Shown: positions 1-64,000 of the stretch, in pieces
Layout: each line of letters starts with the position of its first letter
How positions within the stretch are numbered: the stretch's first letter is position 1
Virus record (IMG/VR): IMGVR_UViG_3300017779_004709
Location: 1-64,000 of that record
Source of the DNA: a virus
Length of the DNA: 64,000 nucleotides
Strand: one strand, 5' to 3'
Program-made: the position numbers and the translations under genes
Notes under the pieces: generated by a model
What the model was told of the DNA's origin: nothing
Seen by the model: the letters and a program-made list of their open reading frames with translations, nothing else
Databases searched by the model: none

Positions 1-663
1 GCACAAGGATATGATGGTGGTAGTTTAACTGGAACAACAGAAACATTTAGTGGTGAAGATTTTAGAATACAATTAGCAGATAATGTTCAACAATTTAACG
101 GAACAGCTTGGGTTACTACATTTGCATTAGGTCAGTTAGGGGATTATGACTTACAAGTTAAACCAGGATTTTTGGTAGATCCAGGCGGAACATATAGATA
201 TTGGCATCCTTCGGGATATGGTAGTGGAACTTACAAATATTATATTAGAAGATTTCAAACAAGTGGAACAAAGTCAAGTATGACTGTAAATTTAAATAAT
301 ACAACATTAGTGGCTTGGAATTCTACAAGTAATGGAATAGCATGTGCAATATTATTTAAGAGTTCAGGAAAGGGAAGTGGTACGAATAGTGAATTATCAA
401 CTGCAAGAATATATGACCCGACAGCAACAACAAGTAACTTGATTGAAGCAGATATATCAAATGATAATCATAAGAATCCATTCACTACTGCAATAAGTTT
501 ATATGGAAATAGTGGTGGTAGTATTTCAAGTAATACCTATACCGTACCTATAAGAAATGCAGATGGTATGTTTTTAGATTCAAGTGATAACGAACTTTAC
601 ATAATCGTCAGATATAAAGGTGATCCAGCACCTTTAGATGACATAACATTAACTTTTAGTTAG
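1..663 (+). CDS. Virion structural protein, 5'-truncated (frame open from base 1)
   Basis: Frame 1 has no stop from position 1 to TAG at 661-663; Ser/Thr/Gly-rich; lies in the tail gene cluster. Confidence 0.6.
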   Translation, partial: AQGYDGGSLTGTTETFSGEDFRIQLADNVQQFNGTAWVTTFALGQLGDYDLQVKPGFLVDPGGTYRYWHPSGYGSGTYKYYIRRFQTSGTKSSMTVNLNNTTLVAWNSTSNGIACAILFKSSGKGSGTNSELSTARIYDPTATTSNLIEADISNDNHKNPFTTAISLYGNSGGSISSNTYTVPIRNADGMFLDSSDNELYIIVRYKGDPAPLDDITLTFS

Positions 664-672
664 AGATAAGAA

Positions 673-1548
673 ATGGGATTAATAGATTCAGGTTCAAAGT
701 CAAGTAGACTATTAGGTTCGAGAAGATATACTCACAATACCTTTACGACTGCTCAAGAAGCATTTACGGATGTATTAGATTTAGGTTCATCCGAAATCTA
801 TACTCAAGCGGAGAAAATTCCATCAAGTGCATTACCATTTAGTTCAAGTGCAGATAGTGGTTCTGTGTATCAATATAATGGTCAAAATTTAATGAAGTAT
901 TGGTATAGACATTCACTTACAAAATCAAACACTAATAATGAAGTTTGGTTTTTTGTAAGTCCGTCTGGTAGTACGAGTGGAATCGGAGCTCAGTTGATTG
1001 ATTCTAACCAAGAAACAAATTTTATATCACCAAAATATTCAACTTCAGCTTTAGCCACTTCTACAACTGAAGATTCTACACCAGGATATTTGGCAGTTCT
1101 TTATAAAGCAACACACGCTACATCCGAATCATTAGATAGTGGTGATATTGTTTCTACGAATGATTATGTATTTGATTATAAAACTGGAGTAGTTCAATTT
1201 TTAAATGCGGATAAGGACCCAAGTGATAGCGAATATGTTTATATGACTGCTTATCAATATGTTGGTAAAACATTATCCACAGGACTTGAAATAGGTTCTA
1301 CAAGTTGGAGAGAAACAAGTGGGACTAATGAACTTACTGGTTCATCTTGGACATTTCGTTCAGATGTAGGAAGTGGTGATTTATTTAAATTAACAGATGA
1401 TTTGAACCAAACTTTATTTAAGGTTCAACAAGATAAAGTAATAGTATTTAACGCAGTATCAGAATCAGCACCAACCGCGGTAGCTGGTGGGATGTATTAT
1501 TCTGGTTCTGATGAATGGTTTCTTGGATATGAAACTGCACCAACTTAA
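673..1548 (+). CDS. Putative tail/virion structural protein
   Basis: 291-aa ORF with YVFDYKTGVVQF and AYQYVGK segments and a C-terminal APTAVAGGMYY fibre-like stretch; tail context. Confidence 0.55.
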   Translation: MGLIDSGSKSSRLLGSRRYTHNTFTTAQEAFTDVLDLGSSEIYTQAEKIPSSALPFSSSADSGSVYQYNGQNLMKYWYRHSLTKSNTNNEVWFFVSPSGSTSGIGAQLIDSNQETNFISPKYSTSALATSTTEDSTPGYLAVLYKATHATSESLDSGDIVSTNDYVFDYKTGVVQFLNADKDPSDSEYVYMTAYQYVGKTLSTGLEIGSTSWRETSGTNELTGSSWTFRSDVGSGDLFKLTDDLNQTLFKVQQDKVIVFNAVSESAPTAVAGGMYYSGSDEWFLGYETAPT

Positions 1549-1610
1549 AATTAACAATTATTTAGAATGTATATATTTATTAACGACATTCTATACATAG
1601 GAGAATAATA

Positions 1611-3287
1611 ATGGCAAAATGGCAAAAAATCGTAGTTTCAGGGAGTTCAGCTCACTTAAATCACGTTACCGCATCAGGTAATATTAGTAGCTCACTTGCT
1701 GGAACGGGTTCGTTTGGGAGAGTACAAGCAACCACTATAACGGGTGATGGAAGTGGTATCACGAACCTTACGGCAGCAGCCATTAGTTCATATACCAACT
1801 CGGGTAACAATAGAGTCGTAACTTCAGTAGACGGAAGTACGGTAAACTCAGAAGCAAATTTAGAATTTGATGGTACTAATTTATTAATTAAATCAGCTGG
1901 TAAATTATATTTAAATGACGCTGGTGGTGAACATCTATCGAGTAATGGTGATATATTATCTATAGCAGGTGGAAACGAGATAGATTTAACAGCAACTGCC
2001 ATTGATATGAATGGTACAGTAGATATAAGTGGTGATTTAACATTTGTTGATGGAGTTGGAACAACAATTAGTGGTTCTTATATATCATCAAGTAACGATA
2101 TAGAATCACAAGGAAGTTTAATTGGTGCAGCAATTAGTTCAAGTGGAAACATAACTGGTTCTGATGTATTTGCAAGTAGTGGAATCTACGGAACATTACA
2201 AACTGTAGCACAAACAAATATTACAAGTGTTGGAGCTCTTGATGGTGGAAGCATTACAAGTAACTTCGGAACAATTAATAATGGTGGTTCGGCAATCACC
2301 ACAACAGGATTAATTAGTGGTGGTTCATTAGATATAGATGATGTTGTAATCAATGCCACTACAATCGGACACACCGATGATAGTGATTTATTAACTTTAG
2401 CAGATGGTGTACTAACGGTAGCAGGTGAAACAAATACTACGACATTAATCGCAACATCCACGATTTCAAGTTCTTTTATATCAGCAAGTAATGATATAGA
2501 AGCAATAGGAAGTGTAACAGCCGCTGAGTTTCATGGTGGTGGAACTAATATAACATTTCCTGATGGAACTGCTGTAGTAGGAGATGAATTAGTATTTGTA
2601 GATGCAGATGGTGGAACTAAAAGAGAAACCGTAGCTGATTTTGTTACTTTACTCGCAGGTGATGGTATTCGAAATGCATCTAATAAATTTGCATTTGATG
2701 CAAGTGATATAGCTGGAACTGGTTTAACTGATAATAGTGAAAATTTAGATGTATCATCAGCACAAACTGGTATTCAGACAATATACAACACATCATTAAT
2801 TATTGGTAGAGCCAACAATGACACAACAATCGATTTTAATGCAGATGATACCATAGTATTCGACGCCGGATCAAGTGAAAGATTAAAAGTTACCACATCT
2901 GGAATTGAAGTTACTGGTAACGCAGTAGTGAGTGGTGATTTAACCATAAACGGCACCACAACCACATTATCCACGACTAATTTAGCAGTTGGAGATTCTT
3001 TTATATTCTCAGCAACTGGTTCAGCTGGTACAAATGTTGATGGTGGATTAGTTGTACAAAGTGGTTCAGTAGCAGATAGTGGTTCAGCACTATATCACGA
3101 TGTCGATGATGAAAGATGGGCAGTTGCACAAGGAGTAGCCGCTTCAGCAACGAGTGTTACACCATTACAGCATGTTGTTACGGTATCGGGTTCAGTCGCA
3201 ACTAATCCAAATAGTACATCGGGTTCATACGGAGTCGGTGAAATGTGGATAACAGACGCAGAAGAAATTTGGATACGAACTTCATAA
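1611..3287 (+). CDS. Tail fibre-like protein
   Basis: 558 aa, Gly/Ser/Thr-rich beta-repeats (ISSSGNITGS, SGDLTINGTTTTL); AGGAG RBS upstream. Confidence 0.75.
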   Translation: MAKWQKIVVSGSSAHLNHVTASGNISSSLAGTGSFGRVQATTITGDGSGITNLTAAAISSYTNSGNNRVVTSVDGSTVNSEANLEFDGTNLLIKSAGKLYLNDAGGEHLSSNGDILSIAGGNEIDLTATAIDMNGTVDISGDLTFVDGVGTTISGSYISSSNDIESQGSLIGAAISSSGNITGSDVFASSGIYGTLQTVAQTNITSVGALDGGSITSNFGTINNGGSAITTTGLISGGSLDIDDVVINATTIGHTDDSDLLTLADGVLTVAGETNTTTLIATSTISSSFISASNDIEAIGSVTAAEFHGGGTNITFPDGTAVVGDELVFVDADGGTKRETVADFVTLLAGDGIRNASNKFAFDASDIAGTGLTDNSENLDVSSAQTGIQTIYNTSLIIGRANNDTTIDFNADDTIVFDAGSSERLKVTTSGIEVTGNAVVSGDLTINGTTTTLSTTNLAVGDSFIFSATGSAGTNVDGGLVVQSGSVADSGSALYHDVDDERWAVAQGVAASATSVTPLQHVVTVSGSVATNPNSTSGSYGVGEMWITDAEEIWIRTS

Positions 3288-3308
3288 TAATAAATAATAG
3301 GTTATAAC

Positions 3309-3563
3309 ATGGGAATAAAAAGTAAAGGTGGTACTAAGGTAGTAGAAGAAGAAATATCCAAACTTGAAAAGGTTGATATAGAGTTTTTAATGAATTGTAT
3401 TAAGAATGGTATGATTCCTGGAAAACATATTGATTTGGCAAGTGAGGTGGTAAAGAAATTAAAAACTCAATATGCTCTAATTGACAAAAAACCAACAGAA
3501 GTCAATAAAGTTCTTTCTAAGTACAAGGAAGAAAACGGAAGTGTTTGGGTAAAGAATAAGTAA
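3309..3563 (+). CDS. Hypothetical protein
   Basis: 84-aa ORF between fibre genes with AGGT RBS-like site. Confidence 0.55.
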   Translation: MGIKSKGGTKVVEEEISKLEKVDIEFLMNCIKNGMIPGKHIDLASEVVKKLKTQYALIDKKPTEVNKVLSKYKEENGSVWVKNK

Positions 3564-3568
3564 CTAAT

Positions 3569-3626
3569 GTTGGCCCATCTCTTGGCAGATGATGGGAAGT
3601 GGGCTTCGATAGAAGTAACCAACCGC
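3569..3626 (+). ncRNA. Candidate structured cis-regulatory RNA (three-way junction) in the leader of a fibre gene
   Basis: GTTGG(3569-73)/CCAAC(3619-23), CCCATC-TCT/AGA-T-GATGGG, GCTTC/GAAGT; GC-rich island just 5' of the AGGAG RBS. Confidence 0.5.
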
Positions 3627-3643
3627 AATAGGAGATAAATTAA

Positions 3644-4375
3644 ATGCCAAATTGGAAAAAAGTCGTAGTATCGGGCAGCACCGCCCATCTCAACCAAGTA
3701 ACAGCAAGTAATGGCATAAAACTACCAGATGATGCTAAAATTAATTTTGGTGATGCAAATGATTTACAAATTCATCACGATGGTAGTAATAGTTACATAA
3801 AAGATGCTGGAACAGGAAATATATTTTATAGGTCAGGAACACAGACATTTCAAAATGCAGCTGGTTCTAAGACTATGTTGGTTTTAAACGCAGCAAATTC
3901 AGTTGATTTAAATTATAACAATAGTACAAAATTTCAAACCACACCTACTGGTATATCCGTAACTGGTAATGTTATACCAACGGGTAATGTAAGTGGTTCA
4001 ATATCTTCTCACCTTACTATGGCACAGATATCATCAAGTGGTGATATAGTAGCAGATGGTGATGTTGTAGCATATAATTCATCAGATGAAAGACTTAAAG
4101 ATAATATACAAAATATTAAAGGTTCATTGGATAAAATAGGTGAGATTAGAGGAGTTGAGTTTGATTGGAATGATAAATCACCTGGATGGGCACAAGAAAG
4201 AGGACACGATGTTGGAGTTGTTGCTCAAGAAGTTCAAAAAATATTACCTGAAATTGTAGTAGAGAGAAAAAATGGTTATTTAGGGGTAGATTATAAAAGA
4301 ATCGTTCCATTATTGATAGAATCAATTAAAGAATTAAAACAAGAGGTAGAAATTCTCAAGAAAAAAGTGAATTAG
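3644..4375 (+). CDS. Tail fibre/spike protein with C-terminal intramolecular chaperone (peptidase S74) domain
   Basis: SDERLKDNI...GVVAQEV...VDYKRIVPLLIESIKEL signature. Confidence 0.85.
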   Translation: MPNWKKVVVSGSTAHLNQVTASNGIKLPDDAKINFGDANDLQIHHDGSNSYIKDAGTGNIFYRSGTQTFQNAAGSKTMLVLNAANSVDLNYNNSTKFQTTPTGISVTGNVIPTGNVSGSISSHLTMAQISSSGDIVADGDVVAYNSSDERLKDNIQNIKGSLDKIGEIRGVEFDWNDKSPGWAQERGHDVGVVAQEVQKILPEIVVERKNGYLGVDYKRIVPLLIESIKELKQEVEILKKKVN

Positions 4376-4398
4376 AGAATTCTACTTGATATATATAT
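4372..4398 (+). promoter_or_regulatory. Phage bipartite promoter-like motif TTAGAGA-N10-ATATATATAT
   Basis: Same spacing as the copies at 4807, 35913 and 49606. Confidence 0.5.
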
Positions 4399-4445
4399 AC
4401 ATAATATAAGTTATAATATAAACAACAAAAATAGGAGATAAAGTT

Positions 4446-4787
4446 ATGGCTGTAACAGAAGAATCTAACTTGGCAAAAAAAGTAGAAAATCAAACATCTG
4501 AAGTAAAATTTACAGATGATGAATTGAAGGCACTACGAGATTTACAAGACGGATACCAAGAAAAACAGGCACAATTTGGTCAGTTGAGAGTACAAAAAAT
4601 TCTACTTAATCAACAAGTAGAGGCACTTGAAAAAACTGAAGAACAATTTGAAAAAGATTATGTTTCTTTACAAGAAAAGGAACAAGAAATTGTTAAGCAG
4701 TTAAATGAAAAGTACGGACCTGGATCATTAGATCCACAGACTGGTGTATTTACACCTACTTCAACTGCACCTTCAGAAACTGCTTAA
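4446..4787 (+). CDS. Coiled-coil hypothetical protein
   Basis: Heptad E/Q/K-rich helix ending KYGPGSLDPQTGVF; AGGAG RBS. Confidence 0.65.
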   Translation: MAVTEESNLAKKVENQTSEVKFTDDELKALRDLQDGYQEKQAQFGQLRVQKILLNQQVEALEKTEEQFEKDYVSLQEKEQEIVKQLNEKYGPGSLDPQTGVFTPTSTAPSETA

Positions 4788-4806
4788 AATAATCTCCCCC
4801 AAACCA

Positions 4807-4838
4807 ATCGTTTGGGAAAGTTATAAGATATTTATATT
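4807..4838 (+). promoter_or_regulatory. Putative phage (late) promoter ATCGTTTGGGA-N10-ATATTTATATT
   Basis: Upstream of the sheath gene; near-identical copy at 35913-35944. Confidence 0.6.
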
Positions 4839-4903
4839 AAATATTTAAATCCCTACATGGGATTAAAAGTTATTTAAATCATAACATTAATAGGAGAAAA
4901 TAA

Positions 4904-7339
4904 ATGGCAGAACGAATCGTAAGTCCGGGTGTATTTACGAGAGAACGTGATTTATCATTTCTACCTGCTGGAATTGCAGCTATTGGAGCGGCAATTGTAG
5001 GACCAACTGTAAAAGGTCCTGCTTTTGTACCAACAATAGTAAGTAATTTTAGTGAGTTTGAAGAAATGTTTGGATCTACGGACAAAAATATATACACGCC
5101 GTACGCAGTAGAACAATACCTAAGAAGTGCAGGAACCGTAACAATAGTTCGTGTTCTTAATACAGGTGGATATTCTGCTGATTTAGTACAAATTAACTTA
5201 ACGGGTAGTGTGGGTGCAGCATCAGAAGTTGGTGTAACAACTCAAACTATGGCCGTTGTAGCACCATCAAGAGGTGGTTCAGATGGAACTGTAAGATTAA
5301 ACGAAGTTTCAGTAACACAACCTGCGGTTGGTACTGGAGCTTATTCTAAATTTACTTTGACCGCAAGTGGAAGTAACTTTGGAGCAAAGAGTGTTACGGC
5401 ATTCTCAGCTACGGTTTCATTCAACACATCAAGTGCAGATTACATCGATGTAGCATTAAGTGGTGATCCACAAGTACAAAAATCAGGAACATCAACCGTA
5501 CCAATTTACTTGTATAAAAACTTCAAACATGCACAAAGTAATTTGACAAGTACATACACGACAGATTTAACAAATACAACTGCTTCGATTGTAAGTGCTT
5601 CATATAATGCAGTTGATTTTACATCAGCAGCTTATAACCACGCTTCAACACCTTTTATACAATCACAATTAGTTAATAAATCGAGATATAACTTATTTAA
5701 AGTTAATACTCGTTCACATGGTACAAATGTGAATAACAAATTCAAGATTGCTATACTAAGTGTTAAGAAGGCAGGTACAATAGCAGGTAGTGATTATGGT
5801 TCATTTTCATTACAAGTTAGACAGACTGGATTAGATGATAACAATTTGACTAAGGATAATGTCTTAGAACAATTTGATAATCTAAATTTAGATCCAACAA
5901 GTCCTAATTACTTTGCAAGAAGAATTGGTGATAGATATGTAACAATAGATGCTAATGGTAAACTCACTTACAATGGTGATTGGGATAATAGGTCAAGACA
6001 TATTTACCTATCAGATTTTGGTGATATTGCCGAAAACTCTATACCAAAATCTCTTGTTCCTATGGGACACGCAGCAATAACTAATCCTACACCTGGAGGA
6101 ACAGACATACCAGTATGGGCGTTCAATCAGAGTCAGTCTAATGCACAAGGTACTTTTGACCACAATATTTTATTTGGTCATGATTTTGGTAACGCAGATG
6201 CAAATCAGTATTTGTCACCATTACCAAATAACGCAGGAGCTGGTAGTCATGTGACTATGAGTCTTGAAGATATTAATGGTAGTGCAGATGCAAGTGTAAC
6301 AGGAACTACATTCTCAGATGGTACTGAAAAGATAACACTTATCTTATCTAACATCAAACAGAGAAAGTTTGTTGTTCCATTTCAAGGTGGATTTGACGGA
6401 GAGAATCCTGCTAATCCAAAGAAAACTGGAAGTGACATAGTAGCATCGAATACACAAGGGTTTGATATTTCAAGTGCAACAGCAGCTGGAGCAGTAGCTT
6501 ATAAGAAAGCTATTAACGCAATCAGTAATCCTGATGAATTTGATATCAATATGTTAGTAACACCTGGTGTTATCCACGATTTACATCCGAAGATTACAAA
6601 TCACGCAATCTCTAAATGTGAAGAACGTGGTGATGCATTCTATATCTTGGATAGTAGCATATATGGTGGTTCTATATCATCAGTAACAGCAGCTATACAA
6701 GCACTCGATACTAATTACGCAGCAACATATTATCCTTGGGTAAAGATTGTTGATAGAAACACAGCCTTACCAGTATGGGTCCCACCATCAGTAGTATTAC
6801 CTGGAGTAATCGCATTTACTGATAAAGTGGCACACGAATGGTTCGCACCAGCTGGTCTAAATCGTGGTGGTTTAACTACGGTATTAGAAGCACAAACTCG
6901 TTTGACACACGATGAACGAGATGAGTTGTATGAAGCAAGGGTTAATCCAATCGCTTCATTCCCAGGTCAAGGTGTATGTGTTTGGGGACAAAAAACCTTA
7001 CAAGGTCGTCCATCAGCACTCGATAGGGTTAATGTTCGTAGATTGTTGATTAGATTGAAGAAGTTTATCGCATCTTCTTCAAGATACTTAGTATTTGAAC
7101 AGAACACATCAGCAACGAGAAATCGTTTCTTAAATATTGTGAATCCGTTCTTAGAATCAGTACAAGCAAATAGTGGTCTATCCGCATTTAAGGTAGTTAT
7201 GGATGATACCAATAACACACCTGATGTGATTGATAGAAATCAACTTGTTGGTCAGATATTTATCCAACCTACAAGAACCGCTGAATTTATTGTATTGGAC
7301 TTCGTAGTATTACCAACAGGAGCTACATTCCCAGCGTAA
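4904..7339 (+). CDS. Contractile tail sheath protein (T4 gp18-like)
   Basis: N-terminal SPGVFTRERD; C-terminal YYPWV, WFAPAGLNRG, WGQKTLQ, RVNVRRLL, IQPTRTAEFI. Confidence 0.95.
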   Translation: MAERIVSPGVFTRERDLSFLPAGIAAIGAAIVGPTVKGPAFVPTIVSNFSEFEEMFGSTDKNIYTPYAVEQYLRSAGTVTIVRVLNTGGYSADLVQINLTGSVGAASEVGVTTQTMAVVAPSRGGSDGTVRLNEVSVTQPAVGTGAYSKFTLTASGSNFGAKSVTAFSATVSFNTSSADYIDVALSGDPQVQKSGTSTVPIYLYKNFKHAQSNLTSTYTTDLTNTTASIVSASYNAVDFTSAAYNHASTPFIQSQLVNKSRYNLFKVNTRSHGTNVNNKFKIAILSVKKAGTIAGSDYGSFSLQVRQTGLDDNNLTKDNVLEQFDNLNLDPTSPNYFARRIGDRYVTIDANGKLTYNGDWDNRSRHIYLSDFGDIAENSIPKSLVPMGHAAITNPTPGGTDIPVWAFNQSQSNAQGTFDHNILFGHDFGNADANQYLSPLPNNAGAGSHVTMSLEDINGSADASVTGTTFSDGTEKITLILSNIKQRKFVVPFQGGFDGENPANPKKTGSDIVASNTQGFDISSATAAGAVAYKKAINAISNPDEFDINMLVTPGVIHDLHPKITNHAISKCEERGDAFYILDSSIYGGSISSVTAAIQALDTNYAATYYPWVKIVDRNTALPVWVPPSVVLPGVIAFTDKVAHEWFAPAGLNRGGLTTVLEAQTRLTHDERDELYEARVNPIASFPGQGVCVWGQKTLQGRPSALDRVNVRRLLIRLKKFIASSSRYLVFEQNTSATRNRFLNIVNPFLESVQANSGLSAFKVVMDDTNNTPDVIDRNQLVGQIFIQPTRTAEFIVLDFVVLPTGATFPA

Positions 7340-7368
7340 GTTTAATCAATAGATTAACTAAACAAAAT

Positions 7369-7394
7369 AACCCCTCTTTTTTGAGGGGTTTTTT
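7369..7394 (+). terminator. Rho-independent terminator
   Basis: AACCCCTC-T6-GAGGGGTT followed by a T-run. Confidence 0.8.
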
Positions 7395-7458
7395 GTTGCC
7401 GTGTATATTTATATATGAGGTTGAAATAAAACTTCAAAAAAACTATGAAAAATGATTA

Positions 7459-7492
7459 TGTTGTTTTTTTAATAATTTGATATTTATAGTTG
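7459..7492 (+). promoter_or_regulatory. Putative phage promoter TGTTGTTTTT-N11-ATATTTATAGTTG
   Basis: Same motif and spacing recur upstream of the SSB gene (36537-36570). Confidence 0.55.
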
Positions 7493-7520
7493 AGAAAAAT
7501 ATAATTTATGGAGAATAAAG

Positions 7521-8012
7521 ATGCCAGACTTATTAGATCCGAGTGAGATAATGTTCACACCGTTTGAACCAAAAACAAAAAATCGGTACATTATGTACAT
7601 CGAGGGTATACCAGCTTATCTTATAAAGACAGCTAACAGACCGACAATAGCCTTTGAAACAATCGAACTTGACCACATTAATGTTAAGAGATACATTAAA
7701 GGTAAGGGAGCTTGGGAAGAATTAGAAATTAGTTTATACGATCCTGTTGTTCCATCAGCAGCACAAGCCGTTATGGAATGGGTTCGTTTATCACATGAGT
7801 CTGTTACTGGTAGAGATGGGTACTCAGATTTTTACAAAAAAGATATAACTTTTAATGTTTTAGGACCAGTAGGTGATAAAGTAGAGGAGTGGACACTAAA
7901 AGGTGCGTTTATTACTAACGCTACATTTGGTGATTTAGATTGGGCAAATACAACTGATCCAGTTGATATAACCCTAACACTCAGATACGATTACGCTATC
8001 CTACAATTCTAA
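7521..8012 (+). CDS. Tail tube protein (T4 gp19-like)
   Basis: 163 aa directly after the sheath; FEPKTKNRY, WEELEISLYDP, YKKDITF, EEWTLKGAF, LTLRYDY. Confidence 0.9.
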   Translation: MPDLLDPSEIMFTPFEPKTKNRYIMYIEGIPAYLIKTANRPTIAFETIELDHINVKRYIKGKGAWEELEISLYDPVVPSAAQAVMEWVRLSHESVTGRDGYSDFYKKDITFNVLGPVGDKVEEWTLKGAFITNATFGDLDWANTTDPVDITLTLRYDYAILQF

Positions 8013-8038
8013 ATTAATAATAATACAAGGAGTTTATT

Positions 8039-8233
8039 ATGGAAGTCATTGCAGATAAAGCATGGTGGAAATCAAAGACCATATGGACATCAGTAGTAGC
8101 TGGTGTTGTTGGTGTTCTTCAAGCAGCAGGGGTTGTAGATCAAGTACCTGAATTAGCTTGGACACTATTAGCATCTTTCGGTCTTTATTCCGTCAGAGAC
8201 GCTGTAGGGAAATCAAATCCCGAAGTAAAGTAA
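8039..8233 (+). CDS. Small membrane protein, holin-like
   Basis: 64 aa, WWKSKTIW followed by two hydrophobic segments; AGGAG RBS. Confidence 0.55.
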   Translation: MEVIADKAWWKSKTIWTSVVAGVVGVLQAAGVVDQVPELAWTLLASFGLYSVRDAVGKSNPEVK

Positions 8234-8241
8234 ATAAATTA

Positions 8242-8267
8242 GCTGGGTATTTTAACCGATACCCAGC
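8242..8267 (+). terminator. Stem-loop, probable terminator
   Basis: GCTGGGTAT-N8-ATACCCAGC. Confidence 0.55.
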
Positions 8268-8337
8268 CTTATAGTTTTATAAAATTGGTTATATTGTATA
8301 AAATACAATTAAATACATAATACAGAGGAGACAAAAA

Positions 8338-9117
8338 ATGGCAGAAGAAAAACGCCGGTTTCCAACAGAGGTAGTTGATTTACCTTCTAAAGGCTTACTA
8401 TATCCAAAAGATTCACCACTGGCAGGTGGAACTATTGAGTTAAAGTACATGACCGCAAAAGAAGAAGATATTTTAACCTCACGAAATCTTATTCAAAAAG
8501 GAGTGGTTTTGGATAAGTTGTTGGAATCAGTTATTATAGATGATAACGTTTCACTTGATGATTTATTATTAGGTGATAAGAATGCAATTATGATTGCAAC
8601 AAGAGTACTTGGGTATGGTAAGGACTATTCAGTTCAACTTACAGATCCATCTACGGGTGATAAACAAAAAGAAACTTTTGATTTAACCTTAATCAAGGAT
8701 AAAGAAATCAATACCAAACTTTTCAAGGGTGGTAAAAATGAGTTTGATTTTGAATTACCTGCATCTAAAACAAAAATCACATTTCGTCTTTTAACCCACA
8801 AGGAAGAAAAAGAAATAGAGGCCGAATTAAAGGCACTAAAGAAATTTCAGAAAGATTCTGGAATTACTTCAGAGATTACTACAAGATTGAAAAAGGCAGT
8901 CTTGAGTGTCAATGGGGATAATTCTACTAAGAGGATAGTTGAATTTGTAGATAACGAATTGTTATCAAGAGATTCATTAGCACTTAGAGAGCATCTTACC
9001 GAAATAACACCTGATGTTGATATGTCATTTACCTTCACGAGCGATACTACTGGTGAAGATACGACTATGGATATCCCATTAGATGTTGAGTTTTTTTGGC
9101 CTGCGGGCAGAAGATAA
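8338..9117 (+). CDS. Baseplate hub / tail assembly chaperone (T4 gp26-like)
   Basis: VDLPSKG, MTAKEEDIL, FELPASK, C-terminal EFF; located between tube and tape measure. Confidence 0.75.
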   Translation: MAEEKRRFPTEVVDLPSKGLLYPKDSPLAGGTIELKYMTAKEEDILTSRNLIQKGVVLDKLLESVIIDDNVSLDDLLLGDKNAIMIATRVLGYGKDYSVQLTDPSTGDKQKETFDLTLIKDKEINTKLFKGGKNEFDFELPASKTKITFRLLTHKEEKEIEAELKALKKFQKDSGITSEITTRLKKAVLSVNGDNSTKRIVEFVDNELLSRDSLALREHLTEITPDVDMSFTFTSDTTGEDTTMDIPLDVEFFWPAGRR

Positions 9118-9322
9118 GCCCGCGATACACGACCAAATCTTCTCACTCTGTTTTCACGGAAAGGGGGGATTTAATTTCACAGAAGTGTACAACATGCCAA
9201 CCTATCTGCGCCGATTTTACATTCAAAAGGCATCTCAGTTTTACAAAGAAGAAAAAGCGGCATATGATAAACAAGGTAAAAAATCTTCAGGTATTTCACG
9301 ACCTGGTATCAGCAGAGGATAA
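9083..9322 (+). CDS. T4 gp51-like hub assembly protein; probably made as a frameshift extension of the upstream gene
   Basis: IHDQIFSLCFHGKGGFNFTEVYNMPTYLRRFY; overlaps the upstream ORF in the +1 frame; no SD before ATG 9083. Confidence 0.65.
   Translation: MLSFFGLRAEDKPAIHDQIFSLCFHGKGGFNFTEVYNMPTYLRRFYIQKASQFYKEEKAAYDKQGKKSSGISRPGISRG
9091..9123 (+). promoter_or_regulatory. Candidate programmed ribosomal frameshift signal (U7 slippery run + GC hairpin)
   Basis: TTTTTTT (9091-97), 5-nt spacer, GCGGGC-N9-GCCCGC. Confidence 0.6.
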
Positions 9323-9413
9323 CCTTTTTTTCTATATTTGATATTTATTAATGAGTTATAACATCCTGTTTTATAACAGAAAATCATAATTAGTACTATT
9401 AAAGGAGAAGAAA

Positions 9414-9632
9414 ATGGCTTCATCAAAACCATTAACAGAAGAACAATTACAAGAAAATATCTTCGGAAAAATTATGCATAATATAATGAAGGGTAGATTC
9501 AATAGAGTTGCTAGTGCACTCGATGATAATCCACGATTGAAAAAGGCAGCAAAAGAGGCTGATAATGCAATTAAAGATTTTGAAAAGGTGTTCAAAAAGC
9601 ATACCAAAGGTAGAAAAGTAACCATAAAGTAA
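9414..9632 (+). CDS. Hypothetical protein
   Basis: 72-aa ORF with AAGGAG RBS and an ATATTTATTA motif upstream. Confidence 0.6.
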   Translation: MASSKPLTEEQLQENIFGKIMHNIMKGRFNRVASALDDNPRLKKAAKEADNAIKDFEKVFKKHTKGRKVTIK

Positions 9633-9636
9633 TATA

Positions 9637-12600
9637 ATGGCAGACCGTGAAAATGTAAAATTAGCTAAAGAATTATTAGAGCTAAAGGCGAAAATCAAAA
9701 AAGAAGAAAAGATTATTGCCGACATGGGCGAAAAAGTCAATCAGAAAAATGTTCAGAGATTAGAAACACTAAAAAGAAAACAAGCAGAACTTAATAAAAT
9801 AAAATCTACTGGTGATAAGGAAGCACTTGAATCCGCAATGGAGCAAATGACCTTAGACCAATTAAAGTTAGATTTAAGTAAAAAGTTTTTCAAAATGGAA
9901 AAAAAGGGTAATGAAACTATCCTCTCAAGAACCAAAGAATATTTCAAACAAGGAAATGCTCTTCATGGGTTTTTGGAAACCACTCATAATTTTGGTAAAC
10001 AATACATACTATTAAACGAAAGAATTAAAGGTGCCAATAGTTTACTAAGTGATGATATGCCACAAGCACTTCAAAATGCTGGATTAGATTTACAAGATAT
10101 GGTGAGTCATCAGAGTGATAATTTAGATTTATCACAGCAGTTAGCAAACCAATATGATGATATGGGAAAGGATTCATTTTCTGATTTAACCAAACAGGCA
10201 GAAAAACAAGAAGAATTGGTACGGAGACAAGGTGATTATGTAAAACAAAGATTGTTACCAGATTTACAAAAACAGCTTGAATTGGCAAAGAAGTACGGTA
10301 AAGATACTACAGGAATTACTACGGCCATACAACAAATTACAAAATCACAAAGAGAGTCAAATGCAGTAGCTAAACAAAATGTAAAAATAGCAAATGAACA
10401 GAGGATAAATAATGCACAAACAGCTGCAGCAGCAGAATTAATACTGGATCCTATGAATAAGGCGAAAAGTTTATTGGAATCGACCAAGGCAGGTAAACTT
10501 GCATCAGAGTTGGTTGGTGTGGGAGATGCAACAGAACATTTTAGTGACACAATGAAAAGTTATATAACTAATTCTCTTGATAAAAAGAATCCTATGAATT
10601 TTGGATTGGCTATGACTAAGATGTTCAATCAGACGGATAAAAACGGAAGGGTAACACGAGGTCAATTTCAAATTATGTTTGATAAGATGGGAGAAGGTTT
10701 CGAAAGTATGAAGAAAATCTTTGGTGGTATAAATGGTGCTATGGGTGGAATGTTAGGACCTGCACTGGCAGTAGTTGCAATCTTAATGATAGCAAAGAAA
10801 GCAGCAGAAATGTTCTATGGTGGTATGTTGGAAACTCGTAAGGAGTTTGGAATAACAGCCACAGAGGCCGCTGGATTACAAAATACCCTTAACACCACAG
10901 CAATGGAAATGAAGTTTCTTGGTGTAAGTGCAGAAGATGTGAAGGCGGGAGCTCAAGGTATTATGGATAATATGGGTGGGATAGGACAACTTACCAACGA
11001 GAATGTAAAATCAATGGCCAGATTAAATGGATTATATGGTATTAGTGGTGAAAACTTAGGAATACTTAGAGCTCAAATGGGGGCAGTTGGTGTATCAAGT
11101 CAAGAAGCTTTCGATTCACAATTAGGTTCAGTAGCGGCACTATCACAAGCTGGTGGAGTTGCACCCGCAGCAATTATGAATGATGTGGCAAGTAATAGTG
11201 AGGCATTTGCTAAATTTGCTGGAGAAGGTGGAGATAATGTATTCAAGGCCGCTGTAGCAGCAAGACAACTTGGTTTAGATATGGCTTCAGTTGAAAAGAT
11301 AGCTGATAGCTTGTTAGATTTTGAATCATCCATAAATTCTCAAATGGAAGCAAGTATGTTACTCGGTAGAAGTATTAATACTGATAAAGCAAGAGAGATG
11401 GCACTCAATGGTAATTTGGAAGGTATGCAAAAAGAGATTACCAAACAGATTGGAACAGCAGCAGATTTTGAAAGATTAAATGTCGTACAGAGAAAATCTT
11501 TAGCAGATGCATTTGGTGTTAGTGTATCTGAATTAGGTAAGATGGTTACAAATCAAGATAAACTAAATAGTATGACAGAGGGAGAGAGAAAAAGACGAGA
11601 TTTAATAACAGGAGCTATGGAACAAATGGGTAAAGTTTTTACAAGTTTCATGGGTATCTTTAAAGCAGCCATACCATTAGCTTTAGCATTTCTTTCACCA
11701 TTTATAATATTGGGAGGTACGATAATTGGGATACTTGCTCTTTTTTCCGAATTCATACAATTTTTAAATAAAGCAAATGTACTTGGTGTTGGATTGGGTG
11801 ATGTTATTATGTTTGCCGCAGGTGCAGCTTTATTATTTAGGACAAACCTAATGGGTGGTGGAATCATGGGTTTTCTTAAAAGTACAAAAGATATGATTTT
11901 TTCAATGGGTGGAAAACTCAAAGGTATGGGTGGAATGCTTGGTGGTGGAGGCCAAACGGCAACGGGTGGAAAACCTGGAACGAAAGTTACGGCTAATAAA
12001 AAACCAGCTATTCCTCAACGCGGAAAAGGTGGTGGAGGTCCACTTGGTGGTATGTTCGAAAAATTTGACGCAAAGAAAGCACTCGGTGGAGCAGCGGCAC
12101 TATTAATTATATCAGCCGCTTTATTCGTTACAGCAAAAGCATTACAAGAATTTTCAAAAGTAAGTTGGAGTGATATGGGTAAGGCAGGAGTTGCATTACT
12201 TGCACTAACTCTAACATTGGCCGCTATTGGAGCAATAATGATGAGTGGAGTTGGAGCACTTGCAATAATCGCAGGAGCTGGAGCTATGTTGGTAATGGCA
12301 GCCGCACTACTCGTATTAGGAGTCGCCATACAGGCAATAGGTAAGGGTTTTGATATGTTGGCACAAGGATTCAGTTCCTTTGTACCGATAATTCAGACCT
12401 TAGCACCAATGGCCAGTTCTATATTCCTATTGGCTGGAGCATTTACTGCATTAGGAGTGAGTATGGGAGCTATGGCACTTGGAGCACTTGCATTAATACC
12501 AGCACTACCTGTATTGTTGGCATTAGGAGCAGTTGGGGCACTTGGAGGATTGGTTACTGGCGGAGAATCATCTACTGCTGAAACTACTGAAAATCCTGTT

Positions 12601-12738
12601 GAACTAAAACTCGATAGTACTAATAAAAAATTAGACGAATTAATAGTATTGTTAGGTGATGGTGGTACTCTGGCCGAAAACTTACACGGAATTAAAAGAA
12701 ATACTGGTGATTTTACAGATTCTATATTAACAGCATAA
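9637..12738 (+). CDS. Tape measure protein
   Basis: 1033 aa; helical N-half, Gly/Ala-rich hydrophobic C-half; follows the tube and chaperone genes. Confidence 0.85.
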   Translation: MADRENVKLAKELLELKAKIKKEEKIIADMGEKVNQKNVQRLETLKRKQAELNKIKSTGDKEALESAMEQMTLDQLKLDLSKKFFKMEKKGNETILSRTKEYFKQGNALHGFLETTHNFGKQYILLNERIKGANSLLSDDMPQALQNAGLDLQDMVSHQSDNLDLSQQLANQYDDMGKDSFSDLTKQAEKQEELVRRQGDYVKQRLLPDLQKQLELAKKYGKDTTGITTAIQQITKSQRESNAVAKQNVKIANEQRINNAQTAAAAELILDPMNKAKSLLESTKAGKLASELVGVGDATEHFSDTMKSYITNSLDKKNPMNFGLAMTKMFNQTDKNGRVTRGQFQIMFDKMGEGFESMKKIFGGINGAMGGMLGPALAVVAILMIAKKAAEMFYGGMLETRKEFGITATEAAGLQNTLNTTAMEMKFLGVSAEDVKAGAQGIMDNMGGIGQLTNENVKSMARLNGLYGISGENLGILRAQMGAVGVSSQEAFDSQLGSVAALSQAGGVAPAAIMNDVASNSEAFAKFAGEGGDNVFKAAVAARQLGLDMASVEKIADSLLDFESSINSQMEASMLLGRSINTDKAREMALNGNLEGMQKEITKQIGTAADFERLNVVQRKSLADAFGVSVSELGKMVTNQDKLNSMTEGERKRRDLITGAMEQMGKVFTSFMGIFKAAIPLALAFLSPFIILGGTIIGILALFSEFIQFLNKANVLGVGLGDVIMFAAGAALLFRTNLMGGGIMGFLKSTKDMIFSMGGKLKGMGGMLGGGGQTATGGKPGTKVTANKKPAIPQRGKGGGGPLGGMFEKFDAKKALGGAAALLIISAALFVTAKALQEFSKVSWSDMGKAGVALLALTLTLAAIGAIMMSGVGALAIIAGAGAMLVMAAALLVLGVAIQAIGKGFDMLAQGFSSFVPIIQTLAPMASSIFLLAGAFTALGVSMGAMALGALALIPALPVLLALGAVGALGGLVTGGESSTAETTENPVELKLDSTNKKLDELIVLLGDGGTLAENLHGIKRNTGDFTDSILTA

Positions 12739-12750
12739 TAGAGAAAATAA

Positions 12751-15700
12751 ATGGCATTAAAAGACTTAGTAACAGACTTATCGAATTTTAGATATACAGA
12801 TTATGATAACGCTGGGGCTAACCAATCACAGATAGAAGGAAGGTTCGGTGGAACAATAGGACCTACACCAGCACAACCACCACTTTCTGATGAACACACA
12901 AAGTTTGATGATGGAGTGGGGAGAGGAGCGATGCCAAATGACGATCCACAGACATTTAATGTTCGAGGATATACGGTTACTGGTAATAAAAGATTTTATA
13001 TTGGATATCAAGGTGATATCATTCCAAATGACGAATCTGTTTATGGAATAGGACCTTTTAATAGTATTGCAGGTGTATTTGACCACACTCAGATTAGAGA
13101 TAGGTTAAGAAAAACATATACAAATTATGGTAATAATGAATTTAGTACTGATGGTTCTATTCATATAGGTTCTCAAGATACGGCAGGTGTTGTTGGTGGT
13201 GGAGTTGATTATTATGGAAGTTTAGTAACCATATCTCCACGAGGTTCTTTATATCGTGATTCAAGTGGTAATTATCAAGTTCCACAAGATGGTAGAAATA
13301 CAAATCCACCTGGTGGAATTAGTAATATACCAGAATTTACAAAAACACAGATAACATTTAATATCCCACAGCATACTTCAACAGGACCTACTCAGTTTAC
13401 AATACAACCATTAAACACCACATCACTAATACCTGATTTACATGATAGTGATTTTATGACACGACCATCTTATACAAGTCAGATAGGTACGGATACTGCT
13501 ACACATAATGTGAGTATGATTACCCTAACAGGACCAACTACACAAGATTATCAAACAACAATTAATCTCGATAAGATAGCAGAGGGGGCACACGGAAGTG
13601 ATTTTCAAACCACACCAATAGAAGCATTTAGTAGTAGATTTGCCACGACAGATGGATTATTGATGGACACGGTTCATATTTCAGGATTTAATCGTGGTGA
13701 TATGTATATGCAAAATGCACCCGAACCAACTATTCCTGAATTTAAAGTTTTCACTCAAAGTGATAAATCATTAAAACCATTTTCTGAATGGAGTCCACAA
13801 AAATATGGTTCTAATTTTGTAGATACTATATACACTTTTTTCGGTGGAGAACAAAAAGAATATAGGTTTGATGATAGACTACCTTACAATATTCCAGCCA
13901 GAGACGATAGTGCAGTTGGATTTGACCAACCATTTATTTTAAGACCGATTGGAAACACTTGGGGATTTGATAAACCAAATGGTGATGGATTCTTTTCAAA
14001 GGTTGGTGGATTTTTAAATGAAATAGATTCTGCAGTAGGTGATATCACAAGAGGGGCACCAGGATTTACAGGATTGGTTTCAAGAACTCTACACGACGCG
14101 GTTAGACTTGGTAAATTTGCACTTACAACAAAAGGAATATTCTTTGTTGCTAAACAATATGGATTACAATTATTAAATCCAAGACCTGAAACAAGAGTTT
14201 ATAATCCATTATCATTAGGTTCAATAGCACCAATCGTTCATATGGACAGACATCTTGATGGTGGAACTTATGAAGATGCACTTGGTAGTGGTGGAGAAGA
14301 ATCAATACTTACTGGATATGGAAACGCCTTAACGGATCCAAAGACTGCATTACAAGGTGGTAAGATAGCATTTCAAACTGCTAGACGAGTTACATTAGCC
14401 CATGTGACGGCTATGGTACCAGGAGCTGGTGGTAAGGTATCATTCGGAGCTCTACCTGAAATAGGATTTGATTTAACTGCAGGTGGAAGTGGAAATATAA
14501 ACGCATTTTCAAGAAATATAGTTGGAATTGATAAGTACAATAGAAATAAACGATACACCACGACAGATGGAACACCAATTATTCCAGCAAGAAATCCTGA
14601 AGCTGGATATAAATCAGGTATATTGGCTAGTAGATATGCTGGTTCACCACTCACGGAAATGTTCATTACCGAAGAAGGTATCAGACAGGCTGGTACTAAT
14701 GTGGGTTATCCATCAGCGGCAATTACAGATGCAGTAATCAAACCTGAAATTTTTGAAGGTAATTCAGACGATATTGATAGTCCTTATTTTGGTAATAGTA
14801 ATACTAATAGTAATTTTGGTGTAGATAAAGACACCAATAAAGTTGAAGTTTTAAGAAATGTTAATTTTGTAAATATTGGTAATCCGTTAAATCCGATTCA
14901 TAACCGATTGACTCCAACTGATAAGGTTGGACAACTTGACTTTACACAACAATTAATATATAATCCATTATCTGAGAATTATCCTTCAGAACTAAGATTG
15001 GCAAAGGAAGGGGTTTATACAGGTGATTTATACGATAGGTCTAATGCTTATGCTCCAATTGAGATACCAGATAAAATTCAAGATAAATTAGGTGTATTGA
15101 GTACAAGAGAAGAAAGACTTCAAAAGGGAACAATTCAACTCGGCGATTTCGCAATATATAAAAAGAGATACTTTCATTCGTTTAGTGGTCAAGGACCAGT
15201 TGTATCAATTGGTGGTCGAGATACATTGAGCCTTAATGGATACATGATAGAGAATAGTAAAACTCGTATTAGAATAAAAAGAGGACGGAGGTGGAGAAGT
15301 GATTTATATGATAAAGATAATACTTATTCACTTGAATCTCGATTAACTATAAATGATGATTCAGAACCACAACTTGAATTTAGTCTACCATATAATAATT
15401 TAGACTCACCTACCACAGCAAAAAATATTCGTTCTTTGTCTGTCAATTTGACGACTCGAACAGGAGAAATTAGAAATAAAAAAGTACAACTTTCTGATTA
15501 TAAAGATTTTACTTGGTCTACCACCCATCTCGTAGGTACATCGGTAGAAGGTATGAAGTTTGTTGGAAATAAATATGGACCTGCAGGTTCAAAACGATAT
15601 GGTAACATATCTTATTCAGATAGTAAAGGGTATTGGGGTAAAATACCAGGTACGGGTGATGGTGATCCAGAAACAGGAGTTTACGATTGGTCAGATTTAG

Positions 15701-17022
15701 ATGTCGGAGATTCAGTTGGTGGATTAACTATGGTGTCCAAAACAGAACAAGTACCCGATAAGAGAAATGTAAGAAGTGAACCTACCAAAAAAGGTACTCA
15801 GGCTGGACTAATTCAACCAAAACAAGTAGAGGTAAATAGACCACCTGATGGTTCTCAATTTGAAAATTTAAAAGTTGATATTGATGGTGAAAAACAAGAA
15901 ATTCCAACCGTAGTCAAGACAAAGATAACTCAAGATGATAATGCACCACCTGGTATAGAACAAAATCCAGATGTTGCTATAAATGACAAACCAGCGGTAA
16001 TTAGTGTTCCAGCAACTTCTGTTACTAAGAAAAGTAATAACGAAGATATTCAAGACTCACCGACTGGTACCAAAGAAGCATTAAAGAGATACAAAACATT
16101 GAGTTATGGGGATTTGGGAGAAGGTAGTGCAAAAAGATATAATCAACAATGGTTAAGTGGTGGAGAAACGGATGAAGAAGATTCACGCCGTAAAGCTTTA
16201 TTTGAAAAAATATCCGAAGAAAGGAAATCCGAAAATAAATTAGTTTATAGGTTAGGTAATCCTGGACAACCTGGTGTTATGGCGGTATACGATGAACAAT
16301 TGATGGGTAAGATAAAACCAGCAGCAATGGCTGATGATAAAGTTACAAGTTATAATGGTGATCTTCAAGATAAAATTAATATGACACCTTACGGAGAAGA
16401 TTCAGCTCAACCTGATTTTGTAAAATTTAAATTTTATGATATGGTAAATCAAAAATATATTATATTTAGAGCAACACTTAGTGGAATAAGTGAAACACTT
16501 TCACCTGAGTGGTCATCGGAAAGATACATTGGTAGACCTGATAATGTTCATGTTTATCAAGGAGTTGATAGGGCATTAAGTTTCAATTTTATAGTTGCAC
16601 CAACTTCACGACAAGAATTACCGATATTGTGGGAAAAATTAAATTATCTTGTAGGTTTAACCTATCCTCATTGGAATCCACAATCGGCTGGTGGTAAACG
16701 AATGGAATCACCATTTATAAACTTAACAATAGGTGATATGTACAATGAAGTTCCAGGATATTTAAGTGGTCTTAGTGTTGAAGTAGAGGACCAATCTACT
16801 TGGGAAATAACAGATGGGTTTCAGTTACCAAAGGTAATAAATGTGAGTTGTGAATTTGCACACATAGGACAACATCCATTAGCATCACAAGGTATACATT
16901 ATGACTTCGGTGGAAAAGACAAAACTTGGTTAAAACCATATAGTACAGAAACAGGAGAAATGGGTGACCGACCTGATAAATGGAATGACTTTTATAGTAA
17001 AATAGGTGCCGCTAATGAGTAG
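12751..17022 (+). CDS. Large baseplate/tail-tube-initiator protein
   Basis: C-terminal tube-initiator-like domain (IIFRATLSGISETLSPEW...YIGRPDNVHVYQGVDRALSFNF); follows the tape measure gene. Confidence 0.65.
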   Translation: MALKDLVTDLSNFRYTDYDNAGANQSQIEGRFGGTIGPTPAQPPLSDEHTKFDDGVGRGAMPNDDPQTFNVRGYTVTGNKRFYIGYQGDIIPNDESVYGIGPFNSIAGVFDHTQIRDRLRKTYTNYGNNEFSTDGSIHIGSQDTAGVVGGGVDYYGSLVTISPRGSLYRDSSGNYQVPQDGRNTNPPGGISNIPEFTKTQITFNIPQHTSTGPTQFTIQPLNTTSLIPDLHDSDFMTRPSYTSQIGTDTATHNVSMITLTGPTTQDYQTTINLDKIAEGAHGSDFQTTPIEAFSSRFATTDGLLMDTVHISGFNRGDMYMQNAPEPTIPEFKVFTQSDKSLKPFSEWSPQKYGSNFVDTIYTFFGGEQKEYRFDDRLPYNIPARDDSAVGFDQPFILRPIGNTWGFDKPNGDGFFSKVGGFLNEIDSAVGDITRGAPGFTGLVSRTLHDAVRLGKFALTTKGIFFVAKQYGLQLLNPRPETRVYNPLSLGSIAPIVHMDRHLDGGTYEDALGSGGEESILTGYGNALTDPKTALQGGKIAFQTARRVTLAHVTAMVPGAGGKVSFGALPEIGFDLTAGGSGNINAFSRNIVGIDKYNRNKRYTTTDGTPIIPARNPEAGYKSGILASRYAGSPLTEMFITEEGIRQAGTNVGYPSAAITDAVIKPEIFEGNSDDIDSPYFGNSNTNSNFGVDKDTNKVEVLRNVNFVNIGNPLNPIHNRLTPTDKVGQLDFTQQLIYNPLSENYPSELRLAKEGVYTGDLYDRSNAYAPIEIPDKIQDKLGVLSTREERLQKGTIQLGDFAIYKKRYFHSFSGQGPVVSIGGRDTLSLNGYMIENSKTRIRIKRGRRWRSDLYDKDNTYSLESRLTINDDSEPQLEFSLPYNNLDSPTTAKNIRSLSVNLTTRTGEIRNKKVQLSDYKDFTWSTTHLVGTSVEGMKFVGNKYGPAGSKRYGNISYSDSKGYWGKIPGTGDGDPETGVYDWSDLDVGDSVGGLTMVSKTEQVPDKRNVRSEPTKKGTQAGLIQPKQVEVNRPPDGSQFENLKVDIDGEKQEIPTVVKTKITQDDNAPPGIEQNPDVAINDKPAVISVPATSVTKKSNNEDIQDSPTGTKEALKRYKTLSYGDLGEGSAKRYNQQWLSGGETDEEDSRRKALFEKISEERKSENKLVYRLGNPGQPGVMAVYDEQLMGKIKPAAMADDKVTSYNGDLQDKINMTPYGEDSAQPDFVKFKFYDMVNQKYIIFRATLSGISETLSPEWSSERYIGRPDNVHVYQGVDRALSFNFIVAPTSRQELPILWEKLNYLVGLTYPHWNPQSAGGKRMESPFINLTIGDMYNEVPGYLSGLSVEVEDQSTWEITDGFQLPKVINVSCEFAHIGQHPLASQGIHYDFGGKDKTWLKPYSTETGEMGDRPDKWNDFYSKIGAANE

Positions 17023-17320
17023 ATATAGATTCACAGGAATTAAAATAGATAAAAATACTGGCAATAGAGTGCAAAAAACAACACTTTATCCTCAAATAAA
17101 AATAGAGGATGGTGACCAATTTATATATCCATTAGATGGTGATAGAATGGAAAGTATAGCATATAGATTTTATGGTGATTCTACTTTGTGGTGGATTATA
17201 GCAAAGGCAAATGGTATCCGTGATGGTTCATTTGGATTAAAACCAGATGAAAAGATAAGAATACCAAGTAATGTTCCACAGATACTAAGTGATTTACGAG
17301 CAATAAATGAAGATGTGTAA
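17015..17320 (+). CDS. LysM-like baseplate wedge protein (gp53/P2 X-like)
   Basis: GDRMESIAYRFYGDSTLWWIIAKAN...IRIP; start ATG 17015 (MSRY) preferred. Confidence 0.8.
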   Translation: MSRYRFTGIKIDKNTGNRVQKTTLYPQIKIEDGDQFIYPLDGDRMESIAYRFYGDSTLWWIIAKANGIRDGSFGLKPDEKIRIPSNVPQILSDLRAINEDV

Positions 17321-17325
17321 AGGTT

Positions 17326-19929
17326 ATGATAAATTTAGCCCCAATTCATAAAAAAATAAGAAAAACATTACATCGTAAGAGTGAAGCCGTTTCAAGGACT
17401 TATGATGGAGATATGCTTGATCCTCAAAGTGGATTAAAAGATACATATACAAAAACAACTTGGGTAAGAATGTATTCTCCTGTCGATGGTACTTTGGATA
17501 AACTCGGTAAAGAGGCAAAAGGAATGAACACCACAATGATAATGGGTGGTGAAGTTAATGCAGATAGCAAAAATCCATTGTTTGGATTTGATGAGTTATA
17601 TTTACAGAGTGATAAGGGTGGTGGAGTATTTGCTCCGCAAACTGGTACTGAACCAAAAACTCGTAGACCAATACCAGGAATAAAAGATATTACCGTTTCA
17701 TACGAAGGTGGTTTATCAGCTCTAAGAAAGGCAACCATAAATTGGACTTGCTGGAGTTTTGAAGATTTAGAAAGATTTACTCCACATTTTATGTCACATG
17801 GTATGGGAGTATTATTAGAATGGGGATGGAATACACCAGAAGTACAACAATTTCAAAAGTTTAGTCAAGAAGAAATGGTAAACGGACAGGCTTATTCAAA
17901 ACTACAAAATACAATACTTGACTTGGGTGGAGATTATGATGGTATGGCTGGTATTATTAATAATTGGGAATGGTCATTACGAGATGATGGTGGGTTTGAT
18001 GTAACCACGACTATTGTTGCACGAGGTGTTAATGTTCTTAGTGCAGACATATCTGGAACTGGTGTACCAAAGAAAGGTAAAAATCAACCTTTACCTACAA
18101 TGAAAGAATTTGCAGCAGCATTAAAAGAAGTTTTATATAGTATGTCTACTGAAGGGGGGTTGTGGTTACTCGATTCGGCTGAAAACAAAAAACCATCAAA
18201 GGCAAATGTACAAAATTGGTCAGAGAGTGATGGTACACAACCACCTGGTGTTTTAGTAATGATTCATGACAATTGGTTTAGTACCGTAAAGGCAGGACCT
18301 TATGTGACTTGGGGATTTTTTGAAGATAATATTTTAAGTAAATTTGTGGGTAGAGTTGATGAGAAAGGTAGAACTATCAATTCTTTTAGGAGTATATCAC
18401 CATTGTTCAATAAGGCGGATGGTAATAGTGAACTTCCATATTTAAAAAGTGATAAGAGAACTCCTACTGATAAAATATATGAGGCTGGATTTCAATCCGT
18501 TGTTATTAGAAATAATAATTATCTATACACACCATTTATGAAAAGGTGGATTTTACCTGGACAATTTCCAGCAACTGAAGTGGCAAGAGATGCAATGGAT
18601 CTCACCGATAATAATGAAGAATTCGTAAAAGAGGTTTCAAAGTACGCACAGGATCATAGTTATTATAGAAGATTTGCTATAAATGAAGGAAATTGGACTG
18701 ATGGTGGGTATATAAGAAACATATTAATATCATATGATTTGATAACAACCGCATTTGAAAATGCAAATACTTTAAGAGAGGGTATGCAACTTTTATTTGA
18801 TGAGATTAATAAAGATGTGGATGGATTTTGGAAATTTGAAGTTGTAATGGATCCATATATTGATGGTAATGTTAAAGTAATAGATGTTAATTCAACTCCT
18901 GAAAATGCACAAACATTACTTGAAGATAGAGTAGGTAAAGAAAATCCAGAAAGTAAATTATTTACCTTTCCATCTTGGGGTGAGAAAAGTATTGTTAAAT
19001 CTCAAACTCTTAATTCAAAAGTACCAAGTTCTATGGCAGTATCTGCAATGTATGCTGGAACTGCTAAAGAAGGTGAAGAACCTGATAACGCTCCAATTGA
19101 ATCAAGGGCAGTATCAGAGGTACAGAATCCTGGTAGTAAAGATAAATCACAACCAGCAGTAAGTATGGCAAATAGATTGGGTACTGAAAATCCCTTTGGT
19201 AGTAAAAACCCATACGGAGATAGTGATGATGGTATAACAATAAAAAGTGATGAAAATGGAGCGACTAACATACCGTCAGAAAATAACTTTGGAAAGGGTA
19301 GGGGAATAGCATTTGAAGGTATTACTTTAGAAGATATAATCAAGTGGTACGAAGAACGAGATGAAGATGAGATGACCGAAGATGATAAAAAAAGACAAGC
19401 GGCTGCAAAAGAACAACAAGAAGAAAAGACAGCATCTGGTATAGAGGCAAAACAGCGTTTTAAAGCTGCAGCAGGTGGTACAGGAAAATTAGCTAAAACT
19501 TCACCAATACAAACATTTACTAAATCTCGACCTTGGTGGCCAGGAGATGATAGTGAATTTTTTTCTCTTTACAATCAAGAAGGTGAATTGTCAAGTGATT
19601 CATCTTTTAATGTTTTGTTTAGACGAACTATGTTAGATTATATACATGGTAATGCAGATGATTTGAGTGATGAGGAAAGAGAAGAAATAGTAGTCGATCC
19701 TATAATTCCATTAGAATTGGAAATAGTGATAGATGGGTGTGGTGGTATCATACCTGGAAATGCTTTCCATGTTGATTATATAACTCAAAGATATAAAGAC
19801 TATGTTGTATTTCAGACTTTAACTTTAAGTCATACGGTTTCTTCTGCAGGATGGAGTATGAATTTAAAAGGTCAACCGAGAGTAGCAATGAATAAGATTT
19901 ATAAAGATAAACGAGATAGTGATGGCTAG
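17326..19929 (+). CDS. Baseplate hub protein (putative)
   Basis: RPIPGIKDITV...RKATINWTCWS, LLEWGW, YDGMAGII; C-terminal LEIVIDGCGGIIPGNAF; position after the LysM gene. Confidence 0.6.
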   Translation: MINLAPIHKKIRKTLHRKSEAVSRTYDGDMLDPQSGLKDTYTKTTWVRMYSPVDGTLDKLGKEAKGMNTTMIMGGEVNADSKNPLFGFDELYLQSDKGGGVFAPQTGTEPKTRRPIPGIKDITVSYEGGLSALRKATINWTCWSFEDLERFTPHFMSHGMGVLLEWGWNTPEVQQFQKFSQEEMVNGQAYSKLQNTILDLGGDYDGMAGIINNWEWSLRDDGGFDVTTTIVARGVNVLSADISGTGVPKKGKNQPLPTMKEFAAALKEVLYSMSTEGGLWLLDSAENKKPSKANVQNWSESDGTQPPGVLVMIHDNWFSTVKAGPYVTWGFFEDNILSKFVGRVDEKGRTINSFRSISPLFNKADGNSELPYLKSDKRTPTDKIYEAGFQSVVIRNNNYLYTPFMKRWILPGQFPATEVARDAMDLTDNNEEFVKEVSKYAQDHSYYRRFAINEGNWTDGGYIRNILISYDLITTAFENANTLREGMQLLFDEINKDVDGFWKFEVVMDPYIDGNVKVIDVNSTPENAQTLLEDRVGKENPESKLFTFPSWGEKSIVKSQTLNSKVPSSMAVSAMYAGTAKEGEEPDNAPIESRAVSEVQNPGSKDKSQPAVSMANRLGTENPFGSKNPYGDSDDGITIKSDENGATNIPSENNFGKGRGIAFEGITLEDIIKWYEERDEDEMTEDDKKRQAAAKEQQEEKTASGIEAKQRFKAAAGGTGKLAKTSPIQTFTKSRPWWPGDDSEFFSLYNQEGELSSDSSFNVLFRRTMLDYIHGNADDLSDEEREEIVVDPIIPLELEIVIDGCGGIIPGNAFHVDYITQRYKDYVVFQTLTLSHTVSSAGWSMNLKGQPRVAMNKIYKDKRDSDG

Positions 19930-20818
19930 AAAGAAAAGAATAAAGAGTAAAAAATCAGCAAATAAAATGTTTAATAAAGTGTATGGTGATGCCTTATCAT
20001 CATTAAAGGGATTGTTTGAAAGTTCAAAACAGACTATTTTAACTGATAGACTTTCAAAAGTTTATGATTTAAATAAAATGATATCTGATGAAAATACAGA
20101 CAGAGTTATACATGATGCTGGAGTGGTTGAGAGATATGGAGATTTTACATATCAAGATGGGGCAAATGTTCCTGTTGGTGAATCCTATCATATTCATTAT
20201 TCAAGAATCGGAAAGACTGAAATTTATATGACGGGTGAAAAACATGATAAGACTTCTTTGATTATAAACAGAGTGAGAGGTAATACGGTTTTTGGTCAAT
20301 ATATGGATGCAAAACCAAATGCAAAAGGATATAACTATTTAAGTGAATTTGTTTTTAAGATTACGAATAAACATCGTAAGGTGGGGGTGGCTAGACGATA
20401 TTTTGCTAAAGAAGTAAATCGTTCAAATTCTCGTATATTTGAAATAGAAAAACCAGACTTTACAAAAGTAACACCATTATATACAAAAACACAATTAAAG
20501 TGGACTCTTAGTGATAATAAAGAATTGATGGAAAAGAAAAACATAGAACAGATAAACAATGCAGTACTTAAAGGATTTGTCTCATTAGAATATGCATTAA
20601 ATCCAATAGAGGGTTATATCGGTAAAAGTGTTTCTACAAAAGAGGAACTTGCTGAAAAACTTAAAGGTATAGTATCATCAGATGAAGTATCATCAGAACC
20701 GAAGAAAAAGAAAAGGAAAAGGAAAAGGAAAAAGAAATCATCTACTCCATCAACTTCGTCACCAAGTACAACTACAAGTGCACCACCATCTCAAAATAGT
20801 GGTCAAGGTGCATATTAA
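19919..20818 (+). CDS. Hypothetical protein with basic and Ser/Thr-rich tail
   Basis: 299-aa ORF; RRYFAK and LKWTL segments; KKKKRKRKRKKK tract. Confidence 0.6.
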   Translation: MMARKKRIKSKKSANKMFNKVYGDALSSLKGLFESSKQTILTDRLSKVYDLNKMISDENTDRVIHDAGVVERYGDFTYQDGANVPVGESYHIHYSRIGKTEIYMTGEKHDKTSLIINRVRGNTVFGQYMDAKPNAKGYNYLSEFVFKITNKHRKVGVARRYFAKEVNRSNSRIFEIEKPDFTKVTPLYTKTQLKWTLSDNKELMEKKNIEQINNAVLKGFVSLEYALNPIEGYIGKSVSTKEELAEKLKGIVSSDEVSSEPKKKKRKRKRKKKSSTPSTSSPSTTTSAPPSQNSGQGAY

Positions 20819-20867
20819 TCTACATTTTGAAATTTTAGATAGATATATATTAGAAAGGTTATAGTAA

Positions 20868-21302
20868 ATGGTTATATGGTTCACAGGCCAACCTGGCAGT
20901 GGTAAAACAACATTATGTAAGGCATTAAAAGAACAATGGTCGTTTTGGAAACATCAATGTGTTCATATTGATGGAGATGACATCCGAGAAATATTCAGTA
21001 ATAAAAATTACAATTTTGATGGTAGAGTGAATAACATCAAAACTGCTCAAAATATTGCAAGATTTTTACATAACAAACGTTATAGGGTTTTAGTTTCATT
21101 GGTTTCACCCTATAAAAAATTACGAGAAGAATTAAGAGGTCAAGATATTTATCAAGTTTATTGCCATACAACAGAAATTCGTGGTAGAGAAGAATATTTT
21201 GTGGATAATTATGAACCACCAACCGAAAATTTTATAGATATGGACACAACAAATAAATCAGTTAAGGAGTGCGTAGATGAAATACTCAATGTTTGTAGGT
21301 AG
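20868..21302 (+). CDS. cysC: Adenylylsulfate (APS) kinase
   Basis: VIWFTGQPGSGKTT P-loop, IDGDDIR, VSLVSPY, YEPP. Confidence 0.85.
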   Translation: MVIWFTGQPGSGKTTLCKALKEQWSFWKHQCVHIDGDDIREIFSNKNYNFDGRVNNIKTAQNIARFLHNKRYRVLVSLVSPYKKLREELRGQDIYQVYCHTTEIRGREEYFVDNYEPPTENFIDMDTTNKSVKECVDEILNVCR

Positions 21303-21621
21303 ATGGCAAGGATTACACGATGGTCATAGATGGTTATTTGACCAGCAACTTAAAAAGGGAAAGAATATATTGATTTGTATTCGTGATTGTCCTTTAGATG
21401 ATCCTGATGAAGAAAATGAATTTATAGCAGAAGAAATAATGGGGCACTTGTCTGAAGAATATCGTGATGAGATATTAGAGGGTAAGGTAAAGGTGATGAT
21501 TATTCCTGATGTAGAAAGTATTAATTATGGTAGAGAAGTTGGTTATGAAATAATAGAACATAAACCACCTGAAGAAATCAGAAACATTCATGGTAGGGAG
21601 TTGAGAAGAAATGAAAATTGA
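21277..21621 (+). CDS. Cytidylyltransferase-like (HIGH superfamily) nucleotidyltransferase
   Basis: FVGRWQGLHDGH motif; YGREVGY. Confidence 0.7.
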   Translation: MKYSMFVGRWQGLHDGHRWLFDQQLKKGKNILICIRDCPLDDPDEENEFIAEEIMGHLSEEYRDEILEGKVKVMIIPDVESINYGREVGYEIIEHKPPEEIRNIHGRELRRNEN

Positions 21622-22315
21622 TGTATTGGATAAGGGATACATAGAATTAGTTGATACTCTTGGTGACGATTTAACACCTGTAAATGCAGCTCGTGTATCA
21701 TTTGGTGGTCGTTCAGAAGAATTTACCAACAAGGATAAAAGATTATCCAAGTTCTTAATCAAACATAAACATTTTAGTCCATTTAGACATCAACACATTA
21801 TGGTGATTATCAAGGCACCTGAATTCGTGATGAGACAATGGTATAAGCATGTTGTTGGGATAGAAACCACATCATCAAGTGCCAGTAAAGACCATGCTTG
21901 GAATGAGATAAGTGGTCGGTATGTTGAGGTTGAAGATTATTATTATCCTGAAGTGTGGAGAAAACAATCAGAGGATAACAAACAGGCTAGTGATGGTGTA
22001 TTGGATGATTTACAACAAAAGAGAATGACATCTTTTTACAACGAGTATATGAGACAAGTCGAGATGACTTACGATAGGATGATTGAAGCTGGAATGGCAA
22101 AAGAACAGGCTCGTATCGTATTACCATTATCACAATACACACAAGTTTGGTGGACAGCATCATTTCAATCGGTAATGAACTTTATTGAATTAAGAGATGA
22201 ACCAACATCACAGGTAGAAATACAAGAATATGCAAGAGCATTAAAAACAATTATGATGGAATCATTTCCTGAAACCACTAAGTTATGGAGTGAAATTTAT
22301 TTGAATGAGGATTAA
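21611..22315 (+). CDS. thyX: Flavin-dependent thymidylate synthase
   Basis: NAARVSF, HFSPF, NEISGRY, AKEQARIVLP, FIELR, EIQEYA. Confidence 0.9.
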   Translation: MKIDVLDKGYIELVDTLGDDLTPVNAARVSFGGRSEEFTNKDKRLSKFLIKHKHFSPFRHQHIMVIIKAPEFVMRQWYKHVVGIETTSSSASKDHAWNEISGRYVEVEDYYYPEVWRKQSEDNKQASDGVLDDLQQKRMTSFYNEYMRQVEMTYDRMIEAGMAKEQARIVLPLSQYTQVWWTASFQSVMNFIELRDEPTSQVEIQEYARALKTIMMESFPETTKLWSEIYLNED

Positions 22316-22976
22316 GAGTAATACCTATGAAAAAGTATGTCATTTGATAGCATCAAATATTCGTGATTTAGTAAAACATCACGAGTTTTCCGTATTAGGA
22401 TTATCAACAGGTTCAACACCCATTGGTATCTATAAGGAATTATCTAAAATGAGAGATACAAATTTTTCTCGTACTCTCACTTATAATCTTGATGAATATG
22501 TAGGGTTGGAAAAAACCCATCCACAATCGTACCATTACTTTATGAGAAAACATCTGTTTGGTAATTTAACATTTCATTCTAATCATTTCCCAACAGAAAA
22601 ACTTCTTCCTTATTACGATAGTATGATTGATAATTCTGATGGTATTGATATACAGATACTTGGTATTGGAACGAATGGTCATATAGCATTTAACGAACCA
22701 GGAACACCAAGAGATTCAAAAACTCGTATAGTTGATTTGACAGAAAACACTATAAAAGATAATAGTAGATTTTTTGATTCAATAGACGAAGTACCTACTC
22801 AGGCAAGAACTATGGGAATAGAAACCATAATGAAAGCCAAAAGAATTTATTTAGTGGTACATGGTAGTCATAAAAAAGAAATTTTAGAGAGGGCAGTAAA
22901 TGGAGATATAACTTCTGATGTTCCTGCTTCATTTTTACAAGAACATCCAAACTGTGAGGTATATTATAGTGAATGA
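22305..22976 (+). CDS. nagB: Glucosamine-6-phosphate deaminase
   Basis: LGLSTGSTP, NLDEYVGL, LGIGTNGHIAFNEPG, PASFLQEH. Confidence 0.92.
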   Translation: MRIKSNTYEKVCHLIASNIRDLVKHHEFSVLGLSTGSTPIGIYKELSKMRDTNFSRTLTYNLDEYVGLEKTHPQSYHYFMRKHLFGNLTFHSNHFPTEKLLPYYDSMIDNSDGIDIQILGIGTNGHIAFNEPGTPRDSKTRIVDLTENTIKDNSRFFDSIDEVPTQARTMGIETIMKAKRIYLVVHGSHKKEILERAVNGDITSDVPASFLQEHPNCEVYYSE

Positions 22977-23472
22977 TATTAATAAAATAATGATTGTGGC
23001 ACATCCAGATGATGAAGCGTTATTTGGGGGAGCTGAATTACTATCCCACCCGAATGAATATAAAGTAGTGGTTTTAGATGAATATCATAACGATATCAGA
23101 CGGAGAGAGTTTTTGGATAGTATGAGATTTATTGGTATTCACGAATATGAACATTGGACAGGATATAAAGGTAAGGAAGATTATTTTAGAGAGAAGTTGA
23201 TATATGAATTATTAAGAGTATTGAGGGAAAGGGATTATGAAAAGATAGTAACTCACAATGTTCAAGGCGAATATGGACATCCAAGACATCGGGCATGTCA
23301 TGATGTACTGGCACATCTTAGACCTGAAAAATTATGGTGTTTTGCTAGAGGAAAAAAATTAACAAGTGAGATGATAAATAAAAAAACGGAATTGTTAAAG
23401 TGTTATCGTAGTCAAAAAGAGGTATTGGAGTGGTTTAATCCATTCCACGAAACTATAAAAAAGTTTAAGTGA
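22969..23472 (+). CDS. PIG-L/LmbE family N-acetylglucosaminyl deacetylase
   Basis: VAHPDDE and GEYGHPRH motifs; GTG start at 22969 preferred. Confidence 0.85.
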   Translation: MNDINKIMIVAHPDDEALFGGAELLSHPNEYKVVVLDEYHNDIRRREFLDSMRFIGIHEYEHWTGYKGKEDYFREKLIYELLRVLRERDYEKIVTHNVQGEYGHPRHRACHDVLAHLRPEKLWCFARGKKLTSEMINKKTELLKCYRSQKEVLEWFNPFHETIKKFK

Positions 23473-23491
23473 AAAAATAAAATAGGTTATA

Positions 23492-24763
23492 ATGATAATA
23501 GAAAACCCAACGGAGTTTGAGAGTTTTTTAGAGAAATACAGACAATCAGATTGTATTATAATTCCAATATTATCTGATACTAATTTACATACTTTAGAAA
23601 ACACATTGTGTGCCATTTATATTAAATTGATAGATGGTGATGAGTATATTTTGCCATTTAATCACGGAGAATCAACAAATCTCGATGTATCATTATTTAA
23701 CAAGTTAAATTCAGATCATAAGAAATATGTTTACGATAAAAAACAATTCAATCATATAGCAAAATGGGATAATGTTGTGGATATTAACCTACAATATTAT
23801 ATGGAATACAATCAATCATTACCAATTGAGGAAATTACCACAAATTCACACGATTATTTTAATAGAAAATATTATAAGACAAAAAATGTTAATCGTGTAA
23901 TTCCTATATTGAAACATTTAGAATTATGTAGAAAACTATCTAATGAATATCAAAAATATATTGATTTGGAAGTTCATCAAGAATATAATGATGAAATAAT
24001 TGATAATCTAACCTATATAGAAAGTGCTGGACTAAGACATAATGATAAAATAGTATATTCAGAGTATAATCCATATACGAGTACAGGTAGACCAAGTAAT
24101 AGGTTCGGTGGTATCAATTTTGCAGCCCTAAACAAATCAGATGAATCGAGAAAACCATTTTGTAGTAGATTTGAAAAGGGTATGTTAGTTGAGTTTGACT
24201 ATGATGCATATCACTTACGATTGATTGGAAATTTGTTAAATTATTCATTTCCAAGTGGTTCAGTTCACGAACATATGGGAGAATTTTACGGATGTGATTA
24301 TCAAGAGTCTAAAAATAGGTCTTTTAAGTACTTATATGGTCATATTCCTCCTGAAGTGATAAAAACTAACCCATTCTTTGAAAAAGTACATACTTATATT
24401 AATAATACTTGGAAATTGTATAAAAATCAAAAATTTATACAATCTGATATTTATAGTAAGAAGATATATAGAAAAAATCAGGCCGATATGAATCGTAATA
24501 AGATATTTAATTATATGATTCAATTAATGGAAACTGAAAATAATATGAAGATACTAACTAATCTTATACCGTTTATGAAACAATATAAGAGTAAGCTAAT
24601 ATTATATAGTTATGATTCTTTTCTATTCGACTTTAACTTAGAAGATGGAGTTGAGTTTTTGAAAAAAGTTAAAAAAATTATTGAGAGTAATGGGTTATTT
24701 CCTACTAAAACAGGTAAGGGGACTAACTACCATGAAATGGTTGATATAACGGAGAGATTATGA
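23492..24763 (+). CDS. Short family A DNA polymerase-like protein
   Basis: TGRPSN, motif A EFDYDAYHLR, motif B KNRSFKYLYG, motif C-like YSYDSFLFD. Confidence 0.8.
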   Translation: MIIENPTEFESFLEKYRQSDCIIIPILSDTNLHTLENTLCAIYIKLIDGDEYILPFNHGESTNLDVSLFNKLNSDHKKYVYDKKQFNHIAKWDNVVDINLQYYMEYNQSLPIEEITTNSHDYFNRKYYKTKNVNRVIPILKHLELCRKLSNEYQKYIDLEVHQEYNDEIIDNLTYIESAGLRHNDKIVYSEYNPYTSTGRPSNRFGGINFAALNKSDESRKPFCSRFEKGMLVEFDYDAYHLRLIGNLLNYSFPSGSVHEHMGEFYGCDYQESKNRSFKYLYGHIPPEVIKTNPFFEKVHTYINNTWKLYKNQKFIQSDIYSKKIYRKNQADMNRNKIFNYMIQLMETENNMKILTNLIPFMKQYKSKLILYSYDSFLFDFNLEDGVEFLKKVKKIIESNGLFPTKTGKGTNYHEMVDITERL

Positions 24764-26727
24764 AAAATTGGGATAAAATATTAAAAGATTTTTCACACAA
24801 ATGTAAAGGTGGTGCACCAGATTTAAAGAATCCAACACACCTTCAGTTTTTAAGAGAATCATTGATTAAATTTGGTTGGAAAGAAAATGCCACGAATGAA
24901 TTTATTGGTAATTTAAGGGAAGATAAAAAAGAAGATTGGTGGTCAAAGTTAACACCACCAGAACAGGCAGATTATATTAAAAAACATCCTGGTTCAAAAA
25001 AGGCGATTCAAGCTAAAAAAGAAAAAGAGAAACAAAAAAAATCACAAAAATCAGGTAAAGGTCAAAGTGAAAGTGAAAGTGCTAATGTAACACAACCAAC
25101 AAAAGAACAATCATCTAAAGAGTCATCAAAGGCCAAACGGATGGAAACGATGGTTGATCTTATTTCAAGAGAAAAATCTATTACAGATGAGGCTGGTAGT
25201 AGTTCGTTGAATGAGGAAGATGCACGAAAGTATTCCGATTATTTAGAAACAATTAATACACCTGAAGGATTTGATGCTTGGGTTAAGGAAGAAAAACAAC
25301 GGAGACAAGATTTAGTAAATAAACACGGTGCAGTAAACAATAAAACAATAAATAAGTTGGATGACGACCTTAGAGAAGAATTGTGTGGAACGAGTGGTAA
25401 GGTTTCTACTCGTGGTGTCCATCAAGGAAAAAAGAATTGTCCAGAGTTTACAAAATTATATAATTCAGTATCAACAAAAGGAGGCCCACCTGATAATGCA
25501 GTAACAGGTAATTATCCTGATGATATGGTATATCCAGAAGGACATTCGAAATCAGGTCAACCACATCCATATGCTGGTAAATCAAAAAAGGGAGTTAGGT
25601 ATCAAAATGTTTTAAAGGCCTATTTGGAAACTGGTGGGGTATGTCCTATAACAAAAGAAGTTGTTCCATTACAAGATATGCAATTAGACCATATAGTATC
25701 ATTGGATAATGGTGGAAAAGATGAACCTGGTAATTGGATGTTTACTAAGACGAATATTAATCAGTTTAAATCTTCAAAGGAAAATCCAGCAATTCAAGCA
25801 GATTTAGAAGAAATATTGAATATGACAGACGAAGAATGGGAATCAAAAGAAGCTGAAAATAAATTTAAAAATTATAAAAAGAACGAACAAAGAGCATTTT
25901 GGAGATCACAATTTGAAAGTGGAGCAGCCCATCCAACTGAAGAACAATTAAATAAAATGAACAAAGATGAAGTGGATGCTTTTGTTTATGCGTATAATGA
26001 AACAGCTTCAGAGGACGAGCAGATATCAAGATATGGAACTCAGAAAAAACAAGTAACATTAGATAATGGTGAAAAGGTAGACCTTACTTACGCAAGAGGT
26101 GAGGGTGGAAATGCTATAAGACCATTAGAAAATAAGCCTGAAACTTGGGGACTTTATGTTGATGAAGATACGGGTGAAGTAAAACAAGATAAATCAGTCA
26201 AATCATATAAAGATGCAGCAAAAAGATATAAGGCAGCACGAGGTAGTGGTGGTAGAGGTAAAGGGAAACAAGGTTTGGTAGATGCAATTGTATCTAAGGG
26301 ATTGGTTACAAGACTTAAAGATGACAAAGCTACTAATGAAATAGTAGATGAGGCTTTGGATAATCACAGAAAAGGAATTGTAGATTCACCTGAAAAACAA
26401 AGACTTGATAGAGCAAAAGAAAAGATTAAAAAATTATCAGCTGGTGGAAAGACTACTGGTATTCAGATGAAAAAGAAGGTTGACTCACAAATGAAACAAT
26501 GGAATGTAGATAATCCACCACCAACTACGGAAAAAGTCAAAACTGGTGAGGATGAATCTGGTAATCCAATTTTTACAGATAAGAAATTACCAGTTGGAAA
26601 GAATGGTAAAATTACCAAGGCAGGTAAAAGGTCAAAGGCATATAAAGATTACGAAAAGAAAAGAGATGAACAGGAGTATCGTTATTATAGACAAGAATTC
26701 TATAATACATTAGGTCAGGAAGTTTAG
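24760..26727 (+). CDS. Large protein with central HNH endonuclease domain
   Basis: CPIT...QLDHIVSLDNGGKDEPGNW...NQFKS; flanked by charged low-complexity regions. Confidence 0.7.
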   Translation: MKNWDKILKDFSHKCKGGAPDLKNPTHLQFLRESLIKFGWKENATNEFIGNLREDKKEDWWSKLTPPEQADYIKKHPGSKKAIQAKKEKEKQKKSQKSGKGQSESESANVTQPTKEQSSKESSKAKRMETMVDLISREKSITDEAGSSSLNEEDARKYSDYLETINTPEGFDAWVKEEKQRRQDLVNKHGAVNNKTINKLDDDLREELCGTSGKVSTRGVHQGKKNCPEFTKLYNSVSTKGGPPDNAVTGNYPDDMVYPEGHSKSGQPHPYAGKSKKGVRYQNVLKAYLETGGVCPITKEVVPLQDMQLDHIVSLDNGGKDEPGNWMFTKTNINQFKSSKENPAIQADLEEILNMTDEEWESKEAENKFKNYKKNEQRAFWRSQFESGAAHPTEEQLNKMNKDEVDAFVYAYNETASEDEQISRYGTQKKQVTLDNGEKVDLTYARGEGGNAIRPLENKPETWGLYVDEDTGEVKQDKSVKSYKDAAKRYKAARGSGGRGKGKQGLVDAIVSKGLVTRLKDDKATNEIVDEALDNHRKGIVDSPEKQRLDRAKEKIKKLSAGGKTTGIQMKKKVDSQMKQWNVDNPPPTTEKVKTGEDESGNPIFTDKKLPVGKNGKITKAGKRSKAYKDYEKKRDEQEYRYYRQEFYNTLGQEV

Positions 26728-27159
26728 ATGAGAACACAACTACTATGTACATTCACAAAACGAAACAGACTCTACGAAACCGTAGGCTTAATCATTGAGT
26801 GCCACGATATTGTATTCAATAAAGTTTATGTGTTTCAAAATGAGGATGACCACCATTCGTTAATCTGTACATATAATATACCACAGAATCAAGATAATTT
26901 TATCGAAGGTATAGATACGATAGCACTTCATAGAAAGAAACAAACCAATACACTTTATACTATTAATTCATTAAATGAGATTATCAGAGAAAAGAATAAT
27001 GGTGTATTGGATAAGACATTTCCTGTACCTTGGGAAGAATATCAGAACACCCTATTATTAGTAAATGATGAGGGATTAAATAAAATTCATACACGAATTT
27101 ACACCATTGTAAACGTGGATACTTGGGAGAATGACCAAAAATTAAAAGATGAATTATAG
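26728..27159 (+). CDS. Phage hypothetical protein
   Basis: 143-aa ORF abutting the previous gene (LLCTF, LHRKKQTNTLYTINSLN). Confidence 0.65.
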   Translation: MRTQLLCTFTKRNRLYETVGLIIECHDIVFNKVYVFQNEDDHHSLICTYNIPQNQDNFIEGIDTIALHRKKQTNTLYTINSLNEIIREKNNGVLDKTFPVPWEEYQNTLLLVNDEGLNKIHTRIYTIVNVDTWENDQKLKDEL

Positions 27160-27985
27160 GTTTTATTATCCAGATTGGAATAGTAGAGAAGATGTTTGTA
27201 AAAAACATCCACAAATAAAAGAAATTACAAAAGAACCCATAGCTTTTTGGTATGGAGTTGGGCCTAAGAGAACAATTAGGAAAACCAAACATTCCATACA
27301 AAGATTACTCAAACGGGCACATCCATATTTACCAGTATTGGTAATATATTCAATACCATACAGAGATTTAGGACATCATTCAAAAGGTGGTGCAGATTCA
27401 GATGATGAATACTTGGAATTCATACAAGAGTTTTGTAGTTCACTTGGAGATAAATCACCAATCGTAATATACGAACCTGATTGTATTCCACACATGGAAC
27501 AAATGGGTGTGGTTGATGGGTTGGATAGGATGAGGTTGATTAAGGCAAGTATTGAGTTGTTAAGTAGGACAAATGCATCAGTTTATATAGACATAGGACA
27601 CCCAAAATGGTTAAGTGTTCCTAAGGCAGTAAGTTATTTAGGATTATGTGATATTCACAAGGTAAAAGGATTTGCACTAAACACGAGTAACTATTATGCC
27701 ACTACAACTTGTTATGAATATGGAAAGAAGATTTCAAAACGACTTAATAATACTCATTTTGTAATAGACACCTCAAGAAATGGTAATGGAGCTAATTCAG
27801 AACATTTCAATCCGTTTGGTCGTTCAATTGGTGAATATCCAACCACACAAACTTGTGATGAAATAGTAGATGCTTACTTGTGGGTAAAGGTGCCTGGTGA
27901 AAGTGATGGAAGGGTTAATGGAGGTCCTAAGGCTGGGAGATTTAGTCATGGATTGGCATTAGACTTGATACATAATAAGAAATGA
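27149..27985 (+). CDS. Glycoside hydrolase family 6 (endoglucanase-like)
   Basis: VIYSIPYRD...SKGGA, IYEPD, VYIDIGH, GFALNTSNY, FVIDTSRNG, DAYLWVKVPGESDG. Confidence 0.9.
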   Translation: MNYRFYYPDWNSREDVCKKHPQIKEITKEPIAFWYGVGPKRTIRKTKHSIQRLLKRAHPYLPVLVIYSIPYRDLGHHSKGGADSDDEYLEFIQEFCSSLGDKSPIVIYEPDCIPHMEQMGVVDGLDRMRLIKASIELLSRTNASVYIDIGHPKWLSVPKAVSYLGLCDIHKVKGFALNTSNYYATTTCYEYGKKISKRLNNTHFVIDTSRNGNGANSEHFNPFGRSIGEYPTTQTCDEIVDAYLWVKVPGESDGRVNGGPKAGRFSHGLALDLIHNKK

Positions 27986-28668
27986 AACAAGGTTATGAAA
28001 TAGTAAATGATTTTCTTACAGAAGAAGAACATAAACATTATTTAAGTGTATCGGAACAACGATATATAGATTCCCAAAAAAATGATAGTGAATATTACTC
28101 TTGGAATGGAAAAAATAATTTAAATAAAATTGAGGGTGCATGTAACTTTGAACCAGAGTTTTTAAAATTAGCATCCCATCCCACATTAGTAAATAAGGCA
28201 AGAGAATTATTAAATACAGAGGATAGTATTGATGTTTATATTAGTAAATTCTTTCCGATGATTCCAAGAGTAGGAAAATCTACATTTATGCATCAAGATA
28301 ATTATTACTTTAATGGTAATCCAAAAAAGATAGTAAGTTGCGCAGTTTACCTACAAGATACCACGAAAGAAAATGGTTGTTTACGAGTAGTTGAAGATTC
28401 ACACAATCAAGGTATATTTCCACATGATTTAGAAAGTGAAATACCATATGTGAAGTGGATTGATAAAAAATTGTTAAAGGATTACAATATAATTGATTTG
28501 GAGTTAAAATCACCATATGCAGTATTTTTTAATATCAATATGGTACATGGTTGTTATAAAAATAAATCAAATGATACACGATTTAGTTTGGCATGGGAGT
28601 ATATTGAAACATCAAATCGAGATGTTCAAATGTCTGATGAATTGTGGTGTGATAGGAATACCATATGA
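27982..28668 (+). CDS. PhyH-family Fe(II)/2-oxoglutarate dioxygenase
   Basis: HQDNYY, DTTKENGCLRVV, HG...N.S...R. Confidence 0.85.
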   Translation: MKQGYEIVNDFLTEEEHKHYLSVSEQRYIDSQKNDSEYYSWNGKNNLNKIEGACNFEPEFLKLASHPTLVNKARELLNTEDSIDVYISKFFPMIPRVGKSTFMHQDNYYFNGNPKKIVSCAVYLQDTTKENGCLRVVEDSHNQGIFPHDLESEIPYVKWIDKKLLKDYNIIDLELKSPYAVFFNINMVHGCYKNKSNDTRFSLAWEYIETSNRDVQMSDELWCDRNTI

Positions 28669-29273
28669 AAAATTTATACACACAGAGATTTAATCCAGAT
28701 CCTAAATGGTGGATGGATGGATACCACGATTACAATAAATATTTTGTTGGATTTATTCATATGCTAAACGACCTATGGGGAGATTGGAATACCTACGCAG
28801 ATAAAAAGAAGTGGAATATGATTGAAATCGGTAGTTATATGGGAGAATCAATTCTATTGTTTAATTCTATTGGTATCTTTAACGAGATACATTCGATAGA
28901 ACCATTTGAAGGACACGAACAGCACATGGTAGATTATGGATATGATTGGGATTTTGTTAAAGAAGAATTTAAAACCAATACAAGATTATGTAAGAATATT
29001 ATCCAATATGAAGATTATAGTTATAATGTTGTTGATAATTTTGAAGATAATTCAATTGATTTTATTTATATAGATGGTGACCATTCATATGCGGGTGTGA
29101 AACGAGATGTAGAATTATTTATACCAAAGGTTAAAAATGGTGGTTTTATTGGAGGTCATGATTATGACCATCAAGAATGGATGGGTGTGTGTGATGGTGT
29201 AGATGATGCATTACTTGGTAAACCAACTAAAACCTATCTCGACACGAGTTGGATTAAAAAAATAGTTAAATAA
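28665..29273 (+). CDS. Class I SAM-dependent methyltransferase (Methyltransf_24-like)
   Basis: IEIGSYMGES, IDFIYIDGDHSY, GGFIGGHDY. Confidence 0.85.
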   Translation: MKNLYTQRFNPDPKWWMDGYHDYNKYFVGFIHMLNDLWGDWNTYADKKKWNMIEIGSYMGESILLFNSIGIFNEIHSIEPFEGHEQHMVDYGYDWDFVKEEFKTNTRLCKNIIQYEDYSYNVVDNFEDNSIDFIYIDGDHSYAGVKRDVELFIPKVKNGGFIGGHDYDHQEWMGVCDGVDDALLGKPTKTYLDTSWIKKIVK

Positions 29274-29285
29274 TTAAAAAAACAC

Positions 29286-29320
29286 TTGACTTGTATAGGT
29301 TTTTCGTGTTAAGATCAAGT
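29286..29320 (+). promoter_or_regulatory. Sigma70-type early promoter TTGACT-N18-TAAGAT-CAAGT-ATG
   Basis: One of four near-identical copies with an upstream A-tract. Confidence 0.8.
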
Positions 29321-29821
29321 ATGAAAAAGAAACCACAGCATATTGAATTGATTCCATCTCGTGGTGTTAAAATAAATAAGAAAAAATATGGTCGAAGAAT
29401 TCAACAACTCGAACATATACTTAATGATAAGACATATATTACAGAAGATAATTACAACTCATATCACGAGTTTATTCGTAGTATGCATGGGGCATTAGTA
29501 AAGGGTAGAAAGATTACATATAAAATGGAATCAGCAATTACCAAGATTGTTAAAACTTACTCAAAACACATCAAACCAGAATATCAAATAAAACGATTAG
29601 AATATATTGAGAAAACTCTAAAGAAGGTACAATCAATTCGTGTTCTTTTAGATAAATGTAACTATTTACCTGATTATAGGTATGGAAAGGATATGTTCTT
29701 GGATTCCATAGAGAATCAAGTCAAAAGAAGAGCGTATTTAAGTAAAAAACAAAGGGTATATCTAAATAAATTTCATCAACAATTTACAAAAAAAGTTAAA
29801 AAAAATGAAAAAAAGACTTGA
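29321..29821 (+). CDS. Basic hypothetical protein (leaderless start at 29321)
   Basis: ATG 5 nt after the -10 box; the track start at 29291 lies inside the promoter. Confidence 0.6.
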   Translation: MKKKPQHIELIPSRGVKINKKKYGRRIQQLEHILNDKTYITEDNYNSYHEFIRSMHGALVKGRKITYKMESAITKIVKTYSKHIKPEYQIKRLEYIEKTLKKVQSIRVLLDKCNYLPDYRYGKDMFLDSIENQVKRRAYLSKKQRVYLNKFHQQFTKKVKKNEKKT

Positions 29822-29851
29822 CTTTAACGCAAATTCTTCGTAAGATCAAGT
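29818..29851 (+). promoter_or_regulatory. Sigma70-type early promoter TTGACT-N17-TAAGAT-CAAGT-ATG
   Basis: Repeat copy directly before ATG 29852. Confidence 0.8.
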
Positions 29852-32065
29852 ATGAATGAGAGAGAAAATATGAACAAAATCAAACACTTTAATCCAATGG
29901 CACTTCGTGAGAAGTATTCTGTTGGTAATCTTAATAAGAAGAACAATTATAGTTCTTTTTGGTTAGGTAATGATTGGGATACCACATCAACTTTTGATGA
30001 TGAGGATAATAAACCCAAAGGTCCTGACCTAATTCAATTAGCGTCTTACAGACGAGCAATCGCTAACTTTGTTAATATCGTAACGAGTCAAGATGTTCCT
30101 GTTACTTTCAACGCGACAGGAGATAGTTATACTGATGGTAAAAAAGTAGTTATCTCATCTAAGTTAGATGACAAACTATTTGATTCAACCGTAGGTTTAG
30201 CACTTCACGAAGGAAGTCATATCAAACTTTCTGATTTTGATTTCTTAAAGAATTTAGAAAATAACATCCCACAAGAATACTTTATTCGTAGTAAGAAAAA
30301 AGGTTATTCTAAAAATGATGTTATGTCTTATGTTAAAAATTTACTTAACTATGTAGAAGATAGGAGAATTGATTTTCATATCTTTTCTAACGCTCCAGGA
30401 TATAAGGGGTATTATCATTCTATGTATGACAAGTATTTTTACTCAAAAGTAATTGATAAAGCACTTGGTACTGATGAGTACACCGAAGAAAATATGGATT
30501 CTTATATGTTCCGTATTATCAACCTTACTAATAAAAATACTGATTTATCTAAACTTAATGGTTTAAGAGATGTTTGGAAAGTTCTTGATATTAAGAATGT
30601 TTCTCGACTAACCAATACTGAATCAGCTTTCAATACCGCACTTGATATTTACAATGTTATTCTTAACAACCTTCCTGATGGTGTTGAGAAAACTGATGAC
30701 AATGGTAATACATCATATGATAGACAAGATGGAAGTGGTAATTCAGAAGAATCTACTGAGGGTAGTGGTTCATCACCTAAGAGTGGTGGTCAAGAAGAAT
30801 CTCGTGAGATTACTGATACAGAATTTGAATCACTTCTTGATTCTATCGAGAAAGGTGAATCAGAAGAAAGTCAAAGTGGTGGTTCCGCAGTTGATACAAG
30901 TGGTATGGATTTACCTGAGTCTAAGAAGAAAGAAAGTAATTCCAAACCAACTTCTCTAAATACTCTATCAGACGCACAGAAGAAAACTCTTGAAAACGCA
31001 ATCAAGAAACAAAAGAAATTTATGGATGGAGATATCCAAAAGAACAAACTTTCTAAGAAAGACAAACAAGCTATTGATTCTATTGACCAAAGTGGAATGT
31101 CTTATAAGGAAGTTGGTAAAGACCTCAAGAAAGATTCTGAGTATGGTAGAAGTGTAAAGTCTACCAAGTGTATCTTGGTTAAGAATTTCAATAAAGCATT
31201 GGTTGATTCTGATACTATTGGAATGATTAGTACTTCTCGTTGGTATAGAGAAGATACAGAAGAAGCAGTAAAAGAAGGTTTAAGACTTGGACAAGTTCTT
31301 GGTAGAAAACTTTCCGTTAGAACTGAATCAAGAGATACCAAGTATACAAGAAAGAACACAGGAAGAATCGACAAGAGATTAATTTCTGAGTTAGGTTTTG
31401 GAAATACTGATGTATTCCAACAGACTTTTGTTGATACTTTTCCAGACGCTTTCCTTCACATCTCAGTAGACGCGAGTGGTTCTATGGGTGGTTCAAAGTG
31501 GACTAACACAATGAAGTCTGTAACCGCTATGGTAAAAGCAATTGATATGATTGAAGGTGTAGATGTGGTTGTGAGTTTCCGTTCCACACAAAATAGTGGT
31601 GGTCATACTCGTAGAAGTTCTACTTACAGACCAATTATGTTAATCGCCTATGATTCTCGTAAGGATAGTTTGGTTAAAGTAAAAACTCTTTTCAAGTATC
31701 TACAACCAAGTGGAACTACTCCTGAAGGTTTATGTTACGAAGCAGTTATGGATGAAATGGTTGAAGGTATGAAAGATAGAGAATCATACTTCCTAAATTT
31801 TTCCGATGGGATGCCGATGTTTCAAAATGATGACTTAGATTATTATCACGGAACAGCTACCAACCATACCAAGAAAATGGTTAAGGAACTTCGTAATCGT
31901 GGAATCAAAGTTTTGAGTTATTTCGTTGGAGATTCAGATTATGACAGAGATAGAAGTATGAGTGATTTCAAAAAAATGTATGGTAAGGATTCTCAATACA
32001 TCGATATAACTTCTGTAACAGCAGTTTCAAGAACTATGAACAAGAAATTCTTGGAAAAGAATTAA
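29852..32065 (+). CDS. vWA-domain protein with N-terminal HExxH metallopeptidase-like motif (CobT-like)
   Basis: LALHEGSHI, NYVEDRRID, acidic linker, MIDAS DASGSMG, SGTTPE, FSDGMP. Confidence 0.85.
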   Translation: MNERENMNKIKHFNPMALREKYSVGNLNKKNNYSSFWLGNDWDTTSTFDDEDNKPKGPDLIQLASYRRAIANFVNIVTSQDVPVTFNATGDSYTDGKKVVISSKLDDKLFDSTVGLALHEGSHIKLSDFDFLKNLENNIPQEYFIRSKKKGYSKNDVMSYVKNLLNYVEDRRIDFHIFSNAPGYKGYYHSMYDKYFYSKVIDKALGTDEYTEENMDSYMFRIINLTNKNTDLSKLNGLRDVWKVLDIKNVSRLTNTESAFNTALDIYNVILNNLPDGVEKTDDNGNTSYDRQDGSGNSEESTEGSGSSPKSGGQEESREITDTEFESLLDSIEKGESEESQSGGSAVDTSGMDLPESKKKESNSKPTSLNTLSDAQKKTLENAIKKQKKFMDGDIQKNKLSKKDKQAIDSIDQSGMSYKEVGKDLKKDSEYGRSVKSTKCILVKNFNKALVDSDTIGMISTSRWYREDTEEAVKEGLRLGQVLGRKLSVRTESRDTKYTRKNTGRIDKRLISELGFGNTDVFQQTFVDTFPDAFLHISVDASGSMGGSKWTNTMKSVTAMVKAIDMIEGVDVVVSFRSTQNSGGHTRRSSTYRPIMLIAYDSRKDSLVKVKTLFKYLQPSGTTPEGLCYEAVMDEMVEGMKDRESYFLNFSDGMPMFQNDDLDYYHGTATNHTKKMVKELRNRGIKVLSYFVGDSDYDRDRSMSDFKKMYGKDSQYIDITSVTAVSRTMNKKFLEKN

Positions 32066-32241
32066 TGATTAAATGGTTTCTCTCAAAGTGGTATAAACAT
32101 AGTCCGACCTGTAATTGTGGTTGGACTATGAAACCCACACAAGTAAGACGAGAGGAATATAGTTGGATATGTATATGGAAAAAATGTGGATGGGAAACCT
32201 ACCAATCGAGTAATGGTAGATTACATTGGTATAGAAGATGA
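32065..32241 (+). CDS. 58-aa Cys/Trp-rich zinc-ribbon-like protein (not in ORF track)
   Basis: TAATG overlap with the vWA stop; MIKWFLSKWYKHSPTCNCGW...CIWKKCGW... Confidence 0.55.
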   Translation: MIKWFLSKWYKHSPTCNCGWTMKPTQVRREEYSWICIWKKCGWETYQSSNGRLHWYRR

Positions 32242-32271
32242 AAAAAAACTTAAAAAAAGTGAAAAAAACAC

Positions 32272-32300
32272 TTGACTTTTACAAAAATTATTCGTAAGAT
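32272..32300 (+). promoter_or_regulatory. Sigma70-type early promoter TTGACT-N17-TAAGAT
   Basis: Third copy. Confidence 0.8.
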
Positions 32301-32323
32301 CAAATATAATCAAAGGGAATTAA

Positions 32324-32416
32324 ATGAAAAACTTACTTTATACAATAGCAGAATTTTTAACAATGGTTTGGATATTCTTTGTATTCGGATTATTAATGGT
32401 ATTGGGAAATATTTAA
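32324..32416 (+). CDS. 30-aa single-TM membrane peptide (not in ORF track)
   Basis: MKNLLYTIAEFLTMVWIFFVFGLLMVLGNI; own promoter and AAAGGGAA RBS. Confidence 0.6.
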   Translation: MKNLLYTIAEFLTMVWIFFVFGLLMVLGNI

Positions 32417-32444
32417 ATTATTTTGAAAATAATGAAAAAAAGAC

Positions 32445-32479
32445 TTGACTTATATACACTTTTTGTTGTAAGATCAGGT
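32445..32479 (+). promoter_or_regulatory. Sigma70-type early promoter TTGACT-N18-TAAGAT-CAGGT-ATG
   Basis: Fourth copy, upstream of the AAA gene. Confidence 0.8.
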
Positions 32480-32525
32480 ATGAGAAATGAGAGATTAACT
32501 AACTTAATAAAGGGAAAAAAAAGTT

Positions 32526-33683
32526 ATGAATAATACAATAGTAAAAATAGAGATGTCGGGTAACCGATATAACGCTTGGGATATTGATGGTAATAAACTT
32601 ACCTCAGAAATCTCAACTTCCACAAGGAAATCAGCTTATGAAGCTGGTATGTGTTTGGAAAAACGAAGTGGAAAAAATGATAGGACTTATTGGTGGAAAG
32701 TTCCAATGAGTAAATTTGACGAGATGTCAGCTCCTGTCATTGATGTTTCATCAGTTGATGTTCCATCAGACCACGCTGAAATGTTGAATTTCATTCATAG
32801 TTCTTATCAACTTAAACCTAAAGGTTTGGTTATGAAAGAACTGAATTGGAAATATTTGGTTAGAGGAGCGGTTCGTGGAAAGAATCTTCTGATGACAGGA
32901 CCCGCTGGTTGTGGTAAAACAATGGCAGCTAAGTCATTGGTAAACGCTTTGGATAGACCTGACTTCTACTTTAACTTAGGAGCGACTCAAGATCCTCGTT
33001 CAACTTTAATTGGTAATACTCACTTTGATAAGAAGAAAGGAACTTACTTTTCTGAATCATTGTTTGTTACCGCAATCAAGACACCAAACGCTGTGATTCT
33101 ACTTGATGAGTTATCAAGAGCTCATCCAGACGCTTGGAATATTCTGATGACCGTTTTAGATAGTGGTCAAAGATATTTGAGAATTGATGAATCAGATGGT
33201 TCTGAAACCGTACCTGTCGCTGAAGGTGTTACATTCGTCGCGACCGCTAATATCGGTAACGAATACACTTCTACTCGTGTTATGGATAAAGCACTTATGG
33301 ATAGATTCACTATCGTAGAAATGGATGTTCTTTCTGATGAAGAAGAATATGGTCTTTTGACTTATATGTTTCCTCATGTCGATCCTGACTTACTAAAGTC
33401 TGTTTCAGAAATCGCCCATCAAACTCGTTCCGAGTCTAAGAACGATAGTGGTAGAATCTCCAATGGAATCTCCACGAGAACTTCTGTGGAAATCGCAGGA
33501 TTACTCTATGATGGTTTTGGTTTAGATGAAGCCGCTGAAGTTACGGTTTACCCTCAGTTTTCTGAGGATGGTGGAATGGAGTCCGAGAGAACTTATGTGA
33601 AACAGCTCGTTCAGAAGTATGTTTCCGATGGAAGTTCTGATGACTTATTCAATGAAGAAGAAATCGAAAACGCTAATCTCTAA
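32526..33683 (+). CDS. MoxR/CbbQ/CobS-type AAA+ ATPase
   Basis: Walker A GPAGCGKT, Walker B ILLDELSR, ATANIG, DKALMDRF. Confidence 0.9.
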   Translation: MNNTIVKIEMSGNRYNAWDIDGNKLTSEISTSTRKSAYEAGMCLEKRSGKNDRTYWWKVPMSKFDEMSAPVIDVSSVDVPSDHAEMLNFIHSSYQLKPKGLVMKELNWKYLVRGAVRGKNLLMTGPAGCGKTMAAKSLVNALDRPDFYFNLGATQDPRSTLIGNTHFDKKKGTYFSESLFVTAIKTPNAVILLDELSRAHPDAWNILMTVLDSGQRYLRIDESDGSETVPVAEGVTFVATANIGNEYTSTRVMDKALMDRFTIVEMDVLSDEEEYGLLTYMFPHVDPDLLKSVSEIAHQTRSESKNDSGRISNGISTRTSVEIAGLLYDGFGLDEAAEVTVYPQFSEDGGMESERTYVKQLVQKYVSDGSSDDLFNEEEIENANL

Positions 33684-33695
33684 GATTAGTATCAA

Positions 33696-33727
33696 AGAAG
33701 AAACCGCTTTAAATAGTGGTTTCTTCT
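33696..33727 (+). terminator. Terminator hairpin
   Basis: AGAAGAAACCGCT-N6-AGTGGTTTCTTCT after the AAA stop. Confidence 0.65.
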
Positions 33728-33763
33728 ATATCATTTAACTACTTATTATAAGGATAATAAATA

Positions 33764-33973
33764 ATGGATAAAACCCTAAAAAAGAAATTGGACAAACTTA
33801 CAGATCAAGATTTGTTTATGAACGAAGATGTAAGATTGACTTATATTGAAAATGTTGTAAGGAAACTAAAACAAGGTGTGTATCCTACATCCAATTTAAA
33901 GCGTCTTGACTATTTGATTAAACGACATAATCGAATTAAAGAGATGAAAAAAGATTTGAAAAAAAGAGGTTAG
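33764..33973 (+). CDS. Hypothetical protein
   Basis: 69-aa ORF, AAGGA RBS. Confidence 0.55.
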   Translation: MDKTLKKKLDKLTDQDLFMNEDVRLTYIENVVRKLKQGVYPTSNLKRLDYLIKRHNRIKEMKKDLKKRG

Positions 33974-34045
33974 TTCCTCTCTCTCAGAGGTGGTATCATT
34001 CCCCTTTATTGGTATCACCTCGCATTTTTAGGAAAGGGAACTAAC
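33969..34045 (+). ncRNA. Candidate small structured RNA (nested hairpin)
   Basis: GTTAGTTCC/GGAACTAAC outer stem; GAGGTGGTATCA/TGGTATCACCTC inner stem; pyrimidine-rich unpaired segments. Confidence 0.45.
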
Positions 34046-34052
34046 ACAAACT

Positions 34053-34529
34053 ATGGGAGTGCATATGAAAAGGATAATAGAAGGTGTGTTAGAAGATTTA
34101 GTTGGTAGTGAATTAAATTTTGAATCAAAAACTGCAAGAGATACAATTACAAAATTAGTAACATCAGCATTAAGAAGTGAAGGTACTTATATTAAAAATA
34201 ATGAAATAAAATCAACACCAAATGATTTAAAACTTGGTGGTAAAGTACGAGAACTTAGTAATCAAATTTACAGAGAAATGACAGCAGATGGATTACCAAT
34301 TGGTGGAGATGTAGAGGCAGTATTGGAATCACAGAGGTTAGCAGAAGAAATAGTAAATGGGAAAAATGACGATTGGATATATGAATCACCAGATGGTGGA
34401 GAAACTGTATTCAGAAGAAAATTCGAGGATTATAATCCTGAAAATAAGGAACATATAGATTGGGAAACCAAAGAACCAACGGGCAAAACTTTTTTAGAGT
34501 ATCCGTGGCACAAGAAAGATGAAAGATAA
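34053..34529 (+). CDS. Hypothetical protein
   Basis: 158 aa containing WIYESPDGGETVFRR. Confidence 0.6.
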   Translation: MGVHMKRIIEGVLEDLVGSELNFESKTARDTITKLVTSALRSEGTYIKNNEIKSTPNDLKLGGKVRELSNQIYREMTADGLPIGGDVEAVLESQRLAEEIVNGKNDDWIYESPDGGETVFRRKFEDYNPENKEHIDWETKEPTGKTFLEYPWHKKDER

Positions 34530-34704
34530 ATGTGTAACTTGTGGAGTTGATAGTATCTTTGATTTGAAAGAACACATAAAATTTAGAATAGGTTATATTC
34601 GAGGAGTAGGTCAATTGTGTTTGGGGTGTTATGATGAAATTTATTTTAAATCAAAAACCGAAAAGGAAATGAAAAATGAAAATGGAACAATGGTCAGGCT
34701 TTGA
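34519..34704 (+). CDS. Small zinc-finger protein
   Basis: CVTCG...GQLCLGC. Confidence 0.65.
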   Translation: MKDKCVTCGVDSIFDLKEHIKFRIGYIRGVGQLCLGCYDEIYFKSKTEKEMKNENGTMVRL

Positions 34705-34984
34705 TAAGTACTGCGTAATGTTAAACGGAGAAGGTTCTACTGCAAAGGGAGCAAGAATGGGATATCAGGCATACTTAGACTTTAAAAGAGTAAAAGAAGC
34801 TTTACATCAGATATCAAAGTCAGATAGTGGTTATTCTTATGATGGTAATATTTATAGTAAGAGTATTACATCCTCAAGGGCCACACAAATTTTAATGAAA
34901 TTAGAAGAAGCCAAATGGGATGATGATATAATTATAGTAGCTAAACAAATAGGTGCTGACAGCATGTTATCACCGAGACGATAG
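34676..34984 (+). CDS. Hypothetical protein
   Basis: 102-aa ORF in the + strand operon. Confidence 0.5.
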   Translation: MKMEQWSGFDKYCVMLNGEGSTAKGARMGYQAYLDFKRVKEALHQISKSDSGYSYDGNIYSKSITSSRATQILMKLEEAKWDDDIIIVAKQIGADSMLSPRR

Positions 34985-35022
34985 GGGAAACTTATTTCTC
35001 TTATCGGTATAGGAGAAATAAA

Positions 35023-35508
35023 ATGGCAAAGAAACCAGCGTCGTTTGAGTATAACGGCACACTTGTTAAAGTTTTAGATGGAGATACAATCGATTGTTAT
35101 ATTGATTTGGGTTTCGATTTAAAAATTAAAAAAAGAATTAGATATATGGGTATTGATACTTGGGAAAGTAGAACTCGTGATTTAGATGAAAAGAAAAAAG
35201 GACTAGCAGCCAAAGCTCGTAACAAAGAGTTATTAGAGGCTGGTACTTTCAAGATAGTTTCACATGGAACTGGTAAGTTCGGTAGAGTATTGGGTGAGAT
35301 ATTTGTTTCACCAGATGCAGTAGGACACGAAGTATCAGAAAATGTTGATAAATCATCTGATGGATTGGTTAGTATTAATGATATACTGATCAATGAAGGA
35401 CACGCTTACGAGTACGATGGTGGTAAGAAAAAGAAATTTGTCGCTGAAATACAAACAGAAAAGGCAGCTAAGAAAGAAGATTTAGTTGATAAACCAGCAG
35501 AGGAATAA
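35023..35508 (+). CDS. Thermonuclease (SNase-like)
   Basis: VLDGDTID, RIRYMGIDTWES, GKFGRVLG, LINEGHA. Confidence 0.9.
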   Translation: MAKKPASFEYNGTLVKVLDGDTIDCYIDLGFDLKIKKRIRYMGIDTWESRTRDLDEKKKGLAAKARNKELLEAGTFKIVSHGTGKFGRVLGEIFVSPDAVGHEVSENVDKSSDGLVSINDILINEGHAYEYDGGKKKKFVAEIQTEKAAKKEDLVDKPAEE

Positions 35509-35509
35509 A

Positions 35510-35587
35510 ATGACATACGAAATAGTAGTAAGTTACTCTACTGAAAACACTACCCAGCTATACAAGTATTATTACTGGGAAGAATAA
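35510..35587 (+). CDS. 25-aa peptide (not in ORF track)
   Basis: MTYEIVVSYSTENTTQLYKYYYWEE; GAGG RBS; tightly packed with neighbours. Confidence 0.35.
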   Translation: MTYEIVVSYSTENTTQLYKYYYWEE

Positions 35588-35589
35588 AA

Positions 35590-35736
35590 ATGAATAAGTG
35601 GGATAGAGTAGAGAAGAAACCAAAAAGAATTAAGTATACCAAACAAGATGAACTTTTTGATTATCTAAAAATGGGATTAATTATTTTGGTGGGATATCTA
35701 TTCTTCCACTTTATAATAATGGGATGGACATTATGA
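35590..35736 (+). CDS. 48-aa membrane protein (not in ORF track)
   Basis: MNKWDRVEKK...MGLIILVGYLFFHFIIMGWTL. Confidence 0.5.
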   Translation: MNKWDRVEKKPKRIKYTKQDELFDYLKMGLIILVGYLFFHFIIMGWTL

Positions 35737-35900
35737 AATATAAGGTTATAAAAGACTATCCAACAGCAAATGGTATTCTTTATAAAGATGAGTTAGTTAA
35801 TGAAGCAGGTAACTCTACTTTAAAGGGGCATATCAGAGTTAAGGATAATATGGGCCGAATTTGGTTCGTACCGAAACAAACAATAAAAAAAATAAAATAG
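35733..35900 (+). CDS. 55-aa hypothetical protein (not in ORF track)
   Basis: ATGA overlap; MKYKVIKDYPTANGILYKDE...IRVKDNMGRIWFVPK. Confidence 0.55.
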   Translation: MKYKVIKDYPTANGILYKDELVNEAGNSTLKGHIRVKDNMGRIWFVPKQTIKKIK

Positions 35901-35912
35901 CATAAAAAACCT

Positions 35913-35944
35913 ATCGTTTGGGATTTTTTGTGTATATATATATT
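35913..35944 (+). promoter_or_regulatory. Putative phage promoter ATCGTTTGGGA-N10-ATATATATATT driving the ncRNA
   Basis: Near-identical to the sheath promoter at 4807-4838. Confidence 0.6.
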
Positions 35945-35945
35945 A

Positions 35946-36523
35946 TGTCTTTCGGGACAAAAGTTTTTTGACAAATTGAAAATGGAAAGTAGAGAGACTA
36001 ATTATCTCTCTATGGGATTGACCGAACAATGAGTGACTTCGAAGCTCATAAGGTAATCCGCTCTTAGACTCGTGGTGAGTTGGTATTCGGGTAAATGTTC
36101 AAAATACCTTGCGACAGCATTAAGAGAATGTACTTTCAGATAAAATTAAGAACGCGATTCTTAGACCTTGTTATGGGTAAGGGTAAAACCGAAATCCCAT
36201 CTTGTGACCGAATAAACTAAACTCAGAGAGTTAAGGTAATGGCACAGAGGTTGTACTCACTTTGACGATGACTAACCATCATTGAGGAGAACCAAAGTAA
36301 CTTTTGGGTGTTAGGTACAAGGTAAAAAAAATCTGAGTCTGAAAGTTGTAGGTATTCGCAAATCCTACATCCCCAAATTTTCATTTTTGGAAGGTATCTT
36401 TACAGATTGAAAAGATGAGAAGGGTGTTATTGTATTCCCTAACTTTCCATTTATTTAGGTGGTGAGGCTTTCTTACATATACCCGATAATTTTAATTATC
36501 TAAAACTCACCACCTTTTTTTTT
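35946..36523 (+). ncRNA. Large ornate structured non-coding RNA, family unassigned
   Basis: No ORF >=60 aa on the + strand; 11-bp closing helix 35980-90/36442-52; more than 12 internal helices; long-range 36132-40/36338-46; 5' UUCG hairpin; 3' terminator. Confidence 0.8.
36457..36523 (+). terminator. Terminator-like stem ending the ncRNA
   Basis: AGGTGGTGAG(36457-66)/CTCACCACCT(36506-15) followed by a T-run. Confidence 0.7.
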
Positions 36524-36536
36524 AGCAAAAAATTTG

Positions 36537-36570
36537 TGTTGTTTTTAAAACAAACCAATACTTATAGTTG
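36537..36570 (+). promoter_or_regulatory. Putative phage promoter TGTTGTTTTT-N11-ATACTTATAGTTG
   Basis: Matches the tube-gene motif at 7459. Confidence 0.55.
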
Positions 36571-36632
36571 TACAGAAAAATATGTACAATTACAAAATAA
36601 CAAATAAACATAAACAAATAAGGAGATAACAA

Positions 36633-37403
36633 ATGGATATTGAAGCCGTAAGAAAGCGACTAAACCAGTTACAAACCTCAACTACAAGAACAACAAACTT
36701 GTGGAAACCTCAACCAGGAAAGACACAAATCCGTCTTTTACCTTACAAACTAAATCAAGAAGTTCCTTTTATCGAACTATTCTTTCATTATGATTTAGGT
36801 GGAAAGTCTTATCTTTCACCAATCTCATTTGGTAGACCAGATCCGATTGAAGAATTTGCTGAAAAACTAAAGTCAAGTGGAAATCGTGAAGATTGGAGAC
36901 TTGGTAAGAAGTTAGAAGCAAAACTCAGAACTTTTGCACCAGTTTGTGTTCGTGGTGAAGAAAACCAAGGCTCTAAGTTTTGGGGATTTGGTAAAACCGT
37001 ATATCAAGAACTACTATCAATTATAGCAGATCCTGATTATGGTGATATTAGTGATCCAGTTAATGGACGCGATGTAGTGGTTGAATTCCTAACAGCTGAA
37101 GAAACAGGAGCGTCGTTTCTTAAGACTAACATCCGTGTTAAACCAAACCAAACACCAGTTACAGAAGATAAAGCAGTTTTATCTACATTACTTGATGACC
37201 AAAAAGATATCCGTGAGGTATATAATGAGTTAAGTTATGATGAACTTGCAGAAGCTTTACAAGATTGGTTAAACCCAAGTGAAGATGGTGAAGATAAAGG
37301 CTCAGACAATTCCGTACCAGCATCAACAACAAAGAAATTAGAAAGTGCAGTAACAAACACTTCTAATGTTAGTGATGCTTTTGATGACCTGTTTAATAAA
37401 TAG
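36633..37403 (+). CDS. Single-stranded DNA-binding protein (T4 gp32-like)
   Basis: LWKPQPGK..IRLLP, WGFGKTVY, DPVNGRD, acidic tail DAFDDLF. Confidence 0.85.
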   Translation: MDIEAVRKRLNQLQTSTTRTTNLWKPQPGKTQIRLLPYKLNQEVPFIELFFHYDLGGKSYLSPISFGRPDPIEEFAEKLKSSGNREDWRLGKKLEAKLRTFAPVCVRGEENQGSKFWGFGKTVYQELLSIIADPDYGDISDPVNGRDVVVEFLTAEETGASFLKTNIRVKPNQTPVTEDKAVLSTLLDDQKDIREVYNELSYDELAEALQDWLNPSEDGEDKGSDNSVPASTTKKLESAVTNTSNVSDAFDDLFNK

Positions 37404-37417
37404 AAAAGGAGACATAT

Positions 37418-38524
37418 ATGTCTATATCAGCAAAAGATGAACTTGCACAAGTTCTTGCCGATAACCTTAATAAGCAGTTCAAGGATACGAAAGTAGCCTA
37501 TTTCTTAGATGGTTCAAATGCTACACCAACAGATGTAAAGGAATTTATATCAACTGGTTCATCAATTTTAGATCTAGCAATCTCCAATCGTCCTAATGGT
37601 GGAATAGCCGTAGGACGAATTACGGAGATAAATGGTTTAGAATCAAGTGGTAAATCTCTAATAGGAACTCACATTCTTTCAGAAACTCAGAAGAAAGGTG
37701 GTATAGCAGTTTATATCGATACCGAAACTTCTGTTAGTAGAGAATGGTTAGAAACTATTGGTGTTAATGTTCAAGACTTGTTATATCTTCATGTCGAAAC
37801 CGTAGAAGATATATTTCAATGTATTGAAAACATTGTTACCAAGATTAGGGAATCAGATAGAGATAGGTTAGTTACAATCCTCGTGGATAGTTTAGCAGGG
37901 GCATCGACCAAAGTAGAGATGGAAGCCGATTTCGAGAAAGATGGATGGGCAACAAGTAAAGCAATTATCGTTTCTAAAGCGATGAGGAAGGTTACACAAA
38001 TGATTGGTAGAGAAAGAATAGCTCTTGTCTTTACTAATCAACTCAGACAGAAACTCGGAGTAATGTTCGGTGATCCTTGGACAACAAGTGGTGGTAAGGC
38101 ATTACCATTTCACTCATCAACTCGTATTCGTTTAAAGAATATGGGACAAATCAAAGATACAGCAAAAAATGTATTGGGTATGAAAACTCGATGTCAGATT
38201 ATCAAGAATCGTTTAGGCCCACCATTACGACATGCCGATTTCAATTTATACTTCGATAGTGGTATAGATGATATGGGAAGTTGGTTAACGGTCCTGAAAG
38301 AACACAAACTCTTGAAAGTTGCTGGAGCTTGGTACACTTTAGAATATAAAGGTAAGGATATCAAATTTCAATCTAAAGACTTTGATAAGAAGTTGAAAGA
38401 AACTGATGGACTACAAGAACACCTTTATGATTTAATCTGTGAAGCATCCATACTGAAATACCAATCAAAAGATTTAGGTATTGATGATGTGGTTTACACA
38501 GATGAAGTGATTGGTGATGAATAA
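37418..38524 (+). CDS. recA: RecA/UvsX recombinase
   Basis: ISTGS..LD, GRITEINGLESSGKS, YIDTE, VDSLA, FTNQLR, TSGGKAL.FHSS.R. Confidence 0.92.
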   Translation: MSISAKDELAQVLADNLNKQFKDTKVAYFLDGSNATPTDVKEFISTGSSILDLAISNRPNGGIAVGRITEINGLESSGKSLIGTHILSETQKKGGIAVYIDTETSVSREWLETIGVNVQDLLYLHVETVEDIFQCIENIVTKIRESDRDRLVTILVDSLAGASTKVEMEADFEKDGWATSKAIIVSKAMRKVTQMIGRERIALVFTNQLRQKLGVMFGDPWTTSGGKALPFHSSTRIRLKNMGQIKDTAKNVLGMKTRCQIIKNRLGPPLRHADFNLYFDSGIDDMGSWLTVLKEHKLLKVAGAWYTLEYKGKDIKFQSKDFDKKLKETDGLQEHLYDLICEASILKYQSKDLGIDDVVYTDEVIGDE

Positions 38525-39575
38525 TGGCAAATACCTTTCTATTCTTGACGAAATAAAGAAGCACGGCGGTGAAACTAACACATCAAATCCCAATGAAAAA
38601 GTACTGATAATAGATGGCTTAAATACCTTTATTAGAGTATTCTCAGTTATACCAACTACTAATGATGATGGAATTCACATTGGTGGAATAGTTGGTTTTC
38701 TTAAATCAGTTGGTTACGCAATTAAGATGTTAGCTCCTACCCGCACTATCATTACTTTTGATGGTAAAGGTGGGAGTAACCGCCGCCGTAAACTTTATCC
38801 TGAATATAAAGCGAAACGAAGAACAGGCAAAATTAGACTCAATCGTGTAAACGATTTTGAAAATATCGAAGATGAACGACACTCAATGATGATGCAATTA
38901 TCTCGTTGTGTGGAATACTTAGAGAAGTTACCTGTAAGTATAATGTCTATTGATGGTATTGAGGCAGATGACGCTATAGGATATGTATCAAAGCAAATAT
39001 TACCAAATAGTAATGTTGTTATCATGTCCACCGATAAAGATTTCTTACAATTAGTAAATGACAGAATTTCAGTTTGGTCACCTACTAAGAAGAAGTTGTA
39101 TAATCCTGAAATGGTATTAGAGGAATATAATGTAACATCAGAAAATCTATTATTGAGTAGAGTTTTTGAAGGTGATACTTCCGATAATATAAAAGGGGTA
39201 AAAGGTATTGGTGCTAAAACCTTACTAAAACACTTTCCTGATTTAGGCACAGAAGGAAAGGTTATGTCGTATGATGATGTAATCAAAGAGGCACAGAAAC
39301 ATCAAGGAGAGAGATTTTACAATCTAATACTTGATAACCAAGACACCATAGATATTAATCACAGATTGATGCAATTATCAGATGTGGATATTAGTGGTGG
39401 TGCTAAATTAAAGATTAACCGAATAGTAAATGGTAAGATACCTGAACTGAATAAAGTAATCTTTCAGAAGATGTTTATTGAGGATAGAATGTTTGGTGCC
39501 TTACCAAATATGGATAGTTGGATAATGCAAACTTGGACTCAACTCAATAGGTTTGCTAAAATAAACAATGGGTAG
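38511..39575 (+). CDS. 5'-3' exonuclease / RNase H (FEN family)
   Basis: LIIDGLN, YPEYKAKR, EADD, STDKDFLQL, GDTSDNIKGVKGIGAKT. Confidence 0.92.
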   Translation: MVMNNGKYLSILDEIKKHGGETNTSNPNEKVLIIDGLNTFIRVFSVIPTTNDDGIHIGGIVGFLKSVGYAIKMLAPTRTIITFDGKGGSNRRRKLYPEYKAKRRTGKIRLNRVNDFENIEDERHSMMMQLSRCVEYLEKLPVSIMSIDGIEADDAIGYVSKQILPNSNVVIMSTDKDFLQLVNDRISVWSPTKKKLYNPEMVLEEYNVTSENLLLSRVFEGDTSDNIKGVKGIGAKTLLKHFPDLGTEGKVMSYDDVIKEAQKHQGERFYNLILDNQDTIDINHRLMQLSDVDISGGAKLKINRIVNGKIPELNKVIFQKMFIEDRMFGALPNMDSWIMQTWTQLNRFAKINNG

Positions 39576-39750
39576 AAAAAAGAAATATTATACCGAAAAG
39601 GAAAAACTCGAAGCCCAACGAAAGTGGCAGATGGATCACTATGAGCGCAATAAAGAGAGGATTCTAAAAAAGGCTAAAGAAAGGTATAGATTGAAAAAAC
39701 TCGAAGAACGAAGAAGGGAAAAAAGGAGAAAAATGTATGGCGACCAGTAA
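39568..39750 (+). CDS. Small basic helical protein
   Basis: MGRKKKY...YERNKERILKKAKERY. Confidence 0.55.
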   Translation: MGRKKKYYTEKEKLEAQRKWQMDHYERNKERILKKAKERYRLKKLEERRREKRRKMYGDQ

Positions 39751-41053
39751 AACAATCAATGGGGATTGTTTAGAGGAACTAAAGAAACTCGATGATAATT
39801 CAATAGATTTACTTTGTACAGATCCACCATACGGATATGGATTTATGGGGAAACATTGGGATACATTTCAAGAAAAACAATCTACCAAATCCCAAACCGT
39901 AGGTTGGATGAGTCCTGGTATGAAGAAATCCACATATGGGATGAAAGAGTTTTTTGTTCCTATTTGGGAAGAAGCATTACGAGTACTAAAACCTGGTTCA
40001 TTTTCATTCGTGATGAGTGCACCAAGAAGTGATGTTCAGATGGTTATGTTACAGACATTACAAGAGGCAGGATTTGATGTTAGTTTCACACCAATCTATT
40101 GGACATATGCTACAGGTTTTCCAAAGGCTATGAATGTTGGTAAGAAAACCGAAAAGGAAAATCTTGAAGGAAGTTACGCTGGATACCAACCAAAACCCGC
40201 TGTAGAAATCGTCATAGTCGCAATGAAACCATTAGACCAAAAAACTTATGTAGGTCAGGCACTTAATAATCAAAAAGGTGTAACTTGGTTAGATGATTGT
40301 AGAATACCATTCGGTGATATGAACGATAAAGAACAATTTGATAAAGACAATGTGGCTGGACAAGTGAACTTCGATGGTAGATACGAAAAGGATAGTGGTA
40401 AAATGTATGAAGGTGGTTGGGATAAACCTATGAGAAAAACCACCAAGAGAAAACCAAGAGAAGAAAATACGGTATTCAAGACAAGTGGATTTAAGAGTGA
40501 AGATAATGATACAGCGGAAGCATCACCATTTGGTAGATTTGCAGCAAACCTATTAATAAGTGATGATATATTAGAAAAAGATTTTAGTAGATTTTATAGT
40601 TTAGATTCGTGGTGGGAAGATAGATTGACTAAATTACCAGATGAAATTAAAAGAACATTTCCATTTTTAGCAGTTCCAAAACCAAGTAAATCAGAAAAGA
40701 ATAATGGGTTGGGTAGATTTGAAAAACAAGAAAAAATATTTAATGGTCAAAGTGATAAACCGAGTAAAGATATGAAAGGTGTGGAACAGAAATTCACAAC
40801 ACAACCATCAGCAAATAATCATCCAACCGTAAAACCAACAACCTTAATGAGCTACTTAATTACACTTGGTAGTCGTAAAGGTGATGTCGTATTAGATCCA
40901 TTCGCAGGTAGTGGAACAACAGCAATTAGTTGTGTGTTTTCAGAGCGAAATTACCTACTTATTGAAAGAGAAAAAGAGTATTATAAAATACTAAAAGCTC
41001 GAATTAAGAAGGCAGAAAATCCTGCAGGAATCGTACAACATGAGTGGTTTTAA
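39737..41053 (+). CDS. DNA amino-methyltransferase (N6A/N4C, beta class)
   Basis: TDPPY before HPTVKP and VLDPFAGSGTT. Confidence 0.9.
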   Translation: MATSKTINGDCLEELKKLDDNSIDLLCTDPPYGYGFMGKHWDTFQEKQSTKSQTVGWMSPGMKKSTYGMKEFFVPIWEEALRVLKPGSFSFVMSAPRSDVQMVMLQTLQEAGFDVSFTPIYWTYATGFPKAMNVGKKTEKENLEGSYAGYQPKPAVEIVIVAMKPLDQKTYVGQALNNQKGVTWLDDCRIPFGDMNDKEQFDKDNVAGQVNFDGRYEKDSGKMYEGGWDKPMRKTTKRKPREENTVFKTSGFKSEDNDTAEASPFGRFAANLLISDDILEKDFSRFYSLDSWWEDRLTKLPDEIKRTFPFLAVPKPSKSEKNNGLGRFEKQEKIFNGQSDKPSKDMKGVEQKFTTQPSANNHPTVKPTTLMSYLITLGSRKGDVVLDPFAGSGTTAISCVFSERNYLLIEREKEYYKILKARIKKAENPAGIVQHEWF

Positions 41054-41055
41054 AA

Positions 41056-42423
41056 ATGAGTGATAAATCAACTTTATCCCAATTCGGTCATGTCTTTCAA
41101 TCAAAGACAATATCATCTTTATTATCAGATAAGAAATTTATACAAACTATATCAGACATACTTGAACCAGAGTATTTTGATAGTGATGCCAACAAATGGA
41201 TATGTAAGGAAATAAGAGATTATTTCTTTGAGTATAAAACTCCACCAACACTTGAAGTGATGAAAGTTAAGATTGATGATATGGAGAATGAGGTTTTACA
41301 AGTTTCAGTAGTGGAGAATCTCAAGGAAGCTTGGAGAAATGTAAAATCAACTGATTTAAAATTTGTTCAAGAACAAACATTAGAGTTTTGTAAAAATCAA
41401 GTTATGAAACAGGCTATTATGAATAGTGTGGATTTGATTGAGGTTGGTCAATATGACCAAATCAAAAAACTCGTGGATAATGCTATGAAGGCTGGTTCTG
41501 ATAGAGATTTAGGACATGATTATATTATTGGAATAGAAGAAAGATTAACTCAATCATCAAGGGTTACGGTAAAAACAGGTTGGGATCCGATAGATGAGGT
41601 TATGGATGGTGGATTGGGTGCAGGAGAACTTGGAGTTGTAGTGGCACCAGCTGGTATTGGTAAGTCTTGGTGTTTACAAACAATTGGTTCTGCAGCAGTT
41701 AAAGAAGGATTGAATGTAGTTCATTATACTTTGGAGTTGAATGAGAATTATGTTGGACTTCGTTATGATACGGTTTTTAGTGGAGTTACCACATCAGATA
41801 TACAATTTTATCAAGAGGATGTCAAGAAAAAAATAGACTCACTCAAGGGAACATTACTGATTAAGTATTTCCCCACAAAAAGTGCTTCAGTTCAAACCTT
41901 AACTTCACATCTAAGTCAGATAGAAATTCAGAATCAAAAACCTGATTTAATATTAGTTGATTATGCAGATATTCTTAAAGGTGTGGGTAGTGAGAAACGG
42001 CATGTATTAGAAAATATCTACGAGGATTTAAGAGGATTAGCAGGTGAATTAGATTGTCCAATATGGACAGCCTCACAGGCAAATCGTAGTTCATTGGAAG
42101 AAGAAGTGATTGACGCTACAAAGGTCGCAGAAGCTTATAGTAAAGTAATGATAGCAGATTTTGTAGTATCGGTTAGTAGAAAAGTAGAGGATAAAATAGC
42201 AAACACAGGTAGGTTTCATGTAATAAAAAATAGATTCGGTCCTGATGGAATTACGTTTCCATCAAGTATTAATACTAATATTGGTAAGATAGATGTTTAT
42301 GAAGCCAATACACAAGATGGTCAAAGTACTCAAGGAAAAATGGATAACAGCCAAGAGTATTTGAGAAAAACTTTAGCAAACAAATATAACAATTCTCAGA
42401 AAGATACCGATGGCTTCGAATAA
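41056..42423 (+). CDS. Replicative DNA helicase (DnaB/T4 gp41-like)
   Basis: APAGIGKS, YTLEL, VDYAD, WTASQANR, KNRFG; ATG 41056 preferred. Confidence 0.92.
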   Translation: MSDKSTLSQFGHVFQSKTISSLLSDKKFIQTISDILEPEYFDSDANKWICKEIRDYFFEYKTPPTLEVMKVKIDDMENEVLQVSVVENLKEAWRNVKSTDLKFVQEQTLEFCKNQVMKQAIMNSVDLIEVGQYDQIKKLVDNAMKAGSDRDLGHDYIIGIEERLTQSSRVTVKTGWDPIDEVMDGGLGAGELGVVVAPAGIGKSWCLQTIGSAAVKEGLNVVHYTLELNENYVGLRYDTVFSGVTTSDIQFYQEDVKKKIDSLKGTLLIKYFPTKSASVQTLTSHLSQIEIQNQKPDLILVDYADILKGVGSEKRHVLENIYEDLRGLAGELDCPIWTASQANRSSLEEEVIDATKVAEAYSKVMIADFVVSVSRKVEDKIANTGRFHVIKNRFGPDGITFPSSINTNIGKIDVYEANTQDGQSTQGKMDNSQEYLRKTLANKYNNSQKDTDGFE

Positions 42424-42478
42424 AAATCTATATATATCATACTTATATGAGGTAAAGTTATGGAAAGCAAATTAAAAA

Positions 42479-44512
42479 ATGGGAGAAATCGTGAAGATGG
42501 AAAAGTTTAAGTTATCAGAAAATTTTATTAATAAGTACAAAAGAAGAAAAGCTCCCTTTGGTTTTAACGGATTAGGTGAGTTAGTTTATATGAGAACCTA
42601 TTCTCGAATCAAAGAGGATGGTAAAAATGAGAGATGGTGGGAAACCGTTCAACGAGTTGTTGAAGGTACTTACACTATGCAAAAAAATTGGATTGATTCA
42701 CATCAATTAGGGTGGAATCCGTGGCAAGCTCAAGCGTCCGCACAGGATATGTATGAGCGAATATTCACTATGAAATTCTTGCCACCCGGCCGAGGTCTTT
42801 GGGCAATGGGAACAGCCGTTACCGAAGAAAAAGGTTTGTACGCCGCCCTAAACAATTGTGCATTTGTATCAACTAAAACACTAAAAGAAGATTACTCGAA
42901 ACCATTTTGTTTCCTTATGGATGCAAGTATGTTAGGAGTGGGTGTTGGATTTGATACAAAGGGTGCTGGAGAAATAGTAGTTAAAGGAGTGGACAAGGAT
43001 AGAGATGTACAGACATTTGAAATACCTGATACTCGTGAGGGTTGGGTAGAATCTTTAAAACTACTATTAGAAGCTTACTTTCATGGTCAAGCGCCAATCG
43101 AGTTTGACTATTCAAAAGTCAGACCAGCTGGAGTACCAATCAAAGGTTTTGGTGGAGTTAGTTCAGGTCCTGAACCATTAGAAGAAGTTCATGTGGATAT
43201 CAAAGGGGTATTAGAAAAGAATAGTGGAGAACCAATTACCGTAACAACGATTGTAGACATAATGAACCTTATTGGTAAATGTGTCGTGGCAGGTAATGTA
43301 AGACGAACAGCAGAGATTGTATTTGGTGATCCTTATGATGAGGAATACTTAGATTTAAAGAATTATAAAGTAAATCCACATCGTGACCAATATGGTTGGA
43401 CTTCTAATAATTCAATATTCGCAGAACTTGGTATGGATTATACGGAAGCATCTGAAAGAATTAATGACAACGGAGAACCAGGATTTGCATGGTTAGAAAA
43501 CATGAGAAAATATTCTCGTATGAAAAATGGTGGAGATGATAAAGACCATAGAGTTATGGGTGGTAATCCTTGTTTGGAACAATCATTAGAAAGTTATGAA
43601 TTATGTTGTTTAGTAGAGACATTTCCAAATAACCACGATTCATTAGAGGACTATCAAAGAACACTTAAATATGCTTATCTGTATGCCAAATCAGTAACAT
43701 TAGGTAAGACACATTGGAGTGATACCAATCGAGTTATGTTGAGAAACAGAAGAATTGGATGTAGTGTGAGTGGAGTTGCTCAGTTTATTACTCAACGAGG
43801 ATTACACGAATTAAAAAATTGGTTAGAGGAAGGATACGACACAATACAAGAATGGGATAAGATGTATTCTGATTGGTTCGCAATTCCAAAGTCAATTAAA
43901 ACCACAAGTGTAAAACCAAGTGGAACGGTTTCGTTATTAGCAGGAGCAACACCAGGATTACACTATCCTGAATCAAGATTCTATATCAGAAGAATTAGGG
44001 TTTCAAAACATTCAGAATTATTAGAACCTATGAAAAAGGCTGGATATAAAGTTGAACCAGCTTTCGGTTCAGAGGACACAACAATGGTTGTTGAAGTTCC
44101 TGTTGATGTGGGAGAAGGAATTAGAACCGTGGGTGAGTTATCCATATGGGAACAATTCAGTTTAGCTGCATTTATGCAAAGACATTGGGCTGATAATCAA
44201 GTTAGTTGTACCGTAACATTCAATCCTGAAACAGAGGGTGAAATGATACCACAAGTATTAAACTATTTCCAATATCATCTAAAAGGTATAAGTTTATTAC
44301 CACGACATGAATTGGGTGCATATAAACAAATGCCATATGAGTCGATTGACGAAAAGGAATATAAGAAGCAAGTTAAAAAACTTGGTAAGTTATCTTTTGG
44401 GGTTATACATAAAGAAGAAGCCAATATAGAAAAGTTTTGTGATGGTGATTTTTGTGATGTAGAAATAATACCCACAACAGGAGATAATGACGACCAAGAA
44501 TATGCAAATTAA
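42479..44512 (+). CDS. nrdJ: Class II (B12-dependent) ribonucleotide reductase
   Basis: FLPPGRGLW, LNNC, GNVRRTAE, GGNPCLEQSL, TSVKPSGTVS; C-terminal CDGDFC. Confidence 0.92.
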   Translation: MGEIVKMEKFKLSENFINKYKRRKAPFGFNGLGELVYMRTYSRIKEDGKNERWWETVQRVVEGTYTMQKNWIDSHQLGWNPWQAQASAQDMYERIFTMKFLPPGRGLWAMGTAVTEEKGLYAALNNCAFVSTKTLKEDYSKPFCFLMDASMLGVGVGFDTKGAGEIVVKGVDKDRDVQTFEIPDTREGWVESLKLLLEAYFHGQAPIEFDYSKVRPAGVPIKGFGGVSSGPEPLEEVHVDIKGVLEKNSGEPITVTTIVDIMNLIGKCVVAGNVRRTAEIVFGDPYDEEYLDLKNYKVNPHRDQYGWTSNNSIFAELGMDYTEASERINDNGEPGFAWLENMRKYSRMKNGGDDKDHRVMGGNPCLEQSLESYELCCLVETFPNNHDSLEDYQRTLKYAYLYAKSVTLGKTHWSDTNRVMLRNRRIGCSVSGVAQFITQRGLHELKNWLEEGYDTIQEWDKMYSDWFAIPKSIKTTSVKPSGTVSLLAGATPGLHYPESRFYIRRIRVSKHSELLEPMKKAGYKVEPAFGSEDTTMVVEVPVDVGEGIRTVGELSIWEQFSLAAFMQRHWADNQVSCTVTFNPETEGEMIPQVLNYFQYHLKGISLLPRHELGAYKQMPYESIDEKEYKKQVKKLGKLSFGVIHKEEANIEKFCDGDFCDVEIIPTTGDNDDQEYAN

Positions 44513-44523
44513 GGAGTAAGGTT

Positions 44524-45510
44524 ATGTATAAATTGGAATATCTATGGTTGGATGGATGTACACCAACTCAAATTAGGTATAAAACAAAAGTTGTAAAAGA
44601 ACCATTAAAAGTACCTGAATGGGGATTCGATCCTATTTGGGGATTTGATGGTAGTTCTACTGAACAGGCAGATGGTGGTAGTTCTGATTGTCAATTAAAA
44701 CCAGTAAGGGTTTATCCAAATCCATTAGAAGAAGATAGTTCTATCGTATTGTGTGAAGTCTATAATGTAGACGATACACCACACAAATCTAATACGAGAA
44801 GATTATTAGAAGAAACTATACCTGATGGTATTGATGAATGGGTTGGCTTTGAACAAGAATACACATTATTTAAAAATGATAGACCATTAGGTTGGCCAGG
44901 ACATGGTGAACCAGCTCCACAAGGAGATTATTATTGTGGTAGAAATATCGGTGAAAATATTTCAAGAGAACATTTAAATGCTTGTATCAAAGCTGGTATT
45001 AGTATTTGTGGAACAAACGCAGAGGTAATGTTAGGACAATGGGAATATCAGATTGGTGCAGGTGGTTCAATCAATATGAGTGATGACTTATGGGTTGCTC
45101 GTTGGTTATTAGAAAGAATCTGTGAGAAGAATGGAGTTTCAGTATCACTACATCCAAAACCAATTGAAGGTGATTGGAATGGTGCAGGATGTCATACCAA
45201 TTTTTCTACGAAATATATGAGAGATGAAGGTGGATATATAGAAATTATAAATGCCTGTGAAAAGTTATCAAAAAATCCACAAGAACATATTGATGTGTAT
45301 GGTCAAGATAATGACAAAAGACTTACAGGAGAACATGAAACTTGTTCTATTGAAGAATTTCGTTATGGTGTTTCAGATAGAGGAGCATCTATCCGTATTC
45401 CGTGGCAGGTGGAAAGGGACGGTAAAGGTTATTTAGAAGATAGACGACCATCTTCAAATTGTGATCCATATGTGGTTTCACAAAAACTAATTCAAACAAT
45501 TTGTAGCTAA
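44524..45510 (+). CDS. glnII: Glutamine synthetase type II
   Basis: EYLWLDG, WGFDGSST, GFEQEY, NAEVMLGQWEYQIG, DWNGAGCHTNFST, RLTGEHET, GYLEDRRP. Confidence 0.93.
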   Translation: MYKLEYLWLDGCTPTQIRYKTKVVKEPLKVPEWGFDPIWGFDGSSTEQADGGSSDCQLKPVRVYPNPLEEDSSIVLCEVYNVDDTPHKSNTRRLLEETIPDGIDEWVGFEQEYTLFKNDRPLGWPGHGEPAPQGDYYCGRNIGENISREHLNACIKAGISICGTNAEVMLGQWEYQIGAGGSINMSDDLWVARWLLERICEKNGVSVSLHPKPIEGDWNGAGCHTNFSTKYMRDEGGYIEIINACEKLSKNPQEHIDVYGQDNDKRLTGEHETCSIEEFRYGVSDRGASIRIPWQVERDGKGYLEDRRPSSNCDPYVVSQKLIQTICS

Positions 45511-45569
45511 AAAGTATTAGGAATTATCAAATATTATTAGTAAGATCAAGTATAAATTAAGAGGTTATA

Positions 45570-48077
45570 TTGTACCAAAACATATATTACGAAAGTCGTA
45601 AGAATAAAGTACATATATGGGATGACAAGAGTGGTCATGTAATCGTGCCTTACAAAAGGTATGCTTATATAAAAGACGGATACGGAACTCATGTTTCCCT
45701 ATATGGTGATAGGTTAAAAAAGACATATAAGTGGGATAAATCCGTAGAAGGATTACACGAAAGTGATATTAATCCTGAAACGAGAACTCTCATTGATATG
45801 TATACTAATAGTGATGAACCATCAGTAGGTCATCGTATTATGATAATCGATATAGAGGTAGAAGTAACCGAAGGTTTCCCAAGTCCACAAAAGGCAGAAA
45901 ACAAGATTACTTCCATCGCGATTCACGATAGTGAAACCGACCATTATTGGTGTTTTGTTCTTGATGAACAAGAAAAACTGATACCAGATGAATGGGGTAA
46001 AAATGTAACCGTAGAAACTTTCAAAAAAGAGTACGAGTTACTACAAAGGTTTTACGCTAAATATTTAGAAATGCGACCAACCATTATAACAGGTTGGAAC
46101 ATAGATGGTTTTGATATTCCCTACCTTTACAATCGTTCAGCTCAGATAGTCGGTAAGAATGTTGCAGATTGTCTTTCTCCAATATCCAATGTCTATTGGA
46201 ATAAATACAGAGAACGATTTATGATAGCAGGTGTGAGTTGCTTAGATTACTTAGCCCTATATAAAAACTTTACATTTAGTTCAAAACCATCATATCGATT
46301 GGACGATATCGGTGCCTCAGAGGTTGGAACAAATAAAATTTCATACGAAGGAACACTAAATGACCTATACGAGAATCACTTAAATGACTTTGTGAAATAT
46401 AACATTCACGATGTTAGGATTGTTAAGAAGTTAGATGATAAGTTAGACTTTATTGATGTCGCTCGAGGGATTTGTCATGTAGGTCATGTTCCATATGAAG
46501 ATATACAATATGACTCTCGATTTTTGGAAGGGGCTATATTGGTGTACCTGAAAAAACTCGGAGTTGTAGCTCCAAACAAGACACCACGAGATGATGTGAA
46601 GAAAGATGGTAAATTCACAGGAGCTTATGTACAGGACCCACAAAAAGGAAAACACGATTGGGTTTATGATTTGGATATTACGAGTATGTATCCGTCAATC
46701 ATTATGAGTTTAAATATATCACCTGAAACTAAGATTGGTAAAATCGAAGGGTGGAGTCCAAAGGAGTTTATTGCTGGTAGAAATAAAACCTACTCTATTA
46801 TTATGAATGGTAAGAAAAAAGGACAATTTACCGAAACAGAATTAAAAGATTTCTTTGATAAGAATCAAGTATCTGTATCTAACAATGGTATCATATACAG
46901 AACAGATAAACAAGGATTAATTCCAACTCTATTATCAGAGTGGTTTGATAAACGAAAAGAGTTTAGAAAACTAGCAAAGAAGTTCGGTGATGCTGGAGAT
47001 GACGACCAATATGGATACTTCAATAGACGACAACACATTCAGAAGATTGTGTTGAACTCCATGTATGGTGTTTTGGGTTTACCTGTATTTAGGTTTTACG
47101 ATTTGGATAACGCTGAAGCCACCACAAAGACAGGCCAAGAGTTAATTAAATTCACAAAGAAAATTGGTAATCATTTCTACAATAAAGAGTTGGGAACAGA
47201 AAAGGACTATTGTATCTATATTGATACAGATTCAGTTTTCTATTCAGCAGTTCCTTTAATTGAACATAGATTTCCAAATCAAGAGTTAAGTGATGTTATG
47301 AAAACTCAACGGATTAATGAGATAGCTACAGAAGTACAGAAATATCTAAACGATAGTTATCATTACTTCGCCAAGAAGTTCTGTAATCTTGATGTTCATA
47401 GATTTGAGATTAAACAAGAAATTGTAGCTAAGGCTGGTTTGTTCATTGTGAAGAAAAGATATGGTATGAAGATTATATCGGATAATGGTGTTCAAGTTAA
47501 TAAAACTATGGTAAAGGGTTTGGATACGGTTCGTAGTAACTTCGCCCCATTGTTCAGAAAACTATTGTCTGATGTGTTGGATGATATTCTGGCAAGTGTT
47601 CCAAAGGATAAAATAGATCATAGGATAACAAGATTTAAGAAGAATATGAAATACAACGAACTCGATGATATCTCATCACCAACAGGTGTCAAGGGAATAT
47701 GGAAGTATATGGAAAAGAAGGACAAGGAAAATAGTTCAGTATTTACCACATTCAAAAAAGGGTGTCCTGTTCATGTAAAAGCAGCAATAGCATATAATGA
47801 TTTGGTTAGGTATTTTAAACAAGATAAGAAATATCAATTCATCAATAATGGTGATAAGATTCGTTGGGTGTATTTGAAGAACAATACATTAGGATTAAAT
47901 GCAGTTGCTTACAAAGGACACGAGGACCCACCTGAAATAATGGAATTTATAAATAAAAATATTAACCATGATAAGATATATGGACAGGCACTAACCAAAA
48001 AGTTACAAATGTTCTATGATTGTTTGGATTGGGGAAAGCCAGTAGATGAAGAACAGAGTATCGAAAGGTTTTTTTAG
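45570..48077 (+). CDS. polB: Family B DNA polymerase
   Basis: Exo DIEV, GWNIDGFDIPY, YNIHDV; Pol DITSMYPS, KIVLNSMYG, YIDTDS, KKRY. Confidence 0.95.
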   Translation: MYQNIYYESRKNKVHIWDDKSGHVIVPYKRYAYIKDGYGTHVSLYGDRLKKTYKWDKSVEGLHESDINPETRTLIDMYTNSDEPSVGHRIMIIDIEVEVTEGFPSPQKAENKITSIAIHDSETDHYWCFVLDEQEKLIPDEWGKNVTVETFKKEYELLQRFYAKYLEMRPTIITGWNIDGFDIPYLYNRSAQIVGKNVADCLSPISNVYWNKYRERFMIAGVSCLDYLALYKNFTFSSKPSYRLDDIGASEVGTNKISYEGTLNDLYENHLNDFVKYNIHDVRIVKKLDDKLDFIDVARGICHVGHVPYEDIQYDSRFLEGAILVYLKKLGVVAPNKTPRDDVKKDGKFTGAYVQDPQKGKHDWVYDLDITSMYPSIIMSLNISPETKIGKIEGWSPKEFIAGRNKTYSIIMNGKKKGQFTETELKDFFDKNQVSVSNNGIIYRTDKQGLIPTLLSEWFDKRKEFRKLAKKFGDAGDDDQYGYFNRRQHIQKIVLNSMYGVLGLPVFRFYDLDNAEATTKTGQELIKFTKKIGNHFYNKELGTEKDYCIYIDTDSVFYSAVPLIEHRFPNQELSDVMKTQRINEIATEVQKYLNDSYHYFAKKFCNLDVHRFEIKQEIVAKAGLFIVKKRYGMKIISDNGVQVNKTMVKGLDTVRSNFAPLFRKLLSDVLDDILASVPKDKIDHRITRFKKNMKYNELDDISSPTGVKGIWKYMEKKDKENSSVFTTFKKGCPVHVKAAIAYNDLVRYFKQDKKYQFINNGDKIRWVYLKNNTLGLNAVAYKGHEDPPEIMEFINKNINHDKIYGQALTKKLQMFYDCLDWGKPVDEEQSIERFF

Positions 48078-48787
48078 TGAACACGGAAGAAATAAAAAAA
48101 TTAGTAAAAACTCATGTGGATATTACTGATAAAGAATTAGATGATTTAGATAGGGAAACTAATTTCGAGGGGGTTTTAACTAAAAGAAAACCTAAGACAA
48201 TTATTACCAAATACAATACCACAGATAATATTAATGAATACGGATATAGGTCAGATTCATTTGATGATGATACAGATGGTTTTATGTTTTTGGGATGTTC
48301 GCTAACAGCAGGAGTTGGATTAGAGGAACACGAAACATGGCCTTGGATGGTGGGAAAACATTTTGATGTGAGGGTTTGGAATCTATCCCAAAATGGTAGG
48401 GGAGATGATTTATGTTTTATGAATGCTGTTAGGTGGATTCCAAAATTAAAACCTAAAGTTGTTAGTGTTCTACTTCCAACAGCAGGTAGATTTCAATTCT
48501 TCGACTATGATAACGATAAATTATCTAACGAATTTTATATATACAATTTACCCAAGAAACCTAAGTTCCCTTGGCTGTATAATTCTAAGCATTTATATCT
48601 ATCAGTATTAAAAAATGTCATGGGAATTAAATTGATTTGTGATGAATATAATATACCTTTTATAGTAGAATCTTCTACTGAAATTTTGGATTGGCCAGAT
48701 AAAGCAAGAGATGACTCACATCCAGGCCCTAAGTGGCAAAAAATAGTATCTAATTTATATATAGAAAGTATAGAAAGGTTCTTCTAA
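48077..48787 (+). CDS. SGNH/GDSL-like hydrolase or acyltransferase
   Basis: FLGCSLTAG, NLSQNG, ARDDSHPG. Confidence 0.7.
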   Translation: MNTEEIKKLVKTHVDITDKELDDLDRETNFEGVLTKRKPKTIITKYNTTDNINEYGYRSDSFDDDTDGFMFLGCSLTAGVGLEEHETWPWMVGKHFDVRVWNLSQNGRGDDLCFMNAVRWIPKLKPKVVSVLLPTAGRFQFFDYDNDKLSNEFYIYNLPKKPKFPWLYNSKHLYLSVLKNVMGIKLICDEYNIPFIVESSTEILDWPDKARDDSHPGPKWQKIVSNLYIESIERFF

Positions 48788-48788
48788 A

Positions 48789-49583
48789 ATGTTTAAACTT
48801 GCCTATTTAAATGGTTGTAGTTTTGTGGATGGATTTAAAGGACTTGATGATTCAATTGTTAAAACAGAACTTGATATTAAAAAAATTATTAATAATGCTT
48901 CACATGGATGTGGTAATGATAAAATCAGAAGGACAACGATAGATTTTCTTTTAAAGAATAAAAATTTGTGGGAAGATTTATTGGTTGTGATTGGTTGGAC
49001 TCAATTTACACGATTTGAATTGTGGGATGAGTTTAAAAACAAGAATGGGAAAGAATCATCAAGTTTTATACAGTTGAATTCTAAATTAGTACACAATAAA
49101 AAAAAGAGTACTGATTTTTTAGAACGAATGGATTCATCTCAAGCTTTTCCTTCTCCAGAAAAGTCACTAATTAGATTTGGTCTGAAAAAAGATATTCATG
49201 GTAATGATATGTCAGATAAGTTTTGGAAGTGGTTTATGGTAAGACATTACAATGTTAGAGACAGATATGATAAATATTTAGATAACATTTTGTATTTACA
49301 GATGTTTTTAAAGACTAATAATATTAAGTATGTGATGTTTGATAGTTTATGGAGTATAAACGAAACTAAGTTATCAGATAAGTACAAATTTAAATATAAT
49401 GAAATAGATTTTGATAGATGGGTGTGGGGTGATGATAAAACGAGTTGGTCAGAATACCTAACTGATATAGATCCATCTCATACCGAAACAAGAATCAGTA
49501 ATACTGATGACCATCCAAACGAAAATGGTCAAAAAATATGGCTTAAAATTATATCTAATAAGGTAAAAGAATTATATGAATAA
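48789..49583 (+). CDS. SGNH/GDSL-like protein
   Basis: NGCSF, GCGNDKI, IGWT, DDHPNENG. Confidence 0.7.
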   Translation: MFKLAYLNGCSFVDGFKGLDDSIVKTELDIKKIINNASHGCGNDKIRRTTIDFLLKNKNLWEDLLVVIGWTQFTRFELWDEFKNKNGKESSSFIQLNSKLVHNKKKSTDFLERMDSSQAFPSPEKSLIRFGLKKDIHGNDMSDKFWKWFMVRHYNVRDRYDKYLDNILYLQMFLKTNNIKYVMFDSLWSINETKLSDKYKFKYNEIDFDRWVWGDDKTSWSEYLTDIDPSHTETRISNTDDHPNENGQKIWLKIISNKVKELYE

Positions 49584-49605
49584 TAATGTCAAAGATTTTT
49601 TTGAT

Positions 49606-49632
49606 TTTGAGAAATAAGTTTGATATATATGT
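49606..49632 (+). promoter_or_regulatory. Bipartite promoter-like motif TTTGAGA-N10-ATATATATGT
   Basis: Same spacing as 4372, 4807 and 35913. Confidence 0.5.
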
Positions 49633-49664
49633 ATATATCATATTAACATAAGGAGAAATGATAA

Positions 49665-50384
49665 ATGAATAAATACAAATTAACTCGATTCATTGACAAG
49701 TACCATTTAGGTGGTAATGTTAATGCAGTAGTTATCAACAGCAAGAGTGATAAATTATCTACTCGATTCATTACTGGTGATAAAGCACTACTCGGAGAAT
49801 TGAAGATGAATAATTGGACATTCGAGGATTCCGAATTGGGAGTTTATGATACAGAACAACTTAGTAGATTACTTGGTGTTTTGGATGATGATGTAACCCT
49901 TAATTTGACTCAGGCGGGTGATAAGGCAATCGCCGTTGAGATTTCTGATGCACTATCCAAAGTCAACTTTATGTTGTCGGATAAATCAGTTATCAATCAA
50001 CCACCGCCACTAAAACAACTTCCTGAATTTCAGGTAGAGATTAAAGTGGATTCCAATTTCATTAATAGATTCATTAGTGGTAAATCTGCATTACCAGATA
50101 CAGATACCTTTACGGTAATAGCTGATGATGATGGAGTGAAACTTGTAATAGGTTATTCTTCAATCAACACAAACAGAGTTACAATTCCTGTTGAGACTAC
50201 AGCAACATCTAAAATAGAAAATGTATCTTTTAACGCAAATCTATTTAAGGATGTTCTTACAGCAAATAAAGAATGTGAAAGTGCAACACTATATGTTAGT
50301 GAACAAGGGTTATCAAAAATCAACTTCAAGGTTGATGATTATGATGCTACTTACTTTCTTGTAGCCGTTCAAGACGTTGATTGA
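49665..50384 (+). CDS. DNA sliding clamp (gp45/PCNA-like)
   Basis: 239 aa with a two-domain beta/alpha pattern, C-terminal ATYFLVA, near PolB. Confidence 0.7.
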   Translation: MNKYKLTRFIDKYHLGGNVNAVVINSKSDKLSTRFITGDKALLGELKMNNWTFEDSELGVYDTEQLSRLLGVLDDDVTLNLTQAGDKAIAVEISDALSKVNFMLSDKSVINQPPPLKQLPEFQVEIKVDSNFINRFISGKSALPDTDTFTVIADDDGVKLVIGYSSINTNRVTIPVETTATSKIENVSFNANLFKDVLTANKECESATLYVSEQGLSKINFKVDDYDATYFLVAVQDVD

Positions 50385-51351
50385 TTTTGACAACTTCCCA
50401 ACTTTTAGTGAAGAACATTTTAATACTTGGATAAACGAATTAACACCAATAGAGGAACATAATGGTTACTTGGTTAAACGAGACGACCTTTTCAATCTTG
50501 GTGGTGTTAGTGGTGGAAAAGTTAGACAATGTTCTAAACTTGTCTATGATAATTTAGACCATATACTCAACGAGTGTAATGGTGGAATACTTACAGCTGC
50601 TGGAATACCATCTCCACAGAGTTGTATAACTTCGGCAGTTGCAAAGTATTTTGGGTTGAAATGTTTGGTTACAATACCACATTATCCCGACCATATCAAA
50701 GATAGTTATAGAGTAAATGCTTCACTATCTCAAAAGTTTGGTGCCAAAATGTATGGGGTGGGAAACCCTAATATATCGGGTCCCGAACTTGATGCCAAAA
50801 AACTCGTTGGTGAAACAGGTTATTTCCAAATAAAATTTGGAATGAATGGAAAACAAGTGATGGAAACCATTGCCCAACAAGTGAAAAATATTCCTGACTG
50901 TGTAGAGACTGTCGTGGGAATAGCTGGGAGTGGATTATCTATGCTAGGTGTAGCATTAGGGTGTAAGTTGTATAACAAAAATGTTAAAGTTATACATCCT
51001 GTAGCATTAAGTGGATATGTGTATAAAAATAAGAAAACTTGGTATGATCGTCTCCTTCCCAAAGACCAATTTGACGGAGAATTTCATGTGGTACAATCTG
51101 ATTATCCATATCAACACAAACTTAAATTAGATGAATCATTACCGCTTGACCAAACATACGAAGCTAAGGCTTGGGATTGGATGACCAAAAATCTAAAACC
51201 ATCTGAAAAGGTGTTGTTTTGGGATGTTGGTATTAAAGAATATGACTTGGATTACATTGAACCTATCAAGTGGCACAAATCAGAATATGAAATGATTATC
51301 GATAGAGAACTGAGAAGGAAACATGAGCAAGTCAAACACGACTTTTTCTAA
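50377..51351 (+). CDS. PLP-dependent fold-II enzyme (ACC deaminase / D-cysteine desulfhydrase-like)
   Basis: VKRDD...GGKVR (PLP lysine), AGSGLS, LDQTYEAKAW, LFWDVG. Confidence 0.85.
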   Translation: MIDFDNFPTFSEEHFNTWINELTPIEEHNGYLVKRDDLFNLGGVSGGKVRQCSKLVYDNLDHILNECNGGILTAAGIPSPQSCITSAVAKYFGLKCLVTIPHYPDHIKDSYRVNASLSQKFGAKMYGVGNPNISGPELDAKKLVGETGYFQIKFGMNGKQVMETIAQQVKNIPDCVETVVGIAGSGLSMLGVALGCKLYNKNVKVIHPVALSGYVYKNKKTWYDRLLPKDQFDGEFHVVQSDYPYQHKLKLDESLPLDQTYEAKAWDWMTKNLKPSEKVLFWDVGIKEYDLDYIEPIKWHKSEYEMIIDRELRRKHEQVKHDFF

Positions 51352-51871
51352 GGCCTGGTTAGAAAAGAAAATAATGTGTGGGTTATGTAACTTTGGTTGC
51401 TGTAACCACAATTCTTTTCATGTAGAGATTACTGAGGAAGAACAAGAAAAATACAAAAAACAATTTGGACTTGATTTAGAATTGGAATGGCCACAAGATG
51501 GTTGTTGTGATTTACTAAGTAAGGATGGAACGGGTTGTAGTTTGGGTGATGAACGACCTGTATTCTGTAAAACATATCCATTAGTGGAGAACAAAACAGG
51601 TCGTGTGGTGATTAATAATTGGGCATATTTACATTGTCCAAAGCCTGAGAATTACGAGTTAGATAGAGAAGTGGATGGTAAGTATCATTACAAGTTGAAA
51701 AAGAAACATAAGAACAAACGAGATGAATTGATATTAGATGATAAGATAGAAAATGTAGTTAAACAAATATGGTTACAATCCAAAGAGGCACTTGTCGAAA
51801 CATACGGACAAGAGTTTTACGAAAAGATAAAAATAGAAATGAAACAAACAATTAAACACGGATTCTTTTAA
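51323..51871 (+). CDS. YkgJ/CxxCxxCC family putative Fe-S or Zn protein
   Basis: CGLCNFGCC, CDLL, CSLGDERPVFCKTYP. Confidence 0.75.
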   Translation: MSKSNTTFSKAWLEKKIMCGLCNFGCCNHNSFHVEITEEEQEKYKKQFGLDLELEWPQDGCCDLLSKDGTGCSLGDERPVFCKTYPLVENKTGRVVINNWAYLHCPKPENYELDREVDGKYHYKLKKKHKNKRDELILDDKIENVVKQIWLQSKEALVETYGQEFYEKIKIEMKQTIKHGFF

Positions 51872-53091
51872 TGTATATAGATTACTTTGATAAATTTTAC
51901 AATATGAAACCCTATCTCGAAATTGATGAAAAGGATTGGGAGTACATTAAAGAAACATTTGATAAAGATGATGTTAAGGAAAGTCTTGCAAAAGTAGCAA
52001 TGACATACCCACTTCCATATCCTGATTTAACCGAAAAGAGAGCATACAAGGATTTCCAAAAACTCAAGGGTATGAAATGGAATGAAATTATGGTAGAGGG
52101 TGAGTGGTATGCTAGAGAAGGAACAGAATATACCTATAATTTAAATTATGATAAAAAACAATTATATTTTAGAAGATTAAATGCTGGTAATGAGGCAAGT
52201 AACTACTTTCAGATAGAAAATCGTTGGTCAGTTGATGGTTCGGTTTCACCAGGTCCTAAACGAACTTGGGGAAGTCATAAGTTTATGACCACACTTATGG
52301 GAAGTGCTTACTCGTTGAAGATGCCCAAGATAAACAAGAACATATTGAGAACTATGATTGGGTTGAGAAAATATATTTGTTCTCAGTTCAAACCAAATGT
52401 GGCAAAGATAATTTACGATATGTTTAAGTCAGAAAACATATTAGACTTTTCGATGGGGTGGGGTGATAGGTTGGCTGGATTTTACGCAAGTGAATATGGT
52501 AAACACTATGTTGGTTTAGATCCAAGAGGAGAGAATCACCCTATCTACAAGGAACAATCTGAATTCTATGAAAAACATTTGGGATTCTTTGAACACGATA
52601 GAAAGTCTGAGTTTCATTGTAGTCCAGCAGAAGATTTTGACTTCGCCCCGTACAACGAACATTTTGACATGGTATTTACAAGTCCACCATACTTTAGCGT
52701 GGAGCGTTATAGTTACGATGATACACAAAGTTGGGTTAGATACAAAGATATAAACGATTGGAATAAGGATTTTCTACAATCGACCTTGGGTAACTTATGG
52801 GGAAGTATAAAAAAAGGTGGATATTTATTAGTGAATATATCAGATGTCTATACAAATTCAAAATGGTCAACCGAAAGAGGTTGGTTGGAGATTTGTAATC
52901 CTATGAATGACTACTTATCCAAGATGGGAGAGTATCAAGGTTGTATTGGAATGGAGATGGCCAAACGACCTAATAGTGGTGGAGCTGGAACGGCTAAAAG
53001 TTACGAGGGTTCTGTGTGGACGGAGAAATCATTAGAGAACAAACAGGATAAGAAGTTTGGAGAACCAATATGGGTATGGAAAAAGTTGTAA
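51871..53091 (+). CDS. DNA amino-methyltransferase-like protein
   Basis: SAM motif LDFSMGWGDRL before FTSPPYF. Confidence 0.8.
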   Translation: MYIDYFDKFYNMKPYLEIDEKDWEYIKETFDKDDVKESLAKVAMTYPLPYPDLTEKRAYKDFQKLKGMKWNEIMVEGEWYAREGTEYTYNLNYDKKQLYFRRLNAGNEASNYFQIENRWSVDGSVSPGPKRTWGSHKFMTTLMGSAYSLKMPKINKNILRTMIGLRKYICSQFKPNVAKIIYDMFKSENILDFSMGWGDRLAGFYASEYGKHYVGLDPRGENHPIYKEQSEFYEKHLGFFEHDRKSEFHCSPAEDFDFAPYNEHFDMVFTSPPYFSVERYSYDDTQSWVRYKDINDWNKDFLQSTLGNLWGSIKKGGYLLVNISDVYTNSKWSTERGWLEICNPMNDYLSKMGEYQGCIGMEMAKRPNSGGAGTAKSYEGSVWTEKSLENKQDKKFGEPIWVWKKL

Positions 53092-54098
53092 GTAGTAATA
53101 ATGAATGGGATACCTTAAAAGAAGTTTATGTTGGTATTATAGATAATCCAAATAATCCTGACCACGATGTAGACTTACATTGTATAAATTATGCCGATAG
53201 GGATGAGATGTTAGGTGTGGAGGAAGGATTATATCCCAAACAAGTAATTGAAGAAACTCAAGAAGATTTAGAAGGATTGGTTTCTATTCTTAAATCACTT
53301 GGTGTAAAGGTAAAACGACCTCAACCACAGGATAACCAATCACATTTTGCAACACTTGATTGGTGTACAAATGGATATTACAATTATTGTCCACGAGATA
53401 GTGTGGTGGTTGTAGGAGATACAATTATAGAATCACCTATGACTTTAAGGTCAAGGTACTTTGAAACATTTTCATTTCGTGATGATTTCATTGATTATAT
53501 GAAAAAGGGTGCAAGGTGGGTTTCAGCACCAAAACCAAGATTAAGAGATGATTGTTATCAAAGAGACGATTTAGATAAATTAACATTAACAGAAGTAGAA
53601 CCCATATTTGATGCAGCAAATATTCTTAGATGTAACGATGATATATTATATTTGGTTTCAAACACGGGCAACAAGTTAGGTGCACAATGGTTACAGAATT
53701 TTCTTGGAAGTAAATATAAGGTACATACTTTAGAAAATATGTATAGTTATGTTCATTTAGATTCGACTATATCCCTATTAAGAGAAGGATTGTGTTTGTT
53801 AAATCCTGAAAGGGTGAATGAAGATAATATACCCGAACCATTAAAATCTTGGGATAAGATTTGGTGTCCTGATATGGTGGATATAGGACATTATCCTAAT
53901 TACAATCACGCTTCAGTTTGGATTGGTATTAATTTATTGTCTCTGAATGAAAATTTGGTTATATGTGATGAAAATCAAACAGAGTTACATAAGGAACTAT
54001 ATAAAAATAATATAGAAGTCATTCCTATGAAATTAAGACATGCAAGAACACTTGGTGGTAGTTTTCATTGCACTACTTTGGATATTTGTCGTGGATAA
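53070..54098 (+). CDS. Amidinotransferase (glycine / inosamine-phosphate type)
   Basis: NEWDTLKEV, NYCPRD, FDAAN, HLDST, GGSFHCTT. Confidence 0.9.
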   Translation: MGMEKVVSSNNEWDTLKEVYVGIIDNPNNPDHDVDLHCINYADRDEMLGVEEGLYPKQVIEETQEDLEGLVSILKSLGVKVKRPQPQDNQSHFATLDWCTNGYYNYCPRDSVVVVGDTIIESPMTLRSRYFETFSFRDDFIDYMKKGARWVSAPKPRLRDDCYQRDDLDKLTLTEVEPIFDAANILRCNDDILYLVSNTGNKLGAQWLQNFLGSKYKVHTLENMYSYVHLDSTISLLREGLCLLNPERVNEDNIPEPLKSWDKIWCPDMVDIGHYPNYNHASVWIGINLLSLNENLVICDENQTELHKELYKNNIEVIPMKLRHARTLGGSFHCTTLDICRG

Positions 54099-54882
54099 AT
54101 CATATGTAAAGTTTGTAAATTTTAAAAAAAATGCAGGACTTTGGCATCACACATATAATCTAAAAGTAATTTTAAAATATGCATATCACAATAATAAAAT
54201 ACCAATAATCCCTATGTTTGAATTTGGAGAACCAGAGGGATTAGGATCAGAAAGAATATTTGATACAAATTTAAGTCAGTACTATGATTATTCTAAATTA
54301 AAAATCGATGGAAAACCATATGAAGTTGTATTAGATAATGAGTTCGAAAATAGTAGGACAGAAGTTTTTGATTTCTATAAAACACATTTAGGAAAACAAG
54401 GTAAATATGTTGGTTATTTTCCTGATATTGAAGAATTAATGGTTGATGGAAATGTTGATATTGAATTACCATTTCATCAACATTTAGTAGACATTTCTTC
54501 TAATGTAATAAATCATTTGGGTAAATATGTATGTGTTCATGTGAGACGAGGAGATGTTTTAAGTCAATATTCAGATACAGATGAGGCCACTCAATCAGAA
54601 AATATTTTGAAGGTTTTGGACGAGTTAGTTGATGATTCTTATAAGGTTTATATTATGACGAATGAGGAAGATTTAACCTTATTTGATAAGATAACTCAAA
54701 AATATGATACTTATTTTTGGATAGACTTTGATGTATTGACGGAGTGGTATAATAAAGACAATTATTTATTATTTTGTATAGAGTTATTAATAATGAAAAG
54801 TGCAAATAAAAAAGTTTCAACTTTTGAAAGAAATTATATACACAATATTAACCAATGTGATAGGTGGTTATATGAAAGTTAA
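54091..54882 (+). CDS. Fucosyltransferase-like glycosyltransferase (GT11/GT23-like)
   Basis: CVHVRRGD, VYIMTNE; GTG start at 54091 preferred. Confidence 0.7.
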   Translation: MDKSYVKFVNFKKNAGLWHHTYNLKVILKYAYHNNKIPIIPMFEFGEPEGLGSERIFDTNLSQYYDYSKLKIDGKPYEVVLDNEFENSRTEVFDFYKTHLGKQGKYVGYFPDIEELMVDGNVDIELPFHQHLVDISSNVINHLGKYVCVHVRRGDVLSQYSDTDEATQSENILKVLDELVDDSYKVYIMTNEEDLTLFDKITQKYDTYFWIDFDVLTEWYNKDNYLLFCIELLIMKSANKKVSTFERNYIHNINQCDRWLYES

Positions 54883-55492
54883 TGGATTTTGGATTGGTGA
54901 GTTGGGTGAGATACAATATGAATGTATCAATTCTTGGGAAAAGAATGGTTATGAATTTAAGTTATGGAATGAAAAAGATTATCACGAGATAGTTGACTCT
55001 GATGAATATTTTACATATCAACACGGACATTCAAAAGGTACACCGATTGCATTTTCAAATCTGTTTAGATCAGAATTGTTATATCAACGAGGTGGGTTGT
55101 ATGTTGATTTGGATATGTTATGTTTGAAACCATATGAGTTCAATAGACGATTTGTATTTTCAGAGCAGATAGATAGTGGTTGGGATTATCATGTTGCAAC
55201 TTGTATTATATATAGTGAGAGTAGTGGGGAACAAATTTTTAAAGATTGGGCAAATCGTATACGAAAGATTGGTGAGAATTCTACACACGGAGATTTAGGA
55301 CCTAATTTAATCACACCATTGGTTGAGCAATATGGTTATGAAGATTATGTATTACCTAAAAAGTATTTTTGTTCAGTAGATTGGCAATCATATGAAGATG
55401 TTTTTACATATGATGGTGATTCGTATGGAATACATTTGTTTACGAGTCTATGGAATGAAGAAGATTATAAAAATATAAATAAATTAAAATGA
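54872..55492 (+). CDS. GT32-like DXD glycosyltransferase
   Basis: FWIG...CINSW, FSNLFRSELLYQRGGLYVDLD, GPNL, YGIHL. Confidence 0.8.
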   Translation: MKVNGFWIGELGEIQYECINSWEKNGYEFKLWNEKDYHEIVDSDEYFTYQHGHSKGTPIAFSNLFRSELLYQRGGLYVDLDMLCLKPYEFNRRFVFSEQIDSGWDYHVATCIIYSESSGEQIFKDWANRIRKIGENSTHGDLGPNLITPLVEQYGYEDYVLPKKYFCSVDWQSYEDVFTYDGDSYGIHLFTSLWNEEDYKNINKLK

Positions 55493-56292
55493 GAATAGAA
55501 CAGGCATATATTTCACCATCGTTATCACATTTCAAAAATGAATTTTTGGAATGTTGGAATTTAAAAGATTATGATAATTCAGAAGAACCTGCACTATTTT
55601 GGGGATTATATCCTGATTGGGATGGAGAGTTAGAATGTGAGAAAAATTCTTCATCAGATGTAGATGTCTATAACAATCACATCGGTTTTAAAGTTTTAAT
55701 TCCTGGTGGGGTTGAATGGACACGAGGTATGTTTGATCTAATAGATACTGAAAATATTAATTTGGTAGCTGTTGATGAGATTGAAATCGATTTAAATAAA
55801 AAGTATAATCTTCCACATAAATTTTTAAAAATCCCATACTTTGATTTTGAGAAATACGAACCTACGATTTTGGGTGATAAGATATATTCTCATATACCAC
55901 TAAGAGAAAATAGTGGAGATTGGGGAAAAAATTTTGAAAAAATGTTTCATTATGATAAATTGATGAATTTATTTGGAGAGGATAGGTTTTGTTTTCCCAA
56001 AGAATGGGTAACGCCACAAGAATGTATTAAATATTTTAATCAGAGTTTTGTTAACATAAAACCACATCTAATTAGAGGATTTAATACATCTTGGAAGTTG
56101 GGAAGTATGGGTAGAAATACAATTACTACCAATATAACGAGTGCACCAAATTATTTACATTATGATTCTGATGATGAATTAAAAAGATTAGTAGATGAAG
56201 AATCAAAAAAGATTGGAACTATACAAGAGAATAAATTGTGGGATTACTTTCATCAATCCGATGATTGGTTAAACGAGGAGTATTGGAAATGA
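55489..56292 (+). CDS. Hypothetical protein, possibly a GT-B glycosyltransferase
   Basis: 267-aa ORF in the glycan cluster; only weak motif support. Confidence 0.4.
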   Translation: MRIEQAYISPSLSHFKNEFLECWNLKDYDNSEEPALFWGLYPDWDGELECEKNSSSDVDVYNNHIGFKVLIPGGVEWTRGMFDLIDTENINLVAVDEIEIDLNKKYNLPHKFLKIPYFDFEKYEPTILGDKIYSHIPLRENSGDWGKNFEKMFHYDKLMNLFGEDRFCFPKEWVTPQECIKYFNQSFVNIKPHLIRGFNTSWKLGSMGRNTITTNITSAPNYLHYDSDDELKRLVDEESKKIGTIQENKLWDYFHQSDDWLNEEYWK

Positions 56293-57017
56293 AATTATAC
56301 ACTAATGGATGTAGTTTTGTTTGGGGAGACGAATTAAAGGATAGAGAAAACGAAGCTTTTCCATTTTTATTACAAAAGAGGTTAGGATGTGAATTGTTAC
56401 AAGAATCATCTTGTGGTTCAAACAACCAACGAATACTTAGGAGTACAATAGGATTACCAGATCATAGGGCACGTGAAGAAAGTGATAGAGATTATAAACT
56501 TCACGAGAAATTTACAAAGGATGATTTTGTGATAATCGGTTGGAGTTCAATATATAGATATGAATATTATTCAGATGAGTTATGGAATGAAGTTATACCA
56601 TTTAATGGTGAGAAATTTAAAGTTATAAAGTATTTTAAGGAAGAATGGTTTATTGTAAATTTTCTCAATCAAGTTTTAGCATTACAGAATTATTTAAAAT
56701 ATCATAATATTCCATTCTTCTTTTTTCTATCTTTTGCAGGTGCACCTGTTTATGGTGTAAAAGATTATGGGTATGATGAAAGAAATGCAGTTTTTCCTGA
56801 TAAACCAATAGTGGATTGGGTGGATTATTATAGTGAGTTTTTTGAATTGGTAGACAGAGAAACATTTCCAAGTCTATTTAATAATGATTTGGTTTTTAGG
56901 GATTATTGTTTTGGACACGGAGAAGAAATGGTATCTGGACTCGATGGACACCCTACAAAAGAATCACATAAATTATGGGCAGATTATTTATATGAAAATA
57001 GCGGCATCGCAAAGTAA
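56289..57017 (+). CDS. SGNH/GDSL-like protein
   Basis: LYTNGCSFVWG, GSNNQRI, IIGWS, DGHPT. Confidence 0.7.
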   Translation: MKLYTNGCSFVWGDELKDRENEAFPFLLQKRLGCELLQESSCGSNNQRILRSTIGLPDHRAREESDRDYKLHEKFTKDDFVIIGWSSIYRYEYYSDELWNEVIPFNGEKFKVIKYFKEEWFIVNFLNQVLALQNYLKYHNIPFFFFLSFAGAPVYGVKDYGYDERNAVFPDKPIVDWVDYYSEFFELVDRETFPSLFNNDLVFRDYCFGHGEEMVSGLDGHPTKESHKLWADYLYENSGIAK

Positions 57018-57618
57018 TTATTTACCTTGGACAGGAATGTTCGAGCTAATCAACTCAGTTGATAAGTTTGTATTTTTTGATACATTACAATTTACAAAGA
57101 AGGATTGGAGAACAAGAAATCTAATAAAGTCTACTCATGGCGAAATGTGGTTGAATGTACCAGTTCATAAAGAAAATATAAATACTAATATTATAGACAT
57201 AAAAATAGATAATGGACAGAAATGGCGTGAAAAACATTATAAGAGTTTTTACAATTTTTATTCTCGGTCTAAGTATTTTAGTGAGTATAAGTATTTATTA
57301 GATTATTTAAAAATGGATTGGAAATTTTTATATGACTTAAATAGATATACTATGGAATCAATTTGTGATGCACTTGAAATAAAAACAGAGATATATTATT
57401 CAGAGAAAATTAATTTAAAATCCAATGATAAAAATGGTAGAATATTGGAAGTGGTAAAGGAACTTGATGGGGATCATTATATAACAGGACCAAAGGCAAA
57501 AAATTATATTGATGAGGGATTATTTGGTAATGTTGAATTAGAATATATGAAATATAAAACAAAAAACAATTTTACAGTATTAGATAATATTTTTAATAAT
57601 GGAGTAAATATATTATGA
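56992..57618 (+). CDS. WbqC-like protein (putative glycyltransferase)
   Basis: QSNYLPW, FDTLQF...WRTRN, WLNVPV, YITGP. Confidence 0.85.
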   Translation: MKIAASQSNYLPWTGMFELINSVDKFVFFDTLQFTKKDWRTRNLIKSTHGEMWLNVPVHKENINTNIIDIKIDNGQKWREKHYKSFYNFYSRSKYFSEYKYLLDYLKMDWKFLYDLNRYTMESICDALEIKTEIYYSEKINLKSNDKNGRILEVVKELDGDHYITGPKAKNYIDEGLFGNVELEYMKYKTKNNFTVLDNIFNNGVNIL

Positions 57619-58208
57619 ATCCGTATGAAGCAGTAAGAGAGTTCGAATCTCAATTAAGTGATTACACAGGTGCACCTTATGTGGTTTGTGTGGATAGTTC
57701 AACTGATGCATTATTTCTATGTTGTTACAGATTGAAAGTTGATGTTGTTACAATTCCTAAACACACATATTTATCTGTTCCTATGTCAGTTATTCATTCG
57801 GGTGGTCAAGTAGAGTTTGAGGATTTAGAGTGGAGTGGTATTTACCAACTTAAACCATATCCAATATGGGATTCTGCCAAAAGAATGAAAAGGAATATGT
57901 ATGTTAAAGGTAGTTATATGACATTATCTTTTCATATACAAAAACATATTCCTATTGGAAAGGGTGGGGCGATTCTATGTGATAATAAGGATGATTATGA
58001 ATGGTTTAAGAAGGCACGATATGAAGGTAGAAGTGAAGTCTCATATCACGAAGATGATATAGAATTTTGTGGTTGGAATATGTACATGACACCACAAGAG
58101 GCAGTTCGTGGTATGGAATTACTTCGAGGTCTGCCCGATGATAGTGACGATTTGGTAGAAAATCCACCATATAGGGATTTGACCACATTCAAGGTTTTTA
58201 AAAAATGA
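57615..58208 (+). CDS. Short DegT/DnrJ/EryC1/StrS-family sugar aminotransferase
   Basis: FESQLSDY, DSSTDAL, DSAK, LSFHIQKHIPIGKGGAI, GWNMYM. Confidence 0.85.
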   Translation: MNPYEAVREFESQLSDYTGAPYVVCVDSSTDALFLCCYRLKVDVVTIPKHTYLSVPMSVIHSGGQVEFEDLEWSGIYQLKPYPIWDSAKRMKRNMYVKGSYMTLSFHIQKHIPIGKGGAILCDNKDDYEWFKKARYEGRSEVSYHEDDIEFCGWNMYMTPQEAVRGMELLRGLPDDSDDLVENPPYRDLTTFKVFKK

Positions 58209-59191
58209 TAATACTACATAGAGACAATAATATTTATGATGTACCGAAAGGGTGGTTGGTAGACAATCGATACAATTGGGATTTATGTGGATTTTATCAC
58301 GAAAAATTTGAAGCATATTTTGCAAACGCTAACATTGATTATAGATTATCTTATTACGAAGATTATCCAAATGTAGATGGTTCACATTTTATTGGTAGGT
58401 TTGCACATGAACGAGGTGATAAAGAATTACATCAAAAATATTATTATGAATTGGAAAAGAGATTTGATAACATCTGGCCCAATTTCATGACATATAGATT
58501 GTATGATGATAAACCAAGAGAAATGGAATATTTGGATTCTATCGGATACTCAAAGTATACTGATTATAAAGTTGTAAATAATATAGATGAGTTGTGTGAT
58601 GTTGTTCAAGTTGGAGATATCGTAAAATCACATACAGGTGCAAGTAGTGATAATGTATTTTGTGTTACAGAAAAGAAATATTGTGAGTATGGTGAGTTGG
58701 TAAATATATTAAACGATACATACTCTAAAGTTGATAATTTTTTTCCAGCCATTATTCAACCTTATTTTGAAGGCCTAATGTATAAAATTCATTTGACTAA
58801 TTATGGGATACATTCGAAAGTATTTGATTATGAACAAGATTTATCACATCCATTAAATTTTGGTGTTGGTAATCCAAAAGTAGATTGGAAATCACGATAT
58901 AATTATAGTTCTGAAAGATGTTATTGTATATCTGAAAGTAGATTAAAAAATATGGATATTATTTTTGATTTACTCGAAATAAAAAAAATTATGAATACAC
59001 CTAATATAACATTCGATGTTATTGATAATAAAATATTAGAATTCACTTATCTGTGGTCACCAAGTTTACCACATAAAAATGAGTATGGTTTTTATAATCT
59101 CGATACTCGTAAGTTTGAAACAATAGAAGAAGAACAATATTTTCTCGGTCATGAACAAGTTAATTCTGTAATCAAGGAGTTTAATTTATGA
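58205..59191 (+). CDS. Putative ATP-grasp ligase
   Basis: YDDK, IVKSHTGASSDNV, IIQPY, FDVI...ILEF pattern. Confidence 0.55.
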   Translation: MIILHRDNNIYDVPKGWLVDNRYNWDLCGFYHEKFEAYFANANIDYRLSYYEDYPNVDGSHFIGRFAHERGDKELHQKYYYELEKRFDNIWPNFMTYRLYDDKPREMEYLDSIGYSKYTDYKVVNNIDELCDVVQVGDIVKSHTGASSDNVFCVTEKKYCEYGELVNILNDTYSKVDNFFPAIIQPYFEGLMYKIHLTNYGIHSKVFDYEQDLSHPLNFGVGNPKVDWKSRYNYSSERCYCISESRLKNMDIIFDLLEIKKIMNTPNITFDVIDNKILEFTYLWSPSLPHKNEYGFYNLDTRKFETIEEEQYFLGHEQVNSVIKEFNL

Positions 59192-60348
59192 TAGGTCAAA
59201 GATACTACATTGCTGAAATATCATATTCAAAAATAAAAGAACAACAAGAGAAATATAATATAACAGAATTAAATATATTTTGGGAAAAGGGTAATCCAAC
59301 AAATATGAGATTTTTTGAAATATATGACAAGGGTGAGTTGGTTTCGTTCTTTAGACTCAGAAATAAACATGGTATTACTATGGTTGGAAATGTGTTTACC
59401 TTTCCACAACATAGAAGAAAGGGTTATTCAAAAATACTGCATTATATTATTATAAAAATTGTTAAAGATTTGTACCCTAAGACCGAAATCTTAGCCACAC
59501 AAACAGAAACGGATAATATTAATAATATAACAGCAACGAGAATTTGGGGTGAAGAAAATCGTAGAGAGGAAACCAACGAACCTAACAGATTTGGTATTAT
59601 TGATTGGGCATATGAACCACCGAAAGGATTTGTGGATTACATTTACTATGATGATTTATCAAACATATATAATCGTAATGTAGACGATATAACAGAGTTA
59701 TGGGATGAATTACCATTAGATAACTTGGTTAAACTGGCTTTAAATCCAATTCCGAGGTTACAACACGAAAATGCACCAAAAGATGTAGAACAAGAATTAA
59801 TAAAAAAATATGGTATTCAACAATATGGATATGGAACTGTCCCTGCAAAAGTTTTAGATATTTTCTTTTTGAAACTCCTTATTACTAAAGATGATGTTTT
59901 TTACGATTTGGGTTCTGGATCTGGACTCGTATTAATTCATTTTTCACAAAATACACAGGCCAAAGGAATTGGAATTGAGATAGTACCTGATAGAGTTGTA
60001 GAATCCAATAAACATAAGGATAGGTTAAAATTAGAAAATATTTATTTTAAACAAGGAAATGTTTTGGATTATGATATTTCTGATGGTAATATTTTTTTTA
60101 TGTTTAATCCATTTACAATTGAAATTCTAAAAAAGGTAAATGAAAAGTTAAAGAAAATTTCAAAACAAAAATTTATTAAACTTGCGGTTTTTGGAACTCC
60201 TTGTGTAGATTTTTTTAAAAGTCAAGATTGGTTAGAAACAACTTTTCGTACAGAAACTAATTGTGTTGGAAATACAGAACCTATATTTATATTTGAATCT
60301 CTTACATATTTTACAAAATCAGAATATAAAAAAAAGTACAGAAAATGA
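59188..60348 (+). CDS. GNAT acetyltransferase fused to a DOT1-like class I methyltransferase
   Basis: VFTFPQHRRKGYS (GNAT motif A); YGTV...DDVFYDLGSGSG...GIGIEI...FMFNPF. Confidence 0.75.
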   Translation: MIGQRYYIAEISYSKIKEQQEKYNITELNIFWEKGNPTNMRFFEIYDKGELVSFFRLRNKHGITMVGNVFTFPQHRRKGYSKILHYIIIKIVKDLYPKTEILATQTETDNINNITATRIWGEENRREETNEPNRFGIIDWAYEPPKGFVDYIYYDDLSNIYNRNVDDITELWDELPLDNLVKLALNPIPRLQHENAPKDVEQELIKKYGIQQYGYGTVPAKVLDIFFLKLLITKDDVFYDLGSGSGLVLIHFSQNTQAKGIGIEIVPDRVVESNKHKDRLKLENIYFKQGNVLDYDISDGNIFFMFNPFTIEILKKVNEKLKKISKQKFIKLAVFGTPCVDFFKSQDWLETTFRTETNCVGNTEPIFIFESLTYFTKSEYKKKYRK

Positions 60349-60977
60349 AATATTTATTCGTAATTTATACTGATTTAGAGTATAATAAACATTTAGACAA
60401 TTTTAAAACCCAAGAGTTTTATAAACAAATTTGTGATGATCCGAATATAGAGGTTATGGAGTGGGGTTCAGATTTTCATACAGATTATAAAGATTTACCA
60501 TCCAAAACTCAAAAAATGATGAAGTGGTGTAGTGAAAATAAGGAATATGATTATTTGATAAAATGTGATGATACCATTTTTGAAGATAAGTGGAATTTCT
60601 ATGAACCTAAACTTACATATGAGAATATTTTTGTTAATGGTAGGGATGGTAATTCTTATTCATGTCCCTCATATGGACATGATGGTGGAGAGTGGATAGT
60701 TGTTGGTAAAGATACTAATAAAGATTATTGGGGTATTAATTGTTTACAATTAGGAGAGAAAGATTGGAAAAACTATGTAAAATCTCATGATGATATTGAA
60801 AAATTAGATTTTGGTTTTATTAAAAATGACATTCCATTTTTTGAGGGAAAATTTTATGTAGTTTCAAAAGATTTTAGTATATTTATAGGTGGACAGGAAA
60901 GTTTCGCGAAAGAATATCAAAAGAACATGCCCGGTATTGAGGATTTTATGGTGGGTTATTTAGCAGAGTTATTTTAA
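60345..60977 (+). CDS. GT31-like galactosyltransferase
   Basis: DLPSKT, YDYLIKCDD, GKFYVVS, EDFMVG. Confidence 0.75.
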   Translation: MKYLFVIYTDLEYNKHLDNFKTQEFYKQICDDPNIEVMEWGSDFHTDYKDLPSKTQKMMKWCSENKEYDYLIKCDDTIFEDKWNFYEPKLTYENIFVNGRDGNSYSCPSYGHDGGEWIVVGKDTNKDYWGINCLQLGEKDWKNYVKSHDDIEKLDFGFIKNDIPFFEGKFYVVSKDFSIFIGGQESFAKEYQKNMPGIEDFMVGYLAELF

Positions 60978-61771
60978 TGAAAAAGGTTTTTGTAGCATTA
61001 GCAGATAAAAAATTTATAGAACACACTAAGAGTTTGTTTCATAGTGCCAAAGTAGATGGTGAGTGGGATGGTGATTTTGTGCTGATTGTTCCTGAAGAAG
61101 ATAGAGGTACATTTGATGAAAAAGAATTTACGGACAAGGGAGTAGAAATTTTTTTTGGTAAAAACTTACCTGGTAATCCAAGTGCACATTATTACAAATA
61201 TTATTTGTGGACAGAGTATTTTAAAAAATGGGATTGGATTTTCTATTGTGATGTAGATGTATTATTTTTTAATAAGATAAATTTTGATTTAACTAATAGA
61301 AAAAAAGATATTTTATATACCAACGATTGTAATGGAACTAAACTTAATGAACAATTTAAAAAAGATGAGATGACCGATAAGTGGTCAGATTTACCATCCT
61401 TTCAGAGTTGTTTTATGTTATTTCATAAGAATCTAATACAAGATAATATATTTGATAACTTATTAAAATTACATTATGAATATTATGTTTATTATGATTT
61501 AATATTGGATGGGTTGACCGAAGAACAATCTATTTTAAATGTAGGATTTTTAGATAAATGGGAAGAGCTTGGGGGTGAGTTTTTAAATGCTTATCCAAGA
61601 GCACAAGAAGTGAAATGGGAAACAGAGAAAATGAAAACTCCCTATCAAGACACGAGAGATTATAAATCTGAAGGTGTTACTGCATTACATTTTTATCAAT
61701 TTTTTCAACCTTGGTCGGAACATAATTTAAGATTTAATCCGATATGGAAAAAGTATAATGAACAATTTTGA
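60977..61771 (+). CDS. GT8-like glycosyltransferase
   Basis: IFYCDVDVL, FQSCFML, EQSILN, LHFY...PW. Confidence 0.8.
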   Translation: MKKVFVALADKKFIEHTKSLFHSAKVDGEWDGDFVLIVPEEDRGTFDEKEFTDKGVEIFFGKNLPGNPSAHYYKYYLWTEYFKKWDWIFYCDVDVLFFNKINFDLTNRKKDILYTNDCNGTKLNEQFKKDEMTDKWSDLPSFQSCFMLFHKNLIQDNIFDNLLKLHYEYYVYYDLILDGLTEEQSILNVGFLDKWEELGGEFLNAYPRAQEVKWETEKMKTPYQDTRDYKSEGVTALHFYQFFQPWSEHNLRFNPIWKKYNEQF

Positions 61772-63461
61772 TAATCATATCATAAGTTTAGAGAGTCGTG
61801 ATCACGAGTATTATCATCCAAATGGTGAAGTGTGGCAAAAATATTCAGTTATAAATGGTGTTTTAGAAGGAGAATATTCAGAATTCCATGCTAATGGTAA
61901 TATAATGAAAAATGGTATTTATGAGAATGGTAAAAAACAAAGAAGATGGACTTGTTGGCACGACAACGGAAAGATTTGGTATATAAATTCGTATTTAGAT
62001 GGTATATTACATGGAGAGTGTAGTTCATATAGAGGTGATGGTGGGATAGAGTTTAAAGGTGAATACAATAACGGAATAAAATGTGGAGAATGGGAAATAA
62101 ATCACGATAATGGTAATAGAGATGAACATGGAAGTTTTAAAGACGGATTAAAAGATGGGGTATGGCATAGATATCACTATGAAACAGGTAACAAATACTA
62201 CGAATCAGAATTTGTAAAGGATAAAGAAATAGGACTGAAAACAGAGTATTACTTGGGTGGAGAATTAAGAAGGAAGTTTTATATAGAAGATTCTATAAAA
62301 AATGGGGAATACATTGAGTATGATAAAACAAGTGGTAAGGTTTGTCAAGAGGGATTTTACAAAAACGATAAAATAAGCGGTGAATGGAAAGTTTATTATT
62401 CACACAATAATATTTGTTCCATACAAAATTATACTGAAGGTATTTTGAATGGAGACTCAACTGAATTTTATGAAACAGGTGAAAAGAGACTTGAATCATT
62501 TTATGTGTTTGGAAAGTTAACTAATGATTGGATTCACTTTTATGAAAGTGGTGCAATTAGAGAAAAGACTACTTATAAAAATAATAAGATTCACGGAGAT
62601 TATATATCTTTCCACGAAAATCGTGCTGAATGGCAAAAAACGAAATATGAAAATGGAAAAATTGTAGGTCAGTATTTGGAGTTTTTTCCAAATGGGGTTT
62701 TAAATGCAGAGGGAAATTATCATAATGGGCGGAAAACAGGTGAATGGACTTTTCATTATGACGATGGTGATGTTCAAAGTATAAGTAATTATGAAGATAA
62801 CAAAAGGAATGGATTGACAACAAATTATCATCGAGACTCAAAGAAATCATCTGAGGGTGAGTATAAAAATGGTAAAAAGGTAGGAGAGTGGGAATACATA
62901 TCTTGGGATGATGAGGTTGATACTAAAAATTATGTTAATGGAATACAGGTAGGTAAATGGAGAAGTTTAGATAGTGATGGAAAATTATTGTTTTCAGGTT
63001 TGTTAGATTCGGATGGGGTAGAGTTAGAGAAAACCACATATCATTTACACAACCAACAAGTTCACATACAAGAAAAGAAAAAACGAATTAACAAGTCAGG
63101 AAAAAGTAAGTTGGTAATGAGAGAAGAATATAATTCAACTGGAGTTAGAACAGAATTATTAAAGGTTGATTTGAAAACCGATACATCAAATCATAAATCT
63201 TGGTTTAATCACGGAGTACTAAAAAAAGAACACAAAATAAAAAACGGTAAATATATAGGTAACTATTTAGAAAAATTTGCTAACGATACTACCAGAGGAA
63301 AGGGTGTTATGAAAGATGGAGAAATGGATGGTAAATGGACATTTTGGCACCACAATGGACAAAAAGAGTGTGAGGTTATCTGTAAAAATGGAGAACTTAT
63401 TAAGGGCACAGTTTGGGACGATGATGGGAATGTGAAAGAAGGCACAAGGTTTAATTTCTAA
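61758..63461 (+). CDS. MORN-variant (YwqK-like) repeat protein
   Basis: Many G-x-W/Y-x-x-Y/F-x-x-N-G repeats. Confidence 0.85.
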   Translation: MNNFDNHIISLESRDHEYYHPNGEVWQKYSVINGVLEGEYSEFHANGNIMKNGIYENGKKQRRWTCWHDNGKIWYINSYLDGILHGECSSYRGDGGIEFKGEYNNGIKCGEWEINHDNGNRDEHGSFKDGLKDGVWHRYHYETGNKYYESEFVKDKEIGLKTEYYLGGELRRKFYIEDSIKNGEYIEYDKTSGKVCQEGFYKNDKISGEWKVYYSHNNICSIQNYTEGILNGDSTEFYETGEKRLESFYVFGKLTNDWIHFYESGAIREKTTYKNNKIHGDYISFHENRAEWQKTKYENGKIVGQYLEFFPNGVLNAEGNYHNGRKTGEWTFHYDDGDVQSISNYEDNKRNGLTTNYHRDSKKSSEGEYKNGKKVGEWEYISWDDEVDTKNYVNGIQVGKWRSLDSDGKLLFSGLLDSDGVELEKTTYHLHNQQVHIQEKKKRINKSGKSKLVMREEYNSTGVRTELLKVDLKTDTSNHKSWFNHGVLKKEHKIKNGKYIGNYLEKFANDTTRGKGVMKDGEMDGKWTFWHHNGQKECEVICKNGELIKGTVWDDDGNVKEGTRFNF

Positions 63462-63462
63462 A

Positions 63463-64000
63463 ATGAATTATAAAAAAATTCCTGATAACGATAATGCTAT
63501 AATGATAGATGGAAAAGTCGTGATGTCATTTGATCCACGATACAAAGAATATCTGAAATGGAAAAATGATAATCCAGAACTTGAAGAGCAATTAGTTGAT
63601 GAATTAGATTTAAAGATAGGTATAGCTAAACGATATAATAATGGTGCACCACATAAAGAGGATTCACCATTACAAAAGTTATTTTCTCATAGTGTTCAAG
63701 TTTGGACTTGGTATGACAAGGGTGGTAATTTAATTTTAAAGTCTGAAATGCAAAGGGATGTAAATCATGGAAAGCAATATGCATATTTCTCCAATGGTAA
63801 TCTTAAATCTGAAATAGAATACATCGAAGGTAAGAAGAATGGTAAGTTTATCGAATGGAATTCTGAAAAAGTAAAAATTATGGAAGGGGAATATAAAAAT
63901 GAAAAACGAGTGGGTGAGTGGTTGTTTAATTATGACTCTGGTAAGCCAAAATGGATAGGTCAGTATAAAAATGATGTTATAGTTGAGGAATTGATACAAT
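63463..64000 (+). CDS. MORN-variant repeat protein, 3'-truncated (not in ORF track)
   Basis: ATG 63463 open to the window end; HGKQYAYFSNGNLKSE, GEWLFNYDSGK. Confidence 0.7.
   Translation, partial: MNYKKIPDNDNAIMIDGKVVMSFDPRYKEYLKWKNDNPELEEQLVDELDLKIGIAKRYNNGAPHKEDSPLQKLFSHSVQVWTWYDKGGNLILKSEMQRDVNHGKQYAYFSNGNLKSEIEYIEGKKNGKFIEWNSEKVKIMEGEYKNEKRVGEWLFNYDSGKPKWIGQYKNDVIVEELIQ

What the first reader, a model, noticed from the sequence alone, without database searches (positions are those of the whole stretch)
35913..36523. Stand-alone ~580-nt ornate non-coding RNA with its own promoter and terminator
Seen in sequence: this is the longest ORF-free stretch in a gene-dense window and is richer in GC than its flanks. 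It starts right after a promoter motif nearly identical to the tail-sheath promoter (ATCGTTTGGGA-N10-ATAT.TATATT) and opens with a TGTCT-UUCG-GGACA hairpin. A perfect 11-bp helix AAATGGAAAGT(35980-90)/ACTTTCCATTT(36442-52) closes a ~470-nt domain. Nested helices include AGAGAGA/TCTCTCT, GGATT.ACC/GGT.AATCC with ATGAG/CTCAT, CTCTTA(36061)/TAAGAG(36121), GGTATT/AATACC, ACTTTCAGA(36132-40)/TCTGAAAGT(36338-46), ACCTTGT(36165-71)/ACAAGGT(36317-23), TAAGAA/TTCTTA, ATGGG/CCCAT, TGTAGG/CCTACA, ATCTTT/AAAGAT and AGGG/CCCT. Possible pseudoknots are ACTCAGA(36221-27)/TCTGAGT(36332-38) and CTAAC/GTTAG. It ends in a 10-bp stem plus U-run, and the SSB gene then has its own promoter. Established: ROOL, GOLLD and OLE are large ornate bacterial/phage RNAs, and ROOL is of similar length. 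Inference: this is a strongly transcribed phage RNA gene, either a distant member of those classes or a new class. It lacks tmRNA, RNase P and intron hallmarks.
Basis: partly seen in the sequence, partly recalled or inferred. Interest (0 to 1): 0.9.

Follow-up and report, generated by a model that had tools for sequence, protein, structure and literature searches.

The report
Nested double manA phage RNA
The gene-free stretch upstream of this marine phage's single-strand DNA-binding protein gene is a real, strongly conserved folded RNA gene. It is not a new class but an enlarged form of the known manA RNA, with a second manA-like core inserted into the first, and its loop-to-loop contacts are kept by evolution.

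Summary
The observation largely holds. 35975-36632 is the longest ORF-free gap in the window, and the RNA strand is +.

Rfam's manA model (RF01745) hits 36172-36373 at 67.7 bits, above its cut-off of 55.2. ROOL, GOLLD, OLE, tmRNA and intron models do not hit.

I collected 97 distinct homologues (63-87% identical) from marine viral contigs. In 91 of 96, gp32 follows on the same strand.

Covariation supports a ~407-nt fold (35977-36383). It is a complete outer manA whose long hairpin carries an inserted partial inner manA core (36165-36323). It also has a covarying pseudoknot (36222-27 with 36332-37) and a covarying loop-loop pair (36154-57 with 36356-59).

Its 3' strand belongs to an optional 62-nt module.

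The RNA has its own promoter-like motif, shared with the tail-sheath gene, and its own terminator. gp32 keeps its own upstream region in relatives that lack the RNA.

Verdict: a stand-alone RNA gene and a new variant of a known kind. The scan found the same family before on other genomes (e1-5771618, e1-5833224).

Its biological role is unknown. The leading idea, self-assembly as reported for manA in vitro, is inferred.

The parts
35913..35945 (+). Promoter-like motif: ATCGTTTGGGA, a spacer, then a TATATATAT box
   Evidence: One search finds one strict match. One search finds a second copy at 4810-4837, before the tail-sheath gene. TTTG[GA]GA followed by a TATATA box (regex as searched) is present upstream of 53 of 95 homologues. 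Promoter activity is inferred.
35946..35959 (+). 5' hairpin UGUCU-UUCG-GGACA, at the presumed transcript start
   Evidence: Fold. Homologues have a hairpin of different sequence at the same place. The transcription start is inferred.
35963..35974 (+). Nearly invariant single-stranded leader GUUUUUUGACAA
   Evidence: Invariant and near-invariant columns of A1. It is also present in the distant relative L021. No partner was found.
35977..36383 (+). Conserved two-core manA-type RNA, closed by P0 (35977-83 with 36377-83)
   Evidence: 120 pairs, 91.9% paired, 74 pairs with changes on both sides, covariation score 0.425 against about 0.09 for slid controls. RNAalifold recovers 81 of 106 nested pairs. 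P0 itself is 73% paired, with 5 of 7 pairs compensated.
35991..36131 (+). Outer manA module, 5' part: P1 35991-97/36005-11; P2 5' strand GGGAU 36014-18; P3 36029-34/36044-49; junction stem P4 36061-67/36120-26 with hairpins P5 (loop GUGGUG 36072-77), P6 and P7 (loop GACA)
   Evidence: Given alone to Rfam, it hits only manA (16 bits, E = 0.025, cut off at the 3' end). The homologue L051 gives a separate second manA hit on this part (26 bits, E = 0.006). Helix covariation.
36132..36346 (+). Outer long hairpin P8 (36132-40 with 36338-46), which encloses hairpin Hx/L8 and the inner core
   Evidence: 99% paired, 6 of 9 pairs compensated (helix 12).
36147..36163 (+). Hx, the apical hairpin of P8; its loop (36154-57, GCGA) pairs with the P9 loop
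   Evidence: 4 loop-loop pairs, 100% paired in 343 cells, 3 pairs covary (AU/GC 56:31, CG/UA 62:25, GC/AU 81:6).
36165..36323 (+). Inner partial manA core: closing stem 36165-71/36317-23; P1i 36173-77/36196-200; AC/GU pairs 36207-08/36236-37; junction stem 36240-45/36308-13 with three hairpins (loops GUUGUA, CUAACCA, UAAC)
   Evidence: Positions 1 to about 135 of the Rfam manA model align here. All its helices are 93-100% paired with compensatory changes (helices 14-16, 18, 19, 21, 22).
36332..36337 (+). 3' strand of pseudoknot PK1 (UCUGAG), which pairs with CUCAGA at 36222-27 in the inner core
   Evidence: helix 17: 100% paired, with 40 and 50 sequences changed on both sides. The competing local hairpin ACUC/GAGU gets no support.
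36348..36373 (+). Outer P9 hairpin (36348-52/36364-68; loop holds UCGC 36356-59) followed by the P2 3' strand AUCCC 36369-73
   Evidence: P9 is 100% paired, with 37 and 38 compensations. P2 is 100% paired, and G16-C71 changes to A-U in 14 sequences (helices 23 and 3).
36388..36449 (+). Optional 62-nt module ('ext'): outer stem 36388-95/36442-49 with two inner hairpins
   Evidence: Fold. Present in 8 of the unique homologues compared (L016, L018, L121, L135, L167, L198, L201 and the window) and absent from close relatives L002 and L007. It stands alone between the same kind of promoter and terminator in L006.
36457..36523 (+). Intrinsic-terminator-like hairpin (10-bp stem, 39-nt structured loop) followed by U9
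   Evidence: z = -4.5. The same hairpin is found in 15 loci. Other subgroups have a different, covarying stem plus a U-run. Termination is inferred.
36524..36632 (+). gp32's own upstream region: AT-rich box, hairpin 36565-92, A-rich leader and Shine-Dalgarno sequence
   Evidence: Kept next to gp32 in relatives that lack the RNA (L003-L006, L009-L013). Fold.
36633..37403 (+). gp32-type single-strand DNA-binding protein gene
   Evidence: Pfam PF08804, E = 3.8e-11. It lies downstream on the same strand in 91 of 96 homologous loci.

Best explanation
This is a stand-alone non-coding RNA gene of an uncultured marine myophage. The transcript is probably about 578 nt (35946-36523); its ends are inferred.

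Its conserved core (35977-36383) is a two-core member of the manA RNA family. A complete outer manA is present, with P1-P9 numbered by analogy. Its long hairpin P8 has become a three-way junction that carries an inserted, partial inner manA core.

The two cores are locked together by a pseudoknot between the inner core's P3 region and the interior of outer P8. They are probably also joined by pairing of the outer GUGGUG loop with the inner AACCA loop. The loops of outer P8 and P9 also pair.

Shown here: the homology to manA, the nested topology, the pseudoknot and the P8-P9 loop pairing, all from covariation.

Inferred:
- that it is transcribed on its own from a late-type phage promoter;
- that it acts as a rigid folded particle which, like the short manA RNAs reported to form 10-mers and 60-mer cages in vitro, uses its loop contacts to join copies of itself.

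My odds: manA-type two-core RNA 0.9; independent gene rather than gp32 leader 0.75; self-assembly as its mode of action 0.35.
For: - Rfam manA scores 67.7 bits against a cut-off of 55.2. It is above the cut-off in 10 homologues and just below it in others.
- The outer 5' half alone hits only manA, and L051 gives two manA hits.
- There are 97 distinct homologues. The structure is 91.9% paired, with 74 compensated pairs and 1544 compensated cells against 488 in shuffles. RNAalifold agrees on 81 of 106 pairs.
- Many invariant G-U pairs fix the + strand as the RNA strand.
- The nesting is proven by outer helices that span the inner core: P2 (14 compensations) and P8.
- PK1 and the L8-L9 loop pair never mismatch and both covary.
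- The Rfam consensus itself has complementary L8 (aCUgu) and L9 (acAgu) loops, and complementary L5 (GUGGUG) and L7 (ACCA) loops. The 2026 preprint reports L5-L7', L8-L9' and L3-L8' as intermolecular kissing contacts of manA assemblies.
- Evidence for independence from gp32: a terminator; gp32's upstream region is retained in RNA-less relatives, and the RNA cassette is variable, with the core alone, core plus ext, ext alone, or an empty promoter-terminator unit.
- Canonical manA in cyanophage S-SSM7 abuts a tRNA gene, and L021 has a tRNA just upstream.
- Exact-match contigs occur in marine RNA libraries of four studies. This is only a weak hint.
Against: - No raw reads were available, so the transcript ends, the strand and the level are not shown.
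- Two RNA-library contigs run across the terminator (X2 36208-36571, X5 36149-36604). Read-through into gp32 is therefore not excluded.
- The strict synteny with gp32 (91 of 96) would also fit a cis role.
- Covariation cannot tell whether the loop pairs form within one molecule or between molecules.
- The mapping of my loops onto the preprint's L numbers is inferred from the Rfam consensus. For example, its GNRA loop is taken as L6. The figures are not held.
- The outer-loop to inner-loop pair (GUGGU/ACCA) is nearly invariant. Only one clade changes both loops together.
- The full manA hit here is chimeric: inner core plus outer P9.
Confidence: 0.7

Rival explanations
1. The RNA is a monomeric, tertiary-locked particle. 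All the covarying loop contacts (PK1, L8-L9, GUGGU/ACCA) form within one molecule. It acts by binding a small ligand or a protein, for instance as a decoy or sensor, and not by self-assembly.
For: PK1 must be intramolecular in topology, because it links two parts of one chain that always co-occur. Fusing two cores could satisfy in cis the contacts that short manA RNAs make in trans. manA was first proposed as a riboswitch candidate.
Against: The outer module keeps the same L8-L9 complementarity as the canonical consensus, and the preprint reports that contact as intermolecular. The apical loop of outer P1 is a 6-nt palindrome (UAAUUA or UUAUAA) in about 77 of 97 sequences. This would suit self-pairing, but it is weak evidence in an AT-rich genome.
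Confidence: 0.3
2. The RNA is a cis-acting leader or riboswitch of the gp32 gene. Its fold controls read-through of the terminator at 36457-36523 and so controls gp32 expression.
For: gp32 lies directly downstream on the same strand in 91 of 96 loci. Rfam and Weinberg 2010 file manA as cis-regulatory. Two RNA-library contigs cross the terminator.
Against: gp32 keeps its own roughly 110-nt upstream region, with an AT-rich box, hairpin and leader, in relatives without the RNA. No conserved alternative pairing links the core to the terminator. The terminator stems differ between subgroups and are separated from the core by optional modules. The same promoter and terminator enclose an unrelated small module in L006 and nothing in L004. 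Canonical manA in S-SSM7 precedes a tRNA, not an mRNA.
Confidence: 0.12
3. The RNA belongs to a new class of large ornate RNA, or is a distant ROOL/GOLLD/OLE relative, and the manA match is coincidental.
For: Its size (about 410-580 nt) and its phage origin resemble ROOL and GOLLD. The full-length manA alignment is chimeric and lacks the model's closing stem.
Against: No ROOL, GOLLD or OLE hit appears even at E <= 10. Both halves match manA independently. Every manA helix and signature motif has a counterpart in the outer module.
Confidence: 0.03

Closest known systems
manA RNA motif (Rfam RF01745; Weinberg et al. 2010, PMC2864571)
   Same: The RNA scores above the gathering cut-off. The outer module has all nine helices in the same order. 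It carries the signature sequences GGGAU/AUCCC (closing stem), UGACYGAAYAA, UAAGGUAAU, the GUGGUG loop and GGUA...AAUCC (P9), and it has complementary L8 and L9 loops. It occurs in marine phages and lies upstream of a gene on the same strand.
   Different: It is about 407 nt instead of about 190 nt. A second, partial manA core (P1, P3 and the junction with three hairpins; no P2, P8 or P9) is inserted into P8. A new pseudoknot ties the inner core to P8. The outer P7 loop is GACA, and the ACCA loop sits in the inner core. It has its own promoter-like motif and terminator. It is found in non-cyanophage-like AT-rich myophages, next to gp32.
Cage- and decamer-forming manA RNAs (bioRxiv 10.64898/2026.07.01.735769)
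   Same: The core family is the same. The loop pairs that the preprint names as assembly contacts (L5-L7', L8-L9', L3-L8') have sequence counterparts here, and two of them covary.
   Different: Those RNAs are under 200 nt, have a single core, and were studied only in vitro. Here two cores are in one chain, so some contacts may be made in cis. No assembly data exist for this RNA.
ROOL, GOLLD and OLE (large ornate RNAs)
   Same: They are large, intricately folded non-coding RNAs, and ROOL and GOLLD are often found in phages. Recent work reports multimeric assemblies for such RNAs; this last point is from my own knowledge.
   Different: There is no sequence or structure match to their Rfam models. 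The fold here is built from manA modules.
Promoter/stem-loop cassettes (PeSL) of T4-type phages (Arbiol et al. 2010; recalled from memory, not checked)
   Same: Short modules bracketed by a repeated promoter plus hairpin and by a terminator hairpin are swapped between close relatives.
   Different: Here the cargo is RNA modules, not small ORFs. Recombination at these repeats was not tested.

Membership tests
manA RNA (RF01745) | Covariance-model score at or above the gathering cut-off (55.2 bits) | tested here: met
   67.7 bits at 36172-36373, and 59-73 bits in 10 homologues. Caveat: the alignment joins the inner core to the outer P9.
manA RNA (RF01745) | 5' hairpin P1, then a closing stem (GGGaG...CuCCC) that encloses P3, the junction, P8 and P9 | tested here: met
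   The outer module has P1 at 35991-36011 and GGGAU 36014-18 paired with AUCCC 36369-73. This stem is 100% paired, with 14 G-C to A-U compensations.
manA RNA (RF01745) | Junction stem with three hairpins, the first bearing a GUGGUG loop and the third an ACCA loop | tested here: inconclusive
   Both cores have the junction with three covarying hairpins. The outer core has GUGGUG, but its third loop is GACA. ACCA sits in the second hairpin of the inner core, and the inner first loop is GUUGUA.
manA RNA (RF01745) | Long hairpin P8 and hairpin P9 with complementary loops | tested here: met
   P8 (36132-40/36338-46) and P9 covary. The Hx loop pairs with the P9 loop in 100% of cells, and 3 of 4 pairs covary. 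The consensus loops aCUgu and acAgu are complementary.
manA RNA (RF01745) | Single core of about 190 nt | tested here: not met
   There are two cores in about 407 nt. The outer 5' half hits manA separately.
manA RNA as a cis-regulatory element or riboswitch | Lies in the 5' UTR of the regulated gene, with an expression platform coupled to the fold | tested here: not met
   A terminator, then a separate upstream region for gp32 that is retained in RNA-less relatives. No conserved alternative pairing with the terminator was found. Ligand binding cannot be tested here.
manA assemblies (2026 preprint) | Forms pentamer-based closed oligomers through kissing loops | not testable with these tools
   Only sequence complementarity and covariation of the loops can be shown.
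ROOL / GOLLD / OLE | Match to the family covariance model | tested here: not met
   In the permissive scan of 35700-36800 at E <= 10, only manA, DUF2693, fstAT and snoR64 are listed. The last three are far below their cut-offs.
tRNA / tmRNA | ARAGORN detection | tested here: not met
   0 genes in 35000-37000.

The most novel reading that the evidence does not exclude
The covarying loop pairs (outer L8-L9, and GUGGU/ACCA between the cores) are contacts between molecules in infected cells. On this reading the two-core RNA is a natural covalent 'dimer' building block of an RNA-only shell or lattice, made late in infection. Its covariation would be the first evolutionary evidence that the quaternary contacts seen for manA in vitro are under selection in nature.
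Probability: 0.3. Interest if true: 0.8.

Novelty: new variant of a known kind. Interest (0 to 1): 0.6.

Why it matters
manA has been an orphan "riboswitch candidate" since 2010. A 2026 preprint shows that short manA RNAs build 10-mers and a 60-mer cage in vitro, but it does not show whether this matters in nature.

This abundant marine-phage family (at least 120 viral contigs) adds three things:
- manA cores can be nested into one chain of about 410 nt.
- It behaves as a gene of its own, not as a leader.
- The loop-loop contacts named as assembly interfaces are preserved by compensatory change.

This gives a concrete, testable construct and concrete mutant pairs for asking whether manA-type RNAs assemble, and in cis or in trans. 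It also warns that Rfam-based annotation reports only a chimeric 200-nt "manA" inside a much larger RNA.

Tried and rejected
- blastn of the region against 50,697 deposited phage genomes found no match. The nearest cultured gp32 relative, Microcystis phage Mel-JY01, has only a 116-nt spacer and no RNA.
- Sequence-only profile comparison (nhmmer) of the inner core against the outer 5' module was not significant (E about 1), although the register was as expected. The covariance-model tests were needed.
- A per-sequence search for the P0 helix did not beat a shuffled-partner control (8.0 against 7.4 bp), because the segments are A/U-rich. P0 rests on the column-wise covariation only.
- Laying RNA-library contigs gave no ends, strand or reliable levels. 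The higher contig depth over the RNA in one run (85 against 13-16) and the parts without cover are not used as evidence.
- A genome-collection scan gave three MAG contigs. Only the one binned as Pelagibacter carries the RNA with gp32. Binning of a phage contig is not host evidence.
- Rejected helices: 35980-90/36442-52 as the closing stem; GGAUU/AAUCC; the ACUC/GAGU hairpin; the CUAAC/GUUAG pseudoknot.
- The strict promoter pattern matched only once and a looser one twice, so a genome-wide promoter class is not established.
- The sigma-70 and terminator consensus scan was uninformative. It misses terminators with large loops.

Full report
**What is in the sequence.** The window comes from a 91-kb viral contig. 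It is an AT-rich myophage. The tail sheath gene is at 4904-7339. gp32-type SSB is at 36633-37403, RecA at 37418-38524 and a 5'-3' exonuclease at 38511-39575.

The flagged stretch lies in the longest ORF-free gap of the window, 35975-36632. Its GC content is modestly higher than that of its flanks. The short ORFs inside it are open in only 1-2 of 97 homologues. ARAGORN finds no tRNA or tmRNA. Both strands fold better than shuffles, with z about -3.3. Many invariant G-U pairs in the comparative structure fix the + strand as the RNA strand.

**Known family.** Rfam's manA model (RF01745) hits 36172-36373 at 67.7 bits against a cut-off of 55.2. A permissive scan of 35700-36800 shows nothing else of note. 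There is no ROOL, GOLLD, OLE, RNase P or intron hit.

manA was described in 2010 as a riboswitch candidate from marine metagenomes and T4-like cyanophages (PMC2864571). A 2026 preprint reports that manA RNAs under 200 nt form decamers and a 60-subunit cage in vitro. These assemblies are held by the kissing loops L5-L7', L8-L9' and L3-L8' (10.64898/2026.07.01.735769).

**Relatives.**
- Among the best 80 loci encoding gp32 relatives, about 20 carry the RNA upstream of gp32. Most of the rest have only a spacer of about 100 nt. That group includes relatives with 93-94% identical gp32.
- After removing duplicates I had 97 full-length sequences, 63-87% identical to the window over the core. They were aligned with MAFFT as A1.
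- gp32 follows on the same strand in 91 of 96 of these, mostly 160-260 nt after the core.
- More distant relatives (L019, L021, L028) carry the same two-core RNA at sub-threshold manA scores. In L021 it follows a tRNA.

**Structure.** I wrote a structure from the window sequence and the manA consensus, then counted it on A1.
- Of 120 pairs, 91.9% of cells are paired and 74 pairs show changes on both sides.
- 1544 cells are compensated, against 488 in shuffles.
- The covariation score is 0.425, against about 0.09 when the partners are slid by 1-3 columns.
- RNAalifold run independently recovers 81 of the 106 nested pairs, including all the long-range stems except P0.

**Outer module.** The picture is a complete outer manA.
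- P1 is 35991-97/36005-11.
- The closing stem is GGGAU 36014-18 with AUCCC 36369-73. It is never mismatched, and G-C becomes A-U in 14 sequences.
- P3 is 36029-34/36044-49.
- The junction stem is 36061-67/36120-26. It carries a GUGGUG hairpin, a variable hairpin and a GACA hairpin.
- The long hairpin P8 is 36132-40/36338-46.
- P9 is 36348-52/36364-68.

**Inner core.** P8 is opened into a three-way junction. That junction holds its own apical hairpin Hx (36147-63) and an inserted partial manA core (36165-36323). The insert has a closing stem, P1, the AC/GU pairs of P3, and a junction with three hairpins.

The Rfam hit is therefore chimeric. Model positions 1 to about 135 align to the inner core, and positions from about 150 to the 3' end of the model align to outer P9.

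Two independent checks support a second core. The outer 5' half given alone hits manA and nothing else (E = 0.025). In homologue L051 the model gives two separate hits (54.6 and 26 bits).

**Tertiary contacts.**
- CUCAGA 36222-27, in the inner P3 region, pairs with UCUGAG 36332-37 inside outer P8. This pseudoknot is 100% paired, with 40 and 50 sequences changed on both sides. The competing local hairpin gets no support.
- The Hx loop (36154-57) pairs with the P9 loop (36356-59). All 343 cells are paired and three of four pairs covary: GCGA/UCGC, ACGA/UCGU and AUGA/UCAU. Distant relatives keep complementarity with other sequences (AGCC/GGCU).
- The Rfam consensus has the same loop complementarity (aCUgu with acAgu). 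It also has GUGGUG with ACCA, as does canonical manA of cyanophage S-SSM7.
- Here the outer GUGGUG loop is complementary to the AACCA loop of the inner core. This pair is nearly invariant, and one clade changes both loops together.
- I infer that my loops correspond to the preprint's L8-L9', L5-L7' and L3-L8' contacts. The inference rests on the nine-helix order and on the consensus GNRA loop being L6. The figures are not held.

The perfect 11-bp helix 35980-90/36442-52 is not conserved. Its 3' strand belongs to a 62-nt module (36388-36449) that folds on itself. That module is present in only part of the family and absent from the closest relatives L002 and L007. In L006 it stands alone between the same kind of promoter and terminator.

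The conserved closing helix is 35977-83/36377-83, which has moderate support. GGAUU/AAUCC and CUAAC/GUUAG are not supported.

**Gene or leader?**
- The RNA is preceded by ATCGTTTGGGA-N-TATATATAT and then a 5' hairpin. The same layout precedes the tail-sheath gene. This suggests a late-type phage promoter, which is an inference.
- The RNA ends in a strong hairpin followed by U9.
- gp32 then has its own AT-rich box, hairpin and A-rich leader. These are retained in relatives without the RNA.
- The cassette is modular. Relatives have the core alone, the core plus ext, the core plus another module, ext alone, or an empty promoter-terminator unit.
- Canonical manA in S-SSM7 abuts tRNA-Gly.
- Together these observations favour a stand-alone RNA gene. 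The constant position before gp32 and two RNA-library contigs that cross the terminator keep a cis role alive at low odds.
- Exact-match contigs occur in marine RNA libraries from several studies. Contigs cannot show ends, strand or level.

**How it probably works.** Shown: a rigid two-core fold whose parts are tied together by covarying tertiary pairs.

Inferred: like the short manA RNAs, it uses loop-loop contacts to build a defined particle. Some contacts may be made in cis because two cores are fused. Others, such as L8-L9 and perhaps the palindromic P1 loop, may still join copies. Its biological role is unknown.

**Earlier notes of this scan.** After I had reached the nested reading (note), look-ups showed that the same family had been read the same way on other genomes. 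These are e1-5771618 (a second core inserted into the first) and e1-5833224 (a fused double manA). Many other enlarged manA-like RNAs had also been noted. What I add for this window:
- formal covariation for the nesting, for PK1 and for the L8-L9 loop pair;
- the separate Rfam hits on the outer half;
- the rejection of the 11-bp helix;
- the modular cassette.

**Verdict.** This is a real feature and a new two-core variant of a known RNA family.

Noticed in passing
window 36388-36449; L006:270-345; L003:1250-1335; L004:1985-2080: The transcription unit is modular. A 62-nt two-hairpin module follows the manA core here. It stands alone between a similar promoter and the same terminator hairpin in L006. 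L003 carries a different insert of about 85 nt. L004 has the promoter running straight into the terminator hairpin. None of these modules matches an Rfam family.
   Followed up: partly
L077, L050, L058, L051 (about 60-130 nt after the core); L021:2215-2280: In most subgroups the terminator-like hairpin has a covarying stem (GGTTC/GAACC, ATGGTC/GACCAT, GCCCC/GGGGC). It has a large loop with conserved sequence (CGATTTTTAGTTTCCAC ... AAACTTAAAAA). That is unusual for a plain terminator.
   Followed up: no
window 35963-35974: The leader GUUUUUUGACAA is nearly invariant across 97 homologues and in distant relatives, yet has no covarying partner. An A-run at 36324-36331 could pair or form a triplex with it, but both are invariant.
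   Followed up: no
window 4806-4864: The tail-sheath gene is preceded by the same ATCGTTTGGGA...TATAT motif and a 5' hairpin (AATCCC-TACAT-GGGATT). gp32 also starts with a hairpin (36565-36592). Transcripts of this phage may generally begin with a stabilising stem-loop.
   Followed up: partly
window 36565-36632: The gp32 leader is a hairpin followed by a long unstructured A-rich tract before the Shine-Dalgarno sequence. This recalls the autoregulated gene 32 leader of phage T4 (from memory, not tested).
   Followed up: no
L210:1064-1335 (S-SSM7 GU071098.1 151363-151634): The canonical manA RNA of cyanophage S-SSM7 (123.6 bits) abuts tRNA-Gly directly. It overlaps the annotated hypothetical ORF SSSM7_180, which is probably not a real gene.
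   Followed up: partly
L004:2106-2327; L003 about 1425-1640: Close relatives that lack the manA core carry a small ORF (73 aa in L004, no Pfam match) between the terminator hairpin and the gp32 promoter. The window has no such ORF.
   Followed up: no
L021:1496-1567 and L022:1165-1236: In more distant relatives a tRNA gene sits just upstream of the two-core RNA, in the same slot before gp32.
   Followed up: no
L205 (NHJA01000041.1, 16 kb): A contig binned into a 'Candidatus Pelagibacter' MAG carries the RNA and gp32 (69% and 74% identity). It is probably a phage contig binned by composition and gives at most a faint host hint.
   Followed up: partly

What the first reader, a model, noticed from the sequence alone, without database searches (positions are those of the whole stretch)
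39737..53091. Clamp-binding-like C-terminal tails shared by PolB and four putative modification enzymes: a replisome-tethered modification system?
Seen in sequence: PolB ends EQSIERFF* and the next gene (SGNH-like) ends ESIERFF*. The PLP enzyme ends EQVKHDFF*, the YkgJ-like protein ends QTIKHGFF* and the beta-class MTase ends GIVQHEWF*. The last three define an h-[KQ]-H-x-[FW]-F* terminus in otherwise unrelated folds, and all five genes lie in the replication region around the sliding-clamp gene. Established: T4 gp43, gp33 and gp55 dock on gp45 through C-terminal SLDFLF-like peptides, and PCNA partners use PIP boxes ending in two aromatics. Inference: these enzymes ride the phage clamp, or another shared hub, to modify nascent DNA co-replicationally.
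Basis: partly seen in the sequence, partly recalled or inferred. Interest (0 to 1): 0.8.

Follow-up and report, generated by a model that had tools for sequence, protein, structure and literature searches.

The report
Clamp-docking tails on phage DNA-modifying enzymes
In this uncultured T4-like marine phage, a DNA methylase, a PLP enzyme and a Cys-rich protein end in a conserved aromatic tail (H-x-F-F) that in related phages matches the DNA polymerase's own tail. The tail therefore probably hooks these enzymes to the phage's PCNA-like sliding clamp, but binding has not been measured.

Summary
Five of 105 predicted proteins of the 91-kb contig end in [FW]F (0.3 expected, P about 1e-5), and all five lie within 13 kb around a PCNA-fold clamp gene.

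The tails are conserved short motifs. PolB keeps ..[IL]-E-R-F-F in every relative. The PLP enzyme, YkgJ-like protein and methylase keep ..H-x-[FW]-F behind variable linkers, with synonymous codon variation. Cellular PLP homologues lack the whole C-terminal extension.

The strongest evidence is co-variation. In two near-complete related phages the PLP enzyme's tail copies that phage's own PolB tail (MEQFFV/MEQFFI; IERFFV/MEKFFK, with the methylase IDRFMK). In another clade, an SPPY methylase-like protein ends TLEGLFG beside PolB's TLEALFG.

A clamp-trimer/PLP-tail model gave only weak support (ipSAE 0.56, best control 0.00).

One correction: the ESIERFF on the gene after PolB is not independent. 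A two-gene cassette was inserted into PolB's 3' end, and a 14-nt remnant of the old terminus remains at 49591-49604.

In this clade the enzymes' H-x-F-F tail differs from PolB's ERFF tail, so a second hub is not excluded.

This scan has reported similar clamp-docking tails in at least eight other phage genomes. I rate this a new variant of a known kind.

The parts
39737..41053 (+). Beta-class DNA methyltransferase (DPPY at residue 29, FAGSG at 389, large insert). The 18 residues beyond the Pfam domain end in ..GIVQHEWF* (class B tail, codons 41027-41050).
   Evidence: PF01555 E = 5.6e-28 over residues 23-420, and phrog_67. All 120 best homologues (55-100% identity) keep an aromatic tail, 116 of them of the type [LI]-[VI]-x-[HN]-x-[WF]-[FW].
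45570..48077 (+). T4 gp43-like family B DNA polymerase. The tail ..EQSIERFF* (class A, codons 48051-48074) lies 22 residues beyond the Pfam domain.
   Evidence: PF00136, PF03104 and phrog_262 at E = 8e-179. The tail [ST]-[IL]-E-R-F-F is invariant in relatives of 65-99% identity, and reads TL[ED][RK]FF at 56-59% identity. It occupies the same position as T4 gp43's ..SLDFLFG*.
48077..48787 (+). First gene of an inserted cassette: a 236-aa protein, possibly an SGNH/GDSL-like hydrolase. It ends ..YIESIERFF*, a duplicated PolB terminus (codons 48764-48784).
   Evidence: No Pfam or PHROG hit. Homologues of 39-46% identity sit elsewhere in relatives and end ..YIEEINKCI, with no FF, and one has a weak GDSL hit. 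The tail DNA differs from PolB's at three sites, all synonymous.
48789..49583 (+). Second gene of the cassette, a DUF6071 protein with no aromatic tail.
   Evidence: PF19547 E = 1.3e-10. It is absent between PolB and the clamp gene in all relatives.
49591..49604 (+). Non-coding 14-nt remnant (AAAGATTTTTTTGA) of the ancestral PolB 3' end (..RFF-stop), which marks the right junction of the cassette.
   Evidence: It is identical to the last 14 nt of PolB in L002, and the next 100 nt have no mismatch to L002's PolB-clamp spacer. The homology stops exactly at its left edge.
49665..50384 (+). Phage sliding clamp (two-domain PCNA/gp45-type protomer), the proposed docking hub.
   Evidence: phrog_223 E = 4e-12. 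The AF2 model (pLDDT 72) matches PCNA chains at Foldseek E about 1e-12 and TM 0.65-0.74. 2681 relatives are found in the representative library.
50377..51351 (+). Fold-type II PLP enzyme (Trp-synthase-beta / threonine deaminase / D-Cys desulfhydrase fold). A phage-specific C-terminal extension ends ..KHDFF* (class B tail, codons 51325-51348).
   Evidence: PALP and phrog_3650/7093; fold matches. H-x-F-F is invariant behind a variable linker. Residues 317-324 are coil with pLDDT below 50. Cellular homologues lack the extension. In G005 and G006 the tail copies that phage's PolB tail.
51323..51871 (+). Cys-rich YkgJ-like (CxxCxxCC-type) protein ending ..QTIKHGFF* (class B tail, codons 51845-51868).
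   Evidence: PF03692 at 22.6 bits (cut-off 23). Sources name homologues 'Fe-S-cluster containing protein'. The tail TI[KND]H[EG]FF is kept in 26 loci. A 52%-identical homologue ends ..PLEEFFA.
51871..53091 (+). SPPY methyltransferase-like protein that lacks the FxGxG SAM motif. It has no aromatic tail here, but its homologue in the L036 clade carries that phage's PolB-type tail.
   Evidence: SPPY at residue 271 and no FxGxG. PF01555 positions 2-107 only. L036:15719-16960 ends ..ATLEGLFG* directly after PolB's ..TLEALFG*.

Best explanation
The aromatic C-termini are short docking peptides for the phage's own PCNA/gp45-type sliding clamp. PolB's ..[IL]-E-R-F-F is its processivity tail, the counterpart of T4 gp43's ..SLDFLFG. 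The DNA methyltransferase, the PLP enzyme and the YkgJ-like Cys-rich protein carry a sister motif, h-x-H-x-[FW]-F, at the end of a flexible extension. This tail would recruit them to clamps loaded on, or left behind on, newly replicated DNA, so that a multi-step DNA modification is coupled to replication. A trimeric clamp could carry the polymerase and modifying enzymes together. The ESIERFF tail on the gene after PolB has a different origin: a two-gene cassette was inserted into the 3' end of PolB and the terminus was duplicated onto it. Shown here: the motifs, their conservation, their co-variation with PolB tails in other lineages, the clamp fold, and the insertion scar. Inferred: binding to the clamp, DNA as the substrate of the PLP and YkgJ-like enzymes, and co-replicational timing.
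For: 1. Enrichment. 5 of 105 ORFs end in [FW]F (P = 1.5e-5) and 3 end in H-x-[FW]-F (P = 5e-7), all clustered around the clamp gene.

2. Short-motif behaviour. In the PLP enzyme, H-x-F-F is invariant while the preceding 5-8 residues vary. The invariant His and Phe codons vary synonymously (CAC/CAT, TTT/TTC) in the PLP, YkgJ-like and MTase families. The motif tolerates 1-2 residues after it (..HNFFNK..HDFWG), as T4 gp43 and gp55 do. The PLP model ends in a low-confidence coil at residues 317-324.

3. Phage-specific extension. PLP homologues of 30-38% identity, including cellular ones, stop about 35 residues earlier and have no aromatic tail.

4. Co-variation with the polymerase. In G006 (complete, 179.7 kb) PolB ends ..VDMEQFFI and the PLP enzyme ..DFMEQFFV. 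In G005 (98% complete) PolB ends ..DMEKFFK, the PLP enzyme ..SIERFFV and the phrog_67 MTase ..FIDRFMK. In L036 PolB ends ..TLEALFG and the next gene, an SPPY MTase-like protein, ends ..ATLEGLFG, with synonymous DNA differences. In L042 PolB ends ..IEDSFL and an MTase fragment ends ..IDHSFL.

5. The hub exists. The clamp gene folds as PCNA.

6. Precedent. T4 gp43 and gp55 end ..SLDFLFG and ..SLDFLYEAND. gp33 and gp55 bind gp45 through the LDFL motif, and Dnmt1 binds PCNA (PMC9690074).

7. Complex model. For the clamp trimer plus PLP residues 295-324, ipSAE was 0.56 and the best of 3 controls 0.00, giving a verdict of weak support. The mark was reached by 58 of 80 solved complexes and 2 of 110 mismatched pairs. 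At 0.60 or under it was reached by only 7 of those 80 solved complexes and by both mismatches that passed. The runs agree in at least 94% of contacts and the partner's pLDDT is at least 62. Many PCNA-peptide complexes have been solved, so the pass may reflect likeness only.
Against: Binding has not been measured. The only complex model is weak and reports no interface. In the window's own clade the enzymes' tail (H at -4, hydrophobic residue at -6) never converges on PolB's tail ([IL] at -5, E-R at -4/-3), even in relatives with PolB only 56-59% identical. That fits a separate site or a separate hub as well as it fits the clamp. Neither tail is a canonical PIP box. No gp55 or gp33 homologue, which would calibrate the clamp motif, was found in the contig. 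Ackermannviridae, whose homologous PLP decarboxylase is proven to act on DNA, show no tail shared with their PolB. The published T4 alpha-glucosyltransferase-gp45 interaction was not reproduced in a 2025 preprint (10.64898/2025.12.06.692756), although that study used C-terminal His tags.
Confidence: 0.6

Rival explanations
1. In this clade the H-x-[FW]-F tails dock on a shared hub other than the clamp. Candidates are the adjacent SPPY MTase-like protein, the glutamine-synthetase-like enzyme, the clamp loader or SSB. The three enzymes would then form a modification complex that is not clamp-borne, and only PolB's ERFF tail would bind the clamp.
For: The two motif classes stay distinct in every relative of the clade, even when PolB is only 56-59% identical. 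The invariant His has no counterpart in PolB's tail. The three class B genes belong to one conserved neighbourhood with the SPPY and GS-like genes.
Against: The same PLP, MTase and YkgJ-like families carry PolB-type tails (h-E-x-F-F-x) in sister lineages. In L042 a His-containing tail (IDHSFL) sits beside PolB's IEDSFL. The clamp-trimer model with the PLP tail scored 0.56 against 0.00 for controls, which is weak support. No alternative hub was tested.
Confidence: 0.2
2. The ESIERFF tail on the gene after PolB (48077-48787) is a passive by-product of cassette insertion into the PolB 3' end and has no docking function.
For: The cassette is absent in all relatives. The ancestral 14-nt PolB end survives as a scar at 49591-49604. 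Homologues of the gene elsewhere end ..YIEEINKCI. The ATAGAAAG microhomology (YIE / SIE) sits at the junction.
Against: The three sense-codon differences from both PolB's current tail and the relatives' consensus are all synonymous, and the stop is in place. A different insert at the same site in L022 also ends in an aromatic tail..KINKFFEF. With only 7 codons, this is weak evidence for selection.
Confidence: 0.4
3. The tails are a different C-terminal signal, for example a degron for timed proteolysis (the contig encodes two ClpP-like proteases) or a packaging or localisation tag.
For: C-terminal hydrophobic residues can act as degrons (general knowledge). ClpP-like genes lie at genome 67500-68102 and 83454-84050.
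Against: The replicative polymerase carries the same kind of tail at the position where T4 and RB69 polymerases bind the clamp. The motif tolerates extra residues after it, so a free carboxylate is not needed. Only DNA-related enzymes carry it.
Confidence: 0.07
4. The resemblance is chance or compositional bias in an AT-rich genome (Phe = TTT/TTC).
For: The genome is 30-35% GC. A baseplate protein of G006 ends ..LDQFFVVN by chance.
Against: The expected count is 0.3 against 5 observed. The motif is conserved in more than 100 homologues with synonymous variation, and it co-varies with PolB tails in independent lineages.
Confidence: 0.03

Closest known systems
C-terminal sliding-clamp-binding peptides of T4/RB69 (gp43 ..SLDFLFG, gp55 ..SLDFLYEAND, gp33) docking on gp45
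   Same: A short hydrophobic/aromatic peptide sits at or near the C-terminus of the replicative PolB and of unrelated proteins of the same phage. The phage encodes its own trimeric PCNA-type clamp. The L036 clade's TLEALFG/TLEGLFG tails are close in sequence to T4's SLDFLFG.
   Different: The clients here are DNA-modifying or putative modifying enzymes (MTase, PLP enzyme, Cys-rich protein), not transcription factors. The motif sequence differs (..ERFF and ..HxFF). Two motif classes coexist in one phage. Binding is untested.
PIP-box clients of PCNA, especially Dnmt1-PCNA (replication-coupled maintenance methylation)
   Same: A DNA methyltransferase is recruited to a PCNA-fold clamp by a short motif that ends in two aromatic residues, which couples modification to replication (PMC9690074). 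The clamp model's best structural matches are PCNA-peptide complexes.
   Different: The spacing is not canonical. PolB has Q-x-I-x-x-F-F and class B has its hydrophobic residue at -6 and His at -4. The motif is strictly C-terminal, and the setting is a phage rather than a eukaryote.
T4 alpha-glucosyltransferase-gp45 interaction (Sommer et al. 2004, as cited in bioRxiv 10.64898/2025.12.06.692756)
   Same: The idea is the same: a phage DNA-modifying enzyme rides the phage clamp and modifies DNA while it is being replicated.
   Different: That interaction is contested, because the 2025 preprint found no co-purification using C-terminally His-tagged enzymes. T4 alpha-GT ends ..FKEQFDIITK with no polymerase-like tail. 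Here the evidence is a shared, co-varying tail.
PLP-dependent decarboxylases of thymidine hypermodification (ViI gp226, M6 gp52; PMC8989533)
   Same: The window's PLP enzyme is a 25-31% identical homologue of the Ackermannviridae gp226-type enzymes, which act on bases in polymeric DNA and are modelled on the Trp-synthase-beta fold.
   Different: The contig holds no 5-hmdU DNA kinase or aGPT-Pplase, and its thymidylate synthase is ThyX rather than a hydroxymethylase. The Ackermannviridae enzyme shares no tail with its PolB. That paper does not mention a clamp or replisome.

Membership tests
T4-type sliding-clamp-binding motif clients | A short hydrophobic/aromatic peptide at or within a few residues of the C-terminus, outside the catalytic domain | tested here: met
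   The tails lie 18-22 residues beyond the Pfam domains of the MTase and PolB. The PLP tail is a low-confidence coil after the last helix. A variable linker precedes the invariant H-x-F-F.
T4-type sliding-clamp-binding motif clients | The phage encodes its own gp45/PCNA-type clamp | tested here: met
   phrog_223. The model matches PCNA chains at E about 1e-12 and TM 0.65-0.74.
T4-type sliding-clamp-binding motif clients | The motif is shared with the phage's own replicative polymerase tail | tested here: inconclusive
   Met for the gene after PolB, but by duplication. Met for the PLP enzyme and MTase in G005, G006, L036 and L042. In the window's own clade only the terminal aromatic pair is shared, HxFF against ERFF.
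T4-type sliding-clamp-binding motif clients | Physical binding of the peptide to the clamp's hydrophobic pocket | not testable with these tools
   Only a model is available. ipSAE was 0.56 against a best control of 0.00, giving weak support. The mark was reached by 58 of 80 solved complexes and 2 of 110 mismatched pairs, but at 0.60 or under by only 7 of the 80 and by both mismatches. Run agreement is at least 94% and the partner's pLDDT at least 62. No interface is reported.
Canonical PIP box (Q-x-x-[LIM]-x-x-[FY]-[FY]) | Q at position 1, an aliphatic residue at position 4 and aromatic residues at positions 7-8, with this spacing | tested here: not met
   PolB has Q-S-I-E-R-F-F, so the Q is one residue too close. 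The class B tails V-K-H-D-F-F, I-K-H-G-F-F and V-Q-H-E-W-F have their aliphatic residue at -6, not -5.
Thymidine hypermodification pathway (5-hmdU route) | dUMP hydroxymethylase, 5-hmdU DNA kinase and aGPT-Pplase amino-acid:DNA transferase together with the PLP decarboxylase | tested here: not met
   Only the PLP homology was found. The thymidylate synthase is ThyX (PF02511) and the neighbouring kinase is APS-kinase-like. No aGPT-Pplase was detected among the ORFs scanned. The contig is incomplete.
Beta-class N6/N4 DNA methyltransferase (PF01555) | A DPPY-type catalytic motif and an FxGxG SAM-binding motif | tested here: met
   The MTase at 39737-41053 has DPPY-29 and FAGSG-389 and matches PF01555 at E = 5.6e-28. 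The protein at 51871-53091 has SPPY-271 but no FxGxG, so it is MTase-like only.

The most novel reading that the evidence does not exclude
This phage clade uses two separate C-terminal 'address codes'. ..[IL]-E-R-F-F is reserved for the polymerase, and ..h-x-H-x-[FW]-F is used by a set of DNA-modifying enzymes (MTase, PLP enzyme, Cys-rich/Fe-S protein). The two codes would bind different subsites of the clamp, or the clamp and a second hub. The replisome would then carry a multi-enzyme hypermodification line without competing with the polymerase. The tail would also flag the PLP and YkgJ-like proteins as enzymes that act on polymeric DNA in an undescribed base-modification pathway.
Probability: 0.25. 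Interest if true: 0.75.

Novelty: new variant of a known kind. Interest (0 to 1): 0.6.

Why it matters
If the tails bind the clamp, a phage's C-terminal 'polymerase-like' peptide becomes a sequence-only marker for enzymes that work on newly replicated DNA. That would assign a DNA substrate to otherwise uninterpretable enzymes, here a fold-type II PLP enzyme and a YkgJ-like Cys-rich protein. It would give a mechanism for how multi-step DNA hypermodification keeps pace with replication. It would also bear on the contested question of whether T4-type modification enzymes ride gp45. A practical point follows: C-terminal tags would destroy such a motif. The scar at 49591-49604 also shows how such a tail can spread to a new gene, by cassette insertion into the polymerase's 3' end.

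Tried and rejected
- phmmer of the clamp and of the PolB C-terminal 200 residues against PDB sequences gave nothing useful. The clamp fold was shown by structure prediction instead.
- No gp55 or gp33 homologue was found in the 91-kb contig by PHROG scans, nor in four related records using T4 gp55 as the query (an empty answer is uninformative). The clamp motif could therefore not be calibrated on the late transcription factors.
- No close relative of the gene at 48077-48787 was found in IMG/VR.
- Ackermannviridae test: in LIMEstone1 the PLP enzyme ends ..VNGFTPS and PolB ends ..MMQKKKG, with no shared tail. Tail sharing is therefore not universal for this PLP family.
- In G006, the protein at 17230-17760 ends ..LDQFFVVN and looked like a further client, but it is a baseplate wedge subunit, so it is a chance look-alike.
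- In L043/L060 an MTase tail variant ..ASKFFDFG does not match that phage's PolB tail ..TLDRFF, so co-variation is not perfect.
- The 5-hmdU thymidine-hypermodification reading was considered and not supported, because the thymidylate synthase is ThyX and the neighbouring kinase is APS-kinase-like.
- A canonical PIP box was considered and rejected on spacing.

Full report
**What is there**

The window is part of a 91,360-nt viral contig with all genes on the + strand. It carries T4-like structural and replication genes:
- a gp32-like SSB, UvsX and a gp47-like nuclease;
- a DnaB-type helicase, a class II RNR, a glutamine-synthetase-like protein and a gp43-like PolB;
- a clamp (phrog_223) and, beyond the window, a gp44-like clamp loader.

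The closest described phage is Microcystis phage Mel-JY01, with 46% PolB identity.

In the whole contig, 5 of 105 non-nested ORFs end in [FW]F (0.30 expected, P = 1.5e-5). Three end in H-x-[FW]-F (0.014 expected, P = 5e-7), and no other ORF does.

**The hub**

phmmer against PDB sequences found nothing for the clamp. An AlphaFold2 model built from 18 relatives (pLDDT 72) matches PCNA chains, many of them in PIP-peptide complexes, at Foldseek E about 1e-12 and TM 0.65-0.74. The phage therefore has its own two-domain PCNA/gp45-type clamp.

**Conservation**

Seventy-odd related IMG/VR loci were fetched.
- PolB keeps [ST]-[IL]-E-R-F-F at 65-99% identity, and T-L-[ED]-[RK]-F-F at 56-59%.
- The PLP enzyme keeps an invariant H-x-F-F behind a linker that varies freely (..RRKHEQVK....RRKSKVTE....ENRIKPKE..).
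- The YkgJ-like protein keeps TI[KND]H[EG]FF.
- All 120 best MTase homologues (55-100% identity) end in an aromatic tail. In 116 it is of the type [LI]-[VI]-x-[HN]-x-[WF]-[FW], sometimes with one extra residue.
- The invariant His and Phe codons vary synonymously in all three families.
- In the PLP model the last eight residues are a low-confidence coil after the final helix.

This is how a selected short linear motif behaves.

**Phage-specific extension and co-variation with the polymerase**

A graded series of PLP homologues was the most informative result.
- At 53% identity or more, nearly all homologues end ..H-x-F-[FW].
- At 46-52% identity the tail switches to other aromatic types (..SIERFFV, ..SLEKFFI, ..MDQFFI, ..SLFA).
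- At 30-38% identity, including cellular homologues, the protein stops about 35 residues earlier with no such tail.

I then read the polymerase tails in the genomes that hold the switched variants.
- In G006 (complete, with terminal repeats, 179.7 kb), PolB ends ..VDMEQFFI and the PLP enzyme ..DFMEQFFV.
- In G005 (98% complete, 175.7 kb), PolB ends ..DMEKFFK, the PLP enzyme ..SIERFFV and the phrog_67 MTase ..FIDRFMK. In the scan of its 305 ORFs no other ORF ends in this polymerase-type tail.
- In the L036 clade, PolB ends ..TLEALFG. The gene directly downstream is a 413-aa SPPY/N6_N4 MTase-like homologue of window gene 51871-53091, and it ends ..ATLEGLFG, with synonymous DNA differences. This tail is close to T4 gp43's ..SLDFLFG, read from the T4 record.
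- In L042, PolB ends ..IEDSFL and an MTase fragment ends ..IDHSFL.
- A 52%-identical YkgJ-like homologue ends ..PLEEFFA.

Three unrelated enzyme families thus change their tails between lineages. In several lineages the tail is the polymerase's own. That is the signature of a shared docking site, and for a T4-type PolB that site is the clamp (PMC9690074).

**The complex model**

It gave ipSAE 0.58, 0.54 and 0.56 against 0.00 for all three controls, and the verdict was weak support.
- The mark was reached by 58 of 80 solved complexes and 2 of 110 mismatched pairs.
- At 0.60 or under it was reached by only 7 of those 80 solved complexes, and by both mismatches that passed.
- The runs agree in at least 94% of contacts, and the partner's pLDDT is at least 62.
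- No interface is given.
- PCNA-peptide complexes are abundant among solved structures, so the pass may only show likeness.

**Correction: the gene after PolB**

In every relative, PolB is followed after about 60 nt by the clamp gene. The window instead has two extra genes, 48077-48787 and a DUF6071 gene at 48789-49583.

Immediately after them, at 49591-49604, lies AAAGATTTTTTTGA. This is identical to the last 14 nt of PolB in L002 (..RFF-stop). The next 100 nt have no mismatch to L002's PolB-clamp spacer, and the homology stops exactly at the left edge of the 14-mer. The cassette was therefore inserted into the PolB 3' end, and the terminus now exists three times.

Homologues of the first cassette gene sit elsewhere in relatives and end ..YIEEINKCI. 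The window copy reads ..YIE-SIERFF, and the junction lies in the repeated ATAGAAAG. The shared ESIERFF is therefore inherited, not convergent.

Whether it is used is open. Its three sense-codon differences from PolB's tail are all synonymous, and another insert at the same site in L022 ends ..KINKFFEF. The sample is tiny.

**What remains open**

In the window's own clade the enzymes' tail (His at -4, aliphatic residue at -6) never converges on PolB's ([IL] at -5, E-R), even over large distances. This could mean two affinity classes or subsites on one clamp, or a second hub. I could not test other hubs.

Neither tail is a canonical PIP box.

That the PLP and YkgJ-like proteins modify DNA is an inference from three things: the tail, the neighbourhood (MTase, SPPY MTase-like and GS-like genes), and 25-31% identity to the Ackermannviridae gp226-type PLP enzymes, which decarboxylate amino-acid-modified bases in DNA (PMC8989533). 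The 5-hmdU route itself is not supported here, because the thymidylate synthase is ThyX and the neighbouring kinase is APS-kinase-like. LIMEstone1's PLP enzyme and PolB share no tail.

**Literature and earlier notes**

Known precedents are clamp-binding C-terminal peptides (T4 gp43, gp33, gp55) and Dnmt1-PCNA (PMC9690074). A T4 alpha-glucosyltransferase-gp45 interaction was proposed but not reproduced in a 2025 preprint that used C-terminal His tags. My searches found no paper describing clamp-type tails on phage MTases or on PLP or Fe-S enzymes, and the hypermodification paper mentions neither a clamp nor a replisome.

This scan's own earlier, unpublished AI notes report similar 'clamp-docking tails' in at least eight other phage genomes. 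I did not test those.

**Verdict**

This is a new variant of a known kind. Confidence is about 0.6 that the class B tails dock on the clamp, and higher, about 0.85, that PolB's tail does.

Noticed in passing
window 42394-42423 (DnaB-type helicase 41044-42423): The helicase keeps a conserved C-terminal ..K-D-x-x-G-F-E* behind a variable linker in all relatives (..TDFG in one clade). This may be a third docking peptide for a different partner such as the primase, loader or polymerase, reminiscent of the acidic/aromatic tails of T7 gp4 and gp2.5.
   Followed up: partly
window 36633-37403 and 32526-33683: The gp32-like SSB ends ..SDAFDDLFNK, and an AAA+ ATPase (phrog_249/168-like) ends ..DDLFNEEEIENANL. 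They share an acidic D-D-L-F-N element, possibly another shared interaction peptide.
   Followed up: no
window 49605-49664: The spacer before the clamp gene holds TATATATGTATATA (49624-49637). This occurs only once in the window but is conserved after the PolB stop in most relatives, so it is a candidate promoter or regulatory element of the clamp operon.
   Followed up: partly
L006-L010 and L025/L030 (relatives): In these relatives PolB is split into two ORFs (about 516-524 aa and 262-283 aa) with intervening sequence. RNR is also split, and DnaB is split in L006-L010. This suggests inteins, introns or homing-endonuclease inserts in replication genes. The C-terminal PolB piece keeps ..[IL]ERFF.
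   Followed up: no
L022:8687-9238: A different 183-aa gene with no family match is inserted between PolB and the clamp gene and ends ..KINKFFEF. The PolB 3' end looks like a hot spot for cassette insertion.
   Followed up: partly
window 20868-21621: An APS-kinase-like P-loop kinase appears split into two overlapping ORFs (20868-21302 and 21277-21621) that match the N- and C-terminal halves of phrog_10255. This could be a frameshift, programmed or an error. It lies next to a ThyX gene (21611-22315).
   Followed up: no
window 51871-53091 and genome 82359-83453: These are SPPY methyltransferase-like proteins that match only the N-terminal half of PF01555 and lack FxGxG. They end in a conserved ..EPIW[VI]WKK. 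Some relatives have tandem paralogues. They may be a non-methylating DNA-base-modifying enzyme family.
   Followed up: partly
genome 67500-68102 and 83454-84050 (beyond the window): Two ClpP-like / prohead-protease-like paralogues (phrog_94, phrog_1827) lie in one contig, one next to a radical-SAM gene (68102-69175).
   Followed up: no
L036:7387-7929: A type IV pilin-like gene (PF00114 and the N_methyl motif) sits directly after the clamp gene of a T4-like marine phage.
   Followed up: no
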